From Tubulanus polymorphus (Eukaryota > Animalia > Nemertea): a DNA stretch of 64,000 bases. Shown here piece by piece: positions 1 to 64,000 of the stretch. Under the pieces are notes generated by a model. The model worked only from the letters and a program-made list of their open reading frames with translations, ran no database searches and had not been told where the DNA came from. The position numbers were made by a program, and so were the translations under genes. The stretch covers positions 7,959,950 through 8,023,949 of the forward strand of contig NC_134026.1 of the NCBI RefSeq assembly GCF_964204645.1, written 5' to 3'. Numbering within the stretch: position 1 is the stretch's first letter; the number at the start of each line of letters is the position of its first letter.

Positions 1-184
1 CTAGCATAAATTTCCAGTTTCTCAATGTAGGGGGCGCTGGTAGAAGAGGAATTTGTGCCAGTTTCTCATTGTAGAGAGCGATTTTAGTATCATTTGGTTC
101 CATTTCCTCACTGAAGGTGGCGCTGGTAATGTGAGTAATCAATTCCTGTTTGCCACTATTATGGGATCAGTAGGGCGCGCTTAC

Positions 185-3100
185 CGATAATTTCATGCCA
201 TTTGCCGTCACAGAGACCGCCGTTGATTGGCGGTATGTATTTCGCGGTGATTTCCTCGTTGCCGTTATCGACACTGAATATCAACTCTCCGTTCACCATT
301 TGCATGATGAGATAGTCCCCTCTCTGAGACGAGACGGACAGCAATATTCCGTCCATCGACCTCGGTCGAATCCGCAGAATGAAACGACGATCCAATCCGA
401 CCTTGAACTGATCGTTGATGACCGCGTAGCCTCCGTCTGCTCCGTAGTAAACGCCCGGCTCGACGTTCATATAACACGGTTGAGTGTGAAACTGACGGTT
501 CGCGGTTCCGAACGATTTATCGTTGATACGGAAATCTCTGATACAACCAACAAATCCATTAAACGCAATATCCTGAAAATTACGAACAAATTCACTTGAC
601 TTGCGCTTAGGTACCAGTGGCGGAACCAGCCTACCGCGATTACCGCTTCAGCGGTACTGAAGATTTTCCCAAAAAAATTTTCAATGTAGTCAATATTTGC
701 CTGCATGTGACTTAACACACAAACATGGATTATGTTCGTCCCTCCTATCATCTCTTGTATCTAATTTCAAGAATCTGAAGCTGAATAGTTATTAATGAGC
801 TTATCCATAAATATTGTGCTGTGATTCTCTTTGTCTAATACTAATATAATAGTATGTTTACTATTATTATTATCATTATCATTAGTAATCATAAGTACAG
901 CCCTGGGCTTGCACTGTGTCCCTCATCTTATGTCTGTAAAAACTATGTTTAACTCCTATGTAGTATCTTGCATGACATAATGATGAAAATAAATTATATT
1001 ATATATTTTTCCAAAACTTGTGGTACGTTTGTAGTGAATCGGTACACGACCGGCACTAGGCTTACTGACTCGTCGATTAGTTTTCATAGTAATTCCTGTT
1101 TTCAACTTGATGAGATTTTAATTGTTGAAATTTCAAATTGCTTTGGGGAGCACCCCTCTTGAACCCCGGCGTCGGGCAGTCGGACAGCTACTCGGGGGAA
1201 AATATTGCTTTGAGCAGTACTCGGATTTGAACCCTGGATCTGCCACTGTACGCAGGTACTTAGAAGTCCCTCTAGATATAGGTACTCGGTACCAGTAATG
1301 ACAGTTACCTACAGGTGCAAACAGATGCTGACAGCAGATGTCAATGTGACTATCATTCTACTGAGAGCAGCTGTACTATCAGTCTGCTGTTGACAGCAGG
1401 TACTTGCAGCTGCTCCTTTGACTGAATTCAATGACAACATTTGACAGAAAGAAACCTATAGAATATCAATGGTACTCACTCGAACTTCTCCTTTAGTAAG
1501 TTTAGCCGCTGTATTGGGCATACCTCCGACGTAGAACGGAGGATTCACATTTATAGCTCGATTTCTCCCTAAAGATTTCGATTCTCCTAATAAATCATCG
1601 TCGACATACAGACGTCCAGTGTGACGATTCCTCCAGAACTTCACCTAACAATCACAATAACACAATATCAAATAAACACCACACAATACGATAGTTCAAT
1701 TCGGTTCCACGAGATGGCGCTACATACCGTATGCCACAATCCGTCGTTATATTTGCGTTTAGAGGTGACTGTTGCGGCTCCACTGCCGGTATTAAACGAG
1801 TACACTACAGCACCTTCTTTCATATAGAGTAATATATAATCATTCTGCGATGAATCGGCGACAAAAAATATCAGTCCATTTTTATGGGTTGTTTTTATTT
1901 CAACTTGGAATTCATAACTGAAACAAATACATTACACCCAGATGATACAAAGATAAGTCTCATTATCATCAAAGGGAGGGTTGGAGCAGTTGTGAAAACA
2001 GTTACTCAGTTTACTAACAGTTGATGATAGTGTCCAGTGAAAACTGTGTGTAATTTTGATCTAAATCATTTATCGATTTATTAGTTTTTAATGTTATGGG
2101 TTTTCTACCTGTCTCTTGCACTCAGAGATTAAGACTAATTAAAAATGCAGTTTTGCATCAGACGACTGTGGGCTCAGAGGTCCAGACCAAAACGCCGTTT
2201 CATACTTACGAGATTCTAAATCTACCCGGGACGCTGTCGTATTCAAATCGACTCTCCGACTTCAGTCCGAATCTCATTGCCGATTTCTCGAAGATTCCGC
2301 CCTTATCGAACGTCGTCTCGGCAACTGGCAATACGCATTGTCCGGGAGTCATGGTAACACCTGTAATATCGGAATCGCTAGAACCTGCTACATGCAAGAA
2401 CGGGAGACGAGAGAGAAAGAGAAAACAGAGAGAATGTGTCAGTATTCGACCACTCAATCGATAACGCAATTTGACCAGTTTTAAAAAGCTGTAAATTATA
2501 CGAACAGTGCAACAATAATAGGAACAATGATTAATGATAGGAACAAATCAAACGGTGCAGGAAGTGGATGCAAAATATATTTGAGTAAAATTTGAGTAAA
2601 CTTGTGGAGAATATCTTTTTATAGAATTTTTCAGAATCTTTCTAAATAATCTCAAATGCATTTCAAAAACTTGAAAGTAAACTTCAAAATCAAAACACAT
2701 AGAATATCAGGTTTACAAGCTACAAACAATAGATTCAATTCAGTAAATACAACAAAGTGAACCAAATTACACCATTAAACCATGCAATGGGTTCCTCTTC
2801 ATAAAACCCTTTTGATAATTAAATCAGAATTAATTTATTCATATGAATGTAATTTGTTTGTGGCTCAAGGTTCATGTATTTTATTCAGTATAATTCTAGA
2901 TCCAGTTTCACGCAACTCTTTAGTTAAAAACTCTTAGTTTCATCGATCATATGACTCCAGAATTATATTTTTTTGTGAAACTGGACCTAGGATAGAAAGA
3001 TGTATCAGCAGCGGTCAAAAGTAACTTCGAGGGAACTTGCGTTTAAAATTGAGCCATTTCAAAGAGGCTTTCAATCAGTAAATACCATGAAACATGAGTT

Positions 3101-6100
3101 TTAAGTTTTGGGTTACAAGAACAAGATTACAATATTACAATATTAACTTGGCCAAGATTCATAAAGTCATATCAAATGATTAAGCTTCAATTGTCGAAAG
3201 TAATCAATAGCAATCTTCAGTTGAACGTGTGTCGTTATGTAATCTTGACCTTGTATATAAAGTATGATGGTTTATCCTTGTAATTAAAGAGGATGTTATC
3301 ATTATCAAGACGTGGTGAGAGTGACAAAAAAAGGTTAAATTTGATTGGTTCATGAAATAAACGCGAATTGACAAGAATCCAATTTGAATTTGTGTTTAAA
3401 ATTAATTGAAAAGCGTCAAACTTTGTATCAAGCAGAAACTTCAAACTATCAACGACACAAATACAAAACAATTATTCAAAATATTCATATCTTTCTTATA
3501 CAATATCAAAATATGTTTCAAACTGTAAATGATATATCAGATATATAAAAAATATAAAAATATGTAAATGATATATCATATATGTAAACGATATATCAGG
3601 TGTGTAAATAATACATTGTATATTTAGATGATATATCAAAAATATGTAAATGATTTATCAGATAATATGTAAATGATATATCAGATATGTGAATGATATG
3701 TCGGATAATATGTAAATGATATATAATGCATGTAAAAGATGTTGGATATGTAAATGATATGAGATATGTAAATGATATACAAGATGTACACATAATATAT
3801 CAGATATTTCAATATTTGAATAATTGTCGGCTAATAGATAAAATAAAGCAAAGAAACTGGTCAAACAGTTAGTGTTATTTTTGCCCAATAAAGCAGCAAT
3901 GGTACAACTATCTTACTATTTCTCTCTCTAAAATCTTAAAACTAAAATCCTAAATCATTATCAAAAAGATTATGATAAAACAAAGAATAAATCAGGTGAA
4001 GTAATTCATCAGCTAGTCGGTAGGCTATACTGCCTAACTGTTGTCCGGTTCTGACTAAACCACAGACCGGTTACTAGTTTTTACATTTTTGTCTAATCTA
4101 GAACTGGTGAGGGAACAATTAAACAAAAAGAAATGTAAACAGATAAGACTGAGACTGATGATAAACTGAGGATAAGTTCTTACCTCCAGGTAAAAGCGGT
4201 AATACAATAGGAGCCACGGTAGGATTAACATCCTGTATAGGACACCCAACTAGTGAAGAACCCTTGCGCTCTGAGGGCGCCGCGACGGCAAAATTCATAA
4301 ACCTACAAACATTTAACATACAATACATATGTAGTTAGCGAAACCACCAGGGGAGTTAAATTATCAGATATAGAAAATCAATCACTGAGAGGGAGTAAAC
4401 ATCTACTTACTTCCCGTTGACCGTTACGTCACCAACACACCCTATAAACCGTCTCGACGTAGCGACATTCCTAACAACCACTTTATAATTATCAGGGGCG
4501 CCACCGAAGAATAACGGACTGCTAGTTGTAGTTTTCCGGCGTTTAGCTTCGACTGCCGCGACCTCGGAATCATCGACATCCAACTGCAATCTGAATCAAA
4601 CCGCAACAATCAAATATCAGTGGTTCTCAATTGAATTGTTTAACCATTTCAGTGCGGTGTAAATCAGTGATGGATTTTGCTAGTACATCGCACTGCGGTG
4701 TATTGATGTAATTATTTTTTATCTCTATTGATAGATAGCAACACCTTTCAAACATAGTGAAATATTAGTAACTAACAGTACACTGCGTCACGGTGTAGAC
4801 GCACTATTGTGGTATTCCCGTTCTTCAACATCAATACTAAAATAGGGCGGAATTTTTCACAATTTTCAAATTATCTCCAGCACTATAGGGTATTAGCAAG
4901 TCAGCACTGAAAGGGTAAAGATAAAGTCCACATACCTGGTCCCGTTTTTAGTGAATGAGATATAATGCCATTTTCCATCACCGTATATCGCTGACGGAGT
5001 TGGTAAAGTTGTAATGTCACCTCTAACATTATTCATCACCACTATTTTACCATCTTTCAAAGCGAGGGAGAAAGAGTTCGACTGAAAATGTAGATTTTAT
5101 TGTAATCACAGCAATCTTTACAAACTAGGCTAAATCTCAACAGTTCTAAACCCTGTTCCACAGTCGTATGTTCGCATTTTTTAATGAACACTTTTTGTCT
5201 GAATTCAGGAATTCAGAAAACTCTCATGTCTGCCTTTGTCAAATTATAACTGTGGAACTGGATCCTTCAGTTTGGAACAGGATTTGGAACAAATGAGGAA
5301 CTGTATCCAGAACCACTATGGAACTGTATCCAGAAATGTGTTCAGTATCATAGATGCGGTAAATTGACTGTAAGCTGACCTGGTCCTCATTAGCGCTGTA
5401 CATAATTAAACCTTCCGATTCAGTCGTTCTGAATTTCAACGTCGTTTCAAAGTTACGATTGATATTAACAGTCGGCATGGCAACGTAACCAGCGTGCGTT
5501 GAGGCAAACGAAGCGACCCTAGCAACCTGAAACAACAACAATCATCGTCATCATCCGTTCTTTTCTTTGATTGGCCGTTGTATGTTTTATCGCAGGATTA
5601 AACCCTTACTCTATCAGGACAGCCCTGAATGATTCCTTTAGAGTGAACATGTTTCGACAAATCTCTCGCCGAAAGTCCAAGAACCAAATCTTTAATGCAT
5701 CCTTCGAATCCGAGCGGGGTCACGTGCCTGAAAATACAACGCATCAATACCGAGGAACAACGGAAATCTTCGTTGTTGATTATATAAACCGGGAGTAAAA
5801 CTTACGGATAGTTGAGGATATTCTTGCCGCGGAATCCGCCAACGTAAATCGATGAATCAATCGATAATTGTTCGAGGTCGCCGGGAGACGAACCAGACGC
5901 GACCTCTGAACCATCGACCTTCAAAACACCGTTCTGTTTATAGCGTTTAGCCTCGACCGTGTGCCACTGACCGTCGTTAAACTTATTGCTCGACACCAAC
6001 ATTGCCCTTCCACCCCCGAGGTTGTACTGGAATTGGACTTTCCCATCGCTCATCTCGAGCGAGAGGAAATCCTGAGAAACTCCCATGAACAACATCAGCC

Positions 6101-7667
6101 CGTTCTCGGCGTACGTCTTAAACTTCATCGAAATCTTCGTTTCTTTGAACGGTCGGAATCTGTCTTTACTGATTACGATATAACCGTTACCGTCGAATCG
6201 ATAGCTATCCGGTGGCGGTGCCTGCAGGGTAGATCTGTAATTATAGAATTGTTTCGATTTTAGAACAGATCGCAACAAATATATTCAACGGTTTATTCAA
6301 ACGAAAGCCTAAAACATGAATGGGTTAAAATCACAGTTGCTACAGTTTTATTTAATCAAATAGTGGAAGTGGCTGATTTTCTCAGGGGGAGGTACACAAG
6401 GGGGAGGGGGTAGGGCACAGGGGTGCTCGAGGAGGAAGGCCGCCGGGGTGCAGGAATCTGTAATTCTGTAGTGCATCTACACACACACACACAATAGAGT
6501 GGGAGGAGTCTATGAATATAACCTGTCAATCATGCCTCGTGACGTCCTAACTATAACCGGTCTTGTACCTATCCCCTTTCTTCAAAAACACACACGCAAA
6601 TGAGAGTTAGTTAAATCCGGGATTTACATGCATCATTCCGGTGTTATGACTTAATCTGAGACTGGTTACCTAGCGATGCAAGCATCTCCATTGTGTTCAC
6701 CTTCGATGAAATTCCACAAACCAACCGGGAATTCATCAAACGTTAAATCCTCCAAGCATCCGATGAAACGACGTGCTTGTATCGCACTGGGGATCTGAAA
6801 ACAGTTAATCACCTCATTTACATATTCATAATTAAACAGCGGGGATCCGGAAACAGTTAATCATCTCCTTAACATATTCGTAAATAACCTGTGGGGATCA
6901 AATTTCGCCATTAATTATCTAATGTTAACGTATATACACATGTATTCAAATATAAACAGTGGAGATCTGAAAACAGTTTGTATATTCAAAATAAATTTTT
7001 TCAGATGCCCACACTAGTACAAGTGGTGATCTGAAAAGAGGGAAATGAGTTGAAACTCACGGTAGCGGCTGTAGGAACTCCTCCTGCATAAAATCTCGTC
7101 CCAATCGGATCTAATTTCAACACCGACATCGTTCCTGGTGATGTACCCATGGCAACCGAATTAGGTTCATCCTGCGTGCGCACAGTCAACGTTCCACTTT
7201 TGCCAATTCTAAAATATCAACAGAAAATAAATATTCAAATAATTCTCACGTTCTAAAAATAGAAACTGATTTACACCGGTATCCGTAACGCACCGCTCGG
7301 CTATTACTTCATGCCAGTTGCCATCGGCGACATTCTTCTTGTTGGAAATAACGGCAGCTCCGGAACCGAGGTCGTAACGCATTGTTACAAATCCATTAAT
7401 AATCTCTAAAGCCATATAATCAACCTACAAACAATAACAACAATATTCATATATATCATGACATCAGCAGCAGCCAAAAAAAACAGTTACACAGTCAACA
7501 CTTAGATTCAAGACCAGTCTAAACTTGTTTTGGTTCTATAACAAATCTAAAAACTTAAGATCAGTTTCAACGCAGGTTCTTTAATCAACTACACTTGAAA
7601 ACTTAAGACCAGTGTTGTGATTATAAGGTGTTTATACTGATGCGGATATATGATAATAATAATAATC

Positions 7668-7711
<44 letters not shown>

Positions 7712-7916
7712 TTAATCCATATAGCGTCCTTATACTGTATACCTGTCTTCCTGGTGGCACCTCTGATAAATCTGGCCCCATATACAGTAAGAATCCATCC
7801 GAGGCTTTCGTACGGAAGTAAAGAGTAACTTTAGTAAAAGATCCGGCAGTTTCTATTTTCTGTGGATTTCTCAGCCTTAACGTAGTGTTACTGTAGTAGG
7901 TCATCGCCACACGGAT
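185..7916 (-). CDS. Laminin alpha LG1-LG5 domain exons
   Basis: LG motifs: [75 protein letters not shown]. Confidence 0.93.
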
Positions 7917-10900
7917 CTATATCACATAAAAACAATCATTCTTACTAACAACTACACGATCATATACTGTATTGTACTTATCTTTTACAATCTATATACT
8001 TTTGTCTACCCTTTTTAGAGATCAGAGGGTTAATTTAGTTTTCACTAGAAATTCTTAGGAAGAAAGTAGAAAAGCTTTCTATTTTGAAGTTAATATCGTA
8101 TCGTATCGTTTTTACAACCAACGAGAGGCATTTTTATGCCTATTTCTAGGTTGTCTCGGTATGTCACTTGATGATTGTTGCTAGGTGTGAACCAGCGGCG
8201 GAATGCAGTTTTTGAGAGCATCTATTAATTCTGCTACTGTGCTCTTTGTTCGTACTGTTTTTGTTACCAGGATTGGGTTGTCCAAGATCCATGGAATGAC
8301 GTACACCCTCCTCCACTGTATACTCACTCTATTAGCTACGCCTCTTGTCTCTTTAATCATCTCCTTCAGCGCAGTAATATTAGCTGATATATCTAACCCA
8401 ATCTGGCGAATTTTCTCATGTCTCGCGTAAAGTGGTTTCATATCTTTATTCAAATTCGGTAACAAACTCAACAGATTGTTTACTACAACAAACAAAACCA
8501 TTTATAATCATGAATACCAGTAATCAAATCAGTTGCCACCGGTTACACATCAGAAAATTTGAATTCTTACTCTGAGTATCGGCGTCGGACATGTTCCTCT
8601 TTGCCTCGCCGAGAGCCTGGTCGATCTTTATCAGTTTATTCTGGCGCTCGGGCAACCCGCCAACAATCTGGTCAGTTTTAATTTGTTTCGATATGTTTAA
8701 AGCGTCATTTGAAGCCTGTAGAGCGTCGCGAGCCTGGTCGCCATATCCACCTGTAACAGACAGTCACAATAGATGATATAAAGCCGGACCAGCTATCTCT
8801 AAATGTAGACCAGACAGCCTTATATCTCAAATTATACCACCTTATATCTCGAATTGTAGTAGTTTTCACCAAAAAATGAGAATAGTAGTTACCATACATT
8901 GATAATGAACTTATTATCATTACTTAATTATTCTGATTTTGAGAATATTTTGTTGGAGCTGTTAATGAGTTGACACTACTCAGAAGACGTAGTTAGGTCT
9001 GCCAAATCTGCAGATAGTTTTGATGATTTCCTTACCTTCCCGTAACATTATCAAACTCGAATTCATATAATCAACTTTATCAATAGTTTCCATATTAACA
9101 ATTTCTATGTTGCTGATTCCTTCATTAGCTTTAGTGTAGCGGTCATTCAGAGCTAGAGATAGAGACACAGAGATAGAGAGGAGATATACGTATATCATGA
9201 GGGGTTACTGAGAACAACGTGTATACACGGTATATCTTACTGGAAACCTTCTGTTTCAATTTCGTAGCCTGATCCAATAAATCTTCACTTCTCAATTTAC
9301 TTTCCAGCGCTTTATCGCCCAAACCTTTCGACTGCAAATAAACAAAACCCACGAATATTCACAGGTAACGGTTTATGTGAAAACAGAGGGTACTGTGTAG
9401 GTTAACAAGTCTATTTTAGAAATTATGAGCTTTTCACTACTAGTGCATAGTAGATTCATCATGTAAACGAGGTCTAGTCTTATTCACCTGATGAAGCTAC
9501 CATATGCACTTGTAGCGAAAGCTACTCAAGTTAACATCTACAGCACACAGATGTATAGTTGTCAGTTCAATTAAGACGAGTTAAAATCTGTTCATTATTT
9601 CCAATATTGTTGTTTTAACTGACAACTGCAAGACTGTCTGTGTATAGTACTACATACCATATCAACGGCCGATTCTGAAGCTGTTGTAGCTTGCGTCGAT
9701 TGGTTTTTAGCGCCGCCTATCGCTTTAACGATGTTCTCATAAGCCTCCGCCGCTCTGATAGCTGCATCTGCCGATTCTTTAGTATCTCTTATCATACTAT
9801 CAAAATACAAAACATTTTCTCATCAGTGGTTAATTGTTTTAGTCACTGAAAGTAACAGAATCTGAAACTGAACCTGAAAAATGCTCACCTTTCTAGAATG
9901 GCTGCTTGCTGTTTGAGTTTGAGAGCGTGGTTTGTTGCATTATCAACAATTGGACGAAGTTCTTCATTAGATGCAGTCATTTCACTTCCAAACATTTTCA
10001 ATTTCTCCATCGCTTGATCCAATCTGGATAACTCTCTCTCGACTTCTTTGTAATATTTCTTAGCGTTCTTTAACAGTTTCTTTGCTTCATCAATTAAATC
10101 TTGAGCCGTGTTTAACATCATTTTAGTTTGTTCTTGAAACTCGGTGATGTTTCCACTGGTCAGCTGAAATTAAGACATTGCAATGGGTCAGTAATGAGGG
10201 GAGGACCTCTGGCAGTTTAAAAGGGATTTTCTGTGAGTAGAAACCATTTATATCATCTACTCCTGAGACTGGTAATGTAAGTTCAAGCCATAAATACAAA
10301 ATTCTTCTATCATGGGCCACTCGTTGATTGAAATGAATCTGTGGATAGTGGATTATCCAGTGGTCACAGATTAACCCTTTCAGTGCATCTACACTGCAGT
10401 GCGGCGTATGAATATGTGATGGACTTTGCTCATACACAGCATCATGGTGTATTGATGTTATTAGTAATCAGTTTTTATCATTATTGGAAGTTGGCTGCAC
10501 CTGTCTTGAATAGTTGGATAGTTAGTAACTAATGATACATTGCACCGCGGTGTAGATGCACTAACGCGATATACCCGTTATACAACACATTGGGGTGGAA
10601 TAGTTTAAAATTTTCAAATGTTCTTCAGCACTTTTGGGTACTAATCAGTCAGCACTGAAAGGGTTTAAGTAACTATTGGATGAAATACCATGGAGCAAAA
10701 TTGTGACTATGTCAGTTCTGCAGGTTAAATGCAATGAACTCTTTAGTAAAATACATCCCCCCCCGGATCGTCTGCTGGTTTCATACTTACAGATATAGTA
10801 GTATATTTATCAGTATTCGTCATATCTCGATTCATCGCCGTTTTAGAATCAGTCAATGATTCCTGGCTGTGATTCAGTAGATCACGTAATCTTCCCTCGA

Positions 10901-13900
10901 ACTCGACCATCTCGTTGTAAACAGTTCGCGTTCGATTCTTCTGATCATTGATTTTCCGTTGAAGTCCTTTCACTCTTTCTAACACTATGGAAATAGAACA
11001 TTTTTTCCCAATTTCATAATAGATACGTATTACCATAACTCAAGCTAGTGTCCAGGTTTTTTAATGAGCTTCTGTTGGCTGAGGATCCAACAGTTTAAAG
11101 GGAAAGTTAGGTATAGGACCATAATTCGGGTAGCACTCTCCCCTCTTTAAAGTCTCAACATATCTTCGATGATATACACTAATTCTAACTCTAGCTTTAA
11201 GTGTTCAGCTTTTTCAGGCTGGGGATTCACGTGACTGGGGATTGCCTCTGGTCGGTCAACTATAACTAAGTAATTTTACTTACGATCTTGCGCTTTGTTA
11301 AGTTCCGACCGAGATTCTTCATCTTTCTCTGTAAAATTCCTCGCCTGGATGCGTTCGAGAATCGATTCTGAATCAGCGAGGGTCCGCGCGATGTTACTCA
11401 CATCGATACTGTTCTGGATGCTTAATAAAACTCCTTGTACAAACCGCACTGCCTCTACATAAAACAATTTGATTAACATTCATCAGTTTAGTCCCTGTAT
11501 TCTTTAAGGAGTCTGTATTCTTTAAGGAGGAATTTGTATTCTTTAAGGATTGAGTCTGTATTCTTAACGAAGGAATCTGTATTCATTAGGGAGGAGTCTG
11601 TATTCTTTAAGAAGGAATCTGTATTCATTAGGGAGGAATCTATTCTTTAAGGAGGAATCTGTATTCTTTGAGGAGGAATCTGTAATCAGGATTCTGTATT
11701 AACTAAGTAGCTTATATTCTAGTGAAAACTTCAACATTTTAAGGGAACCTTCAATCTTTTGGTTTTTTAAAATAACAAATGAAATGTATCTAAACCTTGA
11801 GTATCAATGCGTGATTGATAAATGGCTCCCGTCTGCCCGGCCGATTCTCTCTTCGATTCTTCTGCATCTTTCTTTTGTCTTTCAGATCGATCCAACAAAG
11901 TTTCCGACTGTTAAATTCAAATCAGATTCAACCGAATGAATTCGCGATTCTAAAGATTGACATGAACTAAATTAATAGATTCATTTTGAGAATACCTACC
12001 CGCTGGTTGACTTTCCTGGCTTTGTTTTTCACGTCACGAAGTGAATCCTGAATCGGAGTCAAATCAAAATCTCTCGGATTCACAACTAAACCGTTCACTC
12101 GAGGCTGAAATAAAATATTTCAAATTGAGATTTATCTACCATATCACTGAGATACGATGCGAGTCACTTGAGATATTTCACACCAAACTATGTACTAAAT
12201 AGTATCGCCATGAAGAATCGGGCCTTGAAATTGTGTGTGGTAGTCATTTATAATATATTTGTTCACCCCCGATAGTTTCCGGTCTCGACGGGTACTGGCC
12301 ATCTAAGCTCATACGGTCTCTCGGCATGGACAAAAAGATTTCAAATGGCCCAACTAAATTCCATTGCCAATAAATTGTTTGAAGTTCTGGGCCAAAGGAA
12401 ATTAATCCACCCGTAGTTTCCACGGGTATAACTCTAGTATCAATTGATATACTATCAAATATATCAAACGTACCCGCAATTCTATCACCGTTTCATTGAT
12501 ATTTTCAAGTCGTCTCAAAGCGAAAACTCCGACAGAAACATCCTTTAAATCATCGTGAACTTGCGTGAAATTAACAGTCAACTGATCGGCTTCTTGCATC
12601 AACAAATACACACAATTATCGCATTCTAAATTGCAAATAAAACAGAACCCACTAGTATACTTATCAGTACATCAACAGCAAAAGTTGTCCTCATCAGGAT
12701 AATGGCTTATCCGATGACAATTAAATTGAATTAGAAATACAAATTGGGGCTCGAGAATTAAAATGACTTCAGCATTGTGATGATTTATCCAAATGGTTAT
12801 TTCCCAGTTTTGGCGGTATCCGTCATTTCTACTTACGTTGACAACCTTTCCCCGGAACCATGATCCATCCATCCTCGCATTGAGCACAGGTTGGCCCCGT
12901 GTAACCTTGCAGACATCGACACACACCAGTGACTCTATCGCAGGTGGCAGCACCGAGTCCTACACACTGACACGCTGAAAATACATCATCATTTCAGTTA
13001 CTACCAACAATTTAGCATATTCATTTAGGTCCGCACTTAGTGGTTTTTCGAACAACCATCACTGCCGGCACATTGACGAATGGACGGACGACCAACCTAC
13101 TGCCTCCCTCCCTCCCTCACCGGCGCCGGGCCGTAACGCTGATCAAGGCCCGGTCCGCACTTATTCGTTTTTTGAACCACCACTGTCGGTAGACTGACGA
13201 ACGCACGGACGACCGACCTACTGCCTCCCTCCCTCATTAGTTTAATTTGAATTTAAACTTACATTGGCATCCGTTTGAAGTTAAATTCCAGAATCCCTCT
13301 TTACACTGGTCACACTTGTGTCCAGTTACGCCGTGTTTACACTCGCACTGACCAGTATTAACGTCGCAACTCGGACTAACCGATCCTAGTCCGCACTGAC
13401 AGTGTTTACATCCCTCGCAACTGTTATAATCCCACGTGTACGGTGCGCAATGACCGCAGTTTAAACCAGCGACATTAGGTTTACATTGACACTGACCGCT
13501 TTGGTCGTTACAGCTTTCAGCTCCACAACGGTTACAGGAACATTCTACAAAATAAATATTTCAATTCTCACAATCAATCCACAGATTTGTGCCTCATGGC
13601 TAAGTCTCATATTGTAGACCATTAAGACGGTAATTGACTAAACAAGCAGCCTGGGCCACATTCGGTTATCTGAGTTAGTCGACAATAGTTGAACTAATTG
13701 AAACCGAATGTCAGTTAGTCGGAACTATATTCCAGAAATAGTTCGGAAATTGAGCGCATTCGGTTATTAGTTCCAACTACTAGTTGAATAAACACGAAAA
13801 CCGAATTTGGCCCTGTCGGCTGAAACAAGGGCCACCTGCTCAGCGCGCTCTAATGTTCCGATCCGGAAAACGGCTCTATACTTTTTTGGCCCTTGGCCCA

Positions 13901-16900
13901 TAGTACCTACATACCAAGCTTTGTCAAGATCGGATAATGATTGTAGGACTAGTAGCAACTGAATGATCTTAAGCGCCACCTATCACAGTGGAGCTAAAAA
14001 TTGCATGTTTTCATCAATTTAGCAAGTTTGTTAATTTTCATATCAATCGATCAATCTATTGTTATTGTCATTATTTCAATGCCTATTGCGGTACCTCTTA
14101 CTACACTATATACAGGGATTAGTGCTTTATTTTCAACATCATTTATTCATTAAACAATTGTATTTCATTGCATAATACCTCTACAATTCTTTTGAATGAC
14201 AGCGTCGCCGTAGTACCAGTCCAAACAATGCTCACAGTTAGAACCGGTTGTATTATACAAACATATAAGACACGCTCCGGTGAGGGGTTCACAACTCTGA
14301 GGATCAGCGAGGTTTATATTCCCGCTGCAGCCGCACGGGTCACACGTTCCACCGACCTCATTCGGATTACCGTAGAAACCGATCTCACACCTTTAAACGA
14401 TAATACAATAATTGTGGGTTATCGTGTCCTAGCAACAAGTGCTGTCGTATTTAAGGGGTTTGTACTTACGAGTCGCATTTCGGTCCGGCGTAGCCAGGGA
14501 GACAATCACACCTGACGACCAAATCCGTCGGTTCACCTTCGACTACTTCACAGGAGGTCGCAAAACTGAAACATACATACAGCACTCTACAAAACCAAAT
14601 CTTCTAGGGGTAAAAACTTACACTTTACAGGGGGGTGGATAAATCTTACTTGTTAGATGTAATTGGCTTTGGACACGAGCAAATCTGACAATCTCCGGTA
14701 AGCGGGTCGCCATAGTGACCAGCTATACATTTATCGCAATGGAAACCTTTCGTATTGTCTCGACAACCCTGAAAACAACAGACACGTAGAATAACGATAA
14801 GTTTCCATAGTAACTGAATCGTAAATTGATGCGATTGTTGAATTGATACGTACGATACATTCGCCGGTTCGCGGGTCGCAGCTACGGGTGTGACCGTTAC
14901 ATTCACACGGGGCGCAAACGAATCCCGTCCCGGAACGCTTCTTATAATAACCATCGACACATTCCTATCAGAGAAGGATAGGATATATTTTTGATTGAAT
15001 AAATAAATTCTGGTTTTTAAATTCTTTTAATCTGTAAATAGTGGGATTTTATCTTACATTCCTATCGATTTAATCATGAAACTTGGTTATAAATCCACAG
15101 ATCCGAGATCAATAGCACTAACAAAGCTTACGATATAAAACCAGTCTAACACCATCTTAGCTCGCTAGGTCCAATTTTCGGCCGATCTTATGATTCGAGA
15201 CCTGTTTTGAACTGAATTCACAACTGCGCAACTGGGCTTAGGACTCCAGATTTATGTTTATAGGTCAACTGCAACCACTTTCGGGTCCTAACAAGACTTT
15301 TATCAGGTATGTACTATCAAAACTGACCGAGCAAGGCCACCTGATGTGCGCTCAAGTCAAGTTGAAATAGACAGTAATTTAAATCTTGCATGATCTCATC
15401 AGAAAATAACAAGATTATGATTCTAATATTACATGAACCTGGATAGAGTTCCACAGCTCTCAGATTTGTCACTGTGAATCTGTGGAACCAGGTTCTGAGA
15501 AGGTACATACCTCACAAGATGAACCGGTATGACTAGGTGGACATCTACACTGTTCCACACTAAAAGCGATATCGCCTCGTCCGTCCGGTGTCGCTATATC
15601 GAACGATATATCGCTTAAACTGCCCTGTTCTATCATCGTGTAGTACGACGCGCGGATGTGAAGCGCTTCGAGATTCGAGAGGATTCGCATGAACTGAGAA
15701 TGACTGACGCTTTGACCGCTGTCCTCATGGTAGAACAAATCCTGTATGAAATGAAATAACAGATGTAAGCGTACGGACAATTTATGGGACATGGGGCTTA
15801 GGAGTATGTGCCCTCTCCAGTGTGGGAGTATAAGACGGTCCAGTGTAGGGAGTATGGGGCTGGTCCAATGTAGGGAGTGTGCCCTCTCCAGTGTGGGAAT
15901 ATGGTGCCTGCCCAGTGAAAGGAGTATAGGCCCTCTCCAGTGTAGAGTATGAGCCCTGTCCAGCATATGGGGTATGTGCCCTCCACTGTGTGGGAGTATG
16001 GGTGGGCCCTCTCCAGTGTGGGGGTATTGTCCAGCATGCAACAATGGGCCCTCTCGAGTGTGGGGTATGATGTACTATGTACAGACCCACATAAGTTTGT
16101 ACATAGAGATCAGAAAGAGTTTCCAGCTAACATCTTAGAGAAACAGAATCTAAAGATAGCAATCCACACGCGAAGGGTTAATGAACCAAATCTAGGACGA
16201 TGTGCGCCTGTACAATGGATTAACCCTTTCAGTGCGTCTACACCGCAGTGCTGTGTACGAATCAGTGATAGATTTTGCTAGTACACCGCACTGGGGTGTA
16301 TTGATTTAATTAGTAATTACTAATTATCTCTGTTGAAAGATGGCAGCACCTGTCTAACATAGTGAAATATTAGTAACTAACGATATACCGCGCCAGGGTG
16401 TAGACGCACTATAGTGCTATTCCCGTTATTCAACACACAAGGGTAGAATTTTTCAGAATTTTCAAATTATCTTCAGCACTATAGGGTATTATTTAGCCAG
16501 CACTGAAAGGGTTAACCCACAGTTTAGTGATGGACCTACTGTAAGGGCATGAGATTCAGGAACATAAAACAAAACTAGACAAACAACTTCACAGAATCTA
16601 CAGATTTGGATCTAAGGGGTTGATCCAGATAAGCCTACCTCTAACATATCAGCAGATATACTAAGCGGACGCCCGGGGGCAGGTTGTTCATCTTCAATTC
16701 GCCCTATTGTCATATTATTACCCTATAAAATACAAATCAGCAAAAAATTCTAAAAATACAGAATCTGATTTCAACAAATATCATTCGAAAACAATGAATA
16801 CCTTTAGAATGATGTCAGATCTGACGAATCCTTGAGTTGCTTTTTCTTTCTCTTCGTTGCCTCTCGGTAAAGTGAACATCACCGTATAACGCAGTCTACC

Positions 16901-19900
16901 TCCGTACGCCGTGACTTTATTGCCGAGGTAGGCTTCCGGAGCCACCCAGTACGAAGCCTCATCCATATCTCTCGCTCCGGGACGGCCGTCTACCGTTACC
17001 GTATCCCCGGTAACCGTAACCGCTACTGAATTCATGTTAGTTACCGTCCAACCTTCGATATCTCGAACCTAAACCGACAACAACATAGTGACATCTGGGG
17101 TGTAGTAGTTATCTACCCTGAACCCTGTTTGATTAAGACCATATAGCCCACTTAACCCTGAAATAAGGATTGTTAACTCTGAACCCAATTCACCCAGTTT
17201 CATCCAATATCCTGGGCCCAGTTTTATAGACTGGTGTTAATTTTAACCCGGGGGTTAACTCAATTGAAAATGAATTGAGTTAACCCCTGGGATAAAGGTA
17301 ATACCAATGTACAAGACCGGGCCCTGATGTTATCCCAAACCCTTCCCCTAAAACTAAGTAAGACTAGGTTTAATCTGCTTTTGCCTCCTTTGAATTCCGA
17401 ACTAGCCGATATGCTGAACCTCAATGCTGTAGCTTACTCTAGAAACCTGTTGCTATCAAGAACCCTGTACCCTGACCTGATGGATATACATTACCTGCTC
17501 CTGTCTCCAGTTGGAACTCTGACATTGATCCGTCGTCCCGAAACAGAAACAGTTTGTGCAACCTTTATGATTGCGATCATCGAGGAAGAACGTTCCCGGT
17601 TTACACGTCTCACAGAGGGCGCCTTCCGTGTTTTCTTTACATAAACACCGAGCAGTTCTCTGGTCACAAATATCGTCGGTTGTTCCGCGTGGATCGCAGT
17701 TACACTTCTCACAATGCGGATAGGCGTAGTAGCCGGGCGTACAGCGGTCGCATTGACGTCCAGATACAGACTCGCGACAGTTACACTGACCGGTGTGAAT
17801 ATTACAGGACGTGTTACCACCTCTAACACCATCTATCTGACAGTTACACTCCTAAAATATCAAACACGCAATCTAGATATCAATCTCAAAACAACATCGG
17901 GATATCACCCAGCAAAATGATATTGACATGGCAATCTCGCCACTTGATGTATTTATCTCAAATCAACAGAGATATCTTGAAAAGCAGCTTGATATCTGAG
18001 ATTCCCGATATGAGATACGCTGATGACACTGAAAAATCTAATGGATGAATGAATACGTGCGATATACGAAGTACGGTAATAACGAACCTCACATCCGATC
18101 AGTGGATCATAACCAAATGTTTTAGAGATGCATTCATCGCAATTATCACCGGTAACGCGAGGAGGACAGATACATTTACCGGTATCCTGAGCGCACAGTC
18201 CACTAGGACATTCGCAACCTACAAAACATAGGCATAATCACCAGGCAAGAACTTTCTTCAAATTATAACGACAATTCGAAATCGAGGGGTACTCACGTTG
18301 ACAATTCGGGAAACCATAGAAGCCCGTTTTACATTTCGAACACGTTCTGCCGATGATATTACTTTTACATTGACATTGACCGCTGAATTCCTCGCAGTCA
18401 AAACTCAGCGAACCATCGATATTACAGTCACACGCTATAGCTCCGTTGTTGTAATCAGTAGTTATAGTGAATACACTGTTCTTACAGAATTCCGAAGCTG
18501 ATGATCTGAAATAAGCGTATTTATCCAAATAGTTATCTATATATCTATATATTTGATAAGAATATCATCACATATTTATCCGAATAGTTATCTTTATATC
18601 TATATACTAGAAAAGATTATCATCACATATTTATCCGAATAGTTATCTTTATATCTATATACTAGAAAAGATTATCATCACATATTTATCCAAATAGTTA
18701 TCTTTATATCTATATATTTGAAAAGAATATCATCACATGTACCCTCAATTAATACTTATCATGTTAGAATCTCAAATTGTTTATATATAACATTAAACCA
18801 TCGGTATATGTCCTCCCTCTCCCTCCTCTCTCTTCTCGTCTGCCCCAATAAATAGTTTTGCTTACTTCACTTGGAATGATTCATCCACACAGTTCGTCAA
18901 GAAGAATCCGGAATTATCAATTGGCAAAGGTTTTGTGATATCCTCTTTAAACTGTTCATCAGGAATCACAATCACATAATCCTTAAAATAATCAGTAATG
19001 AAGTATCAGTATCAGCAGCTGTATAACATCAGCTCCTCGCTCCCTAGAGTCAGTCCTACTTACCACCCAGATAGCATCTTTGTTTGTATTATTGAGAGTG
19101 ATTTTGAAGTTATTGGAATCTAATTCTAGTGTTGTTGGACCAGTGGCATTAGCAAATTCAATCACAGCTCTACATCCAGCTGTACTCGGGCAAAAATCTG
19201 CCTTGATTTTACCTGAAAATTACAACCATTTCATTATAAGAGATCTTAAATCGGAGTTACTTTAGATTTAAGATGTCATCTCAAATAACAGATGTGTCTC
19301 AATGAATTAGAGAAACTGCTTTAATATCTCCATAAATCATATGTAAAATATTGACAAATTTGAGATATCATCCTTATATTTCAATCAGGGAAAGAAGTAC
19401 CTTACAGTGAAATGATGGCCCATGAGGGAGCATTTTCGCAATGGCTTTGTCTGAATACTAGTCATGTAAACCAGTCATACCCTATTTTCTTGTGATTAAG
19501 CCGACTCAGCCAATAAGCCGAGGGCAGTTTTTTAGCCTACATGGATTTCTTAATGCCTTCTTAATTTACCAATAAGCCGAGGCCCTTCATCAGGAGATTT
19601 TAATTCACAGATTTGTCAATTAGTTTGTCTTAATTGACGATGTATGAGGCTGACCGATGTGTGAGAGTGCTGTGTATACTATCATTGCCGAGTCACTGTT
19701 ATATATAGACTCGCTCAGGTGATTTCTAACACACAGAATATTGCGCGCAAAAAATGCATAAAATTCAAATTTGGAAGGACTTTTTATCAAAAGGAGGGTT
19801 TTAGAGTCAAAAAGAAGGACAAATATGATATTTGTCCAAACTTTTTCCAAAAGAAGGACAAAGAAGGACTTAGAAGGACCTCTGGATACCCTGTCAACAC

Positions 19901-21548
19901 ATCAAAGATGATCGATAAACTCACCGTGATAGATTTTATCTCCTACTTCTACAGTAACATTCACATCAAATCTAGGTTTATACGGCTGATAGTAATGGAG
20001 CACATATTTATATTTGCCTAAACGTCCAACAGTGCTCTTTATTTCAATAGTATTCTGAAAACATAACATAATTCAAATCAATGTGATTAACTCAAAATGG
20101 TTTAAATAGTTTCATGGAGTGGGTTTGTCAGTTATCTTTTAAGGTAAATCCTCAACCTGGGTGACAACCACCATAGTAACAATGAGAAACAAAGTTAATA
20201 ACTGATAAATTTCAAATTTCAAAATTTTTTCCCGTCCAGTAACTCAATATCTCATCATCTCACCTGATCTTTGTCCAGTTTGATAACTTTCGCTTTGATA
20301 TCGATATTCGGAGGTCGCTCTTCGATGTTCGAGATTTTATCTTTGTTCTCGTCGGTCGCTATGGTAATTTTTGCCGCAGGAGCGGTTGGCCATTCTGAGG
20401 TCGTGCATCTTCAAATGAACAGAAATCATCTTAAGAGTACATCTTACAACAACAGAGCATGACCGAGCTAGGTAGGATTGAAATCAAGAGTATCTTTCAC
20501 TACATGGCTAGATTATAACCGAGTTGAGTAGAATTGAAAGATACTTACTTTCCATTTACTTTTACGCATTTAATCCTAGGTTTAACTATTCCGATATCCC
20601 ATTCATTCACGGGTATAGCTACTACTGAATCCTGTAATCAACGATAGATTTATTAATAGATCACAGATTTTTAAATAGAATGGAAATGTTAGTTTTTCAT
20701 TTAAACAAGGTTTGATTTCAAGTCACAATTTAATTCGGGACTCACAAGTTCCCTCTCCCTCCTCCCCGATAATCAGAATGCACATGTCACCATATCATCC
20801 ACCCAAACCCCCTGAAGAGTGGTACGATAACCACAATCAAACGTGGTGAACAGATGATAAGATAAAAACCCACTATTTACAAATTAAAAGAAATCCAAAA
20901 TCGAGAACTTATTTATCGAAACAATCTAAAATATAAGAACACAATGTTTCTATCTCACACTAGAGATCATCATCTTTTTAAATAGTGGGTTTTTATCTAA
21001 TTCCCTGAAGAGTATTGAATACTTACAATTGCGACTTTCACATCATCTTTGCCAGTAATAGTCAGCGACACGTAACCAGTCGATACGTTAAACACAGCTA
21101 AATGTCCGTTTATTTGATCATGGACGGCAGCTCGACACAACGAACTGTACGAACAGTCGGGTAATTCGATCTTTCCTTTCTCTCGTCCGGACGTCGACGC
21201 AACTTCTACTTCGATCACGTTATTTTTACCTTCCTCGGGAGTGTAGTACTTAAACACTAGTATATACATACCAGGTTCAGGCACGTTCAAATCCAAATAC
21301 ATCGACGGCTAAAATGATACGGATCATATCACTTTCATTAGATTAGCCCTTCATTAGATTGCTAAAATGCAAGTGCTGAGAAATTGGTTTAAGTAAACTA
21401 GTGCAGTGGCGTTGGAAGTGCAGCGACGAAAGCTGTGGCAATAATTTACTGAATATTATTATCATTATTATTATCATTATTATTATTATTATTATTATTA
21501 CTATTATTATTATCATTATTATTATTATTATTATTACTATTATTATTA

Positions 21549-21585
<37 letters not shown>

Positions 21586-24500
21586 CATTATTATTATTAT
21601 GGTATTGTAAGCGCCAGAATCCACTTGTGTGATCAATGACACTTTATTACTGAATAAATCTAATGTGGTGAAAACAAATGTGTTTCGAGGCTTCTCTTGA
21701 AGACAGAGATACTCGAAGCCGCTCTTACATGGCGAGGAAGGTTGTTCCACAAATGTGGAGCAGCGACTGAGAAGGCTCTGTCTCCAAGAGAAGCTAATCT
21801 TGAACAGGGTTGAGTAAGCAAAAGATCATCTGCTGAATAACGTATTTTTCTTTGAATACCATGTTTTTGAAGAAATTAAATTTGCTCTGCAACATATGAG
21901 TAACTGTCAAAAATTGCTTCCTACGCACTTGCAGTGGACAATACTGACAATTATTGATAATCAAACTACACAATTTAACAATGTCTTTCTCTCAAACTTT
22001 CAAAAATTTGAGCAACTGCAGCCCCGGGAATAACTCTCATGTTCAATAAGTTCAATCCCTACCTGTTTTACGTCTAATAAAGCCATAGCCGGTGTTCCCA
22101 ACTCCACCAGAATATCGGCATCTTTGAAATCTTGCGTGCGAACACGCTGGTTGTCGACGGCGATAAAGCCGTCCTCACCGCGGCTACTTGGGAACGTTTT
22201 AACATCGACGTAAACGTAATCGGTACATCTAAAATAAATCGACAAAAAACTGCATGAGACGAACTGCATTACTTACATTTACAATAAATATTGGTGAAAC
22301 ACTATTCCGTGTTGTAACCATTATATAGAGAATCCTGCACTAATATAATGAGAAAGAAGTAGTCTGAAAAGTTTTCTTCAAATTAACCCTTTCAGTGCTG
22401 GCAAATCAATATCCTATAGTGCTGAAGATAATTTGAAAATTCTGAAAAATTCCACCCAAGTGTGTTGAATAACGGGAATAGCACTATAGTGTGTCTACAC
22501 CCTGGCATGGTATATCGTTAGTTACTAATATTTCACTTTGTTTGACAGGTGCTGCCATCTTTCAAGAGAGATAATTAGTAATTACTAATTAAATCAATAC
22601 ACCGCAGTGCGGTGTACTAGCAAAATCCATCACTGATTCGTACACCGCGGTGTAGACGCACTGAAAGGGTTAACAATTTATTGAATCAACGTTTTGACTA
22701 TTACCTAATCAATATTCATCTTTGACTATAACCTAATAGTCATCTTCCGGTCTTCCTGAAGATAACTATTAGGTCGAAACGTTGAATATAGTCGAAACGT
22801 TGAACTTTCTGGACTTCATCTTTCTCGTTTCATTAATCTAGTGTGGGATTCTCTATATTCACAGAAACTACTGCCCAACAGTAACTTTCCATTATCACAT
22901 TTGCTAGCTCTGACTTTGAGTAGGCCTAATGAGACTCTTTTACTCCAGGAATGGCCGGTTCGACACCGATACTTACGGTTCAGTTTCACCCAGCTTACAA
23001 GCATCGTTTATAGTTTCAATCAAAATATTCGCTTCATAAAATGCTTCCGGCAACAATACCGCGTAATCCTGAAATTACAATATAACATAATCAAGAAATT
23101 ACACTACAGCTTTATCCTGAATTTACGATACAATGTAATCATGGAATTACAACAGAGCGTAACTCTGAAATTACAATACAAGTGGATTAATGGAACAAGA
23201 TGGTTGGGTGCAGATTGAAAATAAACTAATAATTCAAGGGTAGAATTGAACCAATGCAGAACTGCCAATGTAGAAAACAACGAATACTTACAACAAACAC
23301 TTTATCTTTAGGTACACTCAGTGAAATGGTCCATTTGCCCGGACTAAGAACGTAAGATGCGGGAACCGTTCCAGATACTGAAGTAGCTAATCTCGGATCA
23401 TGGGTCGACTGAAATATCACTGATCCTTCCTGTTCCTGTTGATCGTCATTTAAACCTCCCCGTATAGGCGCGATACTGATTCGAGATGTTACTGCATCGA
23501 ATCCTGTATTGATATATCGATACAAAACTCGATATATACTCGGTTTTGAGATCTCGACATCAATCACTACAGTAGGCTGTAAAATCAAAAACATAAGTTT
23601 CAAGGAGAGTTTGTAACATTCACTGTTTGTACACATTTTTATGTCAAAACTTTTTACTGTATCAACACTATAAATCACAATACAACCAGTTCAATACATA
23701 AGGTATACATTTTGAAATTCGAACACAATGAAGGACAATCCAGCAAGCCAAAGGCAATTTACACAGTGACAACAGCCCTGACATGTTAATGAGAAGGGAA
23801 AAGGAGTCTATAAACCAAAACTTGCCCCATTTTCTTATAAGAGATTTTAAAGAATTTTTTGTTCTGAAAATCATAGAAATCCATTATCCATTTTCCGTTA
23901 TCTTAACTTTGTGTTGTACAATTTGTATATTTGTACCTGAATTTTTGAAAATATGGCGTATCCTTTCCACGAATATTTAGGGAACAAATTATCATCGAAT
24001 CCAAATCGAACTTGACCTCCGCGAGGCGTGTGACCGTCCTCTAACTCGTACTGATGCTGATAAAGTGTCGGATAAAAATGAGTCCTTTCAGGTCTACAAA
24101 ACATCGATAAAATATTTCGTCAGTTGCTGAAGTGTTGTAAGTTGTATATTCACAATAGGGGGGTTTCGTTTATGGATCATACCTGTCACATTTAAGTCCA
24201 GTAACTCTAGGGCGGCAGCGACATTGTCCGGTGTATTTGTCACAATTATTGTCCCAAGCTCCTCCGATATCACACTTACAATCTACAATCACATTTTCAA
24301 TTTACATCTTATCAAGGAAGGATGGATGGAGAGTATGAATTCTCACTGATCTCTCATCTGCACAGACGGAGAGTTAGAATTCTCACTGATCTCTCATCTG
24401 GACAGATGAAGAGTTTGAATTCTCACTGATTTCTCATCTGGACGGATGGAGAGTTTGAATTCTCACTGATCTCTCTTCTGGACAGATGAAGAGTTTGAAT

Positions 24501-27500
24501 TCTCACTGATTTCTCATCTGGACAGACGGAGAGTTTGAATTCTCACTGATTTCTCATCTGGACAGACGGAGAGTTTGAATTCTCACTGATTTCTCATCTG
24601 GACAGACGGAGAGTTTGAATTCTCACTGATCTCTCATCTGGACAGACAGAGAGTTCGAATTCTCACTGGTATCTCATCTGGACAGACGGAGAGTTCGAAT
24701 TCTCACTGATCTCTCATCTGCACAGACGGAAAGTTCGAATTCTCACTGATCTCTCATCCAGATCCAGTTCTACAGATGTTAGTTAGATTTTAATCTACAG
24801 TTAACTCATCGAAAATGAACTGATTTGACTGTATAATTCACATCCATGGAACTGGATACAGGGCTGATGAGCGGAGAGATTGATTCCGCGCTGATTCAGT
24901 GAAATATAGATAACTTACCCATACAACCATAGACATTGTTTATATCAAGATGATAAGTTCCGTCTTGACACTGATGACACTGTAAGCCGGAAGCGAACAG
25001 CTTACACGGACACTGACCCGTATTCTGATCACAAATATCCAATTGTCCGATCGTTCCAGCTTTATTACAATTACACTCTACATAAATAACCAAAACAACG
25101 TCAGTTACTGTATCTAAGCGGTATCAGGACAATTGCCCCCCCCCCCCCCCGGACAATTGCCCCCCAAATTAAATCTTTTTAATCTTAAAGTAACACAGAT
25201 ATTTACTTCAAATCAATTAGACAAAGCGAACTAATTCTAGCTAATTAGTGCAGCTAATTACTATAGGACTGATTTAATGTTTTTGATTGGCTAAAGTAAC
25301 ACCAAAACTAATTCCAATAAATTAGCCAACGTTAAGTAATGCACTAACAAGTGGACTTATTAAGTTTCCTTTAATTTGGTAAGTGAATCATAATTCCACA
25401 AGGGCTGATTTTAAGTTTTTGATCTGCACACAACATCAGTAATTCTATAGCTTATAAACCAATATTCAATAATATACAAATTAATTTCTAAGTAAAGGCA
25501 ATTGTCCGGGGAGCAATTGTCCTAGGATCGTCTAAGCATGTTAATTATAACAATCAGTTAGAAATTCAAATATCTAATTTCGTACCGTCGCATGCCTTCT
25601 GATTGTTGATGTTCAGATTCCAGAATCCAGGTTTACATTTATCACAGATTCGGCCCTCGACTCGCTCCTTGCATTCGCACAGTTCTCCGTTTTTATTCGA
25701 GCCGCATCCTCCGACCGGTAATCCGGGAATAGACATCGCTCCAGCCGGATTGCAGTTACACTCTGCGAAATAAAATATCATACAAGTCAATCACTGAGTA
25801 AAACGGTTTGTAGAAGCGCCAGAAGAATAGATACCTTCACAAACCGGATAATTATAGAATCCATCTTTACACTGACTGCAACGGTTCGTTTCAAAATTAG
25901 CCAAACATTTACATTGTCCCGTTGACTGGTTACACGACGAGCCGATAGAACCGTAAGGATCGCAGCGACAATCTGTAAAAACAACCAATCAAAATACAGA
26001 CAATCAAATCAAACAACCAATCAAAATACAGCGGTCAAATCAAACAACCATTCAAAATACATCAGCCAAATCAAAAATACCAATCAAAATACATCAGTCA
26101 AATCAAACAATTAAAATATCGCTGTTGAAATAAATAGTCAGATCTATTTGCGGTGTTTCAACAATCAGATTGCGAACTTACCGTTACATTCGGGGTAGCT
26201 GTAGTATCCGTGGGAACAACGATCACATTTAGTTCCAGAGAAATTCACGTTACAATAACATCTTCCAGATTCATCGCAACTTTTCCGTGAAGAACCGCTC
26301 GGGTCGCATTGACACGCTGTAAATTAAACAATATTGTCGGTAATACTATCACCGTGTTTGAACTGTATTTGCAAAAGAGACGCTTACGAGAACAGGTCGG
26401 GAAGTTATAAAATCCATCAGCGCACTGATCGCATCTCTCTCCGGAATAATTCTCCAAACATAAACAACTGCCAGAATCTTTACTGCAGATATCAGATGTG
26501 GTTCCAGACGGGTCGCAGTTACAAACTGTAAATACAAAAACAATACCTTTCAGTTACCATTGAGACATACATCCGCTATTATAGAGATACATTATCATAA
26601 GTCACTGGGGCCAGTTCCATAGTCGAAGTCCGAAAGTCTTAAGATTGGTCTTAAGCTGTTAGATAAACTATAGAACTAAGATAGTCTTAGACTGGTCTTA
26701 AGTCTAAGCCATGACTATGGAACTGGCCACATCGGTCAGTTGTTTAGTCATGACTAAAACCAACTTAATGCATCTAACGAGTAAAGACCAGTCTTAAGAT
26801 TTACTTAAGAGTACTTTTGGGCTTAAGTCGCGACTGCACAACCGAGGCCAGAATCTCAGAAGACACGCTTTAACTCACTCTAATTACATGTATATGATCT
26901 TACAGATACAAAAATACGAATGTACAAATTGAAACCTGGAAACTGGAAATACTTACAGCTACAATCAGGGAATCCATAGTAACCGTGATCACATCGACCG
27001 CAGTCTCGACCTCCGTAGTTGTTCTTACAGTTACAGTTACCGGTTATAGATTCACAAGTTGAACCGATCGAGCCATACGGGTTGCAGTTACACGCTGAAA
27101 TATCACAACAATAGCAATACACAACGCCATTATATCACGATGAGGGGATCGTGCAGAAAGTTGAAGTGTATGAACTCATAGAAATAAACTACTAAAAAAC
27201 ACACATTACTTGATGTGGACCGGGGAAGGGAGGAGGGGGGAGTTGCGAGGTGGGGAGGGGTGATGCTGAAAACTATGCATTACTACTACACTACTAAAAT
27301 ACCTTTCACTAATGAACCATCATAATAACCGTGTTCAATTTCTACATAGGAACAATATGAAAACAAATGAGTGATAATATCGAACTGATATGTCACCAGG
27401 ATGATACAATCAACCTGATATATCACTATCCAGCAATAATACCAAATTGGTATATCACTATCAGTGATAAATGATATATCACTACAACGATCCTATCCAA

Positions 27501-30500
27501 CTAATATATCACTATCCAGTGATAAAACTAAACTGATATATCACTGGTGACAATATCGGACGGGTATACCACCATCAGTGATAGTATCAATCTGATATCG
27601 CTATCATTGATAATATCAACCTGGCATATGCTACTGTTGGTGATAATATCAAACTGGTAATATCTCTATTCATGATATTATCAAAATGCTATATCATTTC
27701 TGTGATTGTATCAAACCGGTATGTCACTACCATGATAATATCAAACTGATACATATGTCGCTTAACCGATACAAAGCACAGAATTAAAATTTTAGTCGGC
27801 CAATTAATATCTGCGGTATTACATAATCATGCAAAGCAAAGCATATATTTATATTAAGCCAATAAGCATTCTTACGGATTAAGCTTGGAGCTTGGAGTAG
27901 CATTGAACAGATAGGCGTTGAATTACATACATTGATAAGCTTCGAGTAGCATTTAATCACATAAGCATTACGCAGTTAATCCTCATTCAACGCCGGGTTT
28001 TAGGTAAAACCTACCTTCGCAAGTAGGAAAATTGTAGAAACCTAGCGCGCACTGATCGCAGTTAATACCGGCGTAGTTAGGTTTACATGGACACTGTCCG
28101 CCTCCAACTTCACAGACTCCTTCCTCGGTTCCGTTCAAATGACATTGACATGGCACGCATACCGGATAACCATAGTAACCAGGAGCACAACTAAAAATAA
28201 AGTTCAAAGAGGGAATTAACGTTCGATTAGAAAATATATGTACAAATGTTTGATTAGAAAATAAATGATCAATTGAAAATAAAGGTTCAATTAGAAAATA
28301 AATGTTCGATTAGAAAATAAAGGTTCTATTAGAAAATAAATGTTCGATTAGAAAATAAAGGTTCTATCTGAAAATAAAGCTTCACTTAGAAAATTAAGGT
28401 TCAATTAGAATATGTTCCATTAGAAGAATAGAAAGTAAAGGCTCCATTACAGAATAAAGGTTGTTATATAGAATTAAGGTTCAAATAGAGCTGTTGTCGT
28501 ATTTACCTGTCACAGTTTCTTCCTGCATATTCTTTCTTACATTTACAATGACCAGTTCCATCTTCACATTCACCAGTAGAAAACATGTTATCACATTGAC
28601 AAGCTGTAATTGAATGATAAGAAAATATATTTATCACATTATAAATCAATTAGAAAACCCGTTATCACATAAGGAATCAATTAGAGAAAACATGTTATCA
28701 TATTAGAAATCAATTAGAAAACATGCTATCATCAGAAATAAATTAGAGAAAACATGGCTGACTAATATTGTAATGAAGCTCTGAAAATCCCCATTATAGT
28801 TACCGGTACCAACTTTTAAGAAAATCGCACGTAATTTGTGGTGCAAGTTTCGAATAGTCTGTTTCGAAGCTCTGATCGATCGAAGACTGCGTGGGGGAAC
28901 ATCATCCACCCACGGCAGGAATTCGAACCTGATCGCTACACTCAGCCATGGCACGAACCCCTGCCACAGTAGGCAGACCAGGTCCGCAGGTACATGCACA
29001 GCTTCGCTGCACAAAAACTTGCGGCACCAATCATATTGCTCGTTGTATAATCGCGGAGGTAAATTTCAGGGAAGAACTATAAATGGTAAAACCCGGGCTA
29101 AAATAAAACGGGATATCTGATTGGCCGATAATGACATAAGCTGCGCGTATAGCGCGCACTCGGTCTAGTGTTGCAGGGTTTCGTACCGTGGCAATCTCGA
29201 TGCCATCGGGTTCGAATCCCTGCCGGGGGAGGATGGGGAACATAGGTATTCATTAAGTCACGCAAGTAATCTGGAGCTTGCTGCGTGTAGGGCTAAGTAT
29301 CTTGTTTAAGGTCTTCTTTAAGGTTTATACGCTAACAGTAAAGTATTTATTTCAATTCTAGTGGACTATGGTAAGCGGAGGAGATGATGAAGAACAGTAG
29401 AAATATGATCAAATCGAGGAGCACGGGTAATAACCAAACACGCGCGCACGAGTTCTGGTGAAATTGAAGCTTTTCAATTAGTTCCTCAGTTATTTCTTAC
29501 AATTTGACTCTCAGATCCCGTAATTGAATCTATTTACCTTCGCACGCATATGTTGAGTTAACTGCAACACCATTTCTTCTGTAATACTTTGGTTTACATT
29601 TCTCACAGTTGATACCTGCCGTGTTGTGCTACAAAACGCAAACCTACACTTATAACTCTTAAATCTCAACAGTTTCTCGATCCAGTTTCATCGTTTAAAT
29701 CGGTTCATTTTTAGACACAACTGTAGAACTGGATCCTGATTTTTAAAAGAACACAGACCTAGAAAAAAACTTATCACCGTGATGGGAATATGGTTTTTTG
29801 TACCAGTATATCTTTTAGAGAAGGCAGTCGGTACAGAACTCACAGAACTCACAGAACTCAAGTGTTTTTCTTATCTCGTGAATATCAGTGAAGTTATTTA
29901 GGTTGAACTATAGAAGAATTTCCTGTGCTGGTTATTTTTAACGCAGACCAGACTCCAGTCTGTTTCTAGTGTAAACAACATCTGGAGAGTAGGAGATTAC
30001 AGAGAAAACTTTTCCCTCTACCACAGCCTGTATGCACACAAGTGTACACATCCAAGGGAGAGTTCTCACTGCATCATCCTGATCCTAGCATCATCCATTA
30101 CATATAAAAAGCTGGTAGCAAGAAAGCATTTAAATTTGCTGCCCCATGTCTCTGGAATGCTTTACCCATCTACTTAGTCCAACAGGACAATCTTTTAAAT
30201 CAAATATGAAAACTTATCTTTTTACAGCACATTTCAAACTAATTTCTTTCTAACTTGTATCTTTTTTACTCCTATCGTTTTGTATTATGCTATATCTATA
30301 TATGCTATATCTATCACTTGTATGGTCAGCGCATAGATTATATTACCAGTTATGCGCTACATCGCTACATAAGAAATAAATTATTACTATTATCATTATC
30401 ATCCTTAAAACACATTTCACACTTAATGTCCATATGTTCAAAACTTTCATAGCTCATCAAATACTGTTAAATAAACTATGCTCCTATAATTTCTATACAT

Positions 30501-33500
30501 CCTCAGTGAAACTACAATCAGCAAGTTTTTATCAAGGTTATTGTGATTCCCGATGAAATATCAAGATATCTCAAGTATGGTGGAATATCAGATAAAACAG
30601 TGAAATACAAGATATCTAATATCTGATATGTTAAGTGAAATATATCAGATATTGCCAAGCTCAGATAGACACGAGTTTATTGATATATTTACCTGACAGT
30701 TCTGACAGACTCCTCCACCTTCATAGTTACCGTGAATATCGAGACTGAGCTTTTTAGCGGCGACATCTTCGTCATAGATACACTGATCGGAGTGACCATG
30801 ACAGTTACACGCTACAATCAAATATAATACCCGTGTCAGACCCACATCCCTATACAGTTTTCTGTAATTTGTAGGCTACAGTGAACCCCCCTTGATATGC
30901 AGCCTCGATATACCCCCTCACTCCCTATACGGCCAAAATCGTTCTGCACCAATGTGGGCAGTACATCCGGGGTTGACTGTATTTTATGTTGCTATCATTA
31001 TTTTCTAAGCTAGCATGACACTAAGCCCCGATTCCCTGTAATATCAACATCCAGCTCCTTTCAGTACAACCCCCTTACACACTATCCCCTTACACACTAT
31101 CCCATTTTACACCCATTGTACTCTCTATGTACCGTATGATATAGAGATCGACACTAATTTTGTTTTCAAAATGACAACAAAAATCCAGAAAACCCCCTTT
31201 GAATTTCACCCTTCATTTCCTATCACCTTCCTTTAACGCAGGGATGGATCTAGGTTTCTGAGTACTGCTCAGCCGTGGAAGAGCACCTATATCAAAGAAA
31301 TTTTCTAGGGCTCTGAGATGCAATCTGCACATATTTGAGGCATCAAATCTATACTATTATGCATCGACAAAATATATATGGCATTTTGACCGGTTTAAAT
31401 AAAATATTATCGATAAGAATACTATTTTCTATTAGTACGATAACCACACTCAAATGTGGTGAACGGATAATAAGATGAAAACTCACTATGTACAATTAAA
31501 AGTATTTAAAATCGAGAATTCATTTCTGAAATGTAAAAACACGACGTTTCGATCTCAAACTAGTGGTCATCATCAGGTACAAAAATCCACCCTAGTGTGT
31601 TGAATAACGGGAATACCACTATAGCGCGTCTACACCACGGTGCAGTGTATCGTTAGTTACTAGTATTTCACTATGTTTGACAGGTGCTTTTCCATTTTTC
31701 AAGAGAGATAATTACTAATTACAAATTACATCAATACACCGCAATGCGGTGTACTAGCAAAATCTATCACTGATTTATACACCACAATGCGGTGTAGACG
31801 CACTGAAAGGGTTAATGAGCTTCACTGCCGGCATATTATTGAGCAATAACTTTTTAGGAATATAATCAAATTCATTGGCTGGATCCGCCCCTGATACCGA
31901 TCTAATCCTTACGTTCGCACTCGTGTATATCATCCTCGGTTGCTTTCATCCATTTTTTCTGCACGAATCCCTCGCAGCAGCGTTCACACTGAGCTCCGCA
32001 CGTGTGATGTTGACATCGACACAATAGTTTATACTCTTCGTTCGGGTCTTTCTCGTCACAGAATTCCGCGTGTCCGTTACAAACGCAACGACCTCCGATA
32101 TTTATATCCTTTATACTGTAGAAATACTGCAAAATAAACCCACGACATGAGAAGCAGATTTTGAGCGCTTATCGATTATAATGGCGGGTATAATTTTGTG
32201 ATACCGTTTTTAACAGGAGAAATTCTACCAGAATTTACCACAAATGCCTTCGTTATATAGAAGTGCTCATTAGATTACCAGGGCACGAATTCAAGTTGTG
32301 GTTGAAGTAAAAATCCCCCTTGGTAAAAATTCCCTGAATTTCATTTCAAAAAAACTTAACAGTTTCCAAAAATTTCAAATTTTCCTTGGTATTTTTCACA
32401 ATGTTCAACTGGGATAATCTGTTTGTGACTTTTAACAAGCTACACGCATATAAAAATGACAATATTCACTTTAGCCCTTTCAGTGCTGACTAATTAATAC
32501 CCTATAGTGCTGGAGATATTTTGAAAATTTTGAAAAATTCCACCCTAGTGTGTTGAATAATGGGAATACCACTGTAGTGCGTCTACATCGCAGCGCGGTG
32601 TATCGTTAGTTACTAGTATTTCACTATGTTTGACAGGTGCTGCCATTATTCAAGAGAGATAATTACTTGTTACTAATTACATCAATACACCACAGCGCGA
32701 TGTACTAGTAAAATCCATCACCGATTTATACACCGCCCTGCGGTGTAGACACACTGAAAGGGTTAAGCATTAGCAATTTATGCATTATCATTATCGTAGT
32801 TCTGAAGATTTCTATGAAGAAATATAGTTCAAAAGTAATAGCAAAATATTTATGTACCTTAATATCTGTTTTCGTTGAGGTTTTATACTTAAGTTTGACA
32901 GAAAATTGAACTAGAGGGATTTTTACTGTGTAGGATTTTTATATTACCAACAAACATCTTATCTACCTTGGCCTGGCCCTATTGGCCATGTTATTGTAAG
33001 ACAGCACCCATTGTAGAGGTCCCAAGTAATCGACTAACATATATAGGAGTTTATTTAATAAATTGTTTGAATCTGGACTAACTGAACTGGTGTTCAGAGG
33101 GTCCAGTGATTTTTCATAGATCAAACATTCTTCTAATTCTTATCAGCTTATACTACTAGTGTAAACTGATAAGAATAGGAAGTTCTAATTCTTATCAGTT
33201 TATACTAATAGAGTAAATCAATACGGATTAGAAGAAAAGTTTAAAATTTCTTAATGATAATTATCAAATAATCAAGTGGAATATGGGACAAAACCAGATC
33301 TCCTTTCAATAGATGGCGCTGATCCGCTGATCCGCTGATCTGCACTTTAACCCTTTGAATTTCAATTCATACTTTGCTAAAATGTATCCAGCAATGTTTG
33401 ACCCAAAAATAGAGTTTGATGTGTGTAGACTAGTCTGTTAGTTTGTAAGCTATAACCTTTCAGATAACATTGTGACATGTTGAATGATGACCTCTGATAA

Positions 33501-35290
33501 AATAACAGGTCAAGAGGCTATCAGGGTCAAGAGGCTATCAGCCAGGGAGATACTGTGTTTTTAAACACTATAAACCTCTAAATGACATAATAAATCGATA
33601 ACTTACCCGCCTGGTAACACTAGGCGCCTGTCGAGCTACAGCCATTAAATGTCCCAGTAAAGTTTTAGTTCTCAAAAGTCGAAGTCGAACATTCGTAGCT
33701 TTAGTGAATTCTTGTAAGTCGTGAGCATATGAGAAATTATTTGCACTTTTACGCCCGTTAACCAAAGAGACCACAATCTGAGAGAAACAATTAGATTAAT
33801 TCAATACCTTGAAATTATTTTTACATGTTTTGATCGAAAAACAATAGTGAACTTTCTGCCTACCTCGCCACCTTCCAATGGAACGACTTTCGAGAAATCT
33901 GTTGTGCAAATAACGCTATTGTCATCTTCAATCTCGTAAAGGGTCGTATTAAAATAGTTGAGACAATCGTGTTTCGAGGTAGCGAAATACTGCCAGGCGT
34001 TCCAGGTTAGACCGTAATCAGTGGATCTCTCTAAAGCCCAGATACCCGGTCGAGGAGAGTTAGCCATACGTATGAATACATAGGCCACGTGGAATTCCTA
34101 AATACAAAACATTTATATCGATTCAAAACACAATTTTTTATTGATTTTATAACATCCCCTTAGAATTAGGTCAACCATCTATAGAACTTCTGAGAGTGTG
34201 GCCTAGATGCATACAACGTAATTCTTTTTTCAACAAGCAGCCAACTCACTTAAAAATCATTCCCAAGCATAATTGATTAACAAAGGCCTAATCAACAAGG
34301 TGTCTGGGATAATTAACATGTCAACTATTAATAAGTGAGGTAATTAATTGTTATTCTAAGAGGAGGCAATTTAATCAATAAGCCGAATAGGCAGCCCCAC
34401 TTCATTAGAGCAGGAAATTCCAATGAGGCAAAAATGTCAGATGAGAAACAAAGGAATCGTTTCTAGAGGTGCGGAATTAGAAGTTTAGTTAGCACTGAGT
34501 GTAGATACAGGACTCCACCAGAAAATCCTACCATCACTGACAAAAAGTATATCACAAGAAATGACTTATTATCACTAGTAGAAGTGATTTAAAATCTATT
34601 GTTGTTATGAATGTTCCTACTACATGTCCTATGGATGACGAAAACATCCCTTTCAAAGATCTTTGTTTAATTAAGTACTAGGCCTAATTCTAAAACGTTT
34701 AGATTCCATGGTTAGATGCTTTATAATGGTTAATATCTTATTCTTCCAGGCAAAATACCTTAATATTTAATCATTAATCATTAGAATAATCGAGTTGATA
34801 AGCCTAATTCAATACCATGTATAACGAAATAAAACAAATGATATTCAAAATTTACCTGTCCCAAGTCGATGGTTAAGTTAATGGCATTATATTCCATACC
34901 CCTGGATAAGGGGGGACTTTGCCACCATCTTTCAGATCCATCCACCGCATAGTCGGCAGGATGCGCGTGGTTCTGGTCGTTAGCGTCGCAATAATCACAA
35001 TACTGTCCTTTGATTAAAATTGGATCTTTAATTTGTAAATTCGCTGAACTGCTTCCAATATTGGCGTCGGGATTCTCTTCCCCTGCGTAATTAGTACCGG
35101 TCAGTTTACAATACCATTCTCTATCTGAAACTCCCTGACCACAAGTATCCGACGCGTAAATATGTTTTCCCTCCGCTAAATTAAAATATGGCGGGTTTAA
35201 AACTTGCGATTTAACAGTAGTGGCGAATAGTATAAAACAGCAGAGCGTCACTGCTGCGATGCCCGACGAGGCCTCCTCCCTCGATGCCAT
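185..35290 (-). CDS. LanA: Laminin alpha chain (LAMA3/5, LanA type), multi-exon; 3' end lies beyond the window start
   Basis: ATG at 35290 then signal peptide and LN domain ([44 protein letters not shown]). Then LE repeats, LF/L4 domains, coiled coil and five LG domains in the expected order, separated by GT-AG introns. Confidence 0.97.
615..1248. mobile_element. Putative hAT-like MITE
   Basis: Ends CAGTGGCGGA...TCTGCCACTG are inverted; no clean target-site duplication seen. Confidence 0.45.
3525..3810. repeat. AT-rich minisatellite (ATATGTAAATGATATATCAG-like)
   Basis: Direct tandem degenerate copies. Confidence 0.85.
4644..4915 (+). mobile_element. piggyBac-like MITE copy 1
   Basis: TTAA-CCATTTCAGTGC...GCACTGAAAGGG-TAAA; internal sequence shared with five other copies. 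Confidence 0.85.
7653..7730 (-). repeat. (AAT)n microsatellite, probable 3' tail of an L2-like retroelement
   Basis: Pure AAT run adjacent to a GCGCTATA-like end motif on the minus strand. Confidence 0.7.
8327..12473 (-). CDS. Laminin alpha coiled-coil (domain I/II) exons
   Basis: Heptad-rich exons such as [53 protein letters not shown]. Confidence 0.85.
10375..10663 (+). mobile_element. piggyBac-like MITE copy 2
   Basis: TTAA-CCCTTTCAGTGC...GCACTGAAAGGG-TTTA. Confidence 0.88.
11495..11700. repeat. ~21-bp minisatellite (GGAGGAATCTGTATTCTTTAA)
   Basis: Direct tandem copies. Confidence 0.9.
12474..18507 (-). CDS. Laminin alpha LE repeats and laminin IV (L4) domain exons
   Basis: [22 protein letters not shown]; [22 protein letters not shown]; [17 protein letters not shown]; [16 protein letters not shown]; [13 protein letters not shown]. 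Confidence 0.9.
13028..13217. repeat. Two diverged direct copies of a unit starting GGTCCGCACTTA
   Basis: GGTCCGCACTTA...GGACGACC.ACCTACTGCCTCCCTCCC occurs at ~13028 and ~13152. Confidence 0.75.
15790..16072. repeat. GC-rich minisatellite (GTGCCCTCTCCAGTGTGGGAGTAT-like)
   Basis: Tandem degenerate copies; accounts for the repetitive ORFs here. Confidence 0.88.
16224..16511 (+). mobile_element. piggyBac-like MITE copy 3 (intact, TTAA TSD)
   Basis: TTAA|CCCTTTCAGTGC...GCACTGAAAGGG|TTAA. Confidence 0.92.
17213..17326. mobile_element. Short palindromic MITE-like element
   Basis: GGGCCC...GGGGTTAACTCAATT / AATTGAGTTAACCCC...GGGCCC hairpin; similar short palindromes at ~2900-2988, 13653-13815 and 26607-26850. 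Confidence 0.6.
18518..18738. repeat. 55-bp tandem repeat x4
   Basis: TATTTATCC..ATAGTTATC recurs at 18518, 18573, 18628, 18683. Confidence 0.9.
18867..23577 (-). CDS. Laminin alpha LF/L4-type globular insert exons (LAMA3/5-specific)
   Basis: [58 protein letters not shown]-like segments between LE blocks. Confidence 0.8.
21453..21900 (-). mobile_element. 3' fragment of an L2-type LINE with (AAT)n tail
   Basis: Minus strand encodes [20 protein letters not shown]...[10 protein letters not shown] (typical L2 ORF2 C-terminus), then GGCGCTTACAATA and a long AAT run (21453-21600). Confidence 0.82.
22387..22669 (-). mobile_element. piggyBac-like MITE copy 4 (TTAA TSD)
   Basis: TTAA|CCCTTTCAGTGC...GCACTGAAAGGG|TTAA, opposite orientation to copy 3. 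Confidence 0.92.
23937..30811 (-). CDS. Laminin alpha LE (laminin EGF-like) repeat exons, first block
   Basis: Many short exons with the CxC...GQCxCKxNYxGxxCDxCxxGFYxFPxC pattern (e.g. ORFs 27983-28207, 26880-27122, 25566-25988, 24896-25093). Confidence 0.9.
24325..24758. repeat. 40-bp tandem repeat x11
   Basis: TCTCACTGAT recurs every 40 bp from 24341 to 24741. Confidence 0.95.
27380..27752. repeat. Degenerate GATATCAC/GATAATATC minisatellite
   Basis: Repeated short palindromic units. Confidence 0.7.
28220..28490. repeat. ~20-bp minisatellite (GTTCGATTAGAAAATAAA)
   Basis: Tandem copies. Confidence 0.85.
28900..29236. other. Head-to-head pair of tRNA-like (Pol III box B) sequences
   Basis: GGTTCGAAT(T/C)CCTGCCG on the minus strand (~28908-28925) and plus strand (~29209-29226), with shared upstream motif GCAGGG.TTCGT.CC.TGGC. 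Confidence 0.55.
30040..30402 (+). mobile_element. 3' fragment of an L2-type LINE
   Basis: [15 protein letters not shown]...KTYLF, then GCGCTACAT...AATAAATTATTACTATTATC tail. Confidence 0.75.
31239..31893. mobile_element. Nested stack: hAT-like MITE containing a Penelope-like fragment and a truncated piggyBac-like MITE (31581-31811)
   Basis: Outer ends CAGGGATGGATCTAG / CTGGATCCGCCCCTG; 31435-31580 matches 20821-20975; 31581-31815 matches the TTAA MITE family. Confidence 0.65.
31913..34097 (-). CDS. Laminin alpha LN-domain and first LE exons (about 33864-34097, 33607-33777, 31913-32117)
   Basis: [25 protein letters not shown]; [11 protein letters not shown]; [20 protein letters not shown]; canonical splice sites. 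Confidence 0.9.
32475..32762 (-). mobile_element. piggyBac-like MITE copy 6
   Basis: TTAG|CCCTTTCAGTGC...CACTGAAAGGG|TTAA. Confidence 0.9.
34856..35290 (-). CDS. Laminin alpha first coding exon (signal peptide + start of LN domain)
   Basis: [38 protein letters not shown]...IDLGQ, followed by donor gtaaat at 34855. Confidence 0.93.
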
Positions 35291-36378
35291 CTTCACAACT
35301 ACTGATTGCTGTTGATTACAGCCGCACGTGTAATACTAGCTGCTTGCCCGATGTCTTAGCTTAGTTCATATCCACCAATCAAATCTCTTCAATTGGCTAC
35401 GGATTCTGGTTACGGACACATAACCAGTGGCGCCACCAATTTCTGGCGCGAAAACACGAGAAACGTGTTTACGAGTTTTACCATGGATAAAGTAGGTCGT
35501 GAAGACGAGTGACGAATTGACGAGTGAAGAAATTCGTAATTTTGCATTTCTCAGTGCACCACAGGGTCCCCAGGGACCTTTTAGGATGTAAAATACGTGA
35601 CCGGGCGCGGGCCCGGTGTCGATATGGCTAGCAATAACAAGAGTTACAGCAAAATCTGTTTACCCTTGTAATTAAAACATGGAAACAATGCCACCGGTAA
35701 AAATGCCACCTGTGAAAATGACAGTAGGATAAAATGCGACCAAATTCTAAAGCTTGGAATGAACAATGATGGATAATAAAAACACAACAGTTTATTTTGA
35801 GACTTTCTATCCAGATTATATACATACATGTATAAAGGCATTCGAAATTAAGATAAAAAACCACTGCATACAAATTAAAAGTTTGAAATCGACAATTAAC
35901 CAATTACGACGTAGAATAGAGTGAACGGTTAGTGAACGGTCATGACGACGGGTTGCTTGCTCCTTGGAAGACCATGAGCTGGGAGAATCTGAATCTTAGG
36001 AATGCCGGTTCTTTTCTACAAAAGGGTCCAGAGTCTTAAGAGTGCAAAGTTCTAGTATTCGAGTCGTAATTTGAAATCTCGAGAGGACGGTTACCAACAT
36101 GTGTGTAGGCTAAAAATTGTGTATTAACATGTTTTAACCGGTAAAGTAAGATTGATTGTGTAGGCCTATTAACGAATTTGGCCCACTGAAAGTCTGGTAT
36201 TTAAAAAATAGTGATCTTATCAAGGTAAATTGAATATATTTCATCAATCATTATTCAGTCTCAGCATTTCAGTCTCAAAAGTTCGTCAATTGCGTAAATT
36301 TGTTCGTCAATTCCTCAATGCAGCTTGACGATGAAATTGACGAAATCGACTAAATCTTATTTTAGCACTTTTTGGCAC

Positions 36379-39300
36379 TACAGGGTCCCCATGGTGCCTT
36401 TTCTAGGATATAAAATATGGGATTTAAGCAGATGACCGGGCGCGTTCCTGAATGCGCTTGGATTACCCGAACAATCCAAGAAACGATCGCGCAGCGAGAC
36501 ATCATCGACTGATATCAGCCCCAGTAATCTACAAACAGCCAAAAAAGATAGAATTTTGGCGTGTATGGATTCGCCTGTTACAACCGTGTAATTTATGTCC
36601 ATTACAAATAACTGTCAATATTATGATGAGAGTTCATTTATTCGCCATGAAAACAAATTTTCGTTATGTGCTTTTAACATACGAAGTTGTAGCAAAAATT
36701 TCGATAATTTCGACGCCTATATAAATAATTGTATTAAGACTAACTTTTCAGTCATTGGTCCCACTAAAACGTGGACCAGGGACAATGCTGATAATAACAG
36801 ATTATATAATCTATCTGGATACAATAATATATTCAAGAACCGCGATCGCGCAAATGTCGGTCGGGATCACGGTGGCGGAGTAGCTATTTAATATAAAAGT
36901 ACGCTGAAAGCCAAAGTTAGAACCGATCTTTCGGGAAATACATCTATATTTGAATCGCTTTTTATTGAAATTGACTTTGGAAAACAGAAAAACAAAATTA
37001 TCGGTATAGTCTATAGACCCCCAGACCTTAGTGTAAATGATTTTACTAATGAATTTAAATTACTTTTAGATAAAATCAACAATGAAAACAAAATAGTCTA
37101 TATTATGGGAGATTTCAATATCGATTTACTTAAACTTGGTACCCATAAGCAAACTGAAACTTTCTTCGACAGTATTACGACCTATTCATTATTCCCATTG
37201 ATAAATAAACCCACAAGAATAAATAACATTTCAGCTACTTTCATTGATAATATTTTTTGTAATGATTTAGATAGTGTATTTACTAGTGGCATTCTCTGTA
37301 CAGATATTTCTGACCATTTCCCGGTTTTTACTGAGAGTGATCAGTATGTAACTACGAAAAGCAATTTAGCAGCAAAATTCCGGAATTTTAACTGCGGTAA
37401 TAAGGCTTGCGTCTAGCTTGCGACTGGTCAGCAATTTATAACAACTATGATCCTCAATTTGCTTATAATTCATTTATGTCTAAACTTTCAGCGTTGTATA
37501 ACGAATGTTTCCCTTATTTCACTTGTAAATCTACTAGTAAAAATAATCTTAAGCCTTGGCTTACAAGTGGTTTGTTAAAATCAATCAAACGTAAGAACTG
37601 TGTGTACAAGAAATCTTTTTCAAGTCCCTATAATACAGAAAAAAAAGAGCGATACCTGTCCTATAAACGCATTCTGACAAGATTACTTAGGCAGGCGGAA
37701 AAGCAATACTACGATCATAAATTTTTATTAGCAAAAAACGATATGAAAAAACATGGAATACTATTAATAATGTAATTGGGAAAAAATCATGTAGAGATAA
37801 ATTACCTGATGTTTTTCTTTTAAATGATACCAAAATATCTGGAAAACAAAATATAGCTGATGAATTCAACTCCTTTTTTGTAAACATTGGTCAGAAACTA
37901 GCAAGTTCAATACCAAATTCAAAAACTCACTTCAGTGTTTATTTAGAGGATCCTGCTCGTGAAAATTTTTTCTTCTTTCCGACAGATCCTAATGAAATAT
38001 GTGAAATAGTCAAATCATTTTCTTGTAAAAAAGGTATCGGTGTTGACGGTATCTCTATAAAGGTAAAAAAAAGACGTAATTGATATTATAAAAACTCCGT
38101 TGGCTCACATTTTTAACTGCAGTCTCCAAACTGGAATCATTCCTGAGGAACTATAAACAGCTCGAGTGTGCCCCATTTTTAAGACAGGTAACACGGCGTC
38201 GTTCGATAATTATCGACCAATCTCGGTATTACCATGCTTTTCAAAAATTCTTGAAAAATTAGTTTTTAATCGCCTGGTTTCATTTTGTGATAAATTCTCA
38301 CTCATAAATCAAAATCAATTTGGATTTAGAAGAAAGCACTCAACAACTTTAGCTTTAGTAAAGATTACTGACGAAATTACAGCTAATATGGATGTTAACC
38401 GTCCAACTATTGGTATATTTTTAGATTTGTCGAAGATTTGTCGAAGGCATTTGATACGGTTAATCACGATATTCTTTTAGAAAAATTATGTCATTACGGA
38501 ATCAAAGGTGTCCCACTAAATTGGTTCAGGAATTATTTAAGTAACAGGACCCAAATTGTTCAATTAGATCATATAAATTCAAAACCTCTGCGTACACATT
38601 CTGGAGTCCCTCAAGGATCAATATTAGGACAACTTTTATTTCTATTATACATTAATGACTGCACTAAAGCCTCCAACATTTTGAAATTCATCTTGTTCGC
38701 AGATGATACGAACTGTTTCCTTAGTGATTGGAACATCAAAGAATTATGTAAAACTTTTAACTCAAAACTATCAAAACTGGTTGATTGGTTTCGTGCCAAT
38801 AAATTGTCACTGAATGTAAAAAAAAACCTTTTTGTTGTATTTGGTCAATTATGCCAATATTAGATTATACATCGATGGTAAAAGAATCAATCAGGTCCAT
38901 GTTACAAATTTTTTGGGAGTTTTAATTGATGACAAGTTAACTTGGAAGTACCATATTAAATCGGTTAGTAAAAAAGTTGCCTGTAGTATAGGCATTTTAA
39001 ATAGAATAAAAAATAAACTACCGTCTAAATCCTTAGTGACTTTTTACTTTTCTATGATTGACTCCTATCTCCAATATTGCAATATGATTTGGGGTACAAA
39101 TTCTGGAACTATTTTGAACCCACTTGTACTATTACAGAAGGGAGCTGTAAGATTAATTTCTCATTCAAATTATCTAGCACATACAGATCTCATATTCAAA
39201 CGTTTAAAAATCTTGAAACTCCGTGATATTAATGACTTACAACTAGCTGTTTTCGTTTATAAATTTGCCAATTCCTTACTGCCTGCATCTTTCAACGATT

Positions 39301-41113
39301 ATTGGAGATCAAAATTCCAAATACACCGACGTAATACTAGGAAAAAGTTCGATTTAGAAATTGATAGATTCAAAACCCTAAAACGAAAATTTTCGGTCAA
39401 ATTGTCTGCACCAATCCTCTGGAATAAGCTACAAAATTCGCTTAAAGAAAAACCTAGTATTTATTCGTTTCGTCTTAGCTATAAACAAGAAAATTAACTT
39501 TAATAAATTATTTGACGCCTGCGAAAAAATGTAGAATTTCTGGTATAAGCTAATGTGGAATTGCAAATTTGAAATCGAAGTTTTAAGAAATTTCGGGAAT
39601 TATGAGATTTGGCGATTGGGTAGATGATACAGTCTTCGACTGGTCTAATAAAAAAAAAAATTGTCAACTTCTGACTTCGATTCACTTTTGCCTCTAAGCT
39701 GGTCTGCAACTTCATTGCCTCCATGGTTGAAGAAAGAGCTCTTCTGATGTCTGCTTCATCATGACTTGAGCATATATCGTGTAGCCAGCCAGCCCGGTCC
39801 TGGGGCCCGGTCTGGCTGTCACTTGATATCCTAGACTTGAGTCTGAGTAGAAGTAGACATTGTCATATAATTAACTTATTCATGTTATTCTGTATGAATT
39901 ACCCGTGTGTCTTGTATTTTCTTATTCTAAAATTTGTAAATGCATTGATTTTTGGAATTTTATCCCGGAATTTCAATGTAATAAGGATCAATAAAGTATT
40001 GAATTTAATTGTCACCTTATACACATGCCATCAGTGGACGCGGAGCCGTATATGACAGCTATGCTATTATAAATTGCTAATCTCATGAAACCTGCATACG
40101 TCTAATATCGAACATACTTTCTAAAACATTTGAATATTGAAATTATATGTTTACACGTTTTTATATAGACCGCTTGTAGCCGCCGATGAAATTCACGCCG
40201 GCCCAACTCAGATCGTAGATAGCTTCGTCATTCCACTAGCATCCCCATGTCAGGGTCTGACTTTTATATCAGACTTCCAAATCGTGTATACATCCGCCAT
40301 TTAACCGAATAATCCGATTTACTTATCATTTCTATTTATCCCTGCCGCCCCTGATATAATCATACATCCTTTACTATTACAATACGTCTTCTCATGATAT
40401 TCAATGCGATATAACATTTCAACGTTCAAATAGAGGTCATTACATAATCCCAGGGAGCCATTCTACATCTTTATCAATAATATTTTGCCAAATAGCTTGT
40501 ATGTGTACACATAAACCTGTGACGTTTTGCACATCGATTTACGGTTGTCGTTTGTAAAATGACGCTGAATGGTTATCATTGTTTAGGTTTCATAATGGTA
40601 ACGTTTTATAAGGCGTCAAAAAACTGAAGTTTTCCTTATAAAGCTATTTTGTGAGTTGTTTAGATGCTCCAATTATTCCTAATTCATCTATTTCTGTGTG
40701 GTGTGTTATTATGAACATGTGATCGAGTGTGTGTGAGGGGTGTGTGTGTTTCCGCGTGCATGCGTACGTCTGAGTGTGGTTTGAATGTAAGGGGCCTTGC
40801 ATGCATAAGCATTCTTTTGCTTCTCCAAGACCCTGCCCTTTTATTACAACATGAATATCACCATGGACGTATAGACTAGACCTTAACACTAGTCTATGCG
40901 CCCATGATGACACTTATATATAACAGTACCCTTGTATTCTTTTATAAAACTTTGTATGTATAATCGTGTTGTAATTCGAGGGAAAATAAAAGTTATTATT
41001 ATGATAACAAAAGTTTCGACAAAACCTATAGAATTTAAACATATAAAGGCACCCGGTCATTTGTTTAAATCACGTATATTATATCCTAAACGGCCCCTGG
41101 GACCGCTGGGGCT
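36379..41113. repeat. ~70-bp inverted repeats bracketing the LINE (36379-36445 and 41048-41113); third direct copy at 35560-35610
   Basis: CAG.GTCCC...TTTAGGATATAA.ATA.G.GATTTAA.CA.ATGACCGGG.GC in opposite orientations. Confidence 0.75.
36500..40005 (+). mobile_element. Decayed CR1-group (Crack/Daphne/L2-like) non-LTR retrotransposon, ORF2 only
   Basis: APE endonuclease motifs (NIRS, GGGVAI, YRPP, GDFN, PTR, DNIF, SDH) and RT motifs (YRPISVLP, QFGFR, DLSKAFDTV, GVPQGSILG, FADDT) across several frames; AATAAA at ~39990; no ORF1 seen. Confidence 0.93.
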
Positions 41114-42973
41114 CGAATTTCGTCACTCGTCAATTGAACTTCACGAAAGTAATAAATATTAAAGTATAAACTAGTTCTTGTGCGCGCTTACAATTTGCAT
41201 AATTTTCATTATGGAGCAATAAATCAAGTGTAATCTTTGAATTGTAATCGCATGGTAGATTCTCATGTCATTCTGCACTGTTATTGCGACTTTTAAGTTC
41301 CTCGTTGCTATTTACATAATGTATTCAATGCCCGTAATAAAGAAAAAACTAGACTTATTTACAGTGAATGGAATGCCATATGCAAAATGCCATGCCAGGC
41401 TGGCTTAATCGAACTAACCCCACTTATTCCATCCGCAACCTATACCAGTACTCAACTCGAATTGATCTGGGACCAGGAAATAACAACGAAAGCAGAATTC
41501 GAGTCGGGGTCGATCCTAACTGATTTGTTTGACGATCTAAATAAGAAGAAATTCCGTTAATATAGTGCTTGGTTTTGTCTCACTTTTTACCTCCAAAAAC
41601 GTATGGTACGCAAAAAATGTACAATCATAAACGCGTTTATGGTGCGAAAAAAATTTACAATCGTAAACGCGGCTTCAATGGCATTACCGCAGTGAACTAT
41701 TTGTGAAGTGAAAAAAGTAAACAACCAACTCAGCAACATGCTGAAATTCAACGATAGAAAATCAATAAACATGTGCACGGGCAACGGGCTACAGGGCCGT
41801 CGGAACAGGGGCGGCAGGGGCGGCTTCGGCCGCCCCACTTTTTTGCTTAACAAAAATTTTTTCAAAAGTACGCTGTACCGCGTAGCAGCTCGTCGTTGTC
41901 TGTACTAGGTGGTTGGCTCACGGCTTCTCATGCTTCTGTGAATGAGACCGTGAAATGGCCCCAAAACGCATCTCCAGCGATTGAATTTTCAAAATTTTTC
42001 AAAAATAAGCCTCGCCGCTGAAAAATTCCTTCCGACGGCTCTGATAATATCAAGAAATAGAAAATGTATCGCTTGAATTGCACAATGTAAAGTGGATCGT
42101 TCATGTAGGCTTCTACCACAGGGGCTCGTATTTGAAAATTGGGGGTGAACTCCTGGTACTGTAAAAAAATTTACCTGGGATACTGGATGATCTAAGTTAC
42201 AGTTCACCTCCAAACTTCAAAATACGAACCCCCGTGGTTACTACGTCGTAGGGCCTTTTTTAATTACTTGGAGTACGGATCCGCCTCCCAGAATAATGCA
42301 AAAATCATCAAATTGAATATTCTTAAATCACCCTTCGTGTTTTCATCACAAATTTTCAATAAACAATTTTTTTTAAATGTCCGCCCGTCATTGTCAATCT
42401 AGCAACGTGTTAAAGTTATGTTCATCTTAATTTTCAATTTCATGTTTTGCAAAATAATTTTTCTTTCATTTCTTCCATCATTTGAATAAAATTCATCACA
42501 ATTTTCACTACTTTTTTATTTTTTCTGTCTGTCGCCAGTGGAACTGCTGTAGTCTGTCACCAGTAGAGACTGTTTTTAAAATGATGCTTTTAAATTCCTG
42601 TTTGAATGGCGAAAAACTATGAATTGAAACAGAACTGTGATGTGCACTCGCTATGTGCTACAGGCATTTATTCATATTTCATTGAGTACAGAAAATATAA
42701 AAATTTCATAATTATATCTATATATATATATATATAAATTACATTTTGAATTTATAATGAAATCTTATTGGCTAATCGAATCAGCTAATCGGGAGTGTTT
42801 ATTTCAACATGCGTTAATTAGAAAAAACTGTTAAATGTTGCGTAATGTTTTACACCGAGCCCTCTATATTCTAATAACTACTGCGGTTCTAATATAAGAG
42901 TAGTCATAAGAAAGATAAACCATTAAAATAGTCAGCCTAACAAAGCAGCTTTAAGTCCAGTCTCGAATTTCGC

Positions 42974-43355
42974 TTACTTCCAAAACCACCAAAAACCGGA
43001 AACGACCATAATGAATAGCATTATATTCATCTTGTAGATAGCAGCACTGTTACAATAGGTCGGAGTTGTGCAGCAATACACAAAGACCGAGTTCGCATTC
43101 TCTCGCTCGGTGACGACTGTAGTAGATCTAGTGCAATCCTTGAAGCAACCTCGTATAAACACCGATTCTTTTAATGTCAGTTTCTAAAACGCACGGGCTT
43201 AGATATTGGGCTCGGATGTACTGGCATACCTGTACTGGGATACCCCTCCTTTCTAAAGGTTTGATTATTTCAAAAGTTAGGTTGGGTATGTGGGGCGAGA
43301 ACCACTTTAATGCGTAGCTAAGATGCTGGCCCATGAGCCATAAGCAGGATTTCCC
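42974..43355 (-). pseudogene. Ly6/uPAR (three-finger) GPI-anchored protein, copy 1, probably pseudogenised
   Basis: Last exon KLTLKESVFIRGCFKDC...VYCCTTPTYCN followed by a hydrophobic GPI-type tail; the upstream exon-equivalent (43521-43683) has stops. Confidence 0.65.
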
Positions 43356-44783
43356 CTGAATTTACGCGCTTATATATAAACAAAATTCTCGAATTTCTTG
43401 TTTTTACTATAGGATATAGAAGATTTTGGAATAGTGGTCTGAGCTCACCTGTACGTAGTTACCGCAGTCTCTCAGTCCGCACGAATTAACTAGATGTAGT
43501 GACAAAATGAAATGTACTTACTGATATAACAAAACAATTATTTGCTTATTTTAATTCCTTCAATTTTCTTATTAATTAAATGTCTTTTTCATATATTTAT
43601 AGCAAGCAGTTTCCATATTCCACTTATTATATTTCTTTTATTTTCGAGGACGAAAACTTTCAATACATTAGTGGGAAATCGGACTGAGGACGGATTAATG
43701 AATGACAAACAAATGAGAAGATACTAATAGTTAAGATGAAATAATAATACTTAAGATAAGACAACTTAAGTTGTCGTCTTTCACCAGTAGCTTGTCGTGT
43801 CTCAGTCCAATAGAACTGGATGTTTTAATCGCTATGTGCTACAGGCATTTATTTCATAGCATTACAGACAATGTAATGAACAGCATTTCAAATAAACCTT
43901 ATACAAATGAATTACATTTTTGAAATGATTGATTTATATATCGCGTGAAATGAAATAAATGCCAGGAGCAGATCCAGACGGGAGCGCAAGGAGCGCGTGT
44001 GCTCTCGTCGCAATATGCCTTTTAAAAAAATACAATGGCAATATTTTTCAGGGCATTTTTTTCACCCACAACTAATAAGACAGCAGTCCGAAGCACGAGA
44101 TTTAGCTCATATCCTCTTAAATGCCCCTCGAGTGCCTAGAAATTGTATGAAAATACACCGGAAAATTGTCCAGACATCTGTTTTGGCTTGGCGCTCGCTC
44201 TGTGCGGAACAATTCATGTGACTGAGTGTCGAGTCTTTGGTTTATAAGCTTAATATACAAACTAATATCAGAGACCCGGAATCCCAATGGCTGGGGTGTC
44301 ACGTGGTTCCACATCTCGTATAGTTTAAAATATGATTCACTTCCGGTTTGTAATATGGCGGCAACCAATGAATTGAAACAGAACTGTGATGTGCAGTTTT
44401 ACTCGCTAACGCTTAAGTACGGCATTTATTTTCTAGAGTACAGTAAATGTTAACAGCGTTAGAATAGCATGACTATAAATACAAGAAAAATACATTTTGA
44501 AGTTATTGATTTATCACGTGAAACGAAGAATCTATTTTCAAATCCGATTGGTTAATCAGCCAATTAGAAAAGTTAATTTCAACATGTGTTGATTTTATCG
44601 CGTCCAATAGAAAATAAATCATTTTGAAGAAAAATTCGTTAAAAAGTGTTGCGTAATGTTTTACACAGCCCTCTATATTCTACGGTATTCAACTATAAAC
44701 GTAATCATGGGATAGATAAAAAACGGGTTTAAGATATATGTAGTCCTAGTCTAACAAAGCAGCTTTAAGTCGAGTCTTGAATT

Positions 44784-46516
44784 TCACTCATTTCGCAAAA
44801 ACCACCAAACACCGGAAAAAACCATAACCAAGTGTATCATATTCATTTCGTAGTTGGCAGCACTGTTACAGTAGTCGAAATCAGTGCAGCAATGTACTTT
44901 GCTCAATTGATATTTCTCTCCTTCGCCGAGGATGTTCACTTCTTCACCGCAATTCTTGAAACAGCCTCGAAAAAACACTACTTCTTTGCCCGCATCTTCG
45001 TAAGTCAATTTCTTAAATATATGAGATACATGAATAAGTTTAAAATCGACTTCACCGGGGATGATTATTGTGAAATAAACTCATCACTTACCCCGCACTT
45101 ATAATCATCGCCAATACACTGTACTGTGAGCATTTTGTACATGTAATATTCGATTTGCCCGATAAGTGACGCTTTTAAATGTGGAGGATATATACTGCGT
45201 GCGCATTCTTTCGTGAAATACGGCTCTCTTCCGTCCTCTTCTTCGTCGTTAAATTGAAAACCCCCTGAATCAAATAGCAACGCATTTTTTACAATGTGAC
45301 GATATAAGCACTCATCCGTCTCTGGAAACATGTAGGCTAATACAGGGTGCAGGTGTCGGCTTGAAACCTGCACCACTCAGCCTGTACCACTCCTTTTCTG
45401 TACCACTGGGCCGGTGCTGCTTGCAGGCTGGGATGAACTCCAAAGCTATATTTCGAACTATCCACCACGTGTCAATAGCTCTATTTTAGTGCTTATTTCG
45501 TAAAAGCCATACATTATATAGTATATAACATATCAATACATTTTTAGATATGGTACATGATAATGGTCACCTGGGCAAAATGGCACAAAATGGCGCCTAG
45601 ACACTGGAAACTTCTTTATTAAAGACGTTTCCAGTTTCTAGGTGCCATTTTGTGGCGGTCCCTCGAAGTCCCCATTGTTGCGATATTTTGCGCTCATTTT
45701 TAAAACATAAGTTTTGATTGAATCTCATATAGCTCTGCAGTCCCTTGCTTGATTAACTTCATTTGTAAACCAATTGAAAGGAAATGAAATACAGATTTTG
45801 CCGGTGATTCTTGGATTTTTTGGATGCAACAATTAATAGCAGTGACGATGTGAAACCAAGGACCGCATATTTTAACCGCGCGTCAAAAAAGTGCGGTGCG
45901 CAGTGGGAGACCCCTTTGGCGCGTAATCTTAAACTCTATCGATTACAGATCAGTCCTCAGGAAATATTTAAAAAATTTCAACGCAGGCCAAAACTGCAAA
46001 TATCTTTCTTTAACCTCAGCAAAAATGGGAAATATAGCTTTAATGACCAGTTAAATATTTCAAAATCTATAAAATTCGCAATTTTTTGACGCGCGGTTGA
46101 AATATGCGGTCCTTGGTTTCACACCGTCACTGACTGCTCTTAATTGTTGCGTTCAAATGATCCAATAATCACCGGCAAATGTCTTCATTTCATTTCCTTT
46201 AAAATGGCGTACCAATAAAGTTAATCAAGCAAGGGACTGCAGAGCTATTTGATATGCAATCAAAACTTACGTTTTAAAAATGAGCACAATTATCGCAACA
46301 ATGGGGACCTCGAGGGACCGCCACAGAATGGCGCCTAGAAACTGGAAACTTCTTCATCACGAAAGTTACAGAATTTTGAATGTGACAAAAATGAAATGAA
46401 CTTACTGTCCGTAACGAATTTTTTCAATGTTTCGTACTATCCCTTGTATTTTTGCTTGTTTTTTTCATCAACCACGTATTCGCAAGATGCACAGGTCCTA
46501 TTTAGAGCAATTGTGG
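44784..46516 (-). pseudogene. Ly6/uPAR (three-finger) GPI-anchored protein, copy 2, one in-frame stop
   Basis: Exons 46406-46516 (ALNRTCASCEY, TAG at 46437-46439), possibly ~45369-45479, 45092-45264 (...QCIGDDYKCG), and 44784-45011 (KLTY...FFRGCFKNC...HCCTDFDYCN + GPI tail); intron 45012-45091 is gtaagt...ag. Confidence 0.7.
45627..46352. mobile_element. Foldback/MITE with ~270-bp inverted arms
   Basis: 45627-45895 is the diverged reverse complement of 46077-46352. Confidence 0.88.
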
Positions 46517-48383
46517 CTACAAACATGGAAGAGAGATGCATGTAACAAATCACGAGATCCCCGACGGTGGGCACTACGACCAGGCAGCCTGTTGAATGGA
46601 TCACGGTGTCTGTATCCCGGATCCGACTATGATATTATAATCAACGCGTTTCCAGTCCCACCTTAAAAAATTCGTTGGGTGATGCATGAAAAAAAATGAA
46701 ATAGGATGCAATGGATGCGCAAGTTGAAAGCTAAGATAGGATAGGATTCTACTAAAAGATTATAGGCCTATAGCAAATAAATAGGACCAAATATATACAA
46801 CCTGATGCATCTGTAACCTTGGTTTTAAACACCTAAAAATATAGAAAATTAATCTTTAAAAAAAACTTAAAAATCAAATTCATTTATATAGTTTTTGGCT
46901 TTATTTTTTTTTGATTCACTCACAGTAATCATTTCTCTAATGAATGATTGTCATGAACACAAGTTTTGATCTTAACTGATCTAAATATGATTAAAAACTG
47001 ATTATAATTTAGGATCACGTACAACGGGTCTGACCATCACATCCTTCAGGTACGGCGCCACCTATAAGTGTCTCATCGAATCGGTGTTTTTAAGAACCTC
47101 GAACAATCAAATATATGATTGTATGATTGATATAAAGCGCCGATCTTTATCGGGGCGGTCTTCAACCCGCATTACACACGAACCAGTTTCATTCAAGGGT
47201 CATCAAGTTTCTAAAACCGACCTTTCTCCAGTGCGACTTAGCCAGAAAAAAAGTTTTCGGATAAAAAAATTAATCTAGTTATTTCAAAAAGTCCGTTGCT
47301 GTTCGAACTTGCTTGCACGTCGGCTGCGGTGTCATGAGACCCACACGTTGATGCGCAGACGATCACGATGGCTGGACAAAGTCGATATTACAGTGTTCAG
47401 TAGCTAACATGTTGTACTCCTCCCTGACACGATGGTCCTACAAAGTTTGCTCAGCCTGGCTTATGTCGACAAGCGATGCGACGCCTAACTGACTAATACG
47501 TACCAGCGCGACTGAAAGCGGCCCATGTCGACTGCGCTCCAATTCCCAGCACTTAGCATGAAGAGCGGGTGCCAGCTTCCCTGATGTCGGTAATGATTAC
47601 TCCAAACTACGCCGACTCAGATGGTCACGTACGTGATAAGAATTTGAAAATAAATTTGAACTATTGCGAAATATATTGCACAGCTTTTTAAAACATTCTA
47701 TGCTATATATGATGCTATAATCAATACATCATAACACTTACCAAAACAGATGGAGCAGAAAGATCTTGGTGCCGCGGAAAAGGAAATGTCTTTCTCGCGA
47801 AGTTATGAAAAGAGATGAAAAAGATTCTTGCTATTAGCGTTCAAAATAACAATGGGATTTCTGCTGAATGAGCGTTAAGAAGAATGCGACTGTTGAAAAT
47901 ATAGGAACCAACTCTATTATCTATTTTTCCATTTTGAATTATAATAATCGTACAAAGTAATACAAATACAAAAATTCAAGATGGAGGGAAACATGAAGAA
48001 ACCTGTTAAGGTTTATATGATATTCATGCCACCCTCGTACACCCAATCACACTCTTTCACACCACATTCACACTGAAAATATTTAAGTGCCAGATGGCAG
48101 AGACTGGCAAGGTTATCGAAACATTAATTGAGAAGATACTGTTTGAGAGCACGTTGCGCGAATAGTGCTCGAATAATTTAATTGAAAATTTCTTTTCACT
48201 ATGATAAAAGATGCTGTTTTGCTATTCCGTAAATTCTGTTTCACAATCTGATATAGAATCTAACCTGATAAGGTAATGTTGGTCAATGTTTGGTGTTTTC
48301 ATGAAAAGTTTTGATTTTCTTTACGGAGTAATACCTCTCTTTTTGGGATAGATGGATTGTTGGCATCATTTTCTCTCGTTGGT

Positions 48384-48398
48384 GCTGCCCTCTGGTGG
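48384..48398 (-). promoter_or_regulatory. CTCF-consensus motif
   Basis: Minus strand reads CCACCAGAGGGCAGC; followed by CGGAAGT and CGTGGGAA motifs. Confidence 0.4.
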
Positions 48399-50344
48399 GT
48401 AACAAAAAAAGCGGAAGTAACGTCAGTGTTAGGGAACTCGTGGGAATTCGAGTAAGGTGATATGATGTGAAAAGGGCTGTTTTGAATTTCGTTTTATTAA
48501 GAAAAAAAGATCGTCGAAGCGTATGAAACCGGGCGTTTATGATATCTTGTCAAAAAAGTCAGAGCGTGACCTACATATTCCTCTCCGGGTCAGATTGTGT
48601 AACAAAACTGACAAAATATTGAAGCTGCATCTTTATCATTGTCCACAGACATCAATTAAATTGGTCGAGTAGTTTTCGCTCAGTAACAAAATTAGTCCAG
48701 CATTCAAAATTCGAGAACTCTAGTGGGAATCAATAACCTACATGACTAACCAGTAATATGGCAGTAACAGTCATTGAGAATTACAGAAACTTTTACTGAA
48801 CTCGCTAATATATCATCGACAAAATGTGTGTTACCTAACTTTTTTGTTCTGTGTATATTTGTTCTTCAAAAGTGTACGTTGTACCTATACTCTGTTTGTA
48901 ATTCAAGTATATAAACCAGTTTTTGTGCTCCTTTGGAATTTCTTGAATTTTACTGTGGAGCAATAAATTTAACGTAATATTTAAATTCTAATTGTATAAT
49001 AGATTTTGATGTCGTCTGCAATGTTATTCCCGTGACAAGGAAAACTCGACCTATTTACAGTGAAAAAACCCGAACTTTTCACAGGGAACTTCAAAAACAA
49101 CCCTAAACAATTGAATGGGTGCGGGGTCACGTGTTTGAAATTGACCAATCAGAAACTTCCATGGTGACATATTCTAGAAAAAAAACAAATCTTTTACGAA
49201 AATATCAAACACGAGATATTCAAAACTATTCAAAAAAGGTTGCAGCCCGTCGTGCAATAGGCAGACGGTTATTTGGAAAGAAAGTATTTGTTTAGGATTT
49301 ATGATAGACAATTGTTTGGGGGGACTAAAACATGAGCTAACAAAACTTACCCTGAACAAAGAACAGAACCAGTAAAAACATAATCTGTAACTGATCCATC
49401 CTGTTGTAGAGTCGTTAGTCACCTGTAGAACTGCCGTCGTCTGTCTCCAGTAAAACTGCTCGTCTGTCTCCTGTAGAACTGTCGTGTCACCAGTAGATCT
49501 GCTATCCTATATCACCAGTAGAATTACTGTCTTCTGTCCACGATAGAACTGGATACCTGTCACCTGACGCCTTTAAATTCCTGTTTGAAATATAGCGACA
49601 ACCAATGAATTGAAACAGAACTGTGATGTGCAGTTTTACTCGTAAGCGCTGAATACAGGCATTTATTTCATTGAGAAATAAACATTACAAACTCATACAA
49701 ATGAATTACATTATATTTGATTCAAATTCAAGCCTGAATTCAAAATCAAACCGAAATCGTGTGATTACTGTAAGGGTGATCTCATGCTCCTAGTTCATGT
49801 CAAAAGATCAGTACTTGCGATGAGAGAATTAAGTTGCTTAGGAGTAACAAGCCATGTTTAAACTGCCTTGGCAAAAACTTATTTATCGTCTTGTCATTGT
49901 ACGTAGGTTCTGAATTGAAGGTGAGCCAGGTAGCCGAAATGTTTTACTTGTTGACAATTCCGACGACTTCAAAAACAAATTCTGTTAAGACAGAATTCAG
50001 AATTAATTCCTTAGATAAATAAACTAGATTGGAAATTAAGCCATTGATGGTCCATAAGATTTTAACACCACTTAAGAACAAACTCTCACAGCGTTTTCTG
50101 AATTCATTTGCAAGATTTATAGTTAACTGTGAATAATATTAAATTCGCCAAAATCTACCACTATTTACTCAGATTTTGTGAAAGTTTACATTGTGAAATG
50201 TAAATGCAACTACATGTGATAACCATTCGACTTACATCAAAATCAGTTGGAAGCTTTTAGCAGAAGTAATTGGGAAAGTAGGGTTTCAGATCAGAGGTCG
50301 AAGGTCGAACACTCATCACCACAAGTAATTTTTTTTCCTTATAA

Positions 50345-50551
50345 ATGGAAGAGAATAAGACAGAACAAATTGATGTTAATGAAAATCAATATCATTGTCC
50401 ATATTGTAAAAAATACATTGATAAATCAAATAAACCTTACATGGAAAACGTTAGAAATTATATTGATTCACTAGAAATAAAAGATACAATTGAAATTTTA
50501 GAAATATTACGCAGTAAAATTGTGACACACATAAACAGTGAGTGCGCGTAA
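50345..50551 (+). CDS. Small hypothetical protein (single CPYC motif)
   Basis: ORF starts at TAAATG with a duplicated promoter block. Confidence 0.6.
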   Translation: MEENKTEQIDVNENQYHCPYCKKYIDKSNKPYMENVRNYIDSLEIKDTIEILEILRSKIVTHINSECA

Positions 50552-50690
50552 CAACAGCTGCGCGTGTGTTAACTGTACCCGGATAAATAGATGCTGTGAG
50601 GCTTGGGTGAGAACGGTTAATAGCGTGCTTGTTATATACAAGGGGAAGTAATCCCCACTCATCACCACAAATAATTTTTTTTCCTTATAA

Positions 50691-51017
50691 ATGGGAGATA
50701 GAAAAGCATTCTTAGCAACAATAAATAACAGAATAAAACCAGCAAAAAAACAATTTGAAATAAAAAAGTTAGTTGATGTTACAAAAGAAATTGAACATAA
50801 AATATTGAAATTAGAAAAGATAAAAACTAAATATGGAGAGAAAGTATCAGCTAATTTAAGCTACTGTAATGTTAGTACATCGCGAGAATTTAAAGTATTT
50901 TTACCTGATAAATGGGTTTCATTGAGTACAGAGGAATTAAAAGATTTAGAAGGATTTAAAATAATATATCATGGAAAAAATGAAGACGGCCATCATGATT
51001 TAGAAATTGTTGATTAA
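50691..51017 (+). CDS. Small Polinton-type protein, possibly OB-fold/ssDNA-binding
   Basis: KLEKIKTKYGEKV...FKVFLPDKW...IIYHG pattern recalled from invertebrate Polintons; TAAATG start; fold assignment is inference. Confidence 0.6.
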   Translation: MGDRKAFLATINNRIKPAKKQFEIKKLVDVTKEIEHKILKLEKIKTKYGEKVSANLSYCNVSTSREFKVFLPDKWVSLSTEELKDLEGFKIIYHGKNEDGHHDLEIVD

Positions 51018-51178
51018 ATTTAAAAAAATAAATTAATAAAAATAATGAATATCTAGAATCCGAAATGACTTATCTGGACAATTTAATTGCTCCGCATAGA
51101 TAGACAAAAGTAGTGAGATATTCAATTAATATTCAATTAATTAAAAAAAATTATTTTTTTTGCTTTTTTTCTAAAATT

Positions 51179-51547
51179 TTAATCCATTTTTTTTATTATC
51201 AATTTTGGAATTTCAGAAGTATTTTCATTTTTGATAGCAGTTGTTTCAGAATTATTAATATCATGAATTTTATTTGATTTCTTATACCAATTACACCCAA
51301 TCAAAATGAATACAATTACAAATCCAAATGTAAAATATAGACATTTATCAAATATTCTATTATCAGAAGGAGTAGAAATAACAACATTTTCACCATTTTT
51401 ATTAACATTTTTATTACTTATTTTTTCTTTTACAGCTTTTTTATATTCTTGTGATTTAATTCCTAATTGCCGAGACCATTCAATTTGTTTCTGAGTTCTC
51501 GGTTTTTTCTTCACAGTTAATTCCTTCACTTCTTTCACCTCGCTCAT
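51179..51547 (-). CDS. Basic protein with one transmembrane helix
   Basis: KKKPRTQKQIEW N-terminus; LYFTFGFVIVFILIGC; TAAATG start. Confidence 0.7.
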   Translation of the reverse strand: MSEVKEVKELTVKKKPRTQKQIEWSRQLGIKSQEYKKAVKEKISNKNVNKNGENVVISTPSDNRIFDKCLYFTFGFVIVFILIGCNWYKKSNKIHDINNSETTAIKNENTSEIPKLIIKKMD

Positions 51548-52086
51548 TTATTATAGAAATATTTTTACTTTCAATATTTGAAAATGTTATAACCCCAGTT
51601 GATAATAATGTCATAAATCCACCTAATTGAAACGATAAATATCCAATCCATTTATTTAATTCAGTCATAACTAAATAATCATTTTTTAAATCGGAATATA
51701 ATCTATTTTCATCTTCAATTGGTAGTATATAATTACATAATTTACTATAACCTTTTACTACATTTTCTGATATCGCGTCATTAATTCTAGCTGTTCTCGC
51801 GGCTTCATGAATCTTAAATAATCTAATAATTTCAAATGATTTCATTGTATCTAATTCATTATAAGTTAAATTTTTATCGACAAAATTTTTTACATTTTCC
51901 AGATGCTATTAATATTTCTAATTGATGTTTGCAATAAAGATAATATTCATAATTATTATTTGTTGTAACATTATTTAAAGCACCATCATCTGGAATTAAT
52001 TTGTTTTCTGTTATTCCTAAATCATCTAAAGTTTTTTCAATTGGAACATCACCATTTTTAGATTTTATTTTCTTTTCACCTACCAT
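51480..52086 (-). pseudogene. Hypothetical protein with C-terminal hydrophobic segment, +1 frameshift
   Basis: ORFs 51874-52086 and 51480-51845 join (CKNFVDKNLTYNELDTMK) if one A is removed from the A6 run near 51890. Confidence 0.7.
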
Positions 52087-52117
52087 TTATATAACAAAAA
52101 AATTAGTTGTGATGTTG

Positions 52118-52368
52118 CAACTAGAATTTAACTAGAATGTAACTAGAATTCAACTAGATTAACAAGCTAGTTGAAATATTGTTGTTTTTGTTTATTTCTA
52201 GTTAATTCTAGTTGATTTTTGTTTCAACTACTAACAACTAGAATTCAACTAGAATGTAACTAGAATTAAACTAGATTAACAAGCTAGTTAAAATATTGTT
52301 AAATCTAGTTGATTTTTGTTCCAACTACCAATAACTAGAATTCAACTAGATTAACAAACTAATTGAAT
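52118..52368. repeat. AACTAGAATT-based direct/inverted repeat array inside the Maverick
   Basis: Two ~120-bp higher-order copies built from CAACTAGAAT units and their inverse. Confidence 0.85.
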
Positions 52369-52977
52369 TTAAATAAATTCATATTTAAATGGGTGTTGTA
52401 ATCTAAATAGTAATTTTGATCTTTTAATATTTTTCAACTTATCCATATATTCATTATGTAAATCATGTGGAATAATATCATTTTCCTCAAGCGCATTTTT
52501 CATCGATTTTCTATCTTTATTGTAGAATAAAACTAGAAATCTAATGTTTTCTCTAAAGTCTTTAACAATTGAATTATATTTTTGATTTAAAACCCAAGTT
52601 GTTATCCCAAAATGTCTCCCATAGAAAGCTAGATAACATAACTCACTTTCTCTAACTTTTGAATCATGTAAATTTGCGCAATCATCTATAATAAATAATG
52701 TATTTGATCCTTTATAAATATCAATTGCTATTTTAATACAATTATTTGAATTTTCTTTTACTGTTTTAGGATCTAATATAATAAATTTATTATTTCTAGT
52801 AATATTTCTATCATAAGTTTGATTAAATTCATACGTTGGGCAAAATAATACTATATTATCAAAATAGTTTTCATAAACAGTTTCTAATAAATTTAATATA
52901 AAATAAGTTTTTCCACAATTTGTTACGCCAGAAATTAACATATTATGAGGCTCAAATATAAATAATTCCTTATTCAT
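52369..52977 (-). CDS. A32/FtsK-like genome packaging ATPase
   Basis: Walker A GVTNCGKT, Walker B LFIIDD, GRH motif, then VLNQ. Confidence 0.93.
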   Translation of the reverse strand: MNKELFIFEPHNMLISGVTNCGKTYFILNLLETVYENYFDNIVLFCPTYEFNQTYDRNITRNNKFIILDPKTVKENSNNCIKIAIDIYKGSNTLFIIDDCANLHDSKVRESELCYLAFYGRHFGITTWVLNQKYNSIVKDFRENIRFLVLFYNKDRKSMKNALEENDIIPHDLHNEYMDKLKNIKRSKLLFRLQHPFKYEFI

Positions 52978-54106
52978 TTATATATTTTTAATTTTACTTG
53001 ATAATATCCATTCATTGAATTTATCTGGCCATCCTACCCATTTTACTAAAGAATATTTTTTTCTTTTAATAGTTTTTGTTTTTAATACTTTTTCAATTTT
53101 ATATTCTTGTTCTAGATTTTCAGTAGTTAAACTTAATTCTTCTTCGTAAAAGTAGCCATCAACTTCTTCACCATCTAAATCTTCTAATTTATAGACATAT
53201 GGTTTTGTTGTTATTACCTTTTTTATTTTATATATTACTCTAGTAAAATTTCGATCGTATCCTTTATCAAATATCTTTTTATACTTAGAAATTCTAACAT
53301 TTTGACCAACTTTAAATTTAGGTTCACCAAAATCATCTACAAGAAATACTCCATATAAATTATTCCAAACAATTTCAGCATTTTCAGGTTTTCTAGCATC
53401 AATAGGTTTCATTCCAATAGAAGAATGATAAGAATTATTATATCCTTCTATCAATTTTGGTAAAACATCAATCCATTTAAAAGTATTATTTGCTGTAAAA
53501 TATTTCCACATTCTTGTTCTTAATGTTCTATTAAATCGTTCAACAACTGCTGCTTTTTTATCTGATTTTGTTGAAAAATATTTAATATTATGATTATCTA
53601 AGAGTTCATGAACAAGTGAATTATCAAACTCTTTTCCATCATCAAATTGTATTTTTTTCTGGTTTTAGTTTATCATCCGAAAGAAATTTTCTTAAAACAT
53701 TTGATGTTTGTACAGCATCTTTTCTATAAAGTGGGAAGCTCCATACATAACGACTAAAAATATCAATTATATTCAATAACCACCAATAATCATCATTATC
53801 TTTCTTAACATTTTTCATATCAATTAAATCTCCTTGCCACTGTTGATCTACATAACTTACCATAGTTTTACGAGTTTTATATTTTCTAACAATTTTTTTA
53901 TGTGTTGTATATGTTGGTTGTTCTAACATAAATTCATTTATATCTTCATATTTAACTAAATTTTGTGGGATTATCTTATCTAATTTATCTTGTTTTACTT
54001 GACGCCATATATTTTTGGTAGAAGAATAAGCAACCGAACTCTCAGGGTTGTAATATAAATTTCTTAAATATTGGTCCGTAGTATTAGGAGTTTTTTTACC
54101 TCCCAT
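52978..54106 (-). pseudogene. Retroviral-like (rve) integrase with C-terminal chromodomain, +1 frameshift
   Basis: WQGDLIDM, IDIFSRY, (QF)DDGKEF, KAAVVERFNRTLR, YKIEKVL...LVKWVGWPDKFNEW; frames join after removing one base from the T7 run at 53652-53658. Confidence 0.93.
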
Positions 54107-54136
54107 TTATATATCGTTAATTTTAAATTTATATTT

Positions 54137-55399
54137 CTAATATTGAATACTATCTAACTGTGAATTTACAATATTTAATTGTGCGTCAGATATAATATAA
54201 ATGTGCATTTTGAAATTTTTGTCTCCTTTTTTCTTTTTCATGAATAATTGTATTCCATCTTTAGTGTTCTGTAATTTCTTCCCAGAACCATGTAATGAAT
54301 TATCCTCTGTTGTTCTAAAATCTAACCATAATGCATATTTATTACCGGTATAATAATCAATTTGATTAATATTACAATTTTCAAATGATTTTACTTTTTC
54401 ATTCATAAAATGTTTTCTAATTTCTGGCCATTGATCAATCATTCTCATTCCTTGACAAAATATTTTATTTGCTATTCCTTCGATAGTTATTTCAACTTTT
54501 GTTATTTTAGGATTATAATAATTATCTACCTTTATTGCACCATTAGAATATGTTGCAATGGTAAAAAATATTAATATACCTTCTTGGTATTAACTATTAA
54601 TAGTTCTTCTTGGGAAGTTAATATTCTCATTAATTATTTCATCATTTGCATTAATAGTTACAGTTTTAAATTTATCAATATAATCATATAATAATGAAAA
54701 TCCTTGATTGTATTGAGTTTGAATTGTGCTAGCAATATTTTCATTAGTTACTGTGTTATATTCTAAACATATATTCGATAATTTATAACCCATATCTTTA
54801 ACAACGCTAGATAATACAATTTCATTTACGGGAGCAAATGTTATCTCAAATATAATATCTTCTTGAATTGCATATTTATATAAAGGTGAATTGTTATTTA
54901 TCAATTCAAAGTCTAATGGAATTTTATATTTGCTTCCATTAATCTTTTTAATCAAATTATCTGTGGCACGAGTTACTATTGCGTCATTAGCTCCTGATCT
55001 TAATTTATTATGGTTTTCCGATTGAATACCCTGAAATATCATATTATTTCTATTTTCTTTAGTTAACCATAAATCTTTATAATGCATAAATAAATTATAA
55101 TCATCTAATGAGAAAACTGTTTCTGGACCAATCTTTATTGTTAACTTTTTAATCAAATATCTTCCAACATTATCAACAACATAATTGTTATCATGACCAG
55201 TTACTTTTATATCGGCTGATAAATAAATACTATTTGGAACATAAAAAGTATTTTGTGTTAATCTAGGAATTCTAACATATAAAGTTTCATCGGGATTAAT
55301 ATTTGAAGGGTTATGAGTAATTATATGATGTGATCTTTCTGCTTTAATAGCATTAAATATTCTAGAAATCTTAGAAGGACTTATATAACTCCCACTCAT
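54137..55399 (-). pseudogene. Major capsid protein (double jelly-roll), in-frame 15-bp insertion with stop
   Basis: HIITHNPSNINPDETLYVRIPRL, YKLSNICLEY, NFPRRTI..GILIFF, YYNPKITKVEITIEG, YALWLDFR..DNSLHGSG, YIISDAQLNI; both ORFs are in one frame. Confidence 0.85.
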
Positions 55400-55439
55400 T
55401 TATTTAACAAAAAACTTAATTATTTATTTTTGATCATGG

Positions 55440-56878
55440 TTACTTGATATTTTTTGATATCATGTTTACTAAACCAAAGATAATAGTACTTACAACTGTA
55501 ATTAAAAATAGAATAATATGTTCAGCGGCAAAGTTAAGAATATTCCCAGCAGATTTCAATATAAAACCAACAATTGATGCAATAACTCCTGGCAATACTG
55601 CAGCAGATTTTTTAGATAGTTCCCATAAATATTTTGCTAATTTCTTTAAACCATCCTTAACTTTATCTTGTATAGAATTATTATCATTCGGGGGTTTATC
55701 CGGTTTATTGGGAGTAGGAGTAGATTTCAAAGCATTTGATATTGCTAAACCAATTGTTGTAGTAACATAGTTACAGCTGCTAGAATTGAAAGAATTGTTA
55801 TTCCTTCTAATTTAAATAATAACTTTATTCTATCTTTCAGTGATATTTCAGAATTTGGTTTAATCAACAAATCTTTAAAAATAACTTTTAATCTATTTAT
55901 ATTATAATCATATGATTTTAATAATAATTTAATTTCTTCTTTTTGTACTTCTAAATTATCTTTTAAATTATTAATTTCTTTTTCTAAACGTAATTCTTTT
56001 TGTCTATATTCTATTTCATCAATTACTTGATGATCTAAATCAGACTTTAATTGTTCTATTTCTTTATTTTTATCAGTTAATTCTTTTACCAAATACATAA
56101 TTTTTTGATCTCTTATACTTTTATTATGTGCAATTTTATCAGATGCAAGTCTTATACTAATAATTTCTCTAATTGCTTTATCAGAAAATATATCTAAATC
56201 TTCTAATTCTTGATCTGTTGCATCAAGTAATCCATTCGGTAAAAGTTTTTCAATTGGAACTTTATTTGATTTAAGTTTACTAGTTTTGGAAGTTATATTC
56301 TGTTCAGATGTTGTTTCTGTTTCTGATTTCTTTTTGATTATTTCAAATAATTCATTAATTCTTTGTTTAAATACGTCTATATTATCATCTATTTCTTTTT
56401 GTGTAACATCAGTTATTTCATTACTATTACTTATTATTTTAATTCTATCTGGTTTTAATTTTTCTAAAGTTGATTCTGATAACATTTTAGTTTTATTATT
56501 TTTATAAGTGATATCAATATAATAATCACCTTTCAAACGATAATAACATTTACCATTATCTAAAAATTTTAATTGATCTGCTAAAAGTCCAACGTCTTCA
56601 TCATTTATGTTAAGTTTAGATTTTTCAATTAAATCTTCTAATTAAGGTATTTTGTTTAAATTATCTATATCTTGTTTTACTAAATCTGGGTCTAAATTTT
56701 CAGGATTTAATTGTGATTCTGCATTTTTAATATAATCAAGCATATTCAAATTATTATTATATTCTGGCTCATTACCATCATTAAAACTTGTTTCATCAAA
56801 ATCAGGTGGTTGTTCATCAGTTATACCAGGTTCATCAAAAGGATCCATTCCAATATCTTCTCCACCTTCTACATCCAT
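55440..56878 (-). pseudogene. Long acidic/coiled-coil protein with C-terminal transmembrane/amphipathic helices (one stop, one frameshift)
   Basis: ORFs 56642-56878 and 55745-56536 are in frame across a TAA; frameshift at ~55765 joins to ...LPGVIASIVGFIL...IILFLITVVSTIIFGLV. Confidence 0.75.
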
Positions 56879-56893
56879 TTATATAAAAAAAAA

Positions 56894-58335
56894 TTAAAAT
56901 TTAAAATATAATATTCCTCCGATTACAATTCCTATACAGGTTATAGCTAATTTAGTATTTTCATGGGATTTATTGTCATTATCAGTTTTAATTATATCAT
57001 GTTGAATAACACCGTGTGGGTGCCATACGGCACCATTATCAGTTTTAATATCACCATGTGGGTGCCGTACGGCACCATTTTCTGTAGTATTGTAATCTTT
57101 TATTTTGGAATCATTATCCAATTTAATATTCTTAGTTTTAGTTTCTGTTGATTGAATATGTTTTTTATTTTTTTTACCTTCCATTAATTTTGGAGCAGTG
57201 ATAATCTTTTTATTTATATCATTTAACCCAAATGAATTATTTATTGTAGCAGTTTTAATTAGATTATTATAACCAATTATGTTTCCCATCTTTAATACTA
57301 AATCATTAGAAATAATTAATAGATTAGGGCCTATACAATAATTTAATCTAATATGTGATTTATCTAAATAATTTTGATATCTTATAATGTTTTCTGGAAT
57401 CGATCTATTTTTATCATTATGTATGGAATCTTCAAATAATACTTTGAATTGTTTCTGTGTATCAAATGATGTATTCAAATTTCCAATTATCGGTGATCTT
57501 GTTTCAACTTGCGCACCTAAAATACATATCAAATAAGTTCTAATAGATTGATTTATTCTTTGTATACCTGATTTTGTAAAACCTTCATTATTTTCTAAAA
57601 TTAAATAAACCCAACCATTATTGTTTTCTTGTTTTAAATTATCATAAAATTTCGGTAATTTATTGAAATTTAATGTTTCTAAATCCTTTGTTTCTATTTT
57701 ACCATAACCTAATTTATTATTATAGATATTATAAAAGCTATTAGATGGTATGGGAAGTGCACAATATTCTGCAATCTTTTTAGGGCAAGGAAGTGATCTT
57801 ATTGTTCCAATTTTTGTTCTAAAATCAGAATTATTTATATCTATATTAAATTCATTACAAATTTTATAAAACTTTGATGAATTAATATTATATCTAATTC
57901 TTTAAAATATCTTGATCCTGGTAAAGCGCACTCTAATTCATTTAATATTATTCTGATTTGAAAGTATGTATGAAATCTAAATAAACTTTGAATTAATTTA
58001 TATTTAGAATTATTCAAATGATCATTCCAACTAATTCCACAACCTGTTGTTGCACAATAAACAGCAAAATTTAATTGGTTCTGCCAATACTTCATATTAG
58101 ATTTTAATAACCATTGTTTTTCATCTTTCAATTTTTTAAAATTAATTAAATATACATGAAATATATTTTCCATCTTTGCATTAAAATTATTAGTTTCAGT
58201 AACATAAATTTCTAAATTAGTTAATGAATCTAAAACTTCATTTCTATATGTAATATCTTTATTAAAATCTATTGCTGGAATATTATATTTAATTGATTTA
58301 TTATATTGGAAAGCTTTTGGAAAACTATCTGCCAT
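56894..58335 (-). pseudogene. Conserved Polinton hypothetical protein with C-terminal TM anchor (frameshift ~57890)
   Basis: WQNQLNFAVYCATTGCGIS, FHTYFQIRIIL; the alternative frame is open through GFTKSGIQRINQSIRTYLICILGAQ to the TM tail. Confidence 0.75.
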
Positions 58336-58351
58336 TTATATAATTAAAAAA

Positions 58352-58786
58352 TTAATAATTTATTAATTCTTTTAATAATTTATCTTGTTCTTCAACTGTT
58401 ATATGACCATTTAAACTTATGATATAATCTAGTGTGTTCTTTAATTTATTAATTTCTTTTATATTAGTTTTAATTTTTTCTTTATTACTTTTTATATTTA
58501 ATTTTGAACTTATACCAGTTAAAACACTTGAACTTAATCCTAATACGCCAATTGATATAGCCAAAGGTGTTAATGGACTGAATATTGCTAGAAATGTTAT
58601 TACAGAACTAATTGTAACCGAACCACTAATAATCAAATAATATATAATTTTACTTTTTAAATATTTTTTCTTTTTTATCTTTAAGTCACTTTCAAATTCT
58701 AATATTTGTTTTTCTAAATATATTTTTAATTTAGTTTTATTTATATCATGAGGAATGATATCAATACTATCAACTTTATCTTCCAT
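58352..58786 (-). CDS. Two-TM membrane protein
   Basis: Two adjacent hydrophobic helices flanked by basic/coiled segments; TAAATG start. Confidence 0.75.
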   Translation of the reverse strand: MEDKVDSIDIIPHDINKTKLKIYLEKQILEFESDLKIKKKKYLKSKIIYYLIISGSVTISSVITFLAIFSPLTPLAISIGVLGLSSSVLTGISSKLNIKSNKEKIKTNIKEINKLKNTLDYIISLNGHITVEEQDKLLKELINY

Positions 58787-58806
58787 TTATTTAGCAAAAA
58801 AAATTA

Positions 58807-59228
58807 CTAATTAGTAAACTTATAAGCAACAAATATAACAATAACTGTTCCACCTAAAATCCAAATTATTTCATATTTCTTCTGTTCATTACTTGGGATA
58901 TAATAATCTGATAATTTAGGTTTGTATAGATGTAATTTTTCTTTATTGGTTACCGCGTTATATAAACCCATTGCATCATCAACTGATTGAAAATCTCTAT
59001 GTGAAATCTTCTGATCATATAATTCCTTGTTAATATAATCCATATAGTTTGTCTCTTTTCTCTATATTCTTCCGCAGCTTTATTATATTTCTCTAACGCT
59101 AAGTTATGTCTTCTTTGTTCTCCTAATGAACTATTTTTATCAATATGTTTAAATAAATAACCACCACCAGTAAATGCCAAAGCGTTAACAATTGCTGATC
59201 CTATAATAGTTATAATTGCAGAAGCCAT
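58807..59228 (-). pseudogene. Membrane protein with N- and C-terminal hydrophobic helices (frameshift ~59050)
   Basis: MASAIITIIGSAIVNALAFTGGGYLF...RHNLALEKY joins MDYINKEL...IIWILGGTVIVIFVAY. Confidence 0.72.
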
Positions 59229-59252
59229 TTATTTAGTAAAAAAATTATGCAT

Positions 59253-59474
59253 TTATATGGGAGGAATATATTTTTGTTTTTCTAAATAATCAATAGTTAA
59301 ATTAGATAAAGTAATTGCTAATGTTAAATTTAAAATATCATTTATATCAAATCTATCAACATTAACACTTCCCATTTTGAATACTTTTTTTAATACCATT
59401 GAATAACCAACAGTTCCAACAGATAGTAAGGCGCCATTATATAATCCAGTTATTATCCACTTATTATCACTCAT
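59253..59474 (-). CDS. Small hydrophobic protein
   Basis: 73 aa with two hydrophobic stretches, DYLEKQKYIP end; TAAATG start. Confidence 0.72.
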   Translation of the reverse strand: MSDNKWIITGLYNGALLSVGTVGYSMVLKKVFKMGSVNVDRFDINDILNLTLAITLSNLTIDYLEKQKYIPPI

Positions 59475-59831
59475 TTATTTATCAAAAAAATTACTATCAT
59501 CAAAATATTTAGTTAACTTATTTATGATTAATTCAACATTTATTTCATTACTAGTTTCATTTGTATATATTTCAATTATTATTTTTTTAATATCATCGAT
59601 GATAAAATCTTCATCTAATTCATAAAATCTTAAAGATTCTCTAATTAAATTAGTAATCTTTTCTACATTTAAAGTTTCTTTATCTATTGTTGTTTCATAC
59701 TCAAATGTTATTTCATTAGAAAATGCAATATTTTTAATATGTGTAATTACATCATTAACGTTAAATTTCATTTCTTTCTCACGTTTAAAATCATACCCAA
59801 AACATATACTCGGTCCAACAGTTATATTCAT
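59475..59831 (-). CDS. Hypothetical acidic protein
   Basis: 118-aa ORF with T-run/TAAATG start; its stop abuts the next ATG. Confidence 0.65.
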   Translation of the reverse strand: MNITVGPSICFGYDFKREKEMKFNVNDVITHIKNIAFSNEITFEYETTIDKETLNVEKITNLIRESLRFYELDEDFIIDDIKKIIIEIYTNETSNEINVELIINKLTKYFDDSNFFDK

Positions 59832-59847
59832 TTATATAATGAAAAAA

Positions 59848-60603
59848 TTACTCTTTACATCTTATAACTAATTCATAAATTACAGGAAAGTTATTCAAAT
59901 CAATTAAATAACCATTATGATTTCTTATTTCTAATTTAAAATTATTGAAATGTGGAATACAAGGTTTGAAATCACATTCAGTTAAATTATAATTTATTTG
60001 AGTTCCAAATTGTTTAACATTTTTTAATGGTAAAATATTTAATAAACCAGAATTACAAATTGTATCTTTAGTTGCTTCAAATGTTTTTGTTGGGTCAATT
60101 AAATTACAATAAATATAGAAATGTGTGTAAGGTATTATATTTGAGCTACCTTCTACGTTTCCAGTAACAATACGCGGTTTAATTCCTAACATTTTAGCTA
60201 TTGGTTTGTTTACCATAAATTTATTTTGTTCATTGGCTAACTTTATTTTAATTTCATCAGAACTATCACTTTTTATAAATCTAATTGAAAATTTATCTTC
60301 ACTTTCAAGTTTTAGTCGTGCTTTCCGATTAATTTCTTGGGCTAATGTTTCTAAATTATATAATCCTGGTTTTAAAAATAGATGAAACCATTTATTTTTA
60401 TTTCCAATATGAATTAAAAAGTCTCTATGTTCAAAAGTTTTAGCCGTTATATTATAAAATGAGTTACATAAACTTATATTAACTAATTTTAAATCAACAC
60501 AATTCTTAAATTCCCTATCTAATTGTATTAGTAAATTATGTGATTTATAATTTGTAAGTTTTCTAGAATCAACAAATATTCTGTATTCTTTTAATTCTAC
60601 CAT
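59848..60603 (-). CDS. Minor capsid protein (penton, single jelly-roll)
   Basis: LKPGLYNLETLAQEIN, YIYCNLID, LLNILP, FKLEIRNHNGYLIDLNNFPVIYELVIR are typical Polinton mCP motifs. Confidence 0.82.
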   Translation of the reverse strand: MVELKEYRIFVDSRKLTNYKSHNLLIQLDREFKNCVDLKLVNISLCNSFYNITAKTFEHRDFLIHIGNKNKWFHLFLKPGLYNLETLAQEINRKARLKLESEDKFSIRFIKSDSSDEIKIKLANEQNKFMVNKPIAKMLGIKPRIVTGNVEGSSNIIPYTHFYIYCNLIDPTKTFEATKDTICNSGLLNILPLKNVKQFGTQINYNLTECDFKPCIPHFNNFKLEIRNHNGYLIDLNNFPVIYELVIRCKE

Positions 60604-60671
60604 TATTTATAACATAAAAAAATTACCGCTCATCACTAAAAATTAATTTTAATAAAATTTTTCCTAAATAA

Positions 60672-61947
60672 ATGGATGAGAAGATAGCATGCGAAATTTG
60701 TGGTGAACTTCTAAGAAAAAGTAATATGGCTCGACATATGAAAAAACATGATGAAAATTATAAACCCCCTAAACTAAACTGTCCAAAATGTAATAAATTA
60801 TTCTCAAGAAATTATGTTAAAAAACATTCAGAGAAGTGTAGAATTAATGGCGCAACGGCTAATGTTGTTAGTAATGAAAGTAATAGTAATTCTGCCGAAG
60901 TTGAACCTGAAGTTATTTGGAAAAGACCTTTCTTATTCTATGATAAGGATGATATAAAAGATCATTTCTGTGAGCCTTGTCGAATGAAATTTAGTCCTGA
61001 CAAATATAGAAGATTGGGAGAATCATCAATTTCGTAAAGAACATATAGATAAAATTTCTAATAAATTTGAAACTGAATTTAATGAAAGAAAAAATAATTT
61101 ATTAGAAAAAATAAAATATGAGAAAACGTTACCAGATAATAAAGAAACAGTTGAAAAGTTAGAAAAACAATATAATGAATTAACAAGAAAAACATATTAT
61201 TGTAAATATTGTAAATTGATTATTACAACAAGTAATTCAAATCTACATAATAGAACAATAAAACATAAAGAAAACGTAAGAAAATACCAAGAGCTTAATG
61301 AAGATCTATTACCAATAAATTATAAACAAAAATGCCCACAATGTATTTATGCGACCTTACGACAAGAAGGTACTGTGTTATTTTGTGTTGATTGTGGATG
61401 GCAAAAGAATTTATGGGGTGAAGAAAAAACTAGACATTTTCTCATAGATCCAAAATTAAATTATCTAGATGAAATTTTTAAAATATTTTCTATAGAAGAT
61501 CATACACCAGAATATATGCAATGGCTTGAAAAAATGAAAATAATAGAAAATAAAAATGGTGAAATAACTAAAAAAGATATTATAAATACAATTATTCCGT
61601 CAACATTTAACACAAAACAAAAGAAAATGTATTTATATTTATTATTTAACGATTATTATGAAAAACCTAAATTAACAGAAGAAGATATGGAAAATATAAA
61701 AAAAATATTCAAACAAATATTAATGTATCATTTGGAAAATAGAATAACAGATTCAATAAATTATGAATTCTTTTTAAATAAGATTGTAAATTATTTAAAC
61801 CTAGATATTATAATTCCATTTGACGAATTAACAAACAAAAAGAAACAAAGAGAGCGAGATGAAATGTGGAACAAGATAGAACTTTATTTAAATGAAAAAA
61901 AAATGGAATGGAAGAAGAACCTAAACAAATTATACAAGAACAATTAA
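60672..61947 (+). pseudogene. C2H2 zinc-finger array fused to a VLTF3 (poxvirus A2-like late transcription factor)-like domain, frameshift ~61000
   Basis: CEIC..HMKKH, CPKC..HSEKC, CEPC..HQFRKEH, CKYC..HNRTIKH; then CPQC...FCVDCG zinc ribbon and INYEFFLNKIVNYL...KKQRERDEMWNKI. Confidence 0.7.
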
Positions 61948-61999
61948 ATGAAAATGAAGAAGCCAATAGTGATTTCGAGTTTGATGATATAGATCCATT

Positions 62000-64000
62000 T
62001 TAATAACCATAAGGTAATGTTTTTATACCATCATCTGAAATATGCCTTTTATCATCAAATGGATTCAAACTAGTTTTTTCAGCTTCATTAATGTACATCT
62101 CGTGATTTTCTGATCTTAAACAATTCATTTTATCTTTCATTACAATTGATTTATATAAACACTTTATATAATCTTGAAATTCTATATGTTTATCAACCAC
62201 ATGTTTTGTTATTCCTTTTAACTTTTTAGCTTCATGATCTTTTGTTCTGTAACTATACATTTTACTTCTTATCCCAACAAATTCAATCATTTCATCACCC
62301 CCTAATTCATCTTTAAACTTACTAGGAATCTTTTTATTATCATTGCTAAATAGTTCATGATCTTTGGGATAATTGCTAAAATCAAAATGATGTTTTAATG
62401 TTTTTAAGTCTTTTGTTATATCATTTGTCTTGATTTTTAGTATGTAGGCGTCGGTATTTTTTTGGATTAATGGGAACCCAGAATTGAATGTTCCATCATC
62501 TGTTGATAAATCATAAACATAGTCAGTTGGGTTATATATTTCAAATAAATCTTTAACTTCTTCTGTTAACTCATTTTCTACATGTCTTAAATTAAAGCAA
62601 TTTGGTTTAGATTTAATCAATCCAATATTCATATTAAATCCTAATGAACTGCATAATATATTCAATCCTGATATAGCAACTTTTCCTTTTTGAGCTAAAG
62701 ATATTGTTTTGCGATTTTTGAAACTTTTTGAACCATCTGCAGCATAGAATCCAATGAAGAACCATTTTCTTAAATTATTTTTTGCATTTAATACATAATC
62801 TGGAACTATCTTTTCTTTTGTTGAAGTATTACTTTTAACTATTGCATGAATATAGAATTCATCATTATATTTTATAGCAAACTCTTTAGGATTATTTACA
62901 AGTATTCTATAAACTGCTGTTGATTTCATAACATCCATGATTTTAAATGTTTTATTTGGATAAACTTCTTCACAGAATTTCTTTATTCTTTCTAATAATT
63001 TTAAGTCTTGATTGCATAAATACCAGCAATATTGAGTGCGATTAACATAATTATACACACCTGCTGAACCATCACCCATGAAAAATCCTTTGATAAAATA
63101 TTCTTTTTCTTCTAATGTTTCGGGTTCTACATTATAAATATTATCAATAATTTCATCAAATGAAATATGATTCATTCTTTGGAAAAATCTTTTATGCAAT
63201 AATTCATCTCCAATTTTTATATCAGTTGGTTTTATTTCATCACCATTTCGTTTAATTAAACTATGATCTTCTGTAACATCTACAAATGCTAATTTAGTTT
63301 TTAACTCTATAGATTTTCTTATTTGTTTTATGCCTAATAATATTCTTTAATTTTTTCCATCCATTTCTTGTCCAAACATCCATTAAATCATTTATTTGTA
63401 TTAATTCTTTTTCTCCATATGAAATATAACATTCATTTTGTTTTGGAATTATTTCTGAAATTCTTCTTATCAATATTTTATTATTACATTTTAATAATAT
63501 TGGGGTGTCAGCTGTTACAGAATCAAAATATAATATTTCAATATGCTTTTCCCCAAAAAGTGGTTGTAAAACATTATAATAAAAATCATACATTAATAAT
63601 TTTGATACTTCTAAAACAGTCGAACCAATAAATATAGGTTTATTAAATTTCATTGATGTTCTTTTTAATTTAACTGCTGTTAAATAATCTTCAAATCTTT
63701 TATTTCCTAAATGTCTAGGACTTGATTGTAGGTGTCTTAATCTTTCAGAATTATTTACTAATTCAATATCATTTCTATTTCTAATATTTTCGCATGTTTT
63801 ACCATAAAAACTATTATTCATTAATTTGAAGAAATCTTTTTCAAAATCTGTTTTTGATATGGTTCTCTGTTGAGTATTGAAATCTATATATTTTTCTAAC
63901 CACTTCGATTGATTAAATTCAATATATCTATGTACTTTCTTTAATTTCATTCCTTGTTTTAGATAAAATTTTAACATTCTATAATGAACAATATAATTGT
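62000..64000 (-). pseudogene. polB: Protein-primed family B DNA polymerase (C-terminal part), intein-containing; N-terminus beyond window
   Basis: FFKLMNNSFYGKTCENIRNR, KPIFIGSTVLEVSKLLMYDFYY, YFD|TD, KFKDE, FVGIRSKMY, KLKGI, KTSLNPFDDKR, TLPYGY. Confidence 0.95.
62456..63521 (-). mobile_element. Intein with LAGLIDADG homing endonuclease in PolB (355 aa after removing one extra base)
   Basis: Block A SVTADTPILL, block B VDVTEDHSL, LAGLIDADG motifs FIKGFFMGDGS and FFIGFYAADGS, block F YVYDLSTDDGTF, block G LIQKN followed by extein Thr. Confidence 0.93.

Follow-up and report, generated by a model that had tools for sequence, protein, structure and literature searches.

An integrated, decayed Polinton-like virus in the 64,000-nt stretch of Tubulanus polymorphus DNA analysed here (the window) has poxvirus-style start signals and a domain that is likely a captured poxvirus late transcription factor (A2). 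We consider it probable that a pox-type helper virus infecting the same cells supplies the RNA polymerase that transcribes its genes, in a virophage-like manner.

A start motif shared by the genes of the element

The original prediction was that 14 of 15 visible gene starts read TAAATG, and all 14 positions bear this motif, in full ATAAATG; the predicted exception at 60603 reads TAAATAATG. Runs of five to nine T upstream, expected at most starts, were seen at 11 of the 14, and those at 51547, 52977, and 54106 are A-rich and lack a T4 run. The spacing is constant, with A at -18/-17 in 13 and T at -14 in all 14 window starts. A test blind to the motif, covering positions 50305-64000, looked at ORFs of 60 or more codons: 14 of their 28 first ATGs carry TAAATG, versus 26 of the 500 remaining ATGs (p = 4e-10). 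Of the 14 ORFs lacking it, nine are downstream pieces of broken genes, four are antisense and without a homologue in any of the four loci used for comparison, and one is 60603; apart from 60603, the long ORFs beyond the motif-led starts are thus broken-gene pieces or antisense shadows. Because any in-frame TAA automatically turns the ATG that follows into a "first" one, TAG-ATG and TGA-ATG served as controls: in the window, long ORFs are opened by 14 of 40 TAA-ATG, 0 of 13 TAG-ATG, and 0 of 7 TGA-ATG. TAA-ATG opened long ORFs in 11 of 13 cases with a T-run versus 3 of 27 without one.

The predicted enrichment over background holds for the composite motif but not for the bare hexamer, whose count is within chance (40 versus 29.6 +/- 5.6 expected; 300 dinucleotide shuffles reached up to 46). 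The composite AATTTTTT-N2-8-ATAAATG was observed nine times versus 0.05 expected (maximum 1 in dinucleotide shuffles), and is absent from the 50.3 kb of host flank. The start motif in the window is real.

The motif extends across related loci. TAAATG is found at 31/41, 102/136, and 54/77 homology-defined starts in the low, middle, and high GC bins (70-76%) and at 89/1639, 215/4751, and 71/2786 other ATGs (3-5%); six near-duplicate loci and four shadow families were removed, and the window was counted in. T frequencies at -14/-13/-12 are 0.87/0.73/0.76 at starts versus 0.38/0.39/0.35 at non-start TAAATG, which places the T-peak at the 9th to 11th base upstream of TAAAT. In one relative, L022, 11 of the 13 starts across 12.4 kb are TAAATG, and the motif is retained across ATPases that are 40-80% identical. 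Starts of ATPase genes have on average 2.4 T over five positions and those of capsid genes 4.5. In some relatives the start is of the TATA type, and one of these carries a giant-virus-style VLTF3 fragment.

Gene content and decay of the element

The element occupies positions 50305..64000 of the window at a GC content of about 0.23 (Table 1). It stands out by a step in the GC composition of the window, and it continues past the right edge. Reads at 88% likeness in run X6 gave a depth of about 620-1230 over the element versus about 3-12 in most flank bins.

Table 1. Positions of genes, start motifs, and domains in the window.
Feature	Position	Strand	Remarks
T-run promoter and start of 68-aa ORF	50326..50347	+	43-nt duplicate of next promoter; no homologue found
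T-run promoter and start of 108-aa ORF	50672..50693	+	ORF 74% identical in L001
A-rich (intermediate-like) TAAATG start, 122-aa conserved gene	51545..51566	-	
T-run promoter, conserved gene	52084..52105	-	gene broken into 51874-52086 and 51480-51845
A32-like packaging ATPase, A-rich TAAATG start	52369..52996	-	Pfam Pox_A32 1e-12; TAA of start motif doubles as integrase stop
rve integrase with chromodomain, A-rich TAAATG start 54106	52978..54125	-	two frames; rve 2.4e-5 and Chromo 9.6e-5, neither reaching the cut-off
Major capsid protein (double jelly roll), T-run promoter 55399	54137..55418	-	two pieces; 76-77% identical to L001/L005 capsids
Coiled-coil/membrane gene, T-run promoter 56878	55745..56897	-	broken
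Conserved 442-aa-type gene, T-run promoter 58335	56894..58354	-	broken
SLATT-like two-helix membrane gene, T-run promoter 58786	58352..58805	-	weak Pfam SLATT_fungal 0.0038
139-aa-type membrane gene, T-run promoter 59228	58807..59247	-	broken
73-aa hydrophobic gene, T-run promoter 59474	59253..59493	-	
118-aa accessory gene, T-run promoter 59831	59475..59850	-	
251-aa gene (possible minor capsid, putative)	59848..60625	-	T-run, then TAAATAATG; L001 orthologue starts with TAAATG
Zinc-finger gene, TAAATG promoter	60653..61947	+	other frame near 61,000 leads to A2/VLTF3-like domain (~61315-61910)
Protein-primed PolB, 3' part	62000..64000	-	LAGLIDADG intein in catalytic D-T-D motif (LAGLIDADG_3 2e-7)

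The label "Maverick" of the original prediction fits in that the Polinton core genes are present, and is loose in that none of the genes seen encodes a protease and the capsid is not assigned to a clade. The PolB pieces, which taken alone have no PolB Pfam match and are disrupted within the intein, are 57-65% identical to the homologue P0116, which has both DNA_pol_B_2 (5e-17) and intein matches and places the element with the protein-primed PolBs of Polintons/Mavericks (Polintoviricetes). The retroviral-type integrase with its chromodomain is in broken pieces with matches under the cut-off, and an intact homologue of 360 aa is present in L022. An A32-type ATPase and a double jelly roll (DJR) capsid complete the set, the capsid fold having been modelled on the 77% identical L001 protein: the alignment-based prediction (pLDDT 83, used in place of a single-sequence fold with pLDDT 34) matched DJR capsids in Foldseek at 1e-15, with identities to named capsids of 8-15%. 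No adenain-like maturation protease was found among the scanned ORFs of the window, L001, and L022, loci whose ends are missing. Single-protein and alignment scans of IMG/VR with the ATPase, capsid, and A2-like domain returned no relatives, and GTDB genomes contained none.

The window copy is disrupted at at least nine places. Some of the other loci, L051 and L059-L065, are decayed as well.

Similarity to poxvirus promoters and an A2-like domain

As described in PMC11980589, vaccinia intermediate and late promoters have TAAAT over the ATG and conserve a T at the 10th upstream base. Both features of this vaccinia-late-like layout, as had been proposed, are present in the element and kept across the lineage. 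Our poxvirus control, ~3 kb of orthologous genes only, took 38 loci of poxvirus type with 56 distinct TAAATG starts, whose T-peak lies at -13/-12 (9th-10th base). The vaccinia A32L gene is of the intermediate class (PMC11980589), and the accounts of vaccinia promoters and A2L in PMC11980589 and PMC5294985 have in common with the element TAAAT over the ATG, a T ~10 nt upstream, an A-rich subtype, and an A2-like factor. The element differs in that its T-peak lies up to 1 nt farther upstream, its A2-like domain is divergent (18% in a profile alignment) and joined to zinc fingers, and no polymerase genes were seen in it.

The last zinc-finger gene runs past the coordinates originally given into a domain that resembles the poxvirus late transcription factor A2/VLTF3. 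In a natural homologue of 697 aa (P0173) the zinc-finger and A2-like parts form one chain, and the fusion is also intact in P0174. A motif derived from the window's domain had 40 matches in IMG/VR, 38 of which are A2-like genes of poxvirus type and none giant-virus VLTF3; all five A2-like matches tested pass Pfam Pox_VLTF3. An unbiased phmmer search of a 1.8-billion-protein library returned four matches, one of which is a 226-aa protein with Pox_VLTF3 and an A2L zinc ribbon. HHalign of the Polinton against the pox domain gave 98.3% over 211 columns, and the profile match spans positions 4-199 of 224 with the four zinc-ribbon cysteines aligned. The Polinton profile scored 39 pox-type proteins at 36-57 bits and nine giant-virus VLTF3 at no more than 25 bits; the giant-virus profile gave 17.3 bits on the window domain.

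The window protein and P0173-P0175 do not reach the Pfam Pox_VLTF3 cut-off, and we refer to the domain, from its sequence, as A2-like and do not assign it as a Pox_VLTF3 member. With its 10-residue motif masked, the domain scored 10.4 instead of 38.9 bits against the pox profile (1000 shuffles reached 5.8 at most), the 38 pox sequences having been retrieved using this same motif, and a profile of the part N-terminal of it had no match. In a VLTF3 tree, which does not include asfarvirus or egovirus, Polinton and pox sequences are not separated. A PDB sequence search with the domain returned nothing meaningful, and querying for homologues of the P0173 domain recovered the query alone, in a length range that leaves out pox-sized A2. 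Of the 81 sources, only the window and L047 yielded the domain, whereas the promoter is lineage-wide. These similarities suggest that the domain is likely a captured poxvirus late transcription factor, which lends extra support, beyond the evidence of the original prediction, to reading by a pox-type polymerase.

Candidate polymerases and related systems

The promoter layout, kept throughout the lineage, and the A2-like domain argue for the proposal that a pox/NCLDV-like polymerase, and not Pol II, transcribes the element, although we infer this use. Transcription would initiate on the AAA of TAAAT within the cytoplasmic factory of the helper, and slippage there would add poly(A) leaders at the 5' ends. 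Starts of the A-rich kind (ATPase and a few others) may constitute an intermediate class and the T-run starts (capsid and membrane genes) a late class. The zinc-finger/A2 fusion might bind element DNA and recruit the helper polymerase, or compete with the helper's A2, and integrated copies would be silent when the helper is absent. Except for PolB, no frames of 500 or more aa were found in the window or L001-L080, none of which is known to be complete (the window ends before the right end of the element and the PolB start). A motif scan of viral contigs for a helper gave at least 121 stretches, and among those listed none had more than two TAAATG ORF starts.

A non-pox cytoplasmic large DNA virus as helper (an egovirus, an asfarvirus-like virus, or other Nucleocytoviricota with TAAAT late starts) is unlikely, yet it is the foremost alternative. 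The closest non-Polinton relatives of the PolB intein are delta-like PolBs of the giant-virus type, not poxviral; TAAAT also occurs in ranavirus DNA polymerase promoters described in PMC5294985; and polintons have received genes from egoviruses (10.1101/2024.03.23.586382). Against this stand the motif matches to pox-type A2 genes and the start usage in 80 giant-virus loci of the intein's viral relatives, where 116 of 1040 starts (11%) are TAAATG and 568 are TATA-type. The bin G001, of non-pox giant-virus type and carrying VLTF3 as well as an Rpb5-like subunit, has some T-run TAAATG starts (pattern 17 versus 5 in the control), but the look-alikes are scattered and make up only 4 of 26 ORF starts, and it was dropped as a helper candidate.

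Somewhat less probable still is a self-sufficient element, in which the zinc-finger/VLTF3 fusion directs a polymerase of the host to a promoter of the element's own, or the part beyond the window, where the right end lies, encodes its own polymerase. The yeast cytoplasmic linear elements pGKL1/2 differ from the window element in encoding their own polymerase and capping enzyme. To our knowledge, they have no integrase and no capsid. They are described as likewise Polinton-related, with a TAAAN initiator and 5' poly(A) leaders (PMC6211774). The intact fusions in P0173 and P0174 are compatible with self-sufficiency, but L022, despite its TAAATG starts, has no A2-like match and no polymerase-sized ORF besides PolB, and vaccinia A2 is described as working together with the viral polymerase (PMC11980589).

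It is very improbable that TAAATG is translational or compositional, whether through coupling of stop and start codons or because transcripts made by host Pol II are read from AT-rich start contexts. This reading can draw on the hexamer count, on the motif being antisense to ATPase codons in one gene family, and on the 17 of 201 distinct TAAATG starts that abut, and use, an upstream stop. However, 62 starts lie at divergent pairs, the motif persists at GC >=0.35 (the high bin), TAG or TGA never replace TAA in the window, and the constant upstream T-peak would have no role under this reading. T at -3 is, moreover, a poor start context in animals. Pure AT bias and stop-start coupling were dropped as main causes on the window controls, GC-bin counts, and divergent pairs. 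Equally remote is an inherited relic of former helper dependence, now without importance: the disrupted window copy and the decayed loci fit it, but retention of the motif across divergent ATPases and two promoter subtypes that follow gene function do not.

The proposed transcription by a pox-type helper has a parallel in virophages. Mavirus has a protein-primed PolB and an rve integrase. Mavirus and Sputnik, as described in PMC6723459, are likewise small DJR-capsid viruses with genes under the helper's late promoter, and mavirus integrates; they differ in having protist hosts, Mimiviridae helpers, and other motifs, whereas the window element lies in an animal genome, its motif is of the pox type, and its capsid is divergent. 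The entomopoxvirus-associated PLVs of Barth et al. are likewise Polinton-like and proposed poxvirus parasites in animals, but by their description have a protease and no reported rve integrase; the words "promoter" and "transcription" are absent from the main text (PMC11296320). VLTF3 in polinton-like elements is already known from polintoviruses and MELD viruses (PMC11131425, PMC8502044, 10.64898/2026.06.19.733378), where it is described as giant-virus or mimivirus-like, with no pox-type assignment or promoter match given in those descriptions.

More tentatively, a widespread animal Polinton lineage may consist of integrated virophages of undiscovered invertebrate pox-type viruses, which take over the helper's late transcription factor and adapt it, by adding zinc fingers, for hijacking the helper's polymerase; sister elements may have switched helper class by changing promoter dialect (TAAATG versus TATA) and VLTF3 type. 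If so, a helper-specific promoter code would explain the expression of animal Polintons and the fact that their particles go unseen, and would name the virus type to seek in these hosts, so that promoters in host genomes predict unseen viruses. Virophage-like parasitism, possibly as an inherited antiviral defence, would then extend to animals and poxviruses, and the zinc-finger/A2 fusion would offer a natural way to probe a poxvirus factor that is poorly understood.

Gene content of the element

From about 50305 onward GC falls to 0.23, and depth in sequencing run X6 is roughly a hundredfold above the flank (88% likeness; 48500-50950 covered), so this is a family present in high copy number. 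Many of the element's genes are broken; among them are those for an A32 ATPase, a chromodomain-bearing rve integrase, a double-jelly-roll capsid protein (fold established on the homologue from the related metagenome locus L001) and an intein-containing, protein-primed PolB. No protease was seen in the element, whose right end lies beyond the window. The intergenic repeat array (see table) is possibly an origin or a binding site.

Features in the window and in related metagenome loci (L-numbers)
Feature	Location	Strand	Remarks
Host flank	window 159-35335; 36892-39497	-; +	Presumably laminin-alpha-like gene exons and a broken LINE-like element (names from translations)
Repeat array	window 52100-52370		Intergenic; AACTAG-rich imperfect repeats with self-complementary arms
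Inverted-repeat region	L001:9082-9359		Same place as the window's array
15th gene start	window 60603	-	251-aa gene
Zinc-finger gene start	window 60672	+	Continued by the A2-like domain, ~61315-61910
Homing-endonuclease intein	window 62500-63530	-	In the protein-primed PolB, at a site used in giant-virus PolBs; likewise in P0116, P0119 and P0117 (a cluster of 136, with contigs of up to 1 Mb)
Deoxynucleoside kinase	L001:10340-10981	-	Pfam dNK 2e-31; same T-run TAAATG promoter
Capsid/promoter module	L022:138-4205		Same module adjoining a PolB that apparently differs in type from the window's
Divergent capsid/neighbour genes	L022:5915-5944; L030:966-996		28-29 nt apart; TAAATG each, one central A/T run in common
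Pox_VLTF3-like fragment	L023:6543-7049	+	Weak match (6e-4, under cut-off) in a TATA-dialect element

A start motif in the element and its lineage

The original prediction held that 14 of 15 visible gene starts read TAAATG, mostly with a T5-T9 run. Direct reading of the window bore this out: all 14 listed starts carry ATAAATG, 11 with a T5-T9 run and three A-rich, and the 15th is TAAATAATG. In a motif-blind count, TAAATG marks 14/28 first ATGs of long ORFs versus 26/500 other ATGs; the 14 long ORFs without it are nine broken-gene pieces, four antisense ORFs and the 251-aa gene. Enrichment over background held for the composite motif (9 observed versus 0.05 expected in the element; none in 50 kb of host flank) and failed for the bare hexamer (40 versus 29.6 +/- 5.6).

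An alignment of 57 ATPases, made up of the window's own and 56 from 114 matches, served to fetch related loci (the best 80 of 83 retrieved); starts were defined by homology, leaving out six near-duplicate loci and four shadow families. TAAATG is a trait of this lineage: it stands at 31/41, 102/136 and 54/77 homology-defined starts in three GC bins, versus 2.5-5.4% of other ATGs in the same bins. Lineage starts show a T peak at -14 to -12, 9-11 bases upstream of TAAAT, which is absent at non-start TAAATG in these loci. Divergent gene pairs account for 62 of 201 TAAATG starts, many overlapping ATPase codons.

The predicted vaccinia late-promoter layout agrees with this peak: in the available text of PMC11980589, late promoters conserve T at the 10th base upstream, and bases 15-19 are A/T-rich in intermediate promoters. 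In poxvirus-type loci the T peak falls at -13/-12 (56 starts). In the close clade, starts are A-rich at the ATPase and T-rich at the capsid; mapping these onto the intermediate and late classes is loose, because the same text places both the vaccinia ATPase A32L and the capsid-fold gene D13L in the intermediate class.

An A2-like domain

The zinc-finger gene runs on in another frame, and both parts lie in a single natural chain in P0173, a 697-aa homologue. A degenerate pattern from the frame resembling A2/VLTF3, a poxvirus late transcription factor, gave 40 IMG/VR matches, 38 within genes coding for 224-270 aa in large genomes of isolates and two in no real ORF; all five genes tested passed Pfam Pox_VLTF3. 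Their profile matched this frame across positions 4-199 of 224 (E 6e-10, 3083 frames), a partly circular test; masking the motif leaves the domain 10.4 bits. An unbiased search of 1.84 billion proteins returned four matches: three longer proteins that lack a VLTF3 match in Pfam and were regarded as Polinton-type, and the 226-aa P0176, with Pox_VLTF3 and an A2L zinc ribbon (E 2e-5). HHalign gave 98.3% for the domain, and pox-type proteins outscore nine giant-virus VLTF3s on the Polinton profile. The VLTF3 tree does not separate Polinton from pox sequences and, having only three groups, cannot itself show kinship. The window protein falls below the Pfam Pox_VLTF3 model and is therefore named A2-like; its sequence suggests a poxvirus-like factor. 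Among the loci compared, mostly short, just the window and L047 showed the domain.

Candidate helpers and a second promoter dialect

Transcription by a viral polymerase, as originally proposed, is partly supported and is strengthened by the A2-like gene; the dependence on a helper's polymerase we infer. In the available text of PMC6211774, the vaccinia polymerase starts on the AAA of the same signal and slips into a poly(A) leader. We think it reasonably probable that the element, with no visible polymerase, would depend on a pox-type helper much as the virophages mavirus and Sputnik depend on theirs (available text of PMC6723459), the zinc-finger/A2 fusion steering the late machinery or competing for it.

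Another cytoplasmic virus is an unlikely helper. In 80 giant-virus loci picked by intein, TAAATG occurs at 116/1040 starts and TATA-type starts number 568/1040. The nearest intein relatives are other Polinton PolBs (61, 48, 44%) and the next are delta-like PolBs (41% and lower), so the lineage has had contact with non-pox giant viruses too, a point against the pox-type reading. Self-sufficiency is somewhat less likely again; a look for borrowed transcription genes found no RNA polymerase subunit in the sequence covered, which stops short of the element's right end. Only 17/201 TAAATG starts reuse the upstream gene's stop, and we give little credence to TAAATG as a translation or composition feature. 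It is equally improbable that the promoters are relics.

Polinton-like viruses in entomopoxvirus occlusion bodies are already published (PMC11296320, whose available text gave no match to the term 'promoter'), as is VLTF3 in polintoviruses (available text of PMC11131425, PMC8502044 and 10.64898/2026.06.19.733378). Among the literature matches listed, with subscription journals mostly outside coverage, none linked TAAATG or a promoter of pox type to polintons.

Seven relatives lack TAAATG (L016, L017, L019, L020, L023, L033 and L070; L024 is near-identical to L023), and six of these have TATA near the ATG. A TATA no more than 13 nt from the ATG marks 18/28 conserved-gene starts versus 63/809 other ATGs (0/3 in L070), often preceded by an ATTT run. 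This dialect, whose label requires three changes on the ATPase tree, resembles the giant-virus starts and the ASFV late initiator TA(+1)TA (available text of PMC7163114). The L023 fragment carries an RKNFLSY motif, as in giant-virus VLTF3, and its top five single matches are giant-virus proteins, none significant. With one example per type, promoter dialect and VLTF3 type fit helper-specific wiring.

Follow-up and report, generated by a model that had tools for sequence, protein, structure and literature searches.

A decayed Polinton in the nemertean Tubulanus polymorphus carries late-promoter-like gene starts, and its family may be transcribed by a co-infecting large DNA virus

The window analyzed here is a stretch of 64,000 nucleotides from the nemertean Tubulanus polymorphus (contig NC_134026.1), in which an integrated Polinton/Maverick element occupies positions 50262..64000. 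Its left end and ~13.7 kb are in view, and its right end lies beyond the window. GC content is 0.239 from position 50260 on, against 0.378 in the flank, which is animal DNA (laminin exons and a LINE). This step, along with genes for an A32 ATPase, an rve integrase and a capsid protein, bears out the AT-rich integrated element that an earlier, sequence-only reading had placed from 50260. Read depth, measured only across the flank and the initial 0.7 kb of element sequence, rises from ~8 to 500-1145, a half-filled bin fitting an element start near 50262 (read sample X5, a small share of the run, two records). The Polinton family is multi-copy in this animal and, given an element-to-flank depth ratio of 64-146, has spread widely in the germ line. 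The copy in the window is real but decayed: 7-8 of its 16 visible genes are broken, capsid, integrase and PolB among them, so no virus can be reactivated from this copy itself. Reactivation on infection, as the sequence-only reading had proposed while overlooking the decay, therefore fails for it. Homopolymer sequencing error was rejected as the chief source of the breaks, as runs of at least 6 lie near 2 of the 9 break regions (approximate ranges).

At the left end, a promoter unit made of a T8 tract and TAAATG (50310..50352, + strand) is duplicated at 50656-50698, the 43-nt repeat being 95% identical, and reads from sister copies jump from 50301/50308 to 50655. A zinc-finger-like ORF of 68 aa (50345..50551, +) forms an optional cassette here. 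The genes that follow, up to position 59831, all have TAAATG starts and, except for the first, lie on the - strand. They begin with conserved ORFs of 108 aa (50691..51017, +; 74% to the relative L001) and 122 aa (51179..51547, with a hydrophobic stretch), and a conserved gene in two pieces (51480..52086) that both match single ORFs of 206-218 aa in L001, L002 and L005. The A32-like packaging ATPase (52369..52977) is intact (PF04665 E 1e-12, over the cut-off; 81% to L001). The rve integrase with chromodomain (52978..54106; PF00665, PF00385) is broken into two frames and is a single ORF in L002 and L005; PF00665 matches the broken window piece at E 2e-5 and L001 at E 1.5e-10. The major capsid protein, of the double jelly-roll (DJR) type, is likewise broken, in two pieces (54137..55399; Capsid_N E 0.0019). 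It has 54 homologues, the full-length ones of ~415 aa, and one of these, P0001, has a score of 0.97 to Atlas clusters in which 10-24% of the members carry Capsid_N or DJR-like; a PDB sequence search with the capsid gave no match.

Further along are a conserved coiled-coil/membrane gene in three pieces (55440..56878), two matching single ORFs of 448-485 aa in L001, L015 and L019 and the first assigned by position, and a conserved ~440-aa gene in two pieces (56894..58335; also in L001, L019, L007 and L017). Then come an intact SLATT-like protein with two TM segments (58352..58786; SLATT_fungal E 0.004, below the cut-off, and E 0.0013 for the L001 orthologue), a conserved ~139-aa gene in two pieces (58807..59228), and two small ORFs of 73 and 118 aa (59253..59831), each with its own TAAATG. 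The gene at 59848..60603 (-) is probably a minor capsid protein (penton), from a weak match of a 7-sequence profile to PDB 8h2i P1v1 (E 0.026); its start context is TAAATA-ATG, and its L001 orthologue starts with TAAATG. On the + strand, 60672..61947 (TAAATG start) encodes a zinc-finger protein whose C-terminal region (about 61300-61944), with a zinc ribbon and helices, is VLTF3-like but divergent; its two frames, joined here by inference, are probably one gene broken near 61000. The last gene (62000..64000, -) is the C-terminal part of a family-B DNA polymerase with motifs B and C, interrupted by a broken LAGLIDADG intein (62456..63521, -). It is 52-53% identical to the intein-free PolB of L007, its exteins have no Pfam match, and its N-terminal region lies beyond the window. 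It is probably of the protein-primed Polinton type.

No introns are in view and relatives hold the same genes as single frames; no RNA polymerase family matched the window frames scanned (the longest 448 aa) or 29 ORFs of relatives. The sequence-only reading was correct on both points for the visible part. No cysteine protease of the group 1 Polinton kind was found among the visible frames, the right end being beyond the window. Searches for tRNAs in the window, for Rfam families in 49000-64000, and for relatives of the capsid or PolB end among viral contigs returned nothing.

The intein (63521-62456) splits YFD|TDAY in motif C, and has Ser/Asn ends and a LAGLIDADG_3 match (E 3e-7); a change of frame close to its 5′ part breaks it. 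Among its best 150 matches, 120 sit at YGD|S/C, and one (P0055, 74%) lies in a sister Polinton-type PolB. The relative L007, which bears TAAATG starts, has an empty site reading YMDTDAF. Judged by its sequence, the intein is real and allelic to the YGD|TDS inteins of large-virus PolBs. The giant-virus-like pol-c intein of the sequence-only reading thus stands; pol-c we take to be the label of the nucleocytovirus PolB motif-C intein class. Members of that class share the site, Ser...Asn/Thr junctions and LAGLIDADG, at 25-41% identity, and differ in their host protein, which in the window is a probable Polinton-type PolB with exteins unlike 149 of the best 150 matches. Read this way, the intein directly records an exchange of DNA between two classes of polymerase. 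A quick intein tree left the donor unplaced, on a long branch of 1.61; it kept 83 rows and left out 77 proteins, because their length fell outside the range or the two junctions could not both be located by pattern. An extein tree had too few columns, and looking up clusters yielded no taxa. For Polinton pPolBs, PMC11071308 goes no further than homing-endonuclease insertions, which 'suggest' intein invasions. The intein speaks for past DNA contact with large viruses and is no sign of helper dependence; its site is empty in the TAAATG-bearing L007.

The VLTF3-like gene is harder to place. Its frame has no Pfam match (PF04947), and an HMM built from 110 VLTF3 proteins scores -1.8 bits on it, with 60 of 999 shuffles scoring as high; hhalign pairs 177 columns at 29% identity with a probability of 5%. 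End-to-end alignment with VLTF3 proteins gives scores of 79-109, against ~19+/-8 for shuffles, for 8 of 9 references, and none of 1000 shuffles reaches them. The corresponding z is 8-10 for 8 of 9 references and 4.7 for L319, with no signal for L121 or L320. Four Cys and NxFxEI-like, YYE, R, F-x-x-L, D and W positions align collinearly with the zinc ribbon and helical domain of VLTF3. A fold search ranks VLTF3s first, which is circular, as the model was built on the VLTF3 alignment; a PDB fold search with a second model gave nothing at E<=0.001, and a single-sequence fold reached a pLDDT of 40, making its fold search meaningless. Searches found no close homologues of the frame, and no VLTF3 match in 19 related loci, which are short contigs. 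With moderate confidence, we regard the gene as divergent VLTF3-like: the factor named by the sequence-only reading is backed by the alignments and missed by Pfam and the HMM. Some coral polintoviruses have earlier been reported to encode VLTF3 (PMC11131425), although PMC5499653, cited there for a prior report, holds no VLTF passage. Mriyaviruses, which are regarded as nuclear, encode VLTF3 and no RNA polymerase (PMC11253617); G008, a complete virus record of 182 kb, likewise has VLTF3 and no Rpb2. VLTF3 is therefore no sign of a helper either.

The remaining signal is the sequence at the gene starts. TAAATG covers the first ATG of 14 of 25 frames of at least 65 aa, against 25 of 331 frames shorter than 40 aa (p 7e-9), and the other 11 long frames are mostly antisense frames or downstream pieces of broken genes. 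Among the gene 5′ ends in the window, 14/15 have TAAATG and 1/15 has TAAATA-ATG, the set having been curated by hand by a curator who already knew the motif. All 15 have A at -4 and T at -14; a T-tract lies at -14 to -10, and a run of at least five T ending between -16 and -5 precedes 12/15 starts, against 2/26 non-start TAAATG. No early or host-type entry gene is visible: integrase, ATPase, capsid and VLTF3-like gene belong to one promoter class. The PolB promoter and the right end, both beyond the window, could still include such an entry gene. Several simpler accounts of the motif were rejected. Stop-start coupling fails because TAA closes an upstream gene in only 2 of the 15 starts, and an AT-composition artefact because 25 viral loci with GC <0.30, each chosen for containing one motif match, give 52/415 starts. 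A TATA box directly abutting the ATG would place the transcription start within the gene. For initiation by host scanning, T is the base disfavoured at -3. The vaccinia/chordopoxvirus late promoter consists of a T-rich core, a 5-7 bp spacer and TAAAT followed by G or A, overlapping the ATG (PMC5294985, PMC4542343), and its transcripts carry poly(A) leaders made by slippage (PMC4542343). As far as sequence can tell, the layout at the window gene starts matches this published layout. The genome-wide TAAATG signal of the sequence-only reading can thus be upheld within the visible part; the start of PolB lies beyond the window.

The motif is shared by relatives. In 19 related loci (GC 0.20-0.44), it is present at 62/88 starts, against 102/2597 other ATGs, with T at -12 in 59/62 and A at -18 in 48/62 of the motif starts. 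Such conservation at fixed spacing, 10-19 bases upstream and across capsids of 50-77% identity, implies that a DNA or RNA element is under selection today. Two relatives, L016 and L018, keep the gene set but lack the motif. In the literature searched, no mention of a T-tract/TAAATG promoter in animal Polintons came up. In large viruses, TAAATG starts are found in a poxvirus stretch (6/12, against the late-promoter motif at 15/15 window starts), an irido-like record (14/32) and another RNA-polymerase-encoding large virus (7/17). By these sequence counts, TAAAT(G/A) is not diagnostic of poxviruses, non-pox large viruses having similar starts, so the 'pox' helper proposed by the sequence-only reading is not established. 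What the window promoters match is a class of motif and not one particular virus. T-runs followed by TAAATG number 0 against 2 in the control for a VLTF3-positive, Rpb2-negative complete record, and 81 against 42 for an RNA-polymerase-positive genome (one genome each). A modest enrichment of TAAATG (at 5-6 of 31-40 starts; p 1e-4 to 5e-3) is seen in four genome fragments (L291, L293, L310, L311); Rpb2 was absent from the three of them searched, the fragments being 12-32% complete.

In coding DNA, AATAAA occurs about as often as expected in the window (45 vs 45.2), in relatives (152 vs 158.8) and in the poxvirus stretch (52 vs 55.9), as does GTRAG (35 vs 34.7). For the two motif-less relatives, the AATAAA/GTRAG test gives small counts, 5 vs 9.8 and 0 vs 2.5. 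The RNA-polymerase-less group in these counts consists of L307 (a complete record without Rpb2) and two fragments. AGGT is depleted in window coding DNA (8 vs 18.6), which could be splice-donor avoidance, although AGGC and CAGG are likewise depleted in relatives. Depletion of TTTTTNT was discarded as a terminator signal, as A-runs are equally depleted. By AATAAA and GTRAG, the coding DNA shows no avoidance of nuclear processing signals, which weakly supports transcription by a helper.

The account we favour, at slightly better than even confidence, is that of a provirus family that stays silent and is transcribed not by the host but by a co-infecting nucleocytovirus with its own RNA polymerase. 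It is likely that the Polinton family needs a large DNA virus, itself unseen, for switching on; the data do not decide between a pox-like and an irido/Pimascovirales-like helper, and we leave its type as either. The sequence-only reading had counted three independent NCLDV-type signals. These are not three independent signs of a helper: VLTF3 and intein carry no such implication, and helper-driven transcription remains the best reading through the promoters and, weakly, the signal counts. The provirus would stay silent until infection, as mavirus does with CroV, after which late factors of the helper may turn on all element genes together. Initiation within TAAAT and polymerase slippage would produce a 5′ poly(A) leader replacing the T at -3. 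PolB would then replicate the genome, capsid, penton and ATPase would package it, and the integrase would reinsert it, while the VLTF3-like protein may assist or compete with the helper factor. The intein likely crossed from a large-virus PolB to the conserved motif-C site during a shared infection, arriving in a sub-lineage later than the promoter system. A strictly helper-dependent cycle must also account for germ-line spread to a depth ratio of 64-146.

An autonomous nuclear virus would use its own VLTF3-like protein, perhaps with factors from the unseen end, to direct host RNA polymerase II to the T-tract/TAAATG, an arrangement we consider rather unlikely. Its precedents are the VLTF3 genes without RNA polymerase in mriyaviruses and G008, and the VLTF3-like region matches both a G008 protein (z 4.7) and mesomimivirus-like proteins (z 8-10). 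The modest TAAATG enrichment in fragments without an Rpb2 match and the AGGT depletion also fit. However, the VLTF3-like gene itself lies behind a TAAATG promoter, so that no first step is visible, G008 lacks the motif, AATAAA and GTRAG are unavoided, and VLTF3 matches 0 of the 19 related loci (short contigs).

Decay of the window copy, high copy number and the motif-less L016 and L018, which show that the lineage can work without the motif, would suit a host-transcribed transposon whose motif is a relic of a helper-dependent ancestor or a start-codon context. Fixed-spacing conservation 10-19 bases upstream, implying current selection, and the poor host initiation context given by T at -3 make this distinctly improbable. 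Very improbable is a self-sufficient cytoplasmic element with an RNA polymerase gene of its own in the end beyond the window, like yeast linear virus-like elements (PMC6211774). The PolB type, the AT-richness and the lack of nuclear-signal avoidance fit, but no RNA polymerase family matched window frames or the 29 ORFs of relatives, and a Polinton length of 15-20 kb leaves little room past the missing PolB N-terminus.

If helper-driven transcription is correct, a large DNA virus with its own RNA polymerase should occur in this animal. The idea may be extended to a broader proposal, which we hold to be unlikely: that one widespread invertebrate Polinton lineage represents germ-line provirophages of an undescribed pox- or irido-type virus, silent until infection, then transcribed wholesale as late genes, with captured VLTF3 and SLATT used against the virus and antiviral protection inherited. 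If this were true, the promoter would sort animal Polintons by sequence into helper-dependent and autonomous ones, and forecast unseen large viruses of Polinton hosts. The late promoter bears on how animal Polintons are expressed, and on whether they are autonomous viruses, transposons or parasites of larger viruses. It is fixed, conserved across capsids 50-77% identical and absent from two relatives.

Among known systems, Maverick-Polintons (Polintoviricetes, 'adintoviruses'; 10.64898/2026.06.19.733378, PMC8502044, PMC11131425) share the PolB, rve integrase, A32 ATPase, DJR capsid, probable penton, SLATT-like gene and animal integration, and the element probably belongs to group 2. The element differs in its uniform large-virus late promoter at each visible gene, its motif-C intein of complete architecture and the lack of a visible protease; none of the three papers uses the word 'promoter' in its main text. 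Entomopoxvirus-associated PLVs (PMC11296320) are animal Polinton-like elements proposed to be poxvirus hyperparasites. These are ~12 kb, reside in occlusion bodies, have a tyrosine recombinase or no integrase, and contain a protease. The terms promoter, TAAAT, intein and VLTF have 0 occurrences in that paper, whereas the evidence from the window is cis-regulatory and read from sequence. Mavirus (10.1101/068312) is likewise an integrating capsid element with PolB and rve, with promoters that match the late class of its large virus, CroV; its silence, induction and protection have been demonstrated (10.1101/068312). Unlike mavirus, the element described here, known from its sequence alone, has an animal host, a Polinton-type rather than lavidavirus capsid, TAAATG instead of the CroV TCTA (PMC5294985) and its own VLTF3-like gene. 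Its capsid neighbours are Capsid_N/DJR clusters and not named virophage capsids, and no protease is visible. Membership of the Lavidaviridae is thus unlikely; by analogy, the element would only work like a virophage.

From around position 50262 to the end of the window, GC content drops from 0.378 to 0.239. The flank is animal DNA, with exons of a host laminin gene (159-35335, minus strand) and a decayed LINE (36892-39497, plus strand); a high-copy inverted-repeat element lies at 45609-46367. CpG observed/expected ratios are 0.60 in the element versus 0.98 in the flank. Sixteen genes lie in the AT-rich part. Their products include an A32 ATPase (PF04665, E 1e-12), a chromodomain-bearing rve integrase, a capsid protein with a probable penton, and a SLATT-like protein; a zinc-finger/VLTF3-like gene and the C-terminal portion of a family-B polymerase gene are also present. 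It is an integrated Polinton, as the sequence-only reading had proposed. Comparison with 19 metagenomic relatives (L001-L019) reveals seven genes, the integrase, capsid and polymerase among them, that lie in pieces here and are single frames in relatives; we infer an eighth broken gene. Long homopolymers occur near only two of the nine break regions, which suggests genuine decay for most of the breaks. The window copy is non-functional. In whole-genome reads with the same species label, depth at the element's end (90% likeness) is 64-146x the median flank depth; since a repeat at both ends would be counted double and the flanks may be under-mapped, we take this conservatively as tens of copies.

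A 43-nt promoter unit (50310-50352) is repeated at 50656-50698, on either side of a 68-aa ORF. In sister-copy reads this ORF is missing, with 33 and 35 reads bridging two joints; the promoter repeats may therefore delimit gene cassettes. Between two genes, the non-coding stretch 52110-52370 is filled with short repeats of AACTAGA type, both direct and inverted, and the closest relative (L001) has a gap at the matching position. L001 also carries a deoxynucleoside kinase behind TAAATG (10340-10981; PF01712, E 2e-31) that is absent from the visible part of the window element.

The genes of the element share a start signal. In the window, TAA precedes the first ATG in 14 of 25 frames of at least 65 aa versus 25 of 331 short frames (p 7e-9), and most of the longer frames that lack it are antisense or are downstream pieces of genes. 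Fifteen 5′ ends, curated once the motif had already been seen, comprise 14 TAAATG and one TAAATA-ATG, all with A at -4 and T at -14. A T5+ run ends 5-16 bases upstream of 12 of the 15 curated starts versus 2 of 26 non-start TAAATG sites. Among the relatives (GC 0.20-0.44), TAAATG is found at 62 of 88 starts versus 102 of 2597 other ATGs; L016 (0/3 starts), L018 (0/5) and L009 (0/2) lack it. In the vaccinia late promoter, a 5-7 bp spacer separates T residues from a TAAAT that precedes G or A (PMC5294985), and polymerase slippage on this element results in 5′ poly(A) (PMC4542343). The TAAATG signal is real, conserved and placed like a promoter. For the visible genes, this bears out the earlier claim of late-type starts, with promoter function putative.

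Coding DNA was also compared with synonymous-codon shuffles for signs of nuclear-signal avoidance. Avoidance of AATAAA is seen neither in the window (45 versus 45.2) nor in motif-bearing relatives (152 versus 158.8) or a pox stretch (52 versus 55.9), and GTRAG is likewise not avoided (35 versus 34.7). For the relatives without the motif, the counts are 5 versus 9.8 and 0 versus 2.5. GTRAG is avoided in a pooled group of viral loci (L307/L291/L310; 48 versus 74). AGGT is depleted in the Polinton family, as are AGGC and CAGG. Given the eleven patterns examined and the low value of several counts, this is weak support for non-nuclear expression. T5 and A5 runs are both depleted in the frames of the element and L001-L019 (z -3.5 to -8.6), exceeding the depletion in pox or irido stretches. 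AATAAA is below expectation in L016 and L018. These two have the same gene set and capsids at 42-47% but no TAAATG starts, and are possibly a host-transcribed sister lineage.

The motif is shared by several kinds of large DNA virus. In three viral-locus panels, the first two selected for one motif match each, TAAATG precedes 89 of 1152, 67 of 688 and 111 of 1215 long ORFs. The outliers are a poxvirus stretch with Pox_LP_H2 and NPH-II (L141, 6/12), an irido-like record with 2C_adapt, MSV199 and DUF3627 (L088, 8/13; L098, 6/19), L296 (7/17) and L160 (4/13); enrichment is weaker in L242, L291, L293, L310 and L311. The bin of L296 contains Rpb2 and has 81 T-run+TAAATG sites versus 42 in a reversed control. 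In the viral genome record G001, WWWTAAATG is enriched (210 versus 113) and the T-run form is not (13 versus 10), while neither is enriched in G008, which is complete and has VLTF3 and no Rpb2. These outliers and genomes point to a post-replicative promoter of RNA polymerase (RNAP)-encoding nucleocytoviruses, not of poxviruses alone. Upstream T4+ runs accompany 33 of 55 Polinton-family starts versus 5 of 17 irido-like TAAATG starts, which leans slightly towards pox. In the irido-like record, 14 of 32 long ORFs begin with ATAAATG, but just those 5 of its 17 TAAATG starts have a T-run; our literature search found no description of ATAAATG as an iridovirus late promoter.

The two remaining signs of a helper proposed from sequence were an intein and a VLTF3-like factor. 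The intein (63521-62456, minus strand) interrupts YFD|TDAY, matches LAGLIDADG_3 (E 3e-7) and, below threshold, Intein_splicing, and is broken in the window copy. A search against 1.84 billion representatives gave 852 matches. Among the best 150, 120 sit at YGD|S/C, 3 at Y[SN]D|S and 27 lack the N-junction, and only P0055 (74%) has Polinton-type exteins. Relatives of the matched polymerases occur in giant-virus bins. In the intein tree, the window intein and P0055 group on a long branch (support 100), for which the tree places no donor. Motif B of two polymerases with the same intein allele (P0068, P0073) looks T4-like, and phages may thus carry the allele too. The intein-free relative L007 (GC 44%) has TAAATG starts, yet its PolB site is empty; the intein therefore came in later and testifies to contact rather than to dependence.

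The VLTF3-like gene was missed by Pfam and by a narrow 110-sequence HMM. Alignment with hhalign gave 177 collinear columns at 29% identity and 5% probability, a score equalled by 1 of 201 shuffles and by one unrelated element protein. End-to-end pairwise scores were 79-109 versus ~19±8 for shuffled sequences, with 0 of 1000 shuffles reaching them for 8 of 9 references, seven of which are close kin, and with boundaries set once the alignment had been seen; the result holds with the zinc ribbon fixed. Among viral loci, L319 matches the region (z 4.7), and pairwise alignment found no match in L121 or L320. A fold search favours VLTF3s, with cowpox near the top, but its model was itself built on a VLTF3 alignment. 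We call the gene divergent VLTF3-like with moderate confidence. As mriyaviruses have VLTF3 without RNAP (PMC11253617), its presence does not point to a helper.

On balance, we favour a silent provirus family activated by late machinery that a large DNA virus supplies on co-infection, by analogy with mavirus, a provirophage switched on by its giant-virus helper CroV (10.1101/068312). The Polinton provirus would at first be silent; a large DNA virus with its own RNAP would then co-infect, and its late machinery would turn the provirus genes on. The strongest point for a helper is the single late-type promoter of every visible gene. An autonomous element that uses host Pol II through its own factor is a less probable, still serious alternative: a candidate factor is present in the VLTF3-like gene, but AATAAA is not avoided, and because this gene shares the late-type promoter too, there is no visible entry step for the host polymerase. 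We regard a relic or translation signal as unlikely. The window copy is decayed; the signal is conserved in relatives, and at just 2 of 15 window starts is its TAA also the stop codon of the gene before. Least probable is an RNAP encoded in the element's end beyond the window. Overall, the earlier observations largely hold and their interpretation does in part: a helper from the RNAP-encoding nucleocytoviruses is retained as the favoured reading, a poxvirus alone is not, as the motif also marks the irido-like record and L296.

In the main texts of the openly accessible literature, we found no animal Polinton reported to have TAAATG promoters or an intein in motif C. Intein invasions have been inferred from endonuclease domains (PMC11071308), and the available text of PMC10748475 describes HNH and VSR domains, without the word 'intein'. 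The comparison also spans PMC8502044, PMC11788076, PMC5499653, 10.64898/2026.10.13.758929, 10.1101/2024.03.23.586382 and 10.64898/2026.06.19.733378. VLTF3 is already known in some coral Polintons (PMC11131425) and is hence not new for Polintons. Poxvirus hyperparasitism has been proposed for insect PLVs (PMC11296320), where a term search of the available text finds no mention of promoter, intein or VLTF. The starts of the window Polinton share with the vaccinia late promoter the T residues and TAAAT with G or A after it, and its proposed cycle is likened to the activation of mavirus by a large virus.

Follow-up and report, generated by a model that had tools for sequence, protein, structure and literature searches.

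The closest described counterparts of the gene analysed here are the poxvirus A2/VLTF3 factors (PF04947 + PF08792), in which a C4 zinc ribbon is followed directly by a helical domain. VLTF3 has been treated as diagnostic of the Nucleocytoviricota (PMC11253617), and homologues have been reported from a subgroup of polintoviruses (PMC11131425, citing Krupovic & Koonin, 2016) and from MELD viruses and PLVs (PMC8502044; 10.64898/2026.06.19.733378). In the accessible parts of these sources—and all literature here is cited for its accessible parts—the homologues from polintoviruses, MELD viruses and PLVs are likened to those of giant viruses or mimiviruses, and neither a fusion to zinc fingers nor a leaning towards poxviruses nor a matching promoter is mentioned.

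In the vaccinia late promoter, as these sources describe it, TAAAT(G) overlaps the start codon and Ts lie upstream of it, the one ten bases away being conserved (PMC11980589; PMC5294985); TAAATG is also found in salmon gill poxvirus (PMC4542343) and vaccinia polymerase itself reads TAAA directly (PMC12917281). Late-type promoters of large viruses are also known from integrated, capsid-encoding elements: mavirus and the EMALEs, described together with CroV, are Virophaviricetes of protists and have a known Imitervirales helper (10.1101/2025.10.09.676808). Polinton-like elements have been linked to poxviruses in the case of the entomopoxvirus-associated PLVs, where the link consists of co-occurrence in occlusion bodies, the PolB-encoding PLVs showed no rve integrase, and the accessible main text holds no analysis of VLTFs, promoters or motifs (PMC11296320). 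For animal Mavericks, no virion has been seen according to the accessible text of one recent report (10.64898/2026.06.19.733378).

Here, we describe a gene from an animal Maverick that joins four zinc fingers to a divergent VLTF3 homologue and lies, like many other genes of the same element, behind a candidate promoter of poxvirus-late type. It resembles the VLTF3s of polintoviruses, MELD viruses and PLVs in being a VLTF3 homologue in a small Preplasmiviricota element; set against mavirus and the EMALEs, the host is an animal, the motif is of pox type, the element encodes a late factor of its own and the helper is only hypothetical. Our literature search, which covered titles and the accessible text of selected papers, found no report of a finger–VLTF3 fusion or of TAAATG promoters in Mavericks, and the accessible parts of four further sources (PMC11161782; 10.64898/2026.10.13.758929; 10.1101/2024.03.23.586382; PMC10748475) contain nothing on VLTF3 or promoters in Mavericks. 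The fusion and the promoters may nevertheless be in print already, as VLTF3 in polintoviruses is.

Materials and methods

The window is the whole stretch of DNA analysed, 64,000 nucleotides in length. Its finger–VLTF3 gene had been singled out in an earlier, sequence-only reading, the claims of which are taken up below alongside the results that bear on them.

Giant-virus VLTF3 references were drawn from 120 loci, which gave 69 ORFs of at least 280 aa and, after redundancy filtering, 17 sequences; all six that were checked matched PF04947. To obtain poxvirus references, a 10-residue motif in the window protein was turned into a degenerate pattern, which retrieved 40 viral contig loci: 38 carried A2-type ORFs of 224–270 aa, two short chance frames were dropped, and 15 sequences were kept, with PF04947 present in all three checked. 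Relatives of the element comprised 24 loci (L001–L024) retrieved by capsid alignment.

Reads and contigs of other sequencing runs were compared with the window over positions 59400–62400. Runs X1 and X2 belong to one study, which possibly includes the source of the window, and run X6 to a separate study. The marine metagenome run X5, which had no coverage at the frame break described below, yielded scattered short pieces only and carries no weight here as a pointer to habitat.

Results

An integrated Maverick/Polinton in an animal genome

The AT-rich block that extends from about position 50300 to the end of the window (GC about 24%, versus 38% in the host part) is an integrated Maverick/Polinton, as is clear from its A32-like ATPase, its rve integrase with chromodomain, a B-family polymerase of which the 3′ part lies in the window, and a capsid-like gene. 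Exons in the flank, read by eye as a laminin alpha gene, identify the host as an animal. Several of the element's genes are in pieces in this copy. The main features are:

50310..64000, no strand: Maverick/Polinton as visible in the window; left edge approximate, right end beyond the window
52369..52977, minus strand: A32-like packaging ATPase (PF04665, E 1e-12)
52978..54106, minus strand: rve integrase with chromodomain, in two pieces (PF00665, E 2.4e-5, below cut-off; PF00385, E 9.6e-5)
54137..55399, minus strand: candidate major capsid protein gene, in two pieces (Capsid_N, E 0.0019)
59848..60603, minus strand: penton-like ORF of 251 aa, divergent neighbour of the finger–VLTF3 gene across a 68 bp gap
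62000..64000, minus strand: 3′ part of a B-family DNA polymerase with a LAGLIDADG intein, continuing past the window

The capsid protein has 54 unnamed homologues, mostly of 411–420 aa; its profile found zero matches in PDB or NCBIfam and its alignment no locus in the viral contig collection. The ORF at 59848..60603, which we take to be penton-like from its motifs, had no library, PDB or NCBIfam match and is 45% identical to an ORF of L001. In the polymerase gene, which is convergent with the finger–VLTF3 gene, the motif KxxxNSxYGK is visible and the intein is marked by LAGLIDADG_3 (E 2.3e-7) and intein_Nterm (E 5.7e-4); the polymerase pieces themselves gave no Pfam match, the N-terminal part lying beyond the window. 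In neither the 13.7 kb of the element within the window nor the 11.5 kb of L001 did we identify an RNA polymerase gene, and the part of the element beyond the window could encode other transcription proteins.

A single gene split by a frame break

Two ORFs on the plus strand, in different frames and overlapping at 60988–61037, measure 121 aa and 319 aa from stop to stop and jointly span about 425 codons:

60672..61037, plus strand: 5′ piece of the finger–VLTF3 gene, with fingers 1 and 2 and the CxxC half of finger 3
60988..61947, plus strand: 3′ piece, with the His half of finger 3, finger 4, the C4 ribbon and the VLTF3 helical domain

The sequence-only reading had joined these ORFs through one frameshift and had proposed looking for an intact fusion in sister copies. 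Both the junction and the fusion hold. Of 180 reads of run X6, 169 do not match the window in length at this point, and the same is true of the full depth of the covering contigs (depth 9 for X1 and 4 for X2), so that the break is absent from most copies. When the first two fingers were used as the query, one protein among 51 candidates—P0063, a natural protein of 697 aa—proved to have the same layout, with four fingers, ribbon and tail all in one ORF and 44% identity to the 3′ piece over 316 aa. The 5′ piece is collinear with P0063 and also with L001:11054-11482 (48% identity over 56 aa); the 319-aa piece, used as a query, found no homologue among proteins of 175–559 aa. Given the length difference in the reads and contigs of other runs and the single ORF of P0063, the fusion is real and conserved, and 60672–61037 and 60988–61947 are a single gene; either a mutation of the window copy alone or an assembly error may account for the break.

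Sequence depth drops to about one third from the penton-like gene to the adjoining finger–VLTF3 gene, and several TAAATG-bearing relatives have no VLTF3 within their short contigs, so the factor may be optional among copies.

A divergent VLTF3/A2 homologue at the C-terminus

The domains of the joined protein, all on the plus strand, are:

60690..60749: finger 1, C-x2-C-x11-H-x3-H (zf-C2H2 below cut-off)
60780..60839: finger 2, C2HC type, C-x2-C-x11-H-x3-C
60969..61044: finger 3, split by the frame break, with CxxC at 60969–60980 and both His in the second frame
61201..61266: finger 4, U1/matrin type, C-x2-C-x11-H-x5-H (PF06220, E 3e-7)
61333..61395: C4 zinc ribbon of VLTF3/A2 type (CPQC...CVDC), its four Cys invariant against giant-virus VLTF3 and poxvirus A2
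61396..61905: VLTF3 helical domain, predicted to form one cyclin-like repeat

The tail motifs NYEFFLNKI and DEMWNKI are encoded at 61759–61785 and 61858–61878. Fingers, ribbon, tail segments and the divergent 68-bp gap are thus all where the sequence-only reading had placed them.

The C-terminal ~200 aa are almost certainly a divergent homologue of VLTF3/A2, and the identity of the gene is secure. As had been proposed from the ribbon and tail, ESM Atlas, hhalign against controls, HMM scores and structure matches in BFVD agree on VLTF3 homology. The first matches in ESM Atlas were Pox_VLTF3 clusters (0.96 for the window domain, 0.93 for P0063), which count as a lead only, the recognition value of 1916 being below the tool's mark of 2300. 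With hhalign, a two-sequence Maverick profile aligned with the 15 poxvirus A2s at Prob 97.3 and E 2.2e-11 (187 columns) and with the 17 giant-virus VLTF3s at Prob 95.6 and E 1.3e-8 (181 columns), while 19 shuffled or reversed controls reached a Prob of at most 1.6. When 164 Maverick frames were compared with 685 poxvirus frames, the VLTF3 domain was the only strong match (E 5.6e-10); one ORF of L001 also matched a pox A2 weakly (E 4e-4 with 164 queries), which was treated as chance.

Neither the window protein nor P0063 matched Pox_VLTF3 (PF04947) in Pfam, which marks the domain as a divergent homologue rather than a member of the Pfam family. It is collinear with poxvirus A2/VLTF3 over ~190 aa, with a ribbon running directly into a helical domain of similar length and with the motif INYxFFL.KI, and a poxvirus A2 is the best structural neighbour of its model; unlike the poxvirus proteins, which it matches at 20–26% identity, it has four additional fingers at its N-terminus, ends without the C-terminal tail of the pox proteins, scores under the Pfam threshold and is encoded by a Maverick. 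The ribbon Cys and the C-terminal core residues are conserved against both reference groups, and the domain departs from motifs that giant-virus VLTF3s share. Used alone, the domain retrieved no locus from the viral contig collection, and a PDB sequence search gave chance matches only. The sequence-only reading had introduced VLTF3 simply as a core gene of the NCLDV, yet it has already been reported from a polintovirus subgroup (PMC11131425).

Predicted fold

An alignment-guided model of the domain, built on giant-virus VLTF3 rows and P0064, had a pLDDT of 86, versus 40 for a single-sequence model. A Foldseek comparison with VLTF3, which the sequence-only reading had suggested, came out in its favour: the top match in BFVD was cowpox A2 (E 7e-6, TM 0.63), ranks 3 and 5 were entomopoxvirus VLTF3s and many further VLTF3s stood lower. 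In the PDB comparison, cyclin- and TFIIB-type chains dominated the top VIA rows, with weak scores (Z 5–6.5, none of at least 8), and the best Foldseek match to the PDB had an E-value of only 0.43. The helices of the model suffice for one cyclin repeat, and the predicted architecture is a TFIIB-like ribbon followed by one cyclin-like repeat.

Similarity to poxvirus and giant-virus VLTF3s

Similarity scores favour the poxviruses, bearing in mind that the pox set was picked with a motif of the query, that the giant-virus set is narrow (QDxIWKKIC motif) and that the comparison ran without VLTF3s of entomopox-, asfar-, irido- and mriyaviruses and PLVs. Best-domain HMM bits were 39.6 (pox) versus 10.2 (giant virus) for the window protein and 31.1 versus 2.0 for P0063; masking both selecting motifs lowered these to 16.1 versus 4.5 and 11.4 versus −6.5, respectively, with shuffled sequences reaching up to 7.9. 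In blastp against the 32 references, the 12 best matches were all pox for both queries. Taken alone, the giant-virus HMM gave the window protein a whole-sequence score of 3.8 bits (shuffles up to 4.8). The window domain did not match three giant-virus records containing VLTF3, a result not weighed in this comparison. A tree of 34 rows, built with no outgroup, consisted of three long-branched groups, and midpoint rooting put the Mavericks beside the giant-virus set. The Maverick VLTF3 thus appears pox-leaning by similarity, and the tree is uninformative on its sister group.

Non-canonical zinc fingers

The description of the N-terminal part as a C2H2 array stands in so far as four zinc-ligand clusters do precede the ribbon, but the array fails on canonical spacing, on linkers and on the profile. 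None of the four fingers has the canonical x12 spacing (the spacings are x11 or x14, one finger is C2HC and two end in H-x5-H, finger 3 reading C-x2-C-x14-H-x5-H in the intact P0063); no TGEK linkers occur between the fingers, which are separated by long spacers; and zf-C2H2 (PF00096) scored 19.2 bits, under its cut-off of 25.2. Finger 4, at 30.5 bits, lies above the PF06220 cut-off of 22. U1/matrin-type fingers usually bind RNA or proteins. All four fingers are kept in P0063, and U1-like fingers also occur in Maverick ORFs that have no VLTF3 (L002, L003, L005). Judged by these signatures, the fingers are non-canonical and spaced, and not a classical DNA-reading C2H2 (Kruppel) array.

A T-run and TAAATG before the genes of the element

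A repeat search showed that the same block precedes many genes of the element, and the same arrangement lies ahead of the L001 orthologue of the finger–VLTF3 gene. The examples in the window are:

60647..60674, plus strand: promoter-like element of the finger–VLTF3 gene, with an A-rich block, a T-run at 60658–60662 and TAAATG overlapping the start codon
55402..55427, minus strand: T-run and TAAATG before the major capsid gene, one of 14 gene starts with TAA directly ahead of ATG
+50342, +50688, -52089, -56881, -58338, -58789, -59231, -59477 and -59834: among the other gene starts of this kind

Counting ORFs of at least 65 aa and requiring TAA before the first ATG, 14 of the 25 ORF starts in the element have this arrangement, versus 26 of its 502 other ATGs (p 5e-11); the figure for host DNA is 1/57. 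Among the relatives, where the groups within L001–L019 were drawn after the per-locus counts had been seen, it marks 31 of 37 starts in the close relatives L001–L005, 27 of 37 in the distant relatives L006–L013 and L017, and none of 15 in L014–L016, L018 and L019; L020–L024, which are degraded and weakly matching, have 0/20. The corresponding counts, for ORFs of at least 100 aa, are 79/202 in the poxvirus loci and 24/220 in the giant-virus loci.

Two simpler sources of the motif were considered and rejected: stop/start coupling, since only two of the 14 window sites are stop/start junctions, and AT-richness alone, since the motif persists at 36–44% GC in L006–L008.

The Maverick motif shares with the poxvirus late promoter the TAAAT plus G over the start codon and the upstream T-run (PMC11980589; PMC5294985; PMC4542343), a likeness of DNA motif as distinct from start site or poly(A) leader. 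A T stands nine bases ahead of TAAAT at 67 of 72 ORF-opening sites (32 of 107 others); in the poxvirus loci, it stands at the ninth base in 43 of 94 cases and at the tenth in 50 of 94. Unlike the poxvirus promoter, the Maverick motif also has a near-invariant A before TAAAT and AA at −18/−17. As far as sequence can tell, it is pox-like rather than identical, with the conserved T one base closer and a more rigid pattern, and we infer that it is a candidate promoter of poxvirus-late type.

Discussion

On balance, we think it likely that a pox-type virus infecting the same cell lends the element its cytoplasmic RNA polymerase, with the element's own VLTF3 as a late factor. A putative pox-type virus would infect the cell and its polymerase would recognise the element's TAAA initiators; the Maverick VLTF3 would join the late initiation complex in a TFIIB-like manner, tuned to the stricter promoter of the element, and the fingers would act as tethers to protein or RNA and would not be what reads the promoter. 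Since the VLTF3 gene itself lies behind the same motif, VLTF3 cannot be the element's first switch, and a first round of transcription would need helper factors. The motif is stricter than, and one base off, that of poxviruses, which leaves room for a helper other than the known poxviruses.

The main alternatives dispense with the helper or give the VLTF3 another task. Herpesvirus late factors recruit host RNA polymerase II, and in an autonomous element a TFIIB-like VLTF3 might do so in the nucleus, the pox likeness being a matter of ancestry only. A ribbon and cyclin-like architecture resembling TFIIB, an integrase with a chromodomain, residence in the nuclear genome and a motif stricter than the pox consensus would all suit such an element, but a start at TAAA would leave a leader of 1–3 nt, and TAAATG read as a TATA box would place the start site beyond the ATG. 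Poxviruses offset their short leaders with a slipped poly(A) leader. That vaccinia polymerase reads TAAA directly, by the accessible account (PMC12917281), also speaks against recruitment of polymerase II, which we regard as unlikely. It would be a good deal more surprising if the helper's own factors read the promoter and the Maverick VLTF3 acted as a decoy or dominant-negative that cuts helper late transcription, to antiviral effect. Divergence at motifs conserved in giant-virus VLTF3, the low identity to pox A2 (20–26%), the apparent optionality of the gene among copies and its own place behind a late-type motif are compatible with a decoy; the retention of ribbon Cys and C-terminal core residues found in both reference groups is not what a decoy predicts, and the rigidity of an element-specific promoter would be left unexplained.

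The sequence-only reading had instead suggested that the fingers were a DNA-reading array aimed at CTCATCAC, and this part of it is not supported. The idea that the four fingers read the CTCATCAC/T-run DNA motif, bringing VLTF3 to the element's promoters, draws on the conservation of all four in P0063 and on the presence of CATCAC upstream of 4 of the 14 TAAATG gene starts in the window, that of the finger–VLTF3 gene among them. However, CATCAC is absent before gene starts in four relatives (L001, L002, L003 and L005), of which L001 has the orthologous finger gene, and CTCATCAC was rejected as a conserved target on this account; the non-canonical spacing, the want of TGEK linkers, the long spacers, the U1/matrin type of finger 4 and the similar U1-like fingers in VLTF3-less ORFs of L002, L003 and L005 also count against finger targeting, which we hold to be very unlikely. 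Yeast cytoplasmic linear plasmids encode their own compact pox-like RNA polymerase, and an element that did likewise, beyond the window, would need no helper. The accessible part of one source derives cytoplasmic linear plasmids from polintons (PMC11161782), but the 13.7 kb in the window and the 11.5 kb of L001 contain no identified RNA polymerase, and a Maverick of typical size leaves little space beyond the rest of its DNA polymerase gene; we consider such an enzyme extremely unlikely.

Use of a helper's polymerase has precedents in endogenous virophages, which share the promoters of their helpers (10.1101/2025.10.09.676808), and in the PLVs inside entomopoxvirus occlusion bodies (PMC11296320), as their accessible texts report. 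The capture of a viral polymerase, which the sequence-only reading had proposed, is strengthened by the poxvirus-late-like promoter found throughout the element, but is better detached from targeting by the fingers. More tentatively, and less probably than not, one entire clade of animal Mavericks might be endogenous virophages of pox-type viruses, with a poxvirus-late promoter retained ahead of most genes and a captured, finger-tagged, pox-like late factor that would steer the helper's polymerase to the genomes of the elements themselves.

The presence of VLTF3 in a Maverick qualifies its use as a diagnostic of the Nucleocytoviricota, as made in the accessible text of PMC11253617. The presence, in one element, of a late promoter of pox type and a late factor that leans towards poxviruses bears on how animal Mavericks are transcribed, and the motif could serve as a sequence marker that tells helper-dependent Maverick clades from the rest; in one related group it marks 0/15 starts. 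If the proposed use of a pox-type helper is true, virophage-style parasitism would extend to animals and would point to unknown pox-type viruses; the clade-wide virophage reading, if true, would imply an undiscovered pox-type virus in what is likely a marine invertebrate host.

Genomic setting and gene content of the element

Exons of a laminin alpha-like host gene were recognised by eye at 159-35335 on the minus strand; some 15 kb separate the first of its coding exons seen from the integrated Maverick/Polinton, which is on the upstream side. Pieces of a LINE-type retroelement, with endonuclease-like and reverse-transcriptase-like frames, were also recognised by eye at 36892-39497 (plus strand). 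Further features of the element itself are as follows:

50345-50551, plus: 68-aa ORF with CxxC, resembling finger 4 of the VLTF3 gene (13 of 31 residues identical, E 0.001)
50691-51017, plus: 108-aa ORF, 74% identical to an ORF of the related locus L001
52073-52383: three imperfect repeats of 97 nt with many AACTAG units, in the interval from ORF 51874-52086 to the ATPase gene (repeat search)
58352-58786, minus: membrane protein with two helices, similar to SLATT proteins (PF18142, E 0.0038)
62000-64000, minus: 3′ part of the B-family DNA polymerase gene with a LAGLIDADG intein (LAGLIDADG_3, E 2.3e-7; intein_Nterm, E 5.7e-4)

The two small ORFs at the left side share a 43-nt block, which lies 5′ of the 68-aa ORF and recurs upstream of the 108-aa ORF at 95% identity in the repeat search. 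A family search with the 108-aa ORF returned no match; by resemblance, it is a possible single-strand binding protein of the OB-fold type. The SLATT-like protein has a counterpart in L001 with 78% identity.

The intein appears to be inserted within the catalytic YxDTDS-type motif of the polymerase (YFD|SVTADTP ... IQKN|TDA) and is itself interrupted by a frame break. Homing-endonuclease insertions in polinton pPolBs are on record (PMC11161782).

Neighbours of the VLTF3 gene in sister copies

Among reads from X6, a sequencing run of another study, 339 diverge from the window sequence at 60604, immediately 5′ of the penton-like ORF. The VLTF3 gene is covered at roughly one third of the read depth of 59400-60100; together, these observations indicate a different neighbour at this point in many sister copies. 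In L001, a deoxynucleoside kinase gene (10340-10981, minus strand; PF01712, E 1.7e-31) is divergent from the finger gene; such kinases are typical of large DNA viruses.

Putative promoter classes

TAA|ATG starts numbered 0 of 15 in the related capsid loci L014-L016, L018 and L019, which are a natural control group with a promoter of another type. An extra TTTTAATAAAA block stands at 60647-60657, 5′ of the T-run before the VLTF3 gene, and likewise before other finger genes in L001, L002, L003 and L005. In vaccinia, A2L belongs to the intermediate genes, and intermediate promoters are A-rich at a comparable distance (PMC11980589). The TTTTAATAAAA block before the VLTF3 and finger genes possibly represents a candidate second promoter class.

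Follow-up and report, generated by a model that had tools for sequence, protein, structure and literature searches.

An intein of the pol-c allele in the protein-primed DNA polymerase of a Maverick/Polinton element flanked by animal genes

A LAGLIDADG intein of the pol-c allele interrupts the protein-primed PolB (pPolB) gene of a Maverick/Polinton element that lies beside animal genes in the window, by which we mean the whole analysed stretch of 64,000 nucleotides. The intein belongs to a Polinton-specific clade that likely has a single giant-virus-type origin and likely spreads by homing, and the copy in the window is frameshifted and probably inactive. For this reading as a whole we estimate a probability of about 0.75. 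What is new is that a pol-c intein occurs in a further polymerase class and that its carrier is an integrated element at a locus with animal flanks; endogenous algal viruses and an insect virus with inteins are known precedents. The features are listed below.

62456..63521, minus strand: intein of the pol-c allele, Hint splicing domain and two-motif LAGLIDADG endonuclease, frameshift near 63300
63300..63521, minus strand: N-terminal intein piece with Ser1 and block A (SVTADTP), in frame with the upstream polymerase; TIGR01445 E 8e-5
63263..63274, minus strand: block B TEDH, in the second frame, upstream of its first Met
63062..63097, minus strand: LAGLIDADG motif 1 (FIKGFFMGDGSA), acidic residue retained at 63071-63073
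62729..62764, minus strand: LAGLIDADG motif 2 (WFFIGFYAADGS), acidic residue retained at 62735-62737
62456..62521, minus strand: blocks F and G (YVYDLST...GFPLIQKN) with the terminal Asn
63522..64000, minus strand: pPolB upstream of the intein, contains NNSFYGK, ends in YFD, continues past the window edge; PF03175 E 3e-5
62000..62455, minus strand: pPolB downstream of the intein, begins with TDAY, open to its own stop
50310..64000: Maverick/Polinton element, AT-rich (24% GC), left end within 49670-50310, right part beyond the window
52369..52977, minus strand: A32-like packaging ATPase; PF04665 E 1e-12
52978..54106, minus strand: rve integrase with chromodomain, in two frames, split near 53650
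54137..55399, minus strand: probable double jelly-roll major capsid protein, interrupted by a stop near 54590
162..35335, minus strand: exon series of a host laminin alpha (alpha-3/5-like) with LN, EGF, domain IV, coiled coil and LG, colinear

The insert measures exactly 1066 bp and extends on the minus strand from the Ser1 codon (63519-63521) to the terminal Asn (62456-62458). It splits the catalytic YxD|TD motif (PolB motif C) of the pPolB. At the right end of the window, two overlapping minus-strand frames share the polymerase and the insert. The upstream frame reads NNSFYGK...IEILYFD|SVTADTP...KIYRV and then meets a stop, and the second frame reads VDVTEDHSL...FIKGFFMGDG...FFIGFYAADG...YVYDLST...GFPLIQKN|TDAYIL and continues into the polymerase C-terminus. 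A single frame change near 63300, inside a five-base homopolymer run, separates the two. The coordinates of the insert, as given in a preliminary description of this DNA, proved exact, and its one frameshift lies near the place stated there. That description had also stated that removal of the insert restores the polymerase motif. Consistent with this, the three closest polymerases among the best 120 of 962 (P0216, P0217 and P0218; 72-80% over the exteins) have YFD|TDS there without any gap.

The insert retains Ser1, TEDH, the block F Asp, the terminal Asn, the +1 Thr and both LAGLIDADG aspartates; the block names A, B, F and G and the role of the block F Asp are general intein knowledge. All 190 complete inteins at the pol-c site start with Ser, under an extraction pattern that permitted Ser or Cys at position 1, and 93 of them end in KN and 86 in HN. 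The penultimate residue of the intein in the window is Lys rather than His, a feature that it shares with those 93, including the Mimivirus intein. A penultimate His is usual in inteins, not obligatory. With 52 of 63 conserved residues, the window copy has retained the fewest in the Polinton set, where the six full inteins keep 55-58, and its changed residues include some in the endonuclease part. At least two of the changed positions are also changed in the relative P0063, which indicates that these changes predate the decay of the window copy. Because the frameshift precedes block B, neither the polymerase nor the intein could be made from this copy, barring a sequencing error, and the copy is probably dead. 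The earlier term 'full-length' therefore applies to the DNA and not to a protein product, in view of the frameshift and the other breaks in the element. Two further explanations of the break were considered. A natural split intein was rejected, since the first Met of the second frame comes only after block B, and a programmed frameshift is unsupported, as the relatives read through in a single frame.

Profile and structure comparisons were used to assess the identity of the insert. The C-terminal piece of the intein scores over the Pfam cut-off for LAGLIDADG_3 (E 1e-7). With the Hint profiles, the window pieces remain just under the curated cut-offs (23.6 versus 24.5 bits for TIGR01445 and 19.7 versus 35.8 bits for PF14890), so that in the HMM check suggested in the preliminary description LAGLIDADG scored above its cut-off and Hint slightly short of its own. 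The intact relative P0236 exceeds the Hint cut-offs (37.7 versus 35.8 bits for PF14890; 32.9 bits for TIGR01445), and P0007 exceeds that of TIGR01445. A profile built from 184 non-Polinton inteins gave 64.7 and 252.1 bits for the two window pieces, where the maxima of 200 shuffles per piece were 5.8 and 8.1 bits. An AlphaFold model of the C-terminal piece (pLDDT 84, 40-row alignment) matched 72 structures at E <=0.001, with a best E of 3.5e-9. The low confidence of its last ~22 residues is expected, because half of the splicing domain is missing. The structures matched include TliVMA, PhoVMA, PI-PfuI, PI-SceI and I-DmoI (PDB 7QSS, 7QST, 1DQ3, 1VDE and 2VS8), all of which have the two-motif monomeric LAGLIDADG fold in common with the window. 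They differ from it in their host genes and target sites and are 15-17% identical; I-DmoI is intron-encoded, the other four are intein-encoded. Residues, profile scores and fold agree with the blocks A, B (TEDH), F and G and the two LAGLIDADG motifs noted before. A PDB sequence search with the intein piece gave 0 matches.

The element is a partly decayed Maverick/Polinton, as identified by the combination of a protein-primed PolB, an rve integrase, an A32-like ATPase and a probable capsid protein. The capsid candidate at 54137..55399 matches Capsid_N at E 0.002, under the cut-off, and shows feature matches of 0.96-0.97 to capsid clusters, with a low recognition value (<2300). No match to an adenovirus-like protease was obtained among the element frames scanned, the element extending past the window. 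The element adjoins the colinear laminin-alpha exon series, which indicates an animal host. Of 99 frames tested, chosen from 160, 28 matched laminin families, and the best PDB match of the laminin frames was laminin alpha-5 (E 1e-30). The placement of the intein at the pol-c site of an animal-flanked pPolB, allelic with the PolB inteins of giant viruses, is therefore as the preliminary description had it.

To find relatives of the intein, databases were searched with the intein piece, which returned 58 long proteins as well as 821 representatives, 150 of them listed. Typing of 209 intein relatives gave 154 in RNA-primed PolB, 16 in topoisomerase II, 6 in protein-primed PolB (two of which are the window's own pieces) and 33 without an assignment. 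The best intein matches among those listed are in protein-primed PolB: the fragment P0063 (75% over 161 aa), P0003 (61-65%), P0236 (51-53%), P0006 and P0007 (42-45% on the C piece) and P0384 (47-59%), the exteins of which are just 27-31% identical to those of the window. Apart from P0063 these are intact, with one open frame through both exteins and the intein. Taken together, the Polinton relatives are 42-75% identical, occupy the same insertion site and derive from at least five pPolB lineages. Both endonuclease aspartates are retained in all six full Polinton inteins. For comparison, the Mimivirus intein (P0456) is 46.5% and 41.8% identical to the two window pieces. A scan of JGI metagenomes yielded 11 loci, namely 9 in RNA-primed PolB, 1 without an assignment and 1 Polinton-type polymerase (L002) with an in-frame stop within its intein. 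In IMG/VR, scans with the window piece and with P0003 gave no match, and a scan with the alignment found one giant-virus locus (a GVMAG contig). In GTDB, 64 pattern matches were obtained and 0 confirmed.

Two groups of proteins stood beside these relatives. P0079, P0100, P0137 and P0175 carry short, apparently broken intein fragments that are 46-51% identical to the window, on contigs of 89-239 kb; they are probably decayed filled copies of the P0236 type. Related inteins also occur in the topoisomerase II-type proteins P0005, P0041, P0045 and P0094, in some cases several per protein, which means that the intein family also moved to unrelated genes.

The Polinton inteins form one clade, with a support of 100/100 in a tree of 53 rows, 100 in a tree of 191 rows (FastTree) and 100 in a tree of 42 rows. 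For the 53-row tree, 41 of 87 PolB-site rows were used, five near-duplicates and two 'other site' rows were left out, and the bootstrap was not fully settled (0.974). When rooted on the topoisomerase inteins, the best topology puts the Polinton clade among the RNA-primed PolB inteins. A topology that holds all RNA-primed PolB inteins together was not rejected by the AU test (p-AU 0.132), in a set with one long branch left out. Within these bounds, the phylogeny proposed as a check places the Polinton clade among giant-virus-type pol-c inteins. Its sister group changes between trees, and the Mimivirus intein lies in another branch. The special closeness to the Mimivirus intein that had been suggested is contradicted by this position and by identities of 42-47%, compared to 59-75% for Polinton relatives. 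A candidate donor group of giant-virus-type inteins ending in GFPLI was supported at 83 in one tree and absent in another, and for this reason we name no donor group. The giant-virus label of the RNA-primed hosts is backed for some of them, not all, by the Mimivirus record, the GVMAG contig and one locus with a P8 minor capsid gene. Transfer from giant virus to Polinton seems the likely direction, given that giant-virus-type members are far more numerous and more diverse and given the archaeal and Mimivirus history of the allele (PMC549080, available text). It may have taken place in a co-infected cell. As judged from sequence comparison, the Polinton inteins are an old, Polinton-specific clade; at least five polymerase lineages carry it, some of its members are intact, and there are signs that it homes between Polintons.

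The distribution of filled and empty sites was assessed by searching with the exteins. In the best 120 of 962 Polinton polymerases, the site was filled in 2, empty in 111 and ambiguous in 7; three filled polymerases were added by hand, so that the 123 comprise 5 filled, 111 empty and 7 ambiguous. The filled polymerases are scattered: each of the two extein trees, of 127 and 117 rows, requires at least four changes, and the nearest rows to the window are mostly empty. In the N-extein tree, 33 of 500 shuffles needed equally few changes; in the C-extein tree, the window, P0063 and P0003 are fairly close. One intein clade on scattered polymerases would fit homing, and many losses could also give this pattern.

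A closer view is provided by the P0236 cluster, whose 136 members lie on contigs between 57 kb and 1.0 Mb in length; the 15 listed are 7 filled copies, 6 empty copies and 2 fragments. Over a thousand residues upstream of position -11, the difference between filled and empty copies is 1.2-2.0%. At the site, the difference rises to 41.7% at -10..-1 and 32.5% at +1..15, then falls to 16.7% and 11.7% up to +50 and to ~4% beyond. In the two intervals at the site, the empties differ from one another by 24% and 16%, and the filled copies by 0 and 3.8%. No peak at the site was seen in three of the four control clusters consisting of empties alone, and the fourth, with three sequences, varies by 13.3% at -10..-1. 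The flank of the filled P0236 copies finds its best matches among 129 empties in lineages that are 70-75% identical elsewhere (12-13 of 15 residues), compared to 8-11 of 15 residues for the 12 empty members of its own family. This divergence peak is likely the footprint expected of homing. Either the donor flank arrived with the intein by co-conversion or just those empties with an altered site survived, and either course would require an active endonuclease. For haloarchaeal MCM inteins, co-conversion has been described, as have resistant alleles (PMC10643990, available text).

Several observations concern the empty sites and their hosts. P0236 and P0335-P0348 belong to this 136-member Polinton family, in which filled as well as empty alleles are intact and the empty site exists in at least three different forms; of the families compared, it is the most suitable one for a study of homing. 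Many empty Polinton polymerases (P0210-P0328) carry YxD|CD instead of YxD|TD at the catalytic motif, and this Cys could act as a +1 nucleophile. P0215, a Polinton-type polymerase labelled Sulfurimonas sp. in UniRef, is probably eukaryotic or viral DNA in a bacterial bin.

Other histories of the intein were weighed against the homing clade. It might be an ancient resident of an early Polinton polymerase that was lost from most lineages and no longer homes, with the giant-virus inteins as sister and not donor. The single deep clade with identities of 42-75%, the proximity of the window, P0063 and P0003 in the C-extein tree and the sister position left standing by the AU test would suit such a history. 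We nevertheless regard it as distinctly unlikely, because just 2 of the 120 polymerases taken without selection contain the intein, alleles with and without it occur side by side at ~99% identity and form a sharp mosaic around the site, the endonuclease aspartates have been kept throughout, and the clade spans polymerases that are 27-31% identical. A direct and fairly recent jump of a Mimivirus-like intein into the element of the window alone is highly improbable. The nearest inteins among the listed matches are in Polinton polymerases (59-75%), with the Mimivirus intein at 42-47% on another branch, and the intein has the composition of the element (GC3 0.14, compared to 0.12-0.19 in the element), which fits a long residence. 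What such a jump would explain are the site and terminal residues, which are as in the Mimivirus intein, and the nine codons directly after the intein (62429-62455), where 6 of 9 third positions are G or C against a background of 0.15 (P ~0.0007). Third positions this rich in G and C are found in only 6 of 3051 nine-codon windows in the element, five of them in one other spot; the nine codons after the intein are possibly a foreign flank acquired with the intein.

The state and the origin of the DNA itself also allow different interpretations. If the frameshift were a sequencing or assembly error, or were bypassed, the window copy would encode a working intein. This is unlikely, though less so than the other alternatives: the break falls in a homopolymer run, as does that of the integrase, and all catalytic residues for splicing and endonuclease activity are retained, but the element carries other interruptions, including in-frame stops near 54590 and 56640. 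A misassembly, in which a co-sequenced free virus or protist element had been attached to host DNA, could account for the sharp drop in GC at ~50.3 kb, from 38% before to 24% after, and for the lack of a convincing end motif, terminal repeat or target duplication at 49.7-50.3 kb, where the one element end in the window is located. Against it, host-type repeats reach 49668, the sequence of the window is free of N, several of the element's genes are broken in a way that suits an integrated copy in decay, and related empty polymerases are annotated in mollusc genomes. A low GC content is moreover to be expected in an insert of this kind, and the majority of genomic Mavericks are degraded according to the available text of PMC8097293. 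We therefore consider a misassembly very unlikely and the Polinton likely to be truly joined to the laminin-bearing DNA.

Under the homing-clade reading, intact members would splice by the chemistry of the Mimivirus intein. Ser1 would undergo an acyl shift with the aid of the block B Thr and His, which assist this step in the Mimivirus intein (PMC549080, available text). Transfer to the +1 Thr would follow, and then Asn cyclisation and ligation. Ligation would rebuild the YxDTD active site with both catalytic aspartates, and an element with a filled polymerase would consequently depend on splicing to replicate. The endonuclease is predicted to cut the empty YxD|TD site of a related Polinton that shares the nucleus; with the filled copy as repair template, the intein and some adjacent flank would then be copied into the break. 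Motif C codons common to both polymerase classes may have allowed the first jump between them.

The closest known system is the Mimivirus PolB intein (pol-c, or position III; Ogata et al. 2005, PMC549080, available text), which is inserted at the same point of motif C (YGD|TDS compared to YFD|TDA) and shares Ser1, TEDH, the terminal Lys-Asn, the +1 Thr, two LAGLIDADG motifs and a length of ~350 aa. The intein of the window differs in that its host enzyme is a protein-primed Polinton PolB and not an RNA-primed one, that it is integrated beside animal genes, that it is frameshifted and that it belongs to a separate clade. Inteins have also been described in endogenous giant-virus DNA polymerases of Klebsormidium, Tetrabaena and a labyrinthulomycete (Gallot-Lavallee et al. 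2023, PMC10710043), and these likewise lie within a viral polymerase gene on a eukaryotic nuclear chromosome. Their hosts are algae and a protist, and Polintons, animals and metazoa are mentioned 0 times in the available text of that paper; in contrast to these cases, the carrier in the window is a multi-copy integrating element that allows homing between copies. The intein of Chilo iridescent virus resides in a DNA virus of animals as well, but is Gln-terminal, belongs to an iridovirus of the giant-virus group and is not reported as chromosomally integrated in the available text of PMC549080.

Insertions of HNH and VSR nucleases in Polinton pPolB (Jeong et al. 2023, PMC10748475) have been suggested to result from intein invasions (PNAS paper; comment PMC11161782). 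They resemble the present case in placing a nuclease domain within a Polinton polymerase. They are found elsewhere in the protein, and the available text describes no splicing domain for them, whereas the insert in the window has splicing blocks and splits the catalytic motif. In the available text, 'intein', 'Hint' and 'LAGLIDADG' occur 0 times in PMC10748475, and 'intein' occurs 0 times in PMC8097293 and PMC11131425. The literature compared, in its available parts, includes PMC5784728, PMC12220804, PMC3671162, PMC13768754 and PMC5718144. In this literature, no polymerase of a Polinton, Maverick or adintovirus is reported to carry a Hint/LAGLIDADG intein; supplements, subscription journals, InBase or Repbase may mention one. 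Metazoan genomes are said to be without inteins in the available part of one review.

In our data, the polymerase of a Polinton next to animal genes contains a genuine intein with its splicing blocks. This shows that the YxDTD motif common to RNA-primed and protein-primed polymerases lets an intein allele pass between the two classes, a jump that was thought to need a series of steps (Ogata et al., PMC549080, available text). The intein also marks physical contact of Polintons with giant viruses. Intact carriers would have no polymerase without splicing, and a single family contains both filled and empty copies; replication and recombination of Mavericks in their hosts could therefore be addressed directly through this intein. 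A bolder proposal, to which we give somewhat less than even odds, is that Polintons in animal chromosomes possess their own self-splicing, homing intein lineage derived from giant viruses, which is intact in some animals, drives between Maverick copies and forces the surviving empties to vary their active-site sequence. If this is true, protein splicing and intein homing would take place in the animal nucleus.

Some minor observations were made in the rest of the window. In the host part, which has LINE remains at 36.9-38.9 kb, pieces of the endonuclease and reverse transcriptase of a broken LINE lie at 36892-39497, and an inverted repeat pair of 279 bp with 88% identity is found at 45622-46354. 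Eleven element genes share a start motif, a T-run followed by TA(A/T)ATAAATG or TATAAATG, start codon included (50345, 50691, 52086, 55399, 56878, 58335, 58786, 59228, 59474, 59831 and 60672). The pattern has no match in the host part of the window, and the motif may be an element-specific promoter or start signal. A repeat of ~100 nt is present in three imperfect copies at 52073-52383, between the ATPase and the left-hand genes. Finally, a gene of 251 aa at 59848-60603 shows feature matches of 0.98 to unnamed viral clusters and possibly encodes a minor capsid protein.
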